A program made the translations under genes and the position numbers. This document shows, piece after piece, positions 1 through 32,000 of a stretch of 32,000 bases of DNA. The notes beneath the pieces are model-generated. The model had not been told where the DNA came from, ran no database searches, and worked only from the letters and a program-made list of their open reading frames with translations. The DNA is from Verrucomicrobiota bacterium (GTDB taxonomy: Bacteria; Verrucomicrobiota; Verrucomicrobiia; Chthoniobacterales; UBA6821): contig WBXG01000002.1 in NCBI GenBank assembly GCA_008932965.1, forward strand, positions 22,567 to 54,566. Reading direction: 5' to 3'. Within the stretch, counting starts at the first letter, position 1, and each line of letters starts with the position of its first letter.

Positions 1-545
1 TCTGGGTAGCCTCCGGCAACAAGTCGCTCTTGGAGAGAGGGAGAAGACTCTTTTGTGTCAGAGCCTTCAATGCGTGGCTTGATTTTGTTAGCTAAAAAAT
101 CTTTCAAAAATTTTCCTGGGTGGTGTTCTTTTTCAGCTTCGCTGAAGGGATGTAGCTGCAGCACTTCCATGCGGCCTGCAAGCGAATCGCTGAGCTGAGG
201 CAGTAGCAGTAAGTTTGCAGAACCTGTAAGAATAAAACGTCCTGGGCGACGGTCATTGTCGACCGAAGTTTTGATGGCGCGAAGTAAGCGAGGGGCCCGT
301 TGTACTTCATCTAAAATAACTCGTTCTGGAAGATTTTTTACAAAGCCAGCAGGATCTTGGAGTGCCGTTAAAAGAATTTCTTCTTGATCTAAGTTGAGAT
401 AGGTATGTTTTGCAAATGCGGTGCGAACCAAGGTGCTCTTTCCGCATTGACGAGGTCCTAGAAGACAAATCACAGGAGTGTCCTTCATGGCCACTTTAAT
501 ACTACCTGTAAGAGGTCTCGGGTAGTAGGAAGAGGTATTTTCCAT
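1..545 (-). CDS. AAA+ ATPase, AAA_14/DUF4143-like family (N-terminal part; gene runs off the window start)
   Basis: Absent from the ORF track because it is truncated by the window edge. My own minus-strand translation from the ATG (complement of 543-545) reads MENTSSYYPRPLTGSIKVAMKDTPVICLLGPRQCGKSTLVRTAFAKHTYLNLDQEEILLTALQDPAGFVKNLPERVILDEVQRAPRLLRAIKTSVDNDRRPGRFILTGSANLLLLPQLSDSLAGRMEVLQLHPFSEAEKE..., with no stop down to position 1. It has Walker A GPRQCGKST and Walker B-like VILDEVQ, with the ILTGS layout typical of this ATPase family. Confidence 0.7.
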   Translation of the reverse strand, partial: MENTSSYYPRPLTGSIKVAMKDTPVICLLGPRQCGKSTLVRTAFAKHTYLNLDQEEILLTALQDPAGFVKNLPERVILDEVQRAPRLLRAIKTSVDNDRRPGRFILTGSANLLLLPQLSDSLAGRMEVLQLHPFSEAEKEHHPGKFLKDFLANKIKPRIEGSDTKESSPSLQERLVAGGYP

Positions 546-557
546 AGAGAGGATATC

Positions 558-643
558 GGGCGTTTGGGGAATTGAGGTGCGGGCGTTTGGGGAATTGAGG
601 TGCGGGCGTTTGGGGAATTGAAGTGCGGGCGTTTGGGGAATTG
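558..643. repeat. Tandem direct repeat, 23-bp unit GGGCGTTTGGGGAATTGAGGTGC, about 3.7 copies
   Basis: Copies lie at 558-580, 581-603 (identical), 604-626 (one G to A change) and 627-643 (truncated). They are head-to-tail with no spacers. The array starts 13 nt upstream of the ATPase start codon. Confidence 0.95.
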
Positions 644-684
644 TAAGGCTGCTATTTGGGGGATAGCAATAACGAATTTAGGAT

Positions 685-868
685 TAGCCCGCATATTTCA
701 TACTGAAGTGTCATGAGGCGCCGTGCAAAGGTTATTAGTACAAGGCGGGCGAAGGATTGGGATGCCGGGCTGTATGTTTCATACTGTCCAAATCACAATT
801 CGAGACCAACACAGTAATGATGAACTTTCCACAAGCCGTAATAGATTTAGTGTGAAATATGCGGGCTA
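685..868. repeat. Intergenic mosaic repeat element 1 (module A plus inverted module B), TA-flanked inverted termini
   Basis: The left terminus TAGCCCGCATATTTCATACTG (685-705) is exact. The right terminus tagtgtgaaatatgcgggcta (848-868) is its inverted copy with 2 mismatches. An internal variant ggctgtatgtttcatactg lies at 768-786. The interior is homologous to 6246-6313 and, inverted, to 2657-2770. Confidence 0.85.
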
Positions 869-918
869 GTCCAGAAAGCACTTTTTTTCTGGAGGTCTAT
901 CTGTTTTCCTTTTCAATC

Positions 919-1392
919 ATGGAAAATTTTATCACTAATAACCAACTAGCTGCACTGGGGGAAAAATATCGTCATGAGGGAAAGCGTCTCGTGTTAACCA
1001 ATGGCTGCTTTGACCTGCTTCACACTGGCCATGTCCGCTATCTGGAACAGGCCCGGCAGTTAGGGGATGTGCTGCTTATTGCAGTCAATAGCGACCGTTC
1101 GGTGCGCGAACTCAAAGGGCCGACACGTCCGTTAAATAATGAACACGATCGTGCTGAGGTTCTCGCTGCATTACGCTGTGTCGATTATGTGACTATTTTT
1201 GATGAATTACGGGTGAGTGATGTGATTCAAAAGCTAAAGCCCGCCATTTATGCAAAAGGGGGTGACTATACCCCAGAAACGCTTGATCTAGAGGAGAGAG
1301 AGGTGTTAGAGGAGTGCGACACGGTTATAGAGATTCTACCTTTAGTCCAGGATCGCTCTACAACTCGATTAATAGAGAGCTTGAGGAGTTAA
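919..1392 (+). CDS. hldC: D-glycero-beta-D-manno-heptose 1-phosphate adenylyltransferase-like cytidylyltransferase (RfaE domain II / HldC type)
   Basis: The ORF track 859..1392 contains LVLTNGCFDLLHTGHVRYLEQARQLGDVLLIAVNSDRSVRELKGPTRPLNNEHDRAEVLAALRCVDYVTIFDE, the nucleotidyltransferase HxGH signature of RfaE domain II. I place the start at ATG 919 (MENFITNNQL) because the ATG at 859 lies inside the repeat terminus. Confidence 0.8.
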   Translation: MENFITNNQLAALGEKYRHEGKRLVLTNGCFDLLHTGHVRYLEQARQLGDVLLIAVNSDRSVRELKGPTRPLNNEHDRAEVLAALRCVDYVTIFDELRVSDVIQKLKPAIYAKGGDYTPETLDLEEREVLEECDTVIEILPLVQDRSTTRLIESLRS

Positions 1393-1436
1393 TACCCGCT
1401 TCCATTGCACGTGGTGAGTAATCCAGCCTCCCTATT

Positions 1437-2597
1437 TTATCTATTTTTTAAGTAAAGTTCCTTAAGGGGTGTGTAGGCAGGTCTGGGATGGCGGTCAATA
1501 TCAACAATCCCCCACCATTCTTCATTAAAAACGTAATCAGGATAGGGGCCTTCTCCTGGTGCTACTATTCCTCCATTATCGTGTGTTAGTGGGGATCCAT
1601 TGGGATCTTTCCACCATTCATCATTCCATTCAAAAATACAGCCTCCAATTAAGACATTTTTCGGATTCACGGCAGACAAATTATTTAATATTTCGGTAAT
1701 AAGGCAGCGAGTAGCGATTTCCTGAGAGGCATCATCTTCGGCATTAATTAAAGTATTAAACGCATCTGCTCCACATTCTCCGATGTAGAGTGGCTTTGTC
1801 ATATGGCTGGCCCATTGATCAAGTCTATTACCAAAGCTCAATCCATGATAAATATTAATACCAAAAAGATCGACTGAATCGAGCTGAGCTAGTTGAGCTA
1901 AATGGGATCTATTTTTTAAAACTCTCGCAGAAACACCTGTGCTCACAGGATGCCTTTTATCAAGCAGTTTGATGTAAGTAGCACTGTTTTTCACGAGTTT
2001 CAAAGAATCCTGAAATCCAAGGCCCTGTGGATGTTTTAGATCCATTTTCTTACTATAAAAAAAGTTGATATCCCATTCATTTCCAATTTCCCAAATGAGA
2101 GTAGAGGGATGGTTTTTTAAAAGTGTTATAGTGGAACTCAGGTTTTGAAAGGAAGTTTGATGACTGCTTAGAACTGGAACAATCGTTCGTAGTTGATATT
2201 TCGTGAGTAGTTTGAGGATGCGTGAATCAATGATTGGAAAGTAAGTTCGAATCGTGTTGATACCTGCAGCGTGCATCATTTGAAAATCATGTTGAATAAC
2301 CGCTAAGTCTTTTACAGTAGGGTTATTGATCATGAGGTCCTCTGGAAAGTTTCCCCCTTTGCGGACAGGGCTATAACAGATTCCCTTCATAATAAAAGGT
2401 TCTCCATGAACTAGCAGTTGCCTTCCAGAAATAAATACACCCTCCTTAGAAGAGAAACTGGTCGCTTTTGCAGAATTCTTTAATGGAGCTAAAGAGGAGT
2501 TTTTTTGAGAAGGAGAAGAAAGTGGAAAAGAAGAGCCTATTCCAGATGAAATAATTATCACTAGTGAGACAAGTAAGAACAGTTTTAATCGCTTCAT
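1437..2597 (-). CDS. Secreted (beta/alpha)8 glycoside hydrolase, clan GH-A (GH5/GH72-like)
   Basis: 386-aa ORF with an N-terminal signal-like segment MKRLKLFLLVSLVIIISSG. It has the motifs GINTIRTY, IWEIGNEWD (acid/base NE), LYIGECGADAF (candidate nucleophile E) and IFEWNDEWWKD. The family assignment is approximate. Confidence 0.7.
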   Translation of the reverse strand: MKRLKLFLLVSLVIIISSGIGSSFPLSSPSQKNSSLAPLKNSAKATSFSSKEGVFISGRQLLVHGEPFIMKGICYSPVRKGGNFPEDLMINNPTVKDLAVIQHDFQMMHAAGINTIRTYFPIIDSRILKLLTKYQLRTIVPVLSSHQTSFQNLSSTITLLKNHPSTLIWEIGNEWDINFFYSKKMDLKHPQGLGFQDSLKLVKNSATYIKLLDKRHPVSTGVSARVLKNRSHLAQLAQLDSVDLFGINIYHGLSFGNRLDQWASHMTKPLYIGECGADAFNTLINAEDDASQEIATRCLITEILNNLSAVNPKNVLIGGCIFEWNDEWWKDPNGSPLTHDNGGIVAPGEGPYPDYVFNEEWWGIVDIDRHPRPAYTPLKELYLKNR

Positions 2598-2656
2598 AAT
2601 GCGTCAAAATATTACTTAAAATAGCCGTGCTAGGCTACAACGAATTGGTAGAGCCC

Positions 2657-2820
2657 TAACCCGCATATTTCATACTGATTCTGCTGCGGCTTGCGAATAC
2701 CTGATGGATACTGCGTCAGCTTCGAATTGCTCCTCGGGCAGTATGAAACATACAGCCGTCGTCCCAATCTATCAGCCTTCGCGGCCTCCTCGTCACGATC
2801 AGTGTAAAATATCCGAACTA
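2657..2820. repeat. Intergenic mosaic repeat element 2 (module B plus tail)
   Basis: Left terminus taacccgcatatttcatactg at 2657-2677 (1 mismatch). Internal variant cagtatgaaacatacagcc at 2739-2757. Degenerate right terminus cagtgtaaaatatccgaacta at 2800-2820. It is nearly identical to 11484-11595. Confidence 0.85.
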
Positions 2821-2893
2821 GATTTTTTTTGTTTGAAAACAAACTTGATGCTTGACTCCTCAACTCCTACTCTCATGGAACATTTTTTCAAAT

Positions 2894-3505
2894 ATGCCTG
2901 CTGAAACATCTTCCATCACTCCCCCTTCTTTATTCATGCTGTGGGAACAACATCGTTCAAAAATAATGATAGCATTACTTGTGGCGATGGGTCTGTTTTT
3001 TATTGTTGGAGTTCTTTTTTTCTGGAAACGCTCAGAGCGTCTTGCTGCAGAGAGCCTGTTGTCGAGTGTCAGTGGAGTAGAGGGATGGCAAAAAGTAGTT
3101 CATCGTTATCCCCACTCTGGAGCTGCTGCTAATGCCTTGTTGCTTTTAGCAGGAGCTCAAGCACACAATCATCATTTTGAAGAATCCAGTAAAACGTATG
3201 ATCAATTTTTGAAGTCCTTTTCACATAATCCCCTGGCCATTTCTGCCTATTTAGGAAAAGCCATGAATGAAGATGCGATGGGGCATGCAGATTGGGCGAT
3301 CCAAGACCTTCAAAAAGCAGTGGGGACCTATCCCAAATCCTATGCTGCTCCTGAGGCATTGCTGCTAGAGGCTCGGATCATGGCTCGGTTGGGTAAAAAA
3401 GAAGAAGCCAAACGTTTGCTGCAGATGATTGCAACCCAGTATCCTGATTCCCTAGTAAACACTATTGTTCTCAAACAACGCGTGGTCAGTCCTAGCCCCC
3501 AATAA
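2894..3505 (+). CDS. Membrane-anchored TPR-like repeat protein (YfgM/YbgF-like)
   Basis: ORF 2852..3505 has one hydrophobic helix (IMIALLVAMGLFFIVGVLFFW) followed by helical repeats with TPR-like A/L/Y spacing. The track start at 2852 is a TTG next to the repeat, so I prefer ATG 2894 (MPAETSS). The function is not known. Confidence 0.55.
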   Translation: MPAETSSITPPSLFMLWEQHRSKIMIALLVAMGLFFIVGVLFFWKRSERLAAESLLSSVSGVEGWQKVVHRYPHSGAAANALLLLAGAQAHNHHFEESSKTYDQFLKSFSHNPLAISAYLGKAMNEDAMGHADWAIQDLQKAVGTYPKSYAAPEALLLEARIMARLGKKEEAKRLLQMIATQYPDSLVNTIVLKQRVVSPSPQ

Positions 3506-3512
3506 AAAAGCG

Positions 3513-3541
3513 TTGATACCCCCCGTGCTGTTCACTAGAAT
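3513..3541 (+). promoter_or_regulatory. Sigma70-like promoter upstream of gyrB
   Basis: TTGATA (3513-3518), a 17-nt spacer, then TAGAAT (3536-3541). It sits 37 nt upstream of the gyrB ATG at 3578. Confidence 0.45.
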
Positions 3542-3577
3542 AGAACATTCGTTTAGATCCCTTTTGAGAGTTTTCCC

Positions 3578-6212
<2,635 letters not shown>

Positions 6213-6245
6213 TCTTTCTCTTGGACCCTCTCTTCTAGAGCAGGT

Positions 6246-6313
6246 TAACCCGCCTTGTACTAATGAGCTTTGCACGGCGCCTCGAGACGAACCAGTATGA
6301 AATATGCGGGCTA
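6246..6313. repeat. Intergenic mosaic repeat element 3 (solo module A, inverted)
   Basis: ttaacccgccttgtactaatgagctttgcacggcgcctcgagacgaaccagtatgaaatatgcgggcta. The terminus at 6293-6313 is exact. The element is the reverse complement of 685-749 apart from a 9-nt subterminal block. Confidence 0.85.
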
Positions 6314-6318
6314 GAGAG

Positions 6319-7911
6319 TTACGTTTTTAGGATTATCGTGTCACGGCACAATTCAGGATCGTGCTCAGGATAATCAAGTGTGTAGTGGAGTCCTCGACTC
6401 TCTTTTCGACTCATCGCAGATTGGACCATAAGCTGTGCCGTGGTCACGAGATTGCGCAATTCCAGAAGATCAGCAGATATTTTAAAGTTCCAATAAAAAT
6501 CTCGAATCTCCATTTCAAGATTTTTTAAACGTGTGGTTGCACGTTGAAGCCGCTTATCAGTTCGTACGATTCCCATGTAATCCCACATGAGGCGTCTGAT
6601 TTCATCCCAGTTGTGATGAATAACTACCCTTTCATCAAGATCCTGGGCATCTCCAGAGTGCCATGCAGGGAGTGCCATAGGATCTTGGTGATGATATTCT
6701 CCTCTGGCATGAGCCTCAGCACGGTGTGCCATCACCAGGGCCTCGAGGAGAGAATTGCTAGCAAGCCGATTTGCTCCGTGGAGGCCTGTGAAAGCTGTTT
6801 CTCCAATGGCATAGAGTCCAGCAATTGAGGTTGTGCCATGAAGATCTGTTTTAATACCTCCACATTGGTAATGAGCTGCCGGAACTACTGGAATCGGTTC
6901 TTGAGTAATATCAATCCCATTATGGAGGCATGTTTCATAAATCTTAGGAAAGCGTTGTTGCAAGAATATGGGGGATTTTGAGCGAATATCGAGATAGACG
7001 CATTCATCTCCCCTTTTTTTCATTTCAGCATCAATAGCACGTGCCACGACATCACGAGGAGCAAGCTCTCGACGAGAATCATAGTGCTCCATGAAGCGTT
7101 CCCCTGCACTATTGATTAAGAGACCACCCTCTCCGCGCACGGCTTCGGAAATGAGGAATGATTTTGCTTTAGGGTGGTAGAGGCAGGTGGGATGGAACTG
7201 CATGAATTCCATATTGGCAATGGCTGCTCCAGCTCGCCACGCTATGGCAATACCATCACCTGTAGCAATGTCCGGATTCGTCGTATAGAGATAGACTTTT
7301 CCGCATCCCCCTGTCGCAAGCACGGTCACATCAGTTCGGATTGTTTCGACACATTCCTTTTTTTCATCAAAAACATAAAGACCCACACAGCGAATGGGTC
7401 CATTCTTTTCACCAAGCTTTTCTGTGGTGATCAGATCGACTGCCATATGGTTTTCTAACAAGGTAATGTTGGGGTGCCTTAAGACAGCCGCAATCAAAGT
7501 TTGTTCAATTTCAAAACCAGTGCGATCCCGAGCATGTAAAATACGACGTTTGGAATGACCTCCCTCTTTTCCTAAATCGAGTTCATTTTTCCCATTCTCG
7601 TTAGTACGCTTATCAAAATCCATTCCGCAGGAAACGAGCTCGGCAATACAAGCAGGTCCCTCCTTAAGTATCGTTCTCACGACTTCTTCATTACAAAGTC
7701 CATCACCAGCAACTAAAGTATCACGAACATGGAGTTCCATGGAGTCCTCATCACTTGTGACGCATGCAATACCACCTTGTGCCCATGCAGTGTTAGAGTC
7801 ACTTCTCGAACGTTTGGTGACAATTGCTACCGAGCCCTGTTCTGCCGCTTTCAGAGCAAAGGTAAGTCCTGCGCTACCACTACCAACAATAACGTAGTTA
7901 AATTGATTCAT
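6319..7911 (-). CDS. nadB: L-aspartate oxidase
   Basis: 530-aa ORF with an FAD-binding N-terminus (YVIVGSGSAGL), the motifs TAWAQGGIA, HPTCLY, ISEAVRGEGG and AAHYQCGGI, and the succinate dehydrogenase/fumarate reductase flavoprotein fold typical of NadB. Confidence 0.9.
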   Translation of the reverse strand: MNQFNYVIVGSGSAGLTFALKAAEQGSVAIVTKRSRSDSNTAWAQGGIACVTSDEDSMELHVRDTLVAGDGLCNEEVVRTILKEGPACIAELVSCGMDFDKRTNENGKNELDLGKEGGHSKRRILHARDRTGFEIEQTLIAAVLRHPNITLLENHMAVDLITTEKLGEKNGPIRCVGLYVFDEKKECVETIRTDVTVLATGGCGKVYLYTTNPDIATGDGIAIAWRAGAAIANMEFMQFHPTCLYHPKAKSFLISEAVRGEGGLLINSAGERFMEHYDSRRELAPRDVVARAIDAEMKKRGDECVYLDIRSKSPIFLQQRFPKIYETCLHNGIDITQEPIPVVPAAHYQCGGIKTDLHGTTSIAGLYAIGETAFTGLHGANRLASNSLLEALVMAHRAEAHARGEYHHQDPMALPAWHSGDAQDLDERVVIHHNWDEIRRLMWDYMGIVRTDKRLQRATTRLKNLEMEIRDFYWNFKISADLLELRNLVTTAQLMVQSAMSRKESRGLHYTLDYPEHDPELCRDTIILKT

Positions 7912-7924
7912 AGAATTGAGAACC

Positions 7925-8830
7925 TTATTTCAGCTTTGCGACCTTCTCGTCACGATCAGTATGAAACATCCGGGTTAACCCAATATTATCAATGAGTCGT
8001 GTTTCGCCCATCTTAACAGCCACAAGAAGGCGAGCAGGAGTCGTGCTAGGAATAATCTTTTTTAGCGGTTGCAGGGTTTGCTCGTCTACAATTTCTATAT
8101 AGTCGATGATGGAATTAGGAATCGATTCAAGGTCTCCTCGCGTCGATTCAAGAAGTGCTGAAACGTTGCTTTCTCCCTCTAGTGTACGTGTTCTGGTTTT
8201 TCTAAGTGCTTCATAAATCTTGGAAGCCACGCTTCGATCTTGTAAAGAAAGCCGTGCATTACGTGAACTCATTGCAAGACCATCTTCTTCTCGTACGGTG
8301 GGGTGGGAAATCACCTCTGTTGGAAAATTGAGATTCCAGACTAATCGACGTGCTATTACAAGTTGCTGCCAATCTTTTTCACCAAAGAGCACGCGATCTG
8401 GGGTAACAATGTTAAAAAGTTTTGTAAGCACAGTAACAACACCGGAAAAATGCCCAGGACGGGAGGCTCCACAAAGATGTTGAGAAAGCTGATTTTCTTC
8501 AACATGAATAGAAGTATCGCAAGGATACATTTCTTCGACACTAGGGTGAAAAATAAGATCAACTCCAGTGCGCTGACACAGTGCTTTGTCAGCTTCAAAA
8601 GGACGTGGGTACCATTCTAAATCCTTCGCGATATTAAATTGCTTTGGATTCAGAAAAATAGAAACAGCAACAGTGCCTGATGTCCCTGCAAGCTCTCGTG
8701 CATGGCTTATGAGGGAGGCATGCCCTTCATGGAGAGCTCCCATGGTCGGGACAAAAACAAGAGGTCGTAATGCATCATTGCATATGCTCTGCATGAGAGA
8801 GACCTGTTCAATGACCTTCATGCTCACCAT
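7925..8830 (-). CDS. panC: Pantoate--beta-alanine ligase (pantothenate synthetase)
   Basis: Contains VFVPTMGALHEGHASLI (HIGH-type motif), AVSIFLNPKQF, FGEKDWQQL, GLAMSSRN and TRLIDN. The last ~16 codons (LTRMFHTDRDEKVAKL) are read from repeat element 4. Confidence 0.9.
   Translation of the reverse strand: MVSMKVIEQVSLMQSICNDALRPLVFVPTMGALHEGHASLISHARELAGTSGTVAVSIFLNPKQFNIAKDLEWYPRPFEADKALCQRTGVDLIFHPSVEEMYPCDTSIHVEENQLSQHLCGASRPGHFSGVVTVLTKLFNIVTPDRVLFGEKDWQQLVIARRLVWNLNFPTEVISHPTVREEDGLAMSSRNARLSLQDRSVASKIYEALRKTRTRTLEGESNVSALLESTRGDLESIPNSIIDYIEIVDEQTLQPLKKIIPSTTPARLLVAVKMGETRLIDNIGLTRMFHTDRDEKVAKLK
7932..7977. repeat. Intergenic mosaic repeat element 4 (terminal fragment) overlapping the panC 3' end
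   Basis: ctttgcgaccttctcgtcacgatcagtatgaaacatccgggtta aligns with 2775-2820 and 13480-13522. The terminus lies at 7957-7977 (3 mismatches). Confidence 0.75.
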
Positions 8831-8870
8831 GGAATAGGACGAAAGAGAATTTTCTCTTGTGGAGTAACTC

Positions 8871-9224
8871 TTAATGTCCCTCTTTTTTAACAGCAGGAGA
8901 AACTGGTGTTGGTAAAGGTATTTCCTTTTTTATCATGGGAGCAGGCTGTTTCATGAGTTGTTCCTGAATTTTTGTTGGGCCGCTCGAGGACCTCGCGTAG
9001 ACCACAGAAATAATCAGCGTGAGTAGAAAAAATAATCCTCCAAGCCAGACTGTGAATCTATTTAAAATCGTACTTGTCTGCGTTCCAAAGAGACTATCTG
9101 TCATGCTGCTTCCAAAGGCCGCTCCGAGGCCTTCGCTCTTGGGACGTTGCATTAAAACAACAATAATCATCAAGAGAGAAACAATAACAAGGGATGTCGT
9201 GAGTAAGGGAAGCAAGAGCCACAT
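8871..9224 (-). CDS. secG: Preprotein translocase subunit SecG
   Basis: Two TM segments flank LMQRPKSEGLGAAFGSSMTDSLFGTQTSTILNRFT, the SecG glycine-rich loop signature. It carries a proline/lysine-rich C-terminal tail. Confidence 0.75.
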   Translation of the reverse strand: MWLLLPLLTTSLVIVSLLMIIVVLMQRPKSEGLGAAFGSSMTDSLFGTQTSTILNRFTVWLGGLFFLLTLIISVVYARSSSGPTKIQEQLMKQPAPMIKKEIPLPTPVSPAVKKEGH

Positions 9225-9245
9225 AGCCGGGGATTATCCTCTGAG

Positions 9246-10415
9246 TTATCCTCTTTTGTAAAGCTGTAAAACAGCATTTCTAGCGGCATGATCTGCCTCT
9301 ATGATTTCTTCTAGTGTAGGAGTGGGGATACTAGGAAGCTGCTGCATCACGGTAGCAACATAATTCCAAATGGAGGGAAAAGAAATTTTCTCCTCGAGAA
9401 AAAGCTCCACGGCTTTTTCATTCGCAGCATTAAGAATGGCAGGCATCGTCCCTCCTCGTGTTCCGGCTTCTCTTGCCAGTTGAAGTGCTGGAAAAAGATC
9501 ATGACGGGGCTTTTCGAAATGAAGTGCTCCAATTTCTGCTAAGTTCAGCGGAGCGCATGGACCAGCGATACGCTGGGGATAGGTGATTGCAGATTGAATA
9601 GGAAGCATCATATCATTCCTGCTCATTTGAGCTAAAAGAGAGCCATCCACAAACTCGACCATGGAGTGAATGATGCTTTCTGGATGAATCACCACATCGA
9701 TTTTTTCCATTGGAAAACCAAAGAGATGGTGCGCTTCGATCATTTCAAGACCTTTGTTAAAGAGAGTTGCTGAATCGATCGTGATTTTAGATCCCATGTT
9801 CCAGGTTGGGTGACGAAGGGCCATGGAAGGAGTCACATGAGCAAGATGAGATGCTTCTGCTTTACGAAATGGTCCCCCTGAACAGGTAAGGATCAGACGG
9901 CGCACGGTAACAGGGTCACGACCTTCCAGGCATTGGAAAAGAGCATTGTGTTCGCTATCGATTGGAAGAACCTGGCGCTTGTATCTCTGAGCGGTGGTCA
10001 TTACTTCATGGCCAGCCATCACCAAAATCTCTTTGCTTGCTATAGCAAGATTCTTGCCTGCCTTTAATGCAGCCAATGCAGGTTTCAAGCCAGTAATACC
10101 GACAATTGCAATCACAATGAGTTCAGCTTCTGGTAAGGTTGCAAGCGTTAGCAATCCCTCCTCACCGTGAACAACCAAAGGTGCAGGGGAGGTAGTAGCG
10201 CATGATTCTATTAAGAGATCAGCATCTGTTTTTTCTTTTGTTGAGATCGCAGAGGGTCTGAACTCTTGAGTAAGTTCTATGAGACGGGGAAGATTATGGT
10301 AGCCAGAAATACCAACAATCTTCATTTGATCAGGAAGTGCTCGGGCCACTTTAGCGGCACTTTCTCCAATAGAGCCGGTGGATCCTAAAACAACAACACG
10401 ACGGGGAGAAAACAT
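9246..10415 (-). CDS. dxr: 1-deoxy-D-xylulose 5-phosphate reductoisomerase
   Basis: Contains VVLGSTGSIGESA, PIDSEHNALFQCL, RLILTCSGGPFR, HPTWNMGSKITIDSATLFNKGLE and IHPESIIHSMVEF, all conserved Dxr motifs. Confidence 0.95.
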   Translation of the reverse strand: MFSPRRVVVLGSTGSIGESAAKVARALPDQMKIVGISGYHNLPRLIELTQEFRPSAISTKEKTDADLLIESCATTSPAPLVVHGEEGLLTLATLPEAELIVIAIVGITGLKPALAALKAGKNLAIASKEILVMAGHEVMTTAQRYKRQVLPIDSEHNALFQCLEGRDPVTVRRLILTCSGGPFRKAEASHLAHVTPSMALRHPTWNMGSKITIDSATLFNKGLEMIEAHHLFGFPMEKIDVVIHPESIIHSMVEFVDGSLLAQMSRNDMMLPIQSAITYPQRIAGPCAPLNLAEIGALHFEKPRHDLFPALQLAREAGTRGGTMPAILNAANEKAVELFLEEKISFPSIWNYVATVMQQLPSIPTPTLEEIIEADHAARNAVLQLYKRG

Positions 10416-10468
10416 TTTATCAGAGAAGGGTTGAGATTGTACAATGCGTCACTTCATCTTTGGATTCT

Positions 10469-11377
10469 CTAACCTTCCCTAACAATGAGCCCTTGCAATA
10501 TAAAATAAAAAATCGGAGCGGTAAAAAGAACGCTGTCGATTAAATCAAGTCCTCCGCCAATCCCTGGCAAGGTATTACTGGAGTCTTTTGTCTGTAGCGT
10601 GCGCTTTAAAAGCGATTCTGCTAAATCACCTGCGATGGCTGCAATGCCTAGAATTAAAGAAATGATGACAACACTCAGGGGCTGCAAGAGGGGTAATTGT
10701 TTTTGAAAAAAGATAAAAAAGAGCCAGCCGCTTAGTAATCCAAAAAAAAGAGCTCCAATGCATCCCTCCAGTGTTTTTGTAGAGCTGACATGCACAAAAA
10801 AAGGATGGCGCCCCAACAAGCTTCCACAGACAAAAGCACCAACATCAGTGAATTTTGTGACGACTAAAAGGAAGAGAACATAATATTGTCCAGTGAGAAG
10901 CCCATTAGCATTATGGGGGGTGAGGTAGATGATTTTTGAAACAAAAGAAAAGAGCCACGGGATATATACAATTCCAAGAAGGGTGAAGGCAATAGCATCT
11001 GCAGCTTCTCGTTCTAGTTTTAAAGAAAAGAGAGTTTTGGCAAAAAGAGTGAGTATTAAAAGAACCAGAAGCAGCGCCTCAAAAATAAAAATGGCTCCTC
11101 CTCCGTTCACCAATGGGCCTCCAAAATGGGGATTACGGAGCAGCCAAAAATTTCCTAAGAGCAAGATGATGCCTGAAAAATAACCGAGGCGCCAATGACG
11201 GGGAATCAACGCTACCCTCAAAAGCCAGAAGTACTCCCAGAGCGATCCGAGTGCTGCAGCAGCAATGAGGATAGAATAACCATTTTCTGATTGTGTGACA
11301 ATGGTTGCAATAATGAGCATCCAGAGCGTCACTGTGCTTAGCAAGCGAGGAACCAGGGATGTAGGAAGGGGCTTCAT
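10469..11377 (-). CDS. cdsA: Phosphatidate cytidylyltransferase (CDP-diglyceride synthase)
   Basis: Polytopic membrane ORF with the C-terminal CdsA signature GDLAESLLKRTLQTKDSSNTLPGIGGGLDLIDSVLF. The track start at 11410 is TTG, so I prefer ATG 11377 (MKPLPTS). Confidence 0.85.
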   Translation of the reverse strand: MKPLPTSLVPRLLSTVTLWMLIIATIVTQSENGYSILIAAAALGSLWEYFWLLRVALIPRHWRLGYFSGIILLLGNFWLLRNPHFGGPLVNGGGAIFIFEALLLVLLILTLFAKTLFSLKLEREAADAIAFTLLGIVYIPWLFSFVSKIIYLTPHNANGLLTGQYYVLFLLVVTKFTDVGAFVCGSLLGRHPFFVHVSSTKTLEGCIGALFFGLLSGWLFFIFFQKQLPLLQPLSVVIISLILGIAAIAGDLAESLLKRTLQTKDSSNTLPGIGGGLDLIDSVLFTAPIFYFILQGLIVREG

Positions 11378-11483
11378 GAAGCTCGAGACTCTAGCGTGAG
11401 TTCTTACCAAAGGGAATCATTTTGATGTCAAAAGACTCGATTCATAGGTGGGAGCACTCCGATTTCCTTCGCCTGTCTTGTAC

Positions 11484-11786
11484 TAACCCGCATATTTCAT
11501 ACCGATTCTGCTGCGGCTTGCGAACACCTGATGGATACTGCGTCAGCCTCGAATTGCTCCTTGGGCAGTATGAAACATACAGCCGTCGTTGCAATCCATC
11601 ATCTTCGTTGACTCGCTCGCTCCCGCTCGTCTCGCCCTTACAGGGCAGTCTCCACCCTGGTCTTCCGAGCGCCGGTGGTGTCTGCATCAGGATTCGCGGC
11701 GCCTCGCGACGAACCAGTATGAAATATGCGGGCTAATGAGCTTTGGACAGCACCTCATAACACTTCAGTATGAAATATGCGTGCTA
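11484..11786. repeat. Intergenic mosaic repeat element 5 (composite: module B, module C, two module A ends)
   Basis: Termini lie at 11484-11504 (R, 2 mismatches), 11715-11735 (F, exact) and 11766-11786 (F, 1 mismatch). The internal variant lies at 11566-11584. 11484-11595 matches 2657-2770, and 11608-11690 matches 13379-13480. Confidence 0.85.
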
Positions 11787-11971
11787 AAATAGTTGGTCTT
11801 GACACGCTCCTCTCATTGTGGTAGCTCAAACTTCTCCTCAAGGACTCAAGAGTTGTGAGTGATGCTTGCTTTCAGCTTTCATTTCTTTAGAATCTCAGTT
11901 CACTGATCCGGGTCTTTTAAACTGATGTACCAAGAGGTGCTGCGAACCCTGATGCAGACAAGGATGGCGGT

Positions 11972-12085
11972 GATCTTCAACGGTAGCTGTATATTTCATG
12001 CTGCCCGAGGAGAAGTTCGAGCCTTACTCTGTATCTATCAGGGTGTTGCAATTCGTCACAGGATCAGTATAAAATATGCAGGCTA
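11972..12085. repeat. Intergenic mosaic repeat element 6 (diverged inverted module B)
   Basis: The reverse complement aligns along its length with 2657-2770. The internal variant gctgtatatttcatgctg lies at 11986-12003. The terminus cagtataaaatatgcaggcta lies at 12065-12085 (2 mismatches). Confidence 0.75.
12046..12075 (+). promoter_or_regulatory. Sigma70-like promoter for recA, located inside repeat element 6
   Basis: TTGCAA (12046-12051), a 16-nt spacer, then TATAAA (12068-12073), or TAAAAT (12070-12075) with an 18-nt spacer. It sits about 37 nt upstream of the recA ATG at 12113. Confidence 0.4.
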
Positions 12086-12112
12086 ACCCTCTTCCCAAAA
12101 ATAAAATATCTC

Positions 12113-13177
12113 ATGGCCAAAACTGAAGAAAATATTGCTACTACCGTCCTCAAACATTCTGGGCTCAGCGAAAAGGCTGTTGCGGCGCGGGCCAAAAATC
12201 TCGATCTTGCGATTCAGCAAATTGCTAAAGATTACGGAGATGGTGCTATCATGAGACTTGGAGCAGAAGGATCTAAAGGGATCTCTGTCATTCCCACTGG
12301 CAACCTTCTTATTGATAGAGCTCTTGGGGTGGGGGGATTTCCGAGGGGACGCATTATTGAAATCTATGGACCTGAGTCCTCAGGTAAAACAACACTCACA
12401 TTAAGTGTGATTGCTCAGGCTCAAAAAAGCGGTGGTCTTGCTGCTTTTATTGATGTGGAGCATGCCTTGGACCCTGCCTACTCACGTAAACTTGGAGTGA
12501 ATCTAGAAGATCTTCTTGTCTCCCAGCCAAGTTCTGGCGAAGAGGCGCTGCGTATTTGTGAAACACTTGTGCGTTCCAATGCACTTGATGTGGTTGTTCT
12601 TGACTCGGTTGCTGCTTTGGTAACCAAAACAGAGCTCGAAGGAGAGATTGGGGACTCTGTAGTGGGAGCTCAGGCCAGACTCATGAGTGCTGCGATGAGA
12701 AAACTTACTGCGTTCATCTCTAAGGCAGATACATGTGTCATATTTACTAATCAGATTCGTGAAAAAATTGGGGTCATGTTTGGAAATCCAGAAACAACTC
12801 CAGGTGGTAAAGCATTGAAGTTTTATTCAAGCGTGCGAATCGATATCCGCCGTATTGGGGCTATCAAAACAACCGACGGAACGGTGACTGGAAACCGAAC
12901 ACGTGTCAAAGTGGTCAAAAATAAAGTAGCTCCTCCTTTTACCGAAGCAGAGTTTGATATTATGTATAACGAAGGTATTTCCAATACTGGCTCCTTGCTC
13001 GACCTGGCACTTGAAAAAAATATTATTGAGAAGCGTGGCTCCTGGCTTAGCTACAAAGGGAATCAACTTGCTCAAGGTCGTGATGCTGCAAAAGTAGCAC
13101 TTAAAAGTGATGCGGCGCTGTATGCCGAAATTGAAGCTGCTGTAAAAGCTAGCCTAGAGGATGAAAAAAATAAATAA
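12113..13177 (+). CDS. recA: Recombinase RecA
   Basis: Contains [16 protein letters not shown] (Walker A), [57 protein letters not shown] and [12 protein letters not shown], which identify RecA unambiguously. Confidence 0.98.
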
Positions 13178-13247
13178 CGCCTATGGAGCAGCTCCATCTC
13201 AATTCCAGAGTTGAGAATAGAGCCTTTTAAAAAGAGTGAGTACTGTG

Positions 13248-13522
13248 GCCGGGCTGTGTCACTTCCGCGTCAATCCAGTGCTCACCTCCTCTGGTATCTT
13301 TCACGCAGTGTACCCAAACTCGAAGTATTCTTCGGGCAGTAGGGACTCATACAGCAGTCGTCAGAATACGTGCCTGCGTTGACTCGCTCGCTCCCGCTCG
13401 TCTCGCCCTTTCAGGGCAGCCTAAAGGCAGGGCAGCCTCCCCCCGCGCTCTCCAGACCGCCGGTAGTGCCTCATCAGCCTTTGCCGTCTCCTCGTTACGA
13501 TCAGTATGAAATATGCGGGTTA
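13248..13522. repeat. Intergenic mosaic repeat element 7 (module B relic plus module C); left end degenerate
   Basis: The terminus cagtatgaaatatgcgggtta lies at 13502-13522 (1 mismatch). 13379-13419 is identical to 11608-11648 except for 1 nt. 13300-13375 aligns with the 3' half of module B. The left boundary is approximate. Confidence 0.75.
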
Positions 13523-13616
13523 AGAAAAAATTATAGTGCTTCTCAAGGGCGATTCTTAATTTCCTAAACCATTATTACAGAATAATTGCAAAAGGGATTT
13601 TTAATCGATTCTGATT

Positions 13617-14474
13617 CTATAAAAAATTGGGAATGAAACTTCGGAGCAATTTCATGGCAACGACATCTTCGACTAAATCCTTCCCTTTTGGTGTTTCTAA
13701 AATCTTAGGAATAGGGGCAAGTTCTTCTGCCTGCATGATCCAGCGAAATGCTTCTAATCCTATTTTTCCTTGGCCTAGATTATCATGGCGATCAACGCGA
13801 GAACCAAGGGAGGCCTTGGATTCGTTGATATGCAATACACAGAGTTGATGAAGGCCGACGATACGATCGAACTCATGAAAGACCTTTTCTGCACCCTGCG
13901 GGCTTGAAAGGTCATAGCCAGCTGCAAACACATGAGCTGTGTCAAGGCAAATACGAAGCCGATCCGGGGAGGAAACTTGTTCTAAAATAGAGGCAAGTTC
14001 CTTGAAAGAAGAACCGAGGCAGCTCCCTTGTCCAGCAGTAGTTTCAAGTGCAATGCGCACCTGAAGATTGGGATGGTCAGCATGAATCTGGTTAAGGCTT
14101 TCCACCACACAACGAATCCCATGAGCAGCTCCAGCGCCAAGATGGGACCCAGGATGAAGAACTAAAAAAGGAATGTGGAGTTGTTCACAACGAATCAATT
14201 CCTGCGCCAGGGATAACAATGATTTTTCATGATTTATTGTTTTCTCAACACCAAGATTAATAAGATATCCAGCATGGGCAACTATAGCTCCAAGCTTGTT
14301 GTGAAGGGGGTGCTGGGTGAATGCAGTCGCTTCGGCTTCCGTAAATGGTGTTGCATGCCACTGCATATTATTTTTTACAAAAATTTGCATTGCCGTGCAC
14401 CCGATATGAACCGCTCTTTCAATCGCATTGCTAGGGCCGCCTTGAGTAGAAATGTGAGAACCGAGTAAAAGCAT
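13617..14474 (-). CDS. nfo: Deoxyribonuclease IV (endonuclease IV)
   Basis: Contains LLGSHISTQGG, IFVKNNMQW, HAGYLINLG, VLHPGSH, LETTAGQGSCLG, ICLDTAHVFAAGYD and VLHINESKASLGSRVDRHDNLGQGKIG, the metal-ligand motifs of Nfo. I start at ATG 14474 (MLLLGSHIS) rather than the TTG at 14501. Confidence 0.9.
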   Translation of the reverse strand: MLLLGSHISTQGGPSNAIERAVHIGCTAMQIFVKNNMQWHATPFTEAEATAFTQHPLHNKLGAIVAHAGYLINLGVEKTINHEKSLLSLAQELIRCEQLHIPFLVLHPGSHLGAGAAHGIRCVVESLNQIHADHPNLQVRIALETTAGQGSCLGSSFKELASILEQVSSPDRLRICLDTAHVFAAGYDLSSPQGAEKVFHEFDRIVGLHQLCVLHINESKASLGSRVDRHDNLGQGKIGLEAFRWIMQAEELAPIPKILETPKGKDLVEDVVAMKLLRSFIPNFL

Positions 14475-14558
14475 GAATGAGGAATTAAATAAGAAGTTCA
14501 AAGATGTTCGGTTTCAGTATTGCTACAACAAATTTTTTCCAAAAAAATGAATTTCTTC

Positions 14559-14586
14559 TTGCACTTGTTTGCATTTCCACTACATT
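14559..14586 (+). promoter_or_regulatory. Candidate sigma70-like promoter of the ribosomal protein cluster
   Basis: TTGCAC (14559-14564), a 16-nt spacer, then TACATT (14581-14586). This would leave a ~100-nt leader before the rpsL ATG at 14695. Confidence 0.35.
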
Positions 14587-14694
14587 CACCCCTCACGGTC
14601 TTCCCAAAGCCTCCTAGTACACATGATTTCATGTCTCTGGGATTCTCTAAAATGCCCTTTAATGAGAGAGGAGGCGAAGCCCCTAATTAACATT

Positions 14695-15105
14695 ATGCCG
14701 ACAATCAATCAACTCGTACGAAAAGGACGCCGCAAGGTATTGGTGAAATCAAAATCACCAGCCCTAGTGAATTGTCCGCAACGTCGTGGCGTCTGTGTTC
14801 AAGTCATGACTCGTACGCCCAAAAAACCGAACTCCGCATTGCGCAAAGTTGCTAAGGTTCGCCTCACAAACGGGCAGGAAGTAATTGCTTATATTCCTGG
14901 AGAGGGACATAACCTGCAAGAACACTCGATCGTTCTAGTGCGCGGGGGACGTGTTAAGGATCTTCCTGGAGTTCGATATCACATCGTACGTGGAACACTT
15001 GATAGTCTTGGGGTAGATGGTCGTCGTCGCAGTCGTTCCAAATACGGTGCAAAACGTCCCAAAGCCGGAGAAGAAGCAAAAGCGACTGGTAAGAAGAAAA
15101 AGTAA
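14695..15105 (+). CDS. rpsL: 30S ribosomal protein S12
   Basis: [14 protein letters not shown]...[22 protein letters not shown]...[20 protein letters not shown] start at ATG 14695, not the upstream alternative start at 14569. Confidence 0.97.
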
Positions 15106-15220
15106 TACCAAGTCAGTAAATTTCGATTAAATAATCATCAAAGTTAACATAAAACTCCGATTTTGTACGGAATAAATATTCTCACATTCGTTCGTAACTA
15201 ACCTGTAACCCTGAAATACC

Positions 15221-15694
15221 ATGTCCCGCCGCAAACGCGTCATTCATAAAGAAGTCAAACGTGATCTTCGCTATGCCAATCCTTTGGTAGCGCGTCTTAT
15301 TACTTCGGTGATGCGTGAAGGCAAGCGCTCGATCGCAGAAAAAATTGTCTACACGGCCATCGAAACGACACGTTCAGTCAGCGATGTCATCGATCCTCTC
15401 GATGTGCTCCAAAAAGCAATTGAAAATATTCGCCCTCGTCTCGAGGTAAAAAGCCGACGGGTTGGAGGTGCAACCTATCAAGTGCCAATGGAAGTACCGA
15501 TGGATCGCTCATTGGCTCTAGCAATGCGCTGGATCGTAGGTTTTGCTCAAAAGCGAAAAGGAGTTCCCATGGCTAAAGCTCTTGCTAACGAACTCAAAGA
15601 TGCTCACGCGGGACAAGGTGCAGCTATCAAAAAAAGAGATGATCTTCACAAGATGGCCCAAGCTAATCGGGCATTTGCTCACTTTCGTTGGTAA
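15221..15694 (+). CDS. rpsG: 30S ribosomal protein S7
   Basis: MSRRKRV...[23 protein letters not shown]...[14 protein letters not shown]...[10 protein letters not shown]. Confidence 0.97.
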
Positions 15695-15747
15695 TAAAAA
15701 TATTATTATTAAGTACCGTTCCTTCTTTTTCCGCATTTTATTCTACC

Positions 15748-17907
15748 ATGGCCGTTGTAAAAATTGATACCTCTAATCCGAATTCTCCGGATCGCGCTTT
15801 CCCATTGGAAAGAACGCGTAATATTGGTATTTGTGCCCACATTGATGCAGGGAAGACAACACTTACCGAACGTGTCCTTTTCTATACAGGAATGATTCAC
15901 AAAATCGGAGAAGTTCATGAGGGAACTACTGTCACCGATTGGATGGAGCAAGAACGCGAGCGCGGTATAACCATTACCTCTGCTGCGACAACATGTAGCT
16001 GGAAGCAGCGTGTTGAAAAAGACATTGTAAAACTTTACCAAGGAATCGAGCAACGGGTTAATATTATTGATACTCCTGGGCACGTCGATTTTACAGCAGA
16101 AGTAGAGCGCTCTCTACGAGTCCTAGATGGTGCTATTGCTGTATTCTGTGGAGTTGCTGGAGTCCAGCCTCAATCCGAAACAGTATGGCGCCAAGCAAAC
16201 AAATATGGCGTCCCTCGTATTGCTTTCGTCAATAAAATGGATCGGACGGGTGCTAATTTTGATAATGCTGTTAATGACATGCGTGTCAAGCTAGGGGCCA
16301 ATGCTTGGCCGATTCTTATTCCTATTGGGTCTGAAGATAACCTCCGTGGTCAAATTGACGTTGTGAATCAAAAAGCAGTCTTCTACGACGATGATAGTAG
16401 CATGGGCTCAACCTATCGCATTGATGAAATTCCTGAAGAATGTCGTGAGTTAGCTCAGTCTGCCTACCAAGATCTAGTCAATCAGATGATGGATCTCGAT
16501 GAAGAAGTTGGAAATCTCTTCCTAGAGGAAAAGCCGGTCTCAAAAGAAGAATTGAAAAAAGCGATTCGTCGCCAAACTATCATTAATCGCTTTGTTCCTG
16601 TAGCTGGTGGTTCAGCGTTCAAAAACAAGGGAGTGCAATACCTCGTTGATGCTGTTGTTGACTACCTTCCGAGCCCTATTGATATTGAAGCGGCTCGAGG
16701 ACAGGATCCTGATACAGGAAAGGAAAAATTAGCTGAAACAAGTGATCATGCCCCATTTTGTTCCCTTGCTTTTAAACTTTGGAGCGATCCTTTTGTAGGA
16801 AAACTTGTTTTCTTCCGAGTCTACTCCGGAAAATTAAGTAAAGGAGATACAGTTTACAATCCTCGCACTAACAAACGGGAGCGTATCAGTCGTCTGATTC
16901 AAATTCAGGCGGATAAAAGACAGGATATTGATACCTGCTATTCTGGTGATATCGCAGCTATTGTTGGAATCCGTAATATTACTACAGGTGATACACTTTG
17001 TAATGAAGATCATACGATTTTGCTCGAGCCACCATCGTTCCCTGATCCAGTTATTTCTATGTCCATTGAGCCTAAGACAAAAGCAGATCAGGAAAAAATG
17101 GGCAATGCACTTCAGCGACTTGCGGAAGAAGATCCGACCTTCTGTGTCTTTACTAATGAAGATACTGGTCAAACCATTATTGCAGGAATGGGAGAGCTCC
17201 ACCTTGAAATCATCAGAGATCGTATGCTGCGTGAGTTCAAGGTTGATGCTGCCTCTGGAAAGCCTCAAATTGCCTACAAAGAGACGACACTAATGCCAGC
17301 TGATGGTGAAGGGAAGCTTGTCAAGCAGTCCGGAGGACGAGGTCAATACGGACATGTTGTTGTAAAAACTGCTCCCAATGAGCGTGGAAAAGGAATCACA
17401 ATTGAAAATAAAGTTGTCGGGGGAGCTATTCCAAAAGAATTTATACCAGCTGTTATTAAAGGCCTTAACGAAGCGACACTTAATGGAGTTGTCGGAGGTT
17501 ATCCAGTAATTGACCTTCATGTCGATATTATTGACGGATCCTACCACGATGTTGACTCCAATGAACTAGCCTTTAAAATGGCCGCTATTTTTGCACTTAA
17601 AGATGCTATGAAGAAAGCAAAAGCGATCCTTCTGGAGCCTATCATGAAAGTCGAGGCAATCACTCCTGAAGAATATCAAGGAGATATTATGGGTGATTTG
17701 AATCGTCGACGTGGAAAAATAATCTCAATAGAAACAAAAAGTATTAGCACAAGCGTTAACGCGGAGGTACCATTAGCAGAAATGTTTGGCTATGCAACAG
17801 CCATTCGCTCTCTTTCAAAAGGACGTGCAGCTTACTCCATGGAACCCTCCCATTTTGAACAGGTCCCTGCCCAAGTCTTGGCAGCAGTTCTGGATCAGAA
17901 AAGTTAA
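15748..17907 (+). CDS. fusA: Elongation factor G
   Basis: [57 protein letters not shown] and domains II-V are all present. I start at ATG 15748 (MAVVKID); the track start at 15688 overlaps the rpsG end. Confidence 0.97.
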
Positions 17908-17942
17908 CCAACGTACACTTCAACTTTACAACTCAACTTTAC

Positions 17943-18254
17943 ATGGCCGCTGAACAACGCATACGCATTCGACTAAAAGGTTTTGATTTTCGCCTTCTTG
18001 ATATTTCTGCATTGGAAATTGTTGAGACTGCAAAACGGACTGGATCCAAGGTTGCAGGACCAATTCCTCTACCTACACATATTGAGAAGTTCACGGTCAA
18101 CCGTTCGCCCCACGTCGATAAAAAATCGATGGATCAGTTCGAAATTAGAACTCACAAACGTCTTTTAGATATTCTAGAACCAACAGCAAAAACAGTTGAT
18201 GAACTTAGGAAGCTCAATTTGCCTGCAGGTGTTGATATCTCCATTAAAATCTAA
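17943..18254 (+). CDS. rpsJ: 30S ribosomal protein S10
   Basis: [15 protein letters not shown]...GPIPLPT...[25 protein letters not shown]. Confidence 0.97.
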
Positions 18255-18299
18255 AAAATTTTCCTTTAAATTGCACTCTACTCAATCGCTATAAATTTT

Positions 18300-18971
18300 A
18301 TGCCACTCGGAATTCTTGGAAAAAAAATTGGAATGACTCGTGTCTATGATGACAAAGGACATGTTCATGCCGTTACCGTATTAGAGGTTAAAGGAAATAC
18401 TATTCTTCAAGTTAAGACTCTAGAAAAAGAAGGTTACAGCGCAGTGCAATTAGGGTTTGATCAGCAAAAAGAACAGCGCGTCACCAAAGCCCAGCTGGGT
18501 CATTTTAAAAAAGCAGGGTCATCTCCTAAACGCTTTCTTAAAGAATTTCGCCTTAATCCCAATGAAGCCGCTCCTGAGCTTGGCGAATGGGGAATTTCAA
18601 ATCTAAAAGTAGGACAATTTGTCGATATTATCGCAACTTCCAAAGGAAAGGGATTTCAAGGTGTTGTGAGGCGCTTTAAGTTTGCTGGACAACCTGAAAC
18701 TCATGGATCGATGATGCATCGACGTAATGGTGCTATTGGAAATCGCCTTACACCTGGTCGAGTTTGGAAAAATATGGGAATGCCAGGTCACATGGGATCT
18801 GATCGTATTACTACTCAAAATCTTAAAATCATACAACTACGGGAAAACGACGGAGTCATTCTGATTAGTGGTGCCGTTCCAGGCGCTAAGGGAACCTACG
18901 TTATGGTTCGCCCTTCCAAGAAAAAAGTAGCTCAAAATGCTAAGCTAGAAGCTGCTACCAAATTGAGCTAA
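18300..18971 (+). CDS. rplC: 50S ribosomal protein L3
   Basis: GILGKKIGMTRVYD...TSKGKGFQGVVRRFKFAGQPETHGS...GRVWKNMGMPGHMG. Confidence 0.97.
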   Translation: MPLGILGKKIGMTRVYDDKGHVHAVTVLEVKGNTILQVKTLEKEGYSAVQLGFDQQKEQRVTKAQLGHFKKAGSSPKRFLKEFRLNPNEAAPELGEWGISNLKVGQFVDIIATSKGKGFQGVVRRFKFAGQPETHGSMMHRRNGAIGNRLTPGRVWKNMGMPGHMGSDRITTQNLKIIQLRENDGVILISGAVPGAKGTYVMVRPSKKKVAQNAKLEAATKLS

Positions 18972-18994
18972 TTACCTCTAGATTCATTCCATAC

Positions 18995-19624
18995 ATGAAA
19001 TCAACTCTCCTTACTACCGATCTCGCCAAAAAAGCGAATATAGATATCATCACTTCTGGTAAAGGCACTCAAGCCGTCCACGATGTTGTCGTTGCCATGA
19101 GAGCAAACCGTCGTAGCGGTACTGCTTCTGTTAAAACAAAAGCAACCGTCAATCTTTCTGGCAAGAAACCATGGAAGCAAAAAGGAACTGGACGTGCCCG
19201 TGCAGGTTATGCTAGTTCCCCAGTATGGGTTGGTGGTGGTGTCTCACACGGGCCACATCCTCGCTCGTATGCAAAGAATGTTACCAAAGCAGTTAAAAAA
19301 CTAGCTTTCAGAAAAGCCTTGAGTGCACGTGTATTGACTGAGGACGTGCTCATTATAGAAGCATTTACAGTAGAGGCTCCGAAGACAAAAAATTTCATGG
19401 AACTTCTTGGAAAAATCCATGCTTTAGAAAGTGATTTTAGTTCACTTCCCACGACGCTCGTAATTTCAACTTCATTTTCTAAGAATACATTTCTAAGTGC
19501 TCGCAATGTTCATACAACCCTTTTAATGAGTGCTGATGAAGTGAATACAGAACAACTACTTGCTTTCGATAAGATTATTATTACTCAGGAAGGACTCACA
19601 GCATTAGGAAACCGTATCGCATAA
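18995..19624 (+). CDS. rplD: 50S ribosomal protein L4
   Basis: SGKKPWKQKGTGRARAGYASSPVWVGGGVSHGPHPRSY is the L4 loop signature. Confidence 0.95.
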   Translation: MKSTLLTTDLAKKANIDIITSGKGTQAVHDVVVAMRANRRSGTASVKTKATVNLSGKKPWKQKGTGRARAGYASSPVWVGGGVSHGPHPRSYAKNVTKAVKKLAFRKALSARVLTEDVLIIEAFTVEAPKTKNFMELLGKIHALESDFSSLPTTLVISTSFSKNTFLSARNVHTTLLMSADEVNTEQLLAFDKIIITQEGLTALGNRIA

Positions 19625-19630
19625 TATTTT

Positions 19631-19915
19631 ATGAAGGAAGCGTATCAACTCATTCAAAAAATTCACATCAGCGAAAAAGCAACTCTAGTTGCTGAAAAGC
19701 TGAATCAATATGTTTTCCGTGTTAGCCCGGACGTCAATAAGATTGAAATTAAAAACGCTATCGAGAGTCTTTTCAAAAAAAATGTTATAGCAGTTCGCAC
19801 AATGCAATACGCAGGAAAAAAGAAGAGAGAACGTCGTGCTGACTTTGGACGTCGTGCTCATTGGAAAAAAGCTATTGTTAGCTTAGCTCCTGGTGAAAAA
19901 ATTGACATTGCTTAA
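19631..19915 (+). CDS. rplW: 50S ribosomal protein L23
   Basis: 94-aa ORF in the canonical position between rplD and rplB, with ISEKAT...[22 protein letters not shown]. Confidence 0.93.
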
Positions 19916-19938
19916 TATTTATAGAAACTTTCAATACT

Positions 19939-20778
19939 ATGGCTCTCAAGACTTTTAGACCTCTTACACCTTCTCGACGGTTCATGGCTCTTCCTTCATT
20001 TGAAGAGATCACCAAGAGCAAACCAGAAAAATCGCTTTGTGAGATTAAACCTCGCACAGGAGGCCGCAACAACAGAGGCCGTAAGACCTCAAGACATCGT
20101 GGTGGAGGACATAAAAAACTCTACAGAATAATTGATTTTAAACGTTTCTACCGTGACGTCATAGGGGAAGTTTTATCCGTCGAGTATGATCCTAACCGTA
20201 CTGCACGCATCTGTCTGGTTCAATACCCAGATGGGACTAAAACCTATATTTTAGCACCCCATGGTATTACCGTAGGAACAAAGATTTCAGCCGGTGTTAA
20301 TGCAGAACCTTCCTTAGGAAATGCGCTCCCACTTAAAGCTATTCCACTCGGTTCCTCATTACATAACATAGAACTTACGCCTGGTCGTGGAGGTCAAATT
20401 GTCCGTAGTGCTGGATCTCAAGCAATCTTAAGCAATAGAGAGTCTGGTTATGCTCTCATAAAAATGGCATCAGGAGAACTTCGTCGAATTAATGAGGAAT
20501 GCTATGCAACTATTGGTCAGGTAAGCAATGTCGAGCATATGAATGTTTCTAGCGGAAAAGCTGGTCGCAGTCGTTGGCTTGGAGTTCGCCCTCAAACCCG
20601 TGGTATGGCAATGAATCCTGTTGACCATCCAATGGGTGGTGGACAAGGAAAAAGCAAAGGTGGAGGCGGACGTCATCACCCTATGAGTCCATGGGGTCAG
20701 CTCTCTAAAGGATTCAAAACCCGTTCGAAGCGTAAAGCTTCTGATCAATTTATCGTCCAACGTCGTAAAAAGAAATAA
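19939..20778 (+). CDS. rplB: 50S ribosomal protein L2
   Basis: [48 protein letters not shown] and [20 protein letters not shown]. Confidence 0.98.
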
Positions 20779-20784
20779 TCTACC

Positions 20785-21063
20785 ATGGCTCGCTCACTAA
20801 AAAAAGGTCCCTTTGTTGAATGGAAGCTTCTCGAGAAAATCGATAAGCTCAATGAAGAAAATATGAAGAAACCAATTAAGACCTGGTCTCGTCGTTCGAC
20901 TATTGCTCCCGACTTTGTCGGACACACATTTAATGTTCATAATGGTCGCTCTTTTATTCCTGTTTTTGTAACAGAAAATATGGTCGGCCATAAATTAGGT
21001 GAATTCTCTCCCACACGAATCTTTAAAAAACATGGCTCTCATACAGCTAAGGTGACCAAGTAA
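20785..21063 (+). CDS. rpsS: 30S ribosomal protein S19
   Basis: [12 protein letters not shown]...[48 protein letters not shown]. Confidence 0.98.
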
Positions 21064-21079
21064 TTTTAGACTTTTTTTC

Positions 21080-21553
21080 ATGCAAGTACTATCCATCCAT
21101 CGCTACGCAAAAATATCCCCTTTCAAAGCCAGAGAGGTGACTCGTGAAATTCAAGGAAAGCCAGCTCTTGATGCCCTTGCACAATTAAAACTTGTTCCCA
21201 AGAAAGCAGCCCCTCTCATATTAAAAGTACTAAAAAGTGCTATTGCCAACGCTGAAAATAACGACCATCTTCGTCCAGAGCTACTTGTCATTAAGGAAGC
21301 AGTCATTGGTGAAGCAGTTACAATGAAACGGATGATGACTCGAGCACGTGGAAGTGCTGGAACAATACGTAAAAGGACAAGTCATATTCGTATTGTTCTC
21401 ACTGATGAAATCCCTATTGTTCGTCGTTCAGATCGTCCCACTAAAGATAAAAGTATTAAGAAGATAACGCTTAGTTCCAAGGTAAAAAAGACGGTTTCTA
21501 CAGAGATTCAAAACGCAGCTGATTCACAAGAGATGCAACTGCCTTCAGATTAA
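21080..21553 (+). CDS. rplV: 50S ribosomal protein L22 (with ~45-aa C-terminal extension)
   Basis: ISPFKAREVTREIQGKPALDAL...ANAENN...MKRMMTRARGSAGTIRKRTSHIRIVL, then a Lys/Ser-rich tail. Confidence 0.95.
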   Translation: MQVLSIHRYAKISPFKAREVTREIQGKPALDALAQLKLVPKKAAPLILKVLKSAIANAENNDHLRPELLVIKEAVIGEAVTMKRMMTRARGSAGTIRKRTSHIRIVLTDEIPIVRRSDRPTKDKSIKKITLSSKVKKTVSTEIQNAADSQEMQLPSD

Positions 21554-21583
21554 TTTTTTACAATAACAAACAAATAAATTATT

Positions 21584-22252
21584 ATGGGACAAAAAGTTAA
21601 CCCTATCGGATTTCGACTCCCTATCACTCGTGATTGGAGTTCTCGTTGGTACGCTTCAGAGAAAGAGTTTGCCAGTTTTTTGCTTGCTGATACACGAATC
21701 CGTCAAGGATTGAAGAAAAAACTTAAATCTGCTGCTGTATCTCGTATAATGATTGAGCGTGCATGGAATAGTGTTCGTGTAACAATTGTAACAGCACGAC
21801 CAGGAATTGTCATTGGGCGTAAAGGTTCCGAAATCGAAACAATGACACAGGAAATTTCCTTACTTGCAGGCGGAAAACAAGCTAAAATAGATATAGTTGA
21901 AGTCAAACAGCCTGAAATAGATGCAACATTGGTTTCAGAAAGTATTGCTTCACAGTTAGAGCGACGTATTGGATTCCGCCGCGCAATGAAAAAAGCGATG
22001 CAGCTAGCCATGGATCTTGGTGCTGAAGGCATTAAGATACGTGTATCAGGTCGTCTGGGAGGAAGTGAAATTGCACGTACAGAAATTGTGAGATCTGGAA
22101 CAATTCCCCTTCATACCTTGAGAAAAAATATCGACTATGGTTTTGCTGAGGCCGATACCCTCGCTGGAAAAATTGGGATTAAATGCTGGATTTGTAAAAA
22201 AGATGAGAAAACAAGTTTTGAACTACGTCAGGCTGGACCTGCTACTGCATAA
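21584..22252 (+). CDS. rpsC: 30S ribosomal protein S3
   Basis: MGQKVNPIGFRL...KH domain IVTARPGIVIGRKGSEIE...RVSGRLGGSEIARTE. Confidence 0.98.
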   Translation: MGQKVNPIGFRLPITRDWSSRWYASEKEFASFLLADTRIRQGLKKKLKSAAVSRIMIERAWNSVRVTIVTARPGIVIGRKGSEIETMTQEISLLAGGKQAKIDIVEVKQPEIDATLVSESIASQLERRIGFRRAMKKAMQLAMDLGAEGIKIRVSGRLGGSEIARTEIVRSGTIPLHTLRKNIDYGFAEADTLAGKIGIKCWICKKDEKTSFELRQAGPATA

Positions 22253-22407
22253 ATCAACAGATGATCTTATAGGAATTTCCATCTAACGAACATACTAATA
22301 AGATTAGAACCTATTATACTTACCCAAAAAGACTTGAAATTTAGATCTCTTGTTAATGAGCTAGCAGCTCCCTTCAAGAAACTGACAACCACGAACCCAT
22401 TTTAGTT

Positions 22408-22830
22408 ATGCCTTTATTACCAAAAAGAGTTAAATATAGAAAAACACAACGCGGGAGCCGCACAGGTATTGCTTCCCGTAATTTGCGTATCGATTTTGGT
22501 GAATTTGGGTTGCAAACACTAGACCGTGCCTGGATTACCAATACTCAGATTGAAGCTGCACGCGTTGCCCTAACACGTAACATGAAGCGTAAAGGAAAGT
22601 TATGGATTCGTATCTTTCCTGATAAATCAGTTACAGCCAGACCCCCTGAAACACGCATGGGTAAGGGCAAAGGACAACCAGAGTACTGGGTAGCAACAGT
22701 TCGACCAGGAAATATTTTATTTGAATTAGATGGAATTCCTGAATCCCTTGCACGCGAATCCCTCCGTTTAGCTGCCAATAAACTTCCTATTCGAACAAAA
22801 TTTGTAACGCGTCATCATGCCGTTGCCTAA
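22408..22830 (+). CDS. rplP: 50S ribosomal protein L16
   Basis: [14 protein letters not shown]...[50 protein letters not shown]. Confidence 0.98.
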
Positions 22831-22843
22831 TATACTTTAAGAT

Positions 22844-23032
22844 ATGACTAATTCTGAAATTAAAGAGTTGACACCTAATGAGCTATCGGCTCGTATAGCT
22901 GGCCATCGCGAGGAAATCTTTCATTTTCGCCTTCAACAACAAGCAGGTCAGCTTGAGAAGCCGCATCTTTTACGTATTGCTCGTCGTGAAATTGCCCGCC
23001 TTCAAACGTTTTTGACACTAAAAACTAAATAA
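22844..23032 (+). CDS. rpmC: 50S ribosomal protein L29
   Basis: 62-aa ORF in the canonical position, with ELTPNELSARIAGHREEIFHFRLQQQAGQLEKPHLLRIARREIARL. Confidence 0.93.
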   Translation: MTNSEIKELTPNELSARIAGHREEIFHFRLQQQAGQLEKPHLLRIARREIARLQTFLTLKTK

Positions 23033-23063
23033 TTCTATTCGCACTTTTCCCTAATGCTCACTG

Positions 23064-23336
23064 ATGAACGATATAGCTCCTAACAATCAAACCCGCGGAT
23101 TACGTAAGACACGCTCTGGAGAGGTCATCTCACACAAGATGGATAAAACCATTGTTGTAAAGACTGTGACTCGTGTACCACATCCTCGATTTGGAAAAAT
23201 TATAAAACAAGTTAAAAAATTCCATGTCCATGATGAAAATAATGAAGCTAAGATCGGTGATCGTGTGTCAATCATGGAAACCCGTCCTATGAGTCGCCTC
23301 AAGCATTGGCGATTAGTAGAAGTGATCAAACATTAA
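23064..23336 (+). CDS. rpsQ: 30S ribosomal protein S17
   Basis: [66 protein letters not shown]. Confidence 0.96.
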
Positions 23337-23357
23337 CATATATTACCCCTTACGATC

Positions 23358-23723
23358 ATGATTTATCTACGTACACGCCTTGATGTTGCCGATAATACCG
23401 GAGCACGCATGGCGACGATGATTGGTGTTATTGGTAAAAAAACTCTTTGTGCTCGTGTTGGAGACATTATTACTGCCAATGTAAAAGAAGCTTCAACAGG
23501 AGGAACTGTTAAGAAGGGAGAGGTTGTTCGAGCTGTTATTGTAAGAACTCGTCAAGTCATTATACGTTCTAATGGTTTCTGCGTGCGCTTTGATAGAAAT
23601 GCTATTGTTATTATAGATAAAGATAAAAATCCTCGTGGAACACGTATTTTCGGCCCAGTAGCCCGCGAACTCCGTGAGAAAAACTTTATGAAGATTGTGT
23701 CTCTCGCCCCTGAAGTAATATGA
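23358..23723 (+). CDS. rplN: 50S ribosomal protein L14
   Basis: [10 protein letters not shown]...[11 protein letters not shown]...[10 protein letters not shown]...[11 protein letters not shown]...[15 protein letters not shown]. Confidence 0.98.
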
Positions 23724-24118
23724 TGTTAAAGAAAAAAAATAAAATGCATGTTCGTTCAGGTGATACTGTAAAAGTTATTTCCGGAAATCATCGTGGTTCT
23801 GAGGGTAAAATTCATCGAGTAATTGCCGAAAAGAATCATGTCCTTATTGAAGGAGTACGAATGATTAAAAAACATCTAGGACGCTCACAAGAACGCACAC
23901 AAGGGGAGATTATAGAGCGTGAAGGTCCTATCCATATTTCCAATGTCAAATTAGTTGAGAAAGCTGTGATTGTTTCCAAAACCAATTCTAAGGATCCCCA
24001 GAAACCAAAAAAATCTAAGAAAATTGAGGCTTCTTCAGAAGAAAGTGTTGGATTAAAAGCAGAGCCTTCAAAAAAGAGGGTCTCAAAGAAAGCCTCTCAG
24101 CCTCAAGAAAAGGAGTAA
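23720..24118 (+). CDS. rplX: 50S ribosomal protein L24 (Lys-rich C-terminal extension)
   Basis: [24 protein letters not shown]...[12 protein letters not shown], a KOW motif. The start overlaps the rplN stop (ATGA). An alternative start is possible at the internal MHVRSGD. Confidence 0.93.
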
Positions 24119-24124
24119 GTTGCC

Positions 24125-24754
24125 ATGCAAAAAGCATCAGAATTTTTTATCGATTATCAGAATAGGGTTGTACCTGCGCTTCAAAAGAAACGGGGATACA
24201 AGAATAAGCATCAAGTTCCCAAGCTTATCAAGGTGGTCATTAATACTTCCGTAGCATCCTCTCCTGATGTGAAGCAAGCTCTTGAAATTGCAAAAGAAGA
24301 CTTGTCACTTATTACTGGACAGTCTCCAGTGGAGACTATTGCTAAAAAGAGTATCTCTAATTTTAAACTTCGAGCAGGCCAAGCTATAGGTGCTAAAGTC
24401 ACCTTGCGTGGGAGAATAATGTATGAATTTCTAGAGCGCTTCATTAAGATGTCGCTTCCTCGTATTCGTGATTTTCGTGGTGTTCCTACAAAATCATTTG
24501 ATGGTCAAGGAAACTATACTATTGGTGTTGCTGATCAATCTATCTTTCCAGAAATTGAACTTGATAAAATTAAACGCAATATTGGGTTTGATGTAACCAT
24601 TGTGACTTCTGCAAAAAATAGTGAAGAAACAAAGGTTTTTTTAACAGAGTTAGGAATGCCATTTGCAGGCAGAAATGCTAAAAAACCGACAATAAAAGAA
24701 AATCTACCTACGAATAATGACACTACAGACATTACTACCCCTTCTGAATCATGA
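24125..24754 (+). CDS. rplE: 50S ribosomal protein L5 (~30-aa C-terminal extension)
   Basis: VPKLIKVVINTSV...ITGQSPVETIAKKSISNFKLRAGQAIGAKVTLRGRIMYEFLERFI...LPRIRDFRGV...FDGQGNYTIGV. Confidence 0.97.
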   Translation: MQKASEFFIDYQNRVVPALQKKRGYKNKHQVPKLIKVVINTSVASSPDVKQALEIAKEDLSLITGQSPVETIAKKSISNFKLRAGQAIGAKVTLRGRIMYEFLERFIKMSLPRIRDFRGVPTKSFDGQGNYTIGVADQSIFPEIELDKIKRNIGFDVTIVTSAKNSEETKVFLTELGMPFAGRNAKKPTIKENLPTNNDTTDITTPSES

Positions 24755-25149
24755 GCGCCTTGACTGACCCAATTGCAGATTTATTAACACGTGTTCGCAA
24801 TGCTACACGTGTCTACAAAAAAGAATTCTACGTTCCTTATTCTAAAATCAAATGTGACATCGTTTCGATATTAAAAAAAGAGGGATATATTGAACGTTAT
24901 GAGCTTGATCATAATGAAACTCATCCACGGATAAAGATTACTCCTCGCTATGTTGGTAAGAATGCTGCTGTTACAGGCTTGCGTAGAATCAGTCGCCCTG
25001 GTCTTCGCAGGTACGTAAGTAGTCAAGAAATTCCTCGTGTTTTAGGAGATATGGGTATATCTATTATTTCTACTTCTCGCGGTGTTCTTACAGGTCATGA
25101 AGCTCGTCGCCAGAAGGTTGGTGGTGAATTGCTCGCAACTATTTGGTAG
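24751..25149 (+). CDS. rpsH: 30S ribosomal protein S8
   Basis: LTDPIADLLTRVRNA...ILKKEGYI...RISRPGLRRYV...GISIISTSRGVLTGHEARRQKVGGELLATIW. It overlaps rplE by 4 nt. Confidence 0.98.
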   Translation: MSALTDPIADLLTRVRNATRVYKKEFYVPYSKIKCDIVSILKKEGYIERYELDHNETHPRIKITPRYVGKNAAVTGLRRISRPGLRRYVSSQEIPRVLGDMGISIISTSRGVLTGHEARRQKVGGELLATIW

Positions 25150-25307
25150 AACTGTAATCGCCAATCTGGAAGTTTTGAAACTTCTGATTCACGAAATCAA
25201 TGTTGCACATAACTTTCTAAAACAAATTTCAAACATTAACCTTTTTTAAGCACTCATTAACGCTAGAGATATCTGCACAGGTAGATCTCGACTCTGATTT
25301 TATTTTT

Positions 25308-25847
25308 ATGTCTCGTATCGGAAAAACTCCAATTAAACTTCCAAAAAACGTCAAGGTCACTGTGGCCGAAGATAGTACTGTGAATGTAGAAGGGCCCAAG
25401 GGAAAGCTCACCTGGACTCTTCCTCTTGCAGTCTCTTTGCGCATTGATGGTGAGAATATTATTATTGATCGTGGTAATGAGTTACGAACAACACGTGCTC
25501 TTCATGGATTAGCACGTGCACTTGTTAATAATATGGTACATGGTGTTCATGAAGGATTTCGACGTGATTTAGAAATTCAAGGTGTTGGCTTTCGAGCTAC
25601 TGTTAAAGGAGAGCACCTGGATCTCTCCATTGGATACTCTCACCCTATTCTCTTTAAAATTCCAAGTGATATTAAGCTTGTTGTAACAGATAATACAAAA
25701 ATTAGCATTGAAGGTATTGACAAGCATCTTGTTGGGCAGGTTGCCGCTGACATTCGAGCTTACTATCCTCCTGAGCCTTACAAAGGAAAAGGGATTCGCT
25801 ATGCTGGAGAAAAAGTCCGTCGCAAGGAAGGAAAGACTGTTCAATAG
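25308..25847 (+). CDS. rplF: 50S ribosomal protein L6
   Basis: MSRIGKTPIKLPKNVKV...EGPKGKL...LEIQGVGFRA...LSIGYSHPI...YYPPEPYKGKGIRYAGE. Confidence 0.97.
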   Translation: MSRIGKTPIKLPKNVKVTVAEDSTVNVEGPKGKLTWTLPLAVSLRIDGENIIIDRGNELRTTRALHGLARALVNNMVHGVHEGFRRDLEIQGVGFRATVKGEHLDLSIGYSHPILFKIPSDIKLVVTDNTKISIEGIDKHLVGQVAADIRAYYPPEPYKGKGIRYAGEKVRRKEGKTVQ

Positions 25848-25904
25848 CGCTAATCTAAATAATCTATTTTAAAATCTTCTGACAACTAAGAACTAACCAC
25901 TATC

Positions 25905-26261
25905 ATGCCTAGCATTTCCTCTCGTCAAATAAGGCACCTTCGCCTTCGCAAAAAAGTCTCAGGGACTACCGAACGTCCCCGTCTTTCTGTTTACTTTTCT
26001 GGACAACATATCACAGCTCAGGTTATTGATGATACGGTCGGGGTTACACTTGCAAGTGTTCACACAACAGAGGAAAAATTTCATAAGGACAAGTCTGTAC
26101 GTCCAAACGTAACCACCTCTATTAAGGTAGGTCAACTCATTGCAGAGCGTGGACTATCTAAAAACATTAAGAGAGTTGTCTTTGACCGTGGCGGATTTAG
26201 TTATCACGGAAAAGTAAAAGCACTTGCAGACGCTGCTCGTGCTGCTGGATTAGAATTTTAA
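25905..26261 (+). CDS. rplR: 50S ribosomal protein L18
   Basis: RHLRLRKKVSGTTERPRLSVYFSGQHITAQVIDD...VVFDRGGFSYHGKVKALADAARAAGLEF. Confidence 0.97.
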   Translation: MPSISSRQIRHLRLRKKVSGTTERPRLSVYFSGQHITAQVIDDTVGVTLASVHTTEEKFHKDKSVRPNVTTSIKVGQLIAERGLSKNIKRVVFDRGGFSYHGKVKALADAARAAGLEF

Positions 26262-26279
26262 TAATTTGAGATAAATATT

Positions 26280-26909
26280 ATGGCTGAAAAATCGAATAAA
26301 CGAACGACATCGCGCCGTGAAAATGCGCCCCAAGCTGCACCAAAAGAAACAGTTGAAAAAGTTGTTTTCATCAACCGTTGTGCAAAAGTTGTTAAAGGAG
26401 GGCGTCGATTCAGTTTTAGCGCACTCATTGTTTGTGGCAATATGCGTGGAAAAGTTGGAGTTGGATTTGGTAAGGCTAATGAAGTTAGTGAAGCAATTCG
26501 CAAAGCCTCTGAGGCTGCTAATAAAGCAATGATTTCTGTCTCAGTTGGTGAAAAAACAATTCCACATGAAGTATTAGGAACGCATGGAGGGGGACGTGTC
26601 CTATTACGCCCTGCCTCTCCTGGTACTGGTATTATTGCTGGTGGAGGTGTTCGAGCAGTCATTGAAGCTTCCGGTATTCGTGATATCCTTGCAAAATCAC
26701 TAGGCTCCAACAATCATGCTAATGTCGTTAAAGCTACTTTAGATGCACTTTCCCAACTTCGACCACGTGAAGAGATTTATCAGCTGCGTGGGAAGAAATT
26801 TCAAAAAAAATCGACTTCGCTGCATGTCGCTCCAATATCAGAACCTTTAGAAGTAACTTCTGAAGTCATTGAAGAGATCACAACAATCAGTGATTCATTG
26901 TTGAACTAA
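26280..26909 (+). CDS. rpsE: 30S ribosomal protein S5 (~40-aa C-terminal extension)
   Basis: [49 protein letters not shown]...[33 protein letters not shown]. Confidence 0.97.
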
Positions 26910-26977
26910 TATTGAATCAACCTGTCGATTTTTTCCATTCACCTTTTTTATTTCCTAAACATTAAATTTTAAAACTT

Positions 26978-27523
26978 ATGAGACTCCACGAACTCTCTCC
27001 TCGTCCAGGTGCCAAACATCGTCGCAAACGCCTTGGTTGCGGAGAAAGCTCTGGTCACGGTAAAACCTCAGGACGTGGTCACAAAGGTCAAAAAGCCCGC
27101 TCTGGAGGGAGTGTTCGTCTAGGTTTCGAAGGCGGTCAGATGCCCTTGATTCGTCGCCTTCCCAAAAGAGGATTTAACAATGCAAATTTTAAACCAATTT
27201 ATGCAGTGATCAATCTGGATACTTTAGAAGCAAGATGTGACCAAGGTGCTACACTAGATGAAAAAGGATTACGAGCATTAGGATTAATAAATGGTCGTAA
27301 TGACGGAATAAAATTACTAGCTCGCGGTGAAATTAAAAAATCAATGACGCTTGAAGTTGATCAAGTAAGTGCTGCAGCTCGAGAAAAATTTGAAAAAGCA
27401 GGAGGGACACTTGTATTACGTCCCGCTAAGGTCGAGCAGACAAGGCGACTTGAAAAAGGAGAAGAACGTGTTGAGCGTGCACGTCTCCCACGTCGGGCCA
27501 AATTGGAAAAAAATAAGAGATAG
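26978..27523 (+). CDS. rplO: 50S ribosomal protein L15 (~35-aa C-terminal extension)
   Basis: MRLHELSPRPGAKHRRKRLGCGESSGHGKTSGRGHKGQKARSGG...GFEGGQMPLIRRLPKRGF. Confidence 0.96.
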   Translation: MRLHELSPRPGAKHRRKRLGCGESSGHGKTSGRGHKGQKARSGGSVRLGFEGGQMPLIRRLPKRGFNNANFKPIYAVINLDTLEARCDQGATLDEKGLRALGLINGRNDGIKLLARGEIKKSMTLEVDQVSAAAREKFEKAGGTLVLRPAKVEQTRRLEKGEERVERARLPRRAKLEKNKR

Positions 27524-27604
27524 GGCTTGTTAGGGAAAATTACTCTAGGGCTCAAATGCAATCAGTATCCTGACTTCATTATTGAGCACTATGAGAATGA
27601 ATCG

Positions 27605-27624
27605 ATCAGGTCCTGATATTTTTA
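27605..27624 (+). terminator. Weak hairpin plus T-tract between rplO and secY (possible attenuating terminator)
   Basis: The palindrome atcagg-t-cctgat (27605-27617) is followed by a TTTTT run (27619-23). The stem is only 5-6 bp, so this is weak. Confidence 0.2.
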
Positions 27625-27682
27625 TTATTACTTTCTCATTTCTCTAGGTCATTTTTCCTGATTCACGATACAAAGACTTTTT

Positions 27683-29185
27683 ATGATTTCTGCATTTGCT
27701 AATACATTCAAAATTCCTGAACTTCGTTCTCGTGCTCTTTTTACATTGGGAATGGTCATTATTATGCGCCTTGGGGCAGCAATTACGACACCTGGAGTTA
27801 ATGCACAAGTGCTACGCCAATGGTTTTTAAATGTTGCTGATGCTAAAGTCGGTGGCGGTGTTGCGGCAATGTTCAACCTTTTTAGCGGTGGGGCGCTCAG
27901 TAATTGTGCTATTTTTTCATTAGGAATTATGCCCTATATCAGTGCATCAATTATGCTTCAACTTCTTGGGGCAGTAATTCCCAAGCTTGGGAAATTAGCA
28001 CGTGAAGATGGAGGGCGTCAAAAAATATCACAATATACTCGTTACGCTACTATTTTTCTTTGTATTTTCCAGGGGTGGTTGTTAGCACTCTCTTTTGAGA
28101 CACCACAATCTAATCCCTTTCTGCCAGGAATTGCAGATACAATTATGCGTCTCGGGATTCCACTTGTGGCAAATCCCGGTTTAGGTTTCCGTCTCATCAC
28201 TGTAATGACGATGACTGCTGGAACTCTCTTTCTAATGTGGCTTGGTGATCAAATTACAGAGCGCGGGATTGGTAATGGTGTCTCCTTGATTATCACGGTG
28301 GGAATCATTGCACAGCTTCCGGCTGGACTTGTACAAGCATGGCGTACCTTTGTTCCTTCTGGAGGTGAAAGTGCTGCTGTGAGCCCTATTGTTCTAGTCA
28401 TTTTGTGTGCTTTTCTTTTTATTGTTATTGCTTCAGTAATTGCAGTAACACAAGCACAGCGTAAAATTAGTATTCAATATGCCAAACGTGTCGTGGGTAG
28501 GAAGGTGTATGGTGGTCAGACGCAGTATATGCCTCTTAAAGTAAACTATGCTGGAGTAATGCCTATCATCTTTGCGCAAGCTATTTTGCTTTTTCCTTCC
28601 ACTATTCTCAATATGGCTTTCTCAGGAAAAGCATGGGCTCAGGAACTTGCTTCAGCCCTAACTATTGGCTGGGCTCATTATGTTCTTTATGCATTACTGA
28701 TTTTTTCATTTAGCTACTTCTGGGTTGCAACTCAATTTCAACCAGCTCAGATAGCAGATGACCTCAAAAAAAATGGAGGTTTTATTCCTGGCATCCGTCC
28801 TGGTAAACCTACAGCTGATTTTCTTGATTACACAATGGGACGTTTGACTTTTGCCGGAGCAATTTTCTTAGTAGTTATTGCAATCCTACCTCAACTCTTA
28901 AGTCGCAGTCTCCAAGTCCCCTATATGACGGCTCAGTTTTTTGGTGGTACTGGTCTTTTGATTATTGTGGGAGTCACCCTTGATACCATGCGTCAGATCG
29001 AAACCTTTTTGCTGCAACGTCATTACGATGGTTTCTTGCGTAAAGGAAAAACTGCTGGTCGTACTTCCTATCGTCAGCCCATAACTAATGGGGCTCTGGT
29101 GAGTGATACATTCCTTGTTTGGTTCTATGCCGTTCTGGGGGCATTAGCGATTGTGGGAGTAGCCCTTTTCTTAACTAGAAAATAG
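27683..29185 (+). CDS. secY: Preprotein translocase subunit SecY
   Basis: 500-aa polytopic ORF with IPELRSRALFTLG, IFSLGIMPYISASIMLQLL, LGDQITERGIGNGVSLII and GGFIPGIRPGKPTADFL. Confidence 0.97.
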   Translation: MISAFANTFKIPELRSRALFTLGMVIIMRLGAAITTPGVNAQVLRQWFLNVADAKVGGGVAAMFNLFSGGALSNCAIFSLGIMPYISASIMLQLLGAVIPKLGKLAREDGGRQKISQYTRYATIFLCIFQGWLLALSFETPQSNPFLPGIADTIMRLGIPLVANPGLGFRLITVMTMTAGTLFLMWLGDQITERGIGNGVSLIITVGIIAQLPAGLVQAWRTFVPSGGESAAVSPIVLVILCAFLFIVIASVIAVTQAQRKISIQYAKRVVGRKVYGGQTQYMPLKVNYAGVMPIIFAQAILLFPSTILNMAFSGKAWAQELASALTIGWAHYVLYALLIFSFSYFWVATQFQPAQIADDLKKNGGFIPGIRPGKPTADFLDYTMGRLTFAGAIFLVVIAILPQLLSRSLQVPYMTAQFFGGTGLLIIVGVTLDTMRQIETFLLQRHYDGFLRKGKTAGRTSYRQPITNGALVSDTFLVWFYAVLGALAIVGVALFLTRK

Positions 29186-29234
29186 GAACTAGAGACTGCG
29201 GTAAGTGAACTAACCCTGGACTCGATAGTTTTCT

Positions 29235-29984
29235 ATGATTCCTATTAAAACTTCTTCTGAGATTGAAAAAATGCGGCTTGCTGGACAGGCTGCCGCTATG
29301 GTCCTCGACCATCTTGCCTCCCTCATTGAGCCAGGTATAACCACTGGAGAGATCGATCGTGCTGCGGGAGCAATGATTGCAAGGCTTGGAGGGAAGAGTG
29401 CTTTTTTTGGTTATAGAAAATTTCCAGGACAGACATGTATCTCTGTTAATGAGGAAGTAGTTCATGGGATTGGTGGCTCGCGCCAGCTAGAGTATGGTGA
29501 TATTATAGCCATTGATGTTGGTGTTGTTTTAAACGGGTGGATTGGCGATACCGCAAGAACGGTTGCCTGTGGAATGATTTCACCTGATAAGGAGAGGCTT
29601 TGCCAGGCAACAGAAGCCATGCTCTATAGTGCCTTAAACTTTGCAACAGCTGGACGACGCCTAGGAGATTTATCTGCTCATATTGAGGAACAAGCCATTA
29701 AGCAAGGATTCACAGTTGTAAAAGAATTTGTTGGTCACGGTGTTGGCCGCCAGTTACATGAGGATCCCCAGATTCCAAATTTTGGTCGCCCTGGAAGTGG
29801 CCCTAAGCTTCGAGCAGGAATGACCCTTGCCATTGAGCCGATGATCAATCTTGGAACATCAAGAGTGAAGATTTTATCTGATGGCTGGACAGTTGTGACT
29901 GAAGATGGACTGCCATCAGCACATTTTGAACACACTATTCTTGTTAAACCAGAGGGCCCTCCAGAAATTTTAACAAAAATCTGA
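29235..29984 (+). CDS. map: Methionine aminopeptidase, type I
   Basis: IKTSSEIEKMRLAG, CISVNEEVVHGI, IIAIDVGVVLNGWIGDTART, FVGHGVGRQLHEDPQIPNF, MTLAIEPMIN and SAHFEHTI provide the metal ligands. Confidence 0.96.
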   Translation: MIPIKTSSEIEKMRLAGQAAAMVLDHLASLIEPGITTGEIDRAAGAMIARLGGKSAFFGYRKFPGQTCISVNEEVVHGIGGSRQLEYGDIIAIDVGVVLNGWIGDTARTVACGMISPDKERLCQATEAMLYSALNFATAGRRLGDLSAHIEEQAIKQGFTVVKEFVGHGVGRQLHEDPQIPNFGRPGSGPKLRAGMTLAIEPMINLGTSRVKILSDGWTVVTEDGLPSAHFEHTILVKPEGPPEILTKI

Positions 29985-30008
29985 GATGGAGTATCTGGGC
30001 TTGCCCCT

Positions 30009-30860
30009 TCATAGAAGTCGTTCTAAAAATTGATTTCGGTCAAATGGTGCTAAATCGGTGATCCCTTCACCTGTTCCTAAAAAATAGGGAGTAATTCCAA
30101 TTTCTCGTGCAATGGCGACAGCAACGCCTCCCTTACCTGAACCATCTATTTTTGTGATGATGAGTCCTGTGAGAGTGACGGCAGAATGAAACTCTTTTGC
30201 TTGTGATACCGCATTAGTTCCAGTCGTAGTATCAACGACGAGGAGTGTATGATGAGGTGCGCTGGGATCGAGCTTGGTGACGGTTCTTTTTATTTTAGCT
30301 AATTCTTCCATCAAATTCGATTTTGTATGAAGGCGTCCAGCTGTATCACAAATAAGAAAATCACTTCGTAATCGTAGTGCTTTAGCAAGTGCATCATGAC
30401 ACAGGGCTGCAGCATCGGCTCCATAATGGCTTTTGACGACTTCAATGCCAAGACGCTCTCCCCATGTGGAGAGCTGCTCAATAGCTGCAGCACGAAAGGT
30501 ATCGGCAGCAGCGAGCAAAACAGAGTATCCCTGATTTTTTAAATAGTAAGCAAGTTTTGCTGCGCTAGTTGTTTTGCCAGTACCATTGACACCTACTAAA
30601 AAAATAACAATCGGTCCCTTATTACTAAGGGTGAGTGAAGGTGTTTTTTCTGGAAGAAAATTTCCAATTTCCTGACGTGTGGCCTCAGTAATGGTGAGGG
30701 GATCGAGTGCATGTTTTTTTTCTCGAAGCAATGTCATGATCGATGCCACGGTACCACTGCCTAGGTCTGCTTGATAAAGTGTTGCTTCGAGTGCGTCCCA
30801 ATCCAGCGGTTCTCCAGTTCCAATCCCAAGACGCCCTAGAAGTGATGTGAGAAAGCCCAT
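30009..30860 (-). CDS. ftsY: Signal recognition particle receptor FtsY (NG domain only, no acidic A domain)
   Basis: VIFLVGVNGTGKTTSAAKLA, LLAAADTFRAAAIEQL, LICDTAGRLH and GLIITKIDGSGKGG. Confidence 0.95.
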   Translation of the reverse strand: MGFLTSLLGRLGIGTGEPLDWDALEATLYQADLGSGTVASIMTLLREKKHALDPLTITEATRQEIGNFLPEKTPSLTLSNKGPIVIFLVGVNGTGKTTSAAKLAYYLKNQGYSVLLAAADTFRAAAIEQLSTWGERLGIEVVKSHYGADAAALCHDALAKALRLRSDFLICDTAGRLHTKSNLMEELAKIKRTVTKLDPSAPHHTLLVVDTTTGTNAVSQAKEFHSAVTLTGLIITKIDGSGKGGVAVAIAREIGITPYFLGTGEGITDLAPFDRNQFLERLL

Positions 30861-30900
30861 AAACGCTGAATTTTCCTAAGTTGAATTAAAAATATAAAAA

Positions 30901-31302
30901 TCAAGAGGCTTTCCTGATTTGATCGAGGACTCCATTGACAAAGCCTCCTGATTCCTCAGTCCCATATTTTTTAGCAATATTAATAGCTTCATTGATAATG
31001 ACGGCACGAGGTGTTTGTGGTGAAAAAAGCATTTCATAAATAGCCAAGCGAAGCACATTACGATCAACGGCAGCGAGGCGTCCAAGCTCGTAGTTATGAA
31101 TATTTTTTTTAAGCAGAGCATCTATTGTGGAAACCTCATGGAGTGTCCCTTCTGCTAGTTGTTGACAAAATCGACGGGCAGCAGGACTCAATCCTCGGAA
31201 AATATAAAAATCATTTAAGTCACTGCTGCTTGCAGCACCACCATGGTCTCGTTGATAAAGAAATTGTACAGCGGCTTCACGCCCTTCATGACGAACACCC
31301 AT
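30901..31302 (-). CDS. nusB: Transcription antitermination factor NusB
   Basis: REAAVQFLYQ...VDRNVLRLAIYEML...PRAVIINEAINIAKKYGTEESGGFVNGVLD. Confidence 0.92.
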   Translation of the reverse strand: MGVRHEGREAAVQFLYQRDHGGAASSSDLNDFYIFRGLSPAARRFCQQLAEGTLHEVSTIDALLKKNIHNYELGRLAAVDRNVLRLAIYEMLFSPQTPRAVIINEAINIAKKYGTEESGGFVNGVLDQIRKAS

Positions 31303-31305
31303 AGG

Positions 31306-31782
31306 TTATAAATTAGGAAGGTGCTCCATGATATCGAGCATCGAAAGAGCTGCTCTGGCTGCTTCTGCGCCTCGATTGAGTCCTCCGAGGCACCGTTCGG
31401 TTGCCTGAACTGCATTCTCGAGCAATAAAACTTCATGAATAATTGGTATCGAATGATGAAGGGAAAGGTTTAGGAGCTGGTGAGTGATGCTATTGGCAAC
31501 GAGGTCAGCATGAAGTGTCTTTCCTTGAATGAGGACTCCAAGGGCAAGGATCGCATCAGGCCTGTGTCGTTCAGCGATGATCTTAACACCAAGTGGTATT
31601 TCAAAAGCTCCGGGCACACGGATAATGTTGAGTGCTGTTTTTGGGGCTCTCTGGAGAATTTCTTTTTGAGCCGCCTCTATCAATGCATTTACAAAAGGAG
31701 CATTATAGTTACTAGCGACGATGGCAATACGATAAGGGTATTGGGAAATAGTGTTAGAAGCTTGAGGGGGATGGATCGACAT
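31306..31782 (-). CDS. ribH: 6,7-dimethyl-8-ribityllumazine synthase
   Basis: RIAIVASNYNAPFVNALIEAA...IRVPGAFEIPLG...DAILALGVLIQGKTLHADLVANS. It has the canonical ribH-nusB adjacency. Confidence 0.93.
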   Translation of the reverse strand: MSIHPPQASNTISQYPYRIAIVASNYNAPFVNALIEAAQKEILQRAPKTALNIIRVPGAFEIPLGVKIIAERHRPDAILALGVLIQGKTLHADLVANSITHQLLNLSLHHSIPIIHEVLLLENAVQATERCLGGLNRGAEAARAALSMLDIMEHLPNL

Positions 31783-31811
31783 GAGGCTGATGAGGGTTTT
31801 TGGAATAGGGA

Positions 31812-32000
31812 TTAGAGACTACTAAGCGATTGAAGCCAGATTAAAAAGGCCTCGCGAGTCATTTCACTCTCTTCACGTGTGCTGAGTTGTTTGACTTTAA
31901 GTTGAGGCCATTCCGCTCCAATGACAATAGCTAGTGCTGCTTGAGCTGTTTCAGCAGCACTAAATTGCTTTCCAACACGCTCTGGAGAAAGAGGAAAAAT
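31812..32000 (-). CDS. C-terminal 62 codons of an unidentified protein (gene continues beyond the window end)
   Basis: My own translation of the minus strand from 32000 reads IFPLSPERVGKQFSAAETAQAALAIVIGAEWPQLKVKQLSTREESEMTREAFLIWLQSLSSL, ending at a stop (complement of 31812-31814). The other two minus frames carry early stops. I recognised no family. Confidence 0.45.
   Translation of the reverse strand: MFPLSPERVGKQFSAAETAQAALAIVIGAEWPQLKVKQLSTREESEMTREAFLIWLQSLSSL

Follow-up and report, generated by a model that had tools for sequence, protein, structure and literature searches.

A 176-bp MITE family, probably of the IS1380 type, in the intergenic DNA of a few freshwater Verrucomicrobia

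The repeats found in the window, i.e. the 32,000-nt stretch of Verrucomicrobiota DNA analysed here, are very probably copies and fragments of one 176-bp non-coding MITE that has IS1380-family ends and a 4-bp target duplication at YTAR/TTAA. The MITE family, which populates the spacers between genes of a few freshwater Verrucomicrobia, is new, but of an already known type of element.

The terminal 21-mer CAGTATGAAATATGCGGGCTA has 10 matches at up to three mismatches in the window, at coordinates agreeing with those of the preliminary description, against none expected from 100 shuffles, so the repeat observation made there is real. The internal variant has four matches (0.01 expected), and a repeat search of the window reveals longer homologies, of 94% between 2656-2774 and 11483-11601 and of 88% between 685-749 and 6249-6313. 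Eight MITE copies or fragments, totalling 1,116 nt, are present in the window; as first described, they represent a non-autonomous family with terminal inverted repeats, are richer in G+C than their surroundings (52%, versus 43% for the window) and all lie in spacers or at gene ends, upstream of ribosomal-protein operons. The reported absence from the later part of the window is confirmed by a profile search with the element, which gives no match there beyond 13519, as is that of a transposase gene, in that tblastn with the partner IS1380 transposase finds no match, and a screen for the IS4/IS5-type Y-R-E-K motif none, in the window. Outside it, the family is abundant both elsewhere in the genome and in relatives; the motif scan returned at least 81 stretches, almost all in two Verrucomicrobia MAGs, and the matches listed together with the window provide 363 ends and 122 complete copies.

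The unit is 176 nt long, of the form CCC…GGG (5'-CCCGCATATTTCATACTGAT ... ATCAGTATGAAATATGCGGG-3'), is without a transposase gene, and has 20-nt terminal inverted repeats with distinguishable ends, X and Y. Among the matches listed and the window, the spacing of 90 of 127 end pairs is 170-189 nt, with a mode of 176 nt. The proposal that three modules, A, B and C, are shuffled in the manner of BOX, BIME or Correia elements mostly does not hold, since all subfamilies align end to end as a single 176-nt unit; modules A and B are its Y-half and X-half, readable in either orientation, and module C is an internal GC-rich insert of longer variants. The apparent shuffling is thus a result of orientation, truncation, tandem or nested insertion and the optional internal insert. 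What does stand is mosaicism at a finer scale, in which blocks of subfamily sequence recombine to give chimeras (ce, fd, ca and be). The family is like Correia, BOX and BIME repeats in being short, abundant and mostly intergenic, and Correia elements also have terminal inverted repeats. Correia elements, though, have TA as their duplication, and BOX and BIME are put together from separate modules and are not known to carry inverted repeats or duplications, whereas the MITE has a fixed unit of 176 nt and duplicates 4 bp.

The sole intact full copy in the window (688-865, 178 nt; feature 684-869) runs X to Y on the minus strand, belongs to subfamily 'ba' and is flanked by TTAG (684-687) and CTAG (866-869); it matches model positions 1-176 (nhmmer, E 1e-43) and is 90-93% identical to copies in two other MAGs. 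A plus-strand copy that has lost about 20 nt internally and has a right repeat that is degenerate (2660-2817, 158 nt; feature 2656-2821) matches model positions 1-174 (nhmmer, E 9e-40) between CTAA (2656-2659) and CTAG (2818-2821), and occupies the spacer between divergently transcribed glycosyl-hydrolase and TPR genes. Two of the stretches described as module A are solo Y-end fragments, as is the copy of the terminus at 7932-7974, all three on the plus strand. The first, at 6246-6310 (feature 6246-6314), comprises model positions 114-176 followed by CTAG, and is located where gyrB and nadB converge, between their 3' ends. The fragment at 7932-7974 (feature 7932-7978; model positions 134-176, then TTAA) contributes, on the minus strand, the final 17 codons of panC (LTRMFHTDRDEKVAKLK before the stop), and the Pfam pantoate-ligase match of the panC product stops at residue 283 of 301.

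In the plus-strand long variant at 11487-11732 (246 nt; feature 11483-11736), module C (11613-11679) interrupts the 176-nt unit near model position 125-127; this copy is bounded by a perfect CTAA/CTAA duplication and resembles copies in three other loci (L062, L018 and L028; 86-90% identity). It is abutted by the other of the two module A stretches, a solo Y-end fragment on the same strand (11737-11783; feature 11737-11787; model positions 131-174), the two having one CTAA in common and another CTAA following the fragment. The stretch 11972-12085, earlier read as a diverged module B, is part of a degenerate full-length copy on the minus strand (11908-12082, 175 nt; feature 11908-12086; nhmmer model positions 2-175, E 8e-27), in which the X-end repeat is intact and followed by CTAA (12083-12086), and the opposite repeat has decayed (CCGGGTCTTTTAAACTGATG). 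The last element, a 5'-truncated long variant on the plus strand (feature 13316-13523), consists of model positions 59-125 (13316-13381), module C (13382-13466) and model positions 124-176 (13467-13519), ends at 13519 before TTAA, and separates the convergent recA from the gene that follows; the orthologous recA spacer in another locus (L026) has the same kind of element, with a further copy nested at a CTAA within module C.

The TA following every recognisable end forms the middle of a target-site duplication of 4 bp at YTAR, as shown by 121 pairs of flanks, by three nested insertions and by an orthologous empty site. YTAR follows 327 of the 363 ends among the matches listed and in the window; TTAA is used at 48% of ends among the matches listed, CTAG, CTAA and TTAG being the other targets. 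In the 121 flank pairs, likewise from the matches listed, position 1 is identical in 91 (59.7 expected) and position 4 in 105 (65.5 expected), and the combinations CTAA/CTAA, TTAG/TTAG and TTAG/CTAA occur eight times, four times and once, respectively. For the three nested insertions, uninterrupted paralogues have a single CTAA or TTAG. At the pheT site one locus (L013) reads GAG-TTAA-[176 nt]-TTAA-TAG and its orthologue (L096) GAG-CTAA-TAG; these empty-site comparisons reveal both insertion and duplication of the target. Flanks that differ from one another within YTAR occur in about one-fifth of MITE copies among the matches listed, and in five of the nine Verrucomicrobia-type and metagenome IS copies examined, and have to be put down to mutation or to recombination between copies.

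The preliminary description took TA itself as the possible duplication, as expected of MITEs of the IS630/Tc1-mariner type. The presence of TA after every end fits that proposal, but the bases beside TA are also constrained, as Y and R, and match between flanks as a direct repeat; the nested insertions, at non-palindromic sites, have all four target bases on both sides; and the pheT insertion duplicates four bases, its orthologue differing at the first base only (C for T). Moreover, the transposase found within these termini is of the IS1380, not the IS630, type. Duplication of TA only is contradicted by these results, and the IS630/mariner link, which is extremely unlikely, was rejected.

The search for a transposase gene bounded by the same termini identified an IS1380-family element in a related MAG (L058, 278-1856). 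It is 1,579 bp long, starts with CCCGCATATTTCATACTG after CTAA, ends with GTGAAATATCCGGG before CTAG, and encloses a 451-aa ORF that matches Pfam PF13701 (E 5e-163) and scores 393 bits against the NCBIfam IS1380 model (cut-off 180). Further copies of this IS (1575-1578 bp) are flanked by TTAA/TTAA, TTAG/TTAG or CTAA/CTAA, and one of these copies abuts MITE copies on the same contig (L083). Counting against the partnership, the transposase was seen outside the window's own species, and the 528 kb of the two MAGs contain only one autonomous copy. Moreover, only about 18-20 nt per end are common to MITE and IS, and the MITE is therefore not a simple deletion derivative of the IS.

We infer that this IS of approximately 1.58 kb most likely provides, in trans, the DDE transposase that mobilises the MITE. 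Bound to the repeats, the enzyme would make staggered cuts, 4 nt apart, in a 5'-YTAR-3' target (TTAA in approximately half of cases) and join the ends, with gap repair then producing the 4-bp duplication. An IS5-family transposase is a highly improbable alternative; IS5 of Escherichia coli also duplicates 4 bp at 5'-YTAR-3' (PMC5009759), but has a different transposase family and different termini, and the Y-R-E-K screen of the loci gave only one IS4-family and one IS1380-family gene and no IS5-type partner. The element bounded by the MITE termini (CCCGCATATTTCA) is itself of the IS1380 family. IS5-group ends generally start with GG or GA, not CCC.

The assignment to the IS1380 family is consistent with the properties of ISPa33/ISPosp7-type elements, the termini of which also start CCCGGAT and to whose transposases the partner protein is 52-55% identical; like the partner, they are approximately 1.6 kb long with a single DDE transposase of the PF13701 type. 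YTAR flanks of 4 bp are present in ISPa33 (CTAA, CCCGGAT…ATCCGGG, CTAA) and in an Acidovorax IS1380 element (CTAG before CCCGGATATTTCAC and CTAG at the other end). By contrast, the window elements are of 176 nt and non-coding, have only the terminal 18-20 nt in common with the IS, and belong to a family that far outnumbers it. No description of an IS1380-associated MITE was found in the searchable literature, which is not proof of absence. The TTAA preference, 4-bp duplication and CCC…GGG ends are also those of eukaryotic piggyBac and its MITEs (PMC10813416), and the transposases of piggyBac are seen as equivalents, in eukaryotes, of the IS1380 type (PMC5718144). Unlike piggyBac, the MITE has a target relaxed to YTAR (TTAA at 48% of ends among the matches listed), and the partner transposase matches bacterial IS1380 models, with no piggyBac-type domain reported.

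Copies in the window are probably retained where they do little harm, in intergenic spacers and at the very 3' ends of genes; none lies in the densely packed ribosomal-protein operons beyond 13.6 kb. That the repeats are instead functional host elements, e.g. a structured RNA, a terminator or a REP/BIME-like protein-binding site, might be proposed from their frequent location at gene ends, their G+C content above that of the genome, and the folding of single copies better than shuffled controls (z -4.4 and -3.8, the latter for the 11487-11732 copy, at -50.9 kcal/mol as single-stranded DNA). The consensus fold of 58 copies, however, keeps only a 16-bp stem formed by the terminal repeats, with double changes only in a 3-bp local hairpin of the X arm and no conserved long-range pairing of the interior, and Rfam gives no match to the element, whether at gathering scores or with E values of up to 1. 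Given also the target duplications, nested copies and orthologous empty site, and the occurrence of copies in both orientations and in coding sequences, such a non-mobile origin is very unlikely; individual copies may still have secondary effects on the host.

In the main subfamilies, the unit with its duplication (176 nt + 4 nt) amounts to 180 nt, i.e. 60 codons, and one frame stays open, whichever way the element is oriented, in about 75-80% of copies. This frame, frame 2, is open in 44/55 and 41/55 copies, compared with 12-26% in simulations, and the others almost never are; since copies share ancestry, the excess rests on few independent lineages. Among the matches listed and the window, 10 of the 122 complete copies lie within long ORFs, all in this same frame. 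The genes interrupted, in related genomes, include pheT, rnpA, malQ and comEC. In PheT the insert falls between positions corresponding to residues 183 and 187 of PDB 7n8y_B, and the L013 protein is 91% identical to its L096 orthologue with a gap of exactly 60 residues.

Such in-frame copies could be artefacts of gene calling or assembly, or pseudogenes, and the open frame an unselected product of composition and shared ancestry. The data are MAGs, the copies are not independent, many public 'hypothetical proteins' of 49-107 aa are mere intergenic copies, in three of the ten genic cases the copy comes before the first Pfam domain and could precede the true start codon, and in the 'ba' subfamily (178-183 nt) the frame is not open. 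Against this, two independent assemblies (L013 and P0121, 93% identical) have the pheT insert, with the gene intact on either side, rnpA, malQ and comEC retain their domains before and after the insert, the single open frame is the one used in all ten genic copies, and stops are depleted in that frame only, in both orientations. The artefact explanation is, overall, unlikely, and selection would be the cause of the open frames.

In-frame insertion into genes, seen in related genomes, goes beyond what the preliminary description could draw from the window sequence alone. It resembles the behaviour of Rickettsia palindromic elements, short palindromic mobile repeats found between genes and in frame in unrelated housekeeping genes, to which they add a peptide segment (PMC10969869). 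The MITE differs from these in its host phylum, i.e. Verrucomicrobiota (MAGs), in that its target duplication, inverted repeats and candidate transposase are all identified, and in its genic share, which is about 8% of copies among the matches listed, compared with about half in some Rickettsia palindromic element families. Because the unit with its duplication is 180 nt long and carries an open frame, an insertion within a gene may be tolerated as a 60-residue peptide insert.

The 21-nt terminal motif of the window, CAGTATGAAATATGCGGGCTA, is real: it has 10 matches at three or fewer mismatches, all where the preliminary description had placed them, against 0 expected from 100 shuffles, and the internal variant motif is likewise real (4 matches versus 0.01 expected). 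In an independent repeat search the longer homologies appear as well, at 94% between 2656-2774 and 11483-11601 and at 88% between 685-749 and 6249-6313. The motif also occurs in relatives: a search with CAGTATGAAATATGCGGGYTA in one genome per species returned at least 81 stretches; among those listed, nearly all are from two freshwater Verrucomicrobiota MAGs, i.e. Spartobacteria Kiruna_bin-02438 and Chthoniobacterales Tobar2m-G38. The terminal motif had no match in viral contigs. The statistics are drawn from 81 loci (528 kb) plus the window and, because the loci were picked for motif content, densities are biased upward; the 560 kb of related DNA so assembled holds 122 complete copies and 119 unpaired ends.

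Searching with the inner 18 bases located 363 ends, which pair into 127 elements, 90 of them with a spacing of 170-189 nt, the modal length being 176 nt. The unit has 20-nt terminal inverted repeats (CCCGCATATTTCATACTGAT at the start, its complement at the end), just inside which the X ends (subtypes b, c and f) and Y ends (a, d and e) diverge; in every subfamily one end is X and the other Y. The size range, with its mode at 176 nt and variants of 246-295 nt, is under the ~600-bp limit for MITEs, and there is no transposase gene, the sole open frames in the unit being 58-codon read-throughs without a family match. The elements have a G+C content of 52%, compared with 43% for the genome. This is a genuine MITE family, unannotated before; the part of the literature that was searched holds no description of it or of an IS1380-linked MITE.

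The preliminary description had divided the same DNA into three shuffled modules, likened to BOX, BIME or Correia-type mosaics. Two of these, A (the Y end) and B (the X half), are indeed sets of homologous parts, not as separate modules, but as portions of one 176-nt unit; the three-module mosaic is not supported by the end-to-end alignment, in which all subfamilies fit one unit of 187-191 columns. The conserved centre of that unit (GGGCAGTATG..CATACAGCC) is what had been described as the internal variant motif, a CAGTATG heptamer being common to centre and repeats. What was called module C is extra GC-rich sequence, 67-95 nt long, that the 246-295-nt variants have inserted near model position 125-127; 21 of its 23 matches lie inside copies (its sites are window 11613-11679 and 13382-13466 and 21 further loci), and it was not seen to have ends or a duplication of its own. 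A YTAR site within module C (CCTAAAGG) is itself the target of further insertions. Finer mosaicism is real: ce, fd, ca and be are chimeras in which blocks of different subfamilies have recombined. REP/BIME elements are 20-40-nt palindromes without inverted terminal repeats or duplication, whereas the MITE is 176 nt long and has both.

In the window, a profile search identifies eight copies or fragments, totalling 1,116 nt, in six spacers among the coaD-like, glycosyl hydrolase, TPR, gyrB, nadB, panC, dxr, cdsA and recA genes; as far as 13.6 kb, the MITE accounts for the greater part of the non-coding sequence. The first, a full copy of the 'ba' subfamily, lies on the minus strand at 688-865, and it is this single copy that had been read as module A plus inverted B at 685-868. 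There follow, on the plus strand, a full copy with an internal deletion (2660-2817), a Y-end fragment in the gyrB/nadB spacer (6246-6310), a second Y-end fragment (7932-7974), a long variant with perfect CTAA/CTAA flanks (11487-11732) and a Y-end fragment abutting it (11737-11783). A degenerate full copy spans 11908-12082 on the minus strand; the inverted copy previously delimited at 11972-12085 is real, its extent covering the right 114 nt only of this element. The last is a 5'-truncated long variant on the plus strand (13316-13519), beyond which, as had been noticed from the sequence, the profile search finds no copies in the window. The region after 13519 consists, by ORF sizes and order, of tightly packed ribosomal-protein operons, which would leave no tolerated insertion sites. 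The fragment at 7932-7974 supplies the last 17 codons of panC (LTRMFHTDRDEKVAKLK); at 7925-7978 these codons and the stop come from a truncated MITE end, read in the one frame that genic copies elsewhere keep open.

Two further features of this part of the window may be recorded. A 23-nt unit (CGGGCGTTTGGGGAATTGAGGTG) is repeated five times in tandem at 534-671, the array stopping ~16 nt short of the first MITE copy; in minus-strand reading the array coincides with the beginning of an AAA_14/DUF4143 ATPase gene or immediately precedes it, and this gene, seen in L086, continues beyond the edge of the window. The gyrB gene (3578-6212) is broken into an ORF at 3578-4147 and another at 4107-6212, which overlap within an A/T-homopolymer-rich stretch; this suggests a frameshift from assembly error; a real frameshift is less likely.

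The detailed target specificity of the MITE is apparent from the four bases beyond the terminal GGG, which are YTAR at 327 of 363 ends (TTAA 173, CTAG 81, CTAA 43 and TTAG 30). The preliminary description noted a TA at the termini, which it took to be either a target-site duplication or, equally, a part of the terminal repeat. The flanks of 121 complete copies indicate four duplicated bases: left and right tetranucleotides agree at position 1 in 91 copies versus 59.7 expected, and at position 4 in 105 versus 65.5. Direct non-palindromic pairs are found as CTAA/CTAA (8) and TTAG/TTAG (4), with a single inverted arrangement. Empty-site comparison confirms insertion at three nested sites and at an orthologous pheT site. 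In each of the three nested copies the filled site has two CTAA or TTAG tetranucleotides and the uninterrupted paralogues one; in pheT the insert-bearing sequence is GAG-TTAA-[176 nt]-TTAA-TAGAAAAA and that of the empty orthologue GAG-CTAA-TAGAAAAA. From these four empty sites it follows that the duplication is of 4 bp, at YTAR, and not of TA. A 2-bp duplication with the Y and R belonging to the repeats is ruled out by the three nested insertions at non-palindromic targets, and is also contradicted by the surplus of CTAA/CTAA and TTAG/TTAG pairs. Adjacent copies often have one TTAA in common. The orthologous spacer in the Tobar MAG also contains copies, one of which is nested at the CTAA of module C, where the window has an empty site.

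The search for an autonomous partner gave no transposase between widely spaced repeat pairs in the loci, the wide pairs in L078, L055 and L005, considered as autonomous copies, simply enclosing ordinary genes between two MITEs. Likewise, an all-against-all BLASTP of the 517 locus ORFs yielded no multi-copy transposase, translated MITEs alone being recovered. A screen of the loci for the Y-(2)-R-(3)-E-(3/6)-K motif picked out two genes, one of IS1380 type in L058 and one of the IS4 family in L037. The latter was rejected as partner since it is not bounded by the termini, its sole terminal-repeat match being an adjoining 220-nt MITE; its contig (CAIKYO010000408.1, 2,031 bp), with this MITE of Verrucomicrobia type, is binned in a Burkholderiales MAG and is probably mis-binned.

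By contrast with the IS4-family gene, that in L058, a 1,983-bp Kiruna contig, is within an element of 1,579 bp (278-1856) whose ends, CTAA|CCCGCATATTTCATACTG … GTGAAATATCCGGG|CTAG, enclose it. For the 451-aa product, the Pfam PF13701 match has E 5e-163 and the NCBIfam model "IS1380 family transposase" (NF033539) gives 393 bits, the cut-off being 180. Relatives of the transposase number in the thousands in metagenomes, typically on 1.5-2.5-kb contigs; the fetched copies are 1575-1578 bp, the set overall having 1575-1579 bp, CCC ends and a single ORF of 437-451 aa. Their flanks are TTAA/TTAA (L082, L083), TTAG/TTAG (L090) and CTAA/CTAA (L092); five copies, including that in L058, have unequal left and right flanks, each still YTAR. 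The IS ends (…TTTCACATTAG on the left, …TTTCATACTGAG on the right) have their counterparts in the X and Y ends of 'ba' copies, the similarity between IS and MITE ending after ~20 nt. In L083 the IS abuts MITE copies, with one TTAA common to the IS and a MITE. A transposase gene bounded by MITE termini, for which the preliminary description had suggested a search, was thus found in related genomes (L058, with copies in L082-L085), not in the window's own genome; no IS1380 transposase is encoded in the window.

One and the same IS1380 copy is present in L084 and L085; its right flank is identical in the two, the left flanks being CTAG and TTAA. Unequal flanks within YTAR are seen at several copies of both IS and MITE and suggest recombination between copies. 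Beside the IS1380 copies there is a weak Y1-transposase match in L082 (1502-2419) and an IS21-like pair (IstB and a Mu-type transposase C-terminal domain) in L083 (1-1607), so that the surroundings in both loci look like nests of insertion sequences.

Members of the IS1380 family are ~1.5-2 kb long and contain one ORF; their ends begin with CC and they duplicate 4-5 bp. IS1247, for example, is 1672 bp with a 5-bp repeat (PMC3281130). Two plasmid relatives of the L058 element, ISPa33 (52% protein identity; CTAA|CCCGGATTTCTCATGA…|CTAA) and an Acidovorax IS1380 element (55%; CTAG|CCCGGATATTTCAC…|CTAG), are built alike; its termini and target are therefore characteristic of an already known clade of IS1380. 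The MITE is best explained by mobilization in trans by an IS1380-family transposase, which would leave a 4-bp YTAR duplication. The IS630/Tc1-mariner link proposed initially from the TA termini is not sustained, the gene between MITE termini in the loci examined being of the IS1380 family. IS5, which targets YTAR (PMC5009759), has the 4-bp YTAR duplication in common with the MITE; the motif screen, however, gave no IS5-type gene in the loci, the partner is of the IS1380 family, and the MITE termini start CCC.

There is also a resemblance to eukaryotic piggyBac, with which the IS1380 type has been paired (PMC5718144) and which duplicates TTAA and has CCC-type ends (PMC10813416). The MITE likewise prefers TTAA (173 of 363 ends, the rest mostly other YTAR) and has CCC…GGG ends. 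The Pfam scan, however, returned PF13701 and PF01609 only and no piggyBac-type domain; the resemblance is functional and does not amount to membership.

Structured RNA was considered as a further reading and was rejected. Single-strand folds of individual copies have z values of -4.4 and -3.8, but in a consensus fold of 58 copies the 16-bp terminal-repeat stem alone is conserved, with no conserved long-range interior pairing and with compensatory double changes confined to a 3-bp local hairpin in the X arm. Rfam gave no match in the whole window at gathering scores and, at E up to 1 over 500-13700, matched no element, the one (chance) snoRNA match being inside a gene; a tRNA scan of the window found none.

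The most interesting feature of the MITE is its in-frame, two-orientation coding tolerance. The unit and its duplication (176 nt + 4 nt) make 180 nt, i.e. 60 codons. Where an ORF is open for at least 60 codons on each side, a copy was considered genic; this applies to 10 of 122 copies, all 10 of which are read in a single frame (…A|CC CGC ATA TTT CAT ACT = TRIFHT … QYEICG). In the PheT of L013 the insert is between residues 183 and 187 of a solved homologue, between the tRNA-binding and B3/4 domains; a second assembly (database entry P0121, 849 aa) has the same insert, and a 91%-identical orthologue (P0122, 789 aa) has exactly 60 residues fewer. This empty pheT allele was found in the protein database, the fetched loci containing no orthologues of interrupted genes. 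In RnpA the family profile is picked up again past the element, at position 41, MalQ has ~69 additional residues at the element site, and in ComEC the element interrupts the gene between two domains; three genic cases are weaker, the copy being upstream of the first recognizable domain. The rnpA of the Kiruna MAG (L027, 28-651, minus strand) appears to have a complete and a partial element in tandem and in frame, between profile positions ~40 and 41.

Among the 176-nt copies, which represent an effective sample of few lineages because they share ancestry, the frame is open in 44 of 55 from X to Y, in 41 of 55 from Y to X and in 30 of 55 in both orientations, compared with 12-26% per orientation in simulations. 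The remaining frames have 1-5 stops per copy, and the 'ba' subfamily (178-183 nt) is without the open-frame property. It may be, although we regard it as rather improbable, that the 176-nt subfamilies have been shaped such that unit plus duplication is exactly 60 codons and, in the single frame that can be used, is stop-free in both orientations. By analogy, since the transposase is a bacterial counterpart of that of piggyBac, targeting TTAA-like sites, excision might be seamless. Rickettsia palindromic elements, for which parallel behaviour inside genes has been reviewed (PMC10969869), similarly insert in frame into unrelated protein-coding genes; the host phylum differs.

The window represents a third, related organism beside the Kiruna and Tobar MAGs. 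Its ribosomal-protein region (13625-20255) has 82.6% identity with a Tobar contig, and individual repeat copies have 90-93% identity between genomes. A JGI metagenome contig has the same sequence as window 1-3423; the overlapping public contigs found are all 100% identical to the window and give no information on insertion polymorphism in its population. Copies are usually closest to another copy of their own genome (median 94.9%, as against 90.9% for the other MAG), and the main subfamilies are all present in both MAGs, which suggests that the subfamilies are old and have gone on amplifying in each lineage.

For annotation of these genomes, the 176-nt unit should be masked. Querying the protein database with one translated copy yielded nothing but 36 small ORFs, all of Verrucomicrobia-type MAGs; large host proteins were not among them, probably owing to the word index. 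In these entries (P0241-P0276) intergenic MITE copies stand in translation as 'hypothetical proteins' of 49-107 aa, in at least 36 clusters, the named sources being Verrucomicrobia or Chthoniobacterales MAGs. Spurious "hypothetical proteins" of this kind number in the dozens in public databases, and among genuine gene ends that of panC, at least, derives from an element.

The family links IS1380 to a MITE that has CCC…GGG ends and makes a clean duplication of 4 bp (YTAR/TTAA), on the bacterial side of the piggyBac relationship, and offers hundreds of natural insertion events for study. It is a second system, outside Rickettsia, in which an in-frame mobile repeat is tolerated in housekeeping genes, with the filled and empty pheT alleles as a natural test pair. 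If the pheT insert is translated, an element peptide, e.g. LTRIFHTDSAAACEH, would be joined to PheT sequence, and if excision is seamless, such 60-residue inserts would be reversible polymorphisms. Were the 60-codon proposal true, a selfish element could colonize even essential genes, such as pheT and rnpA, in small gene-dense genomes.
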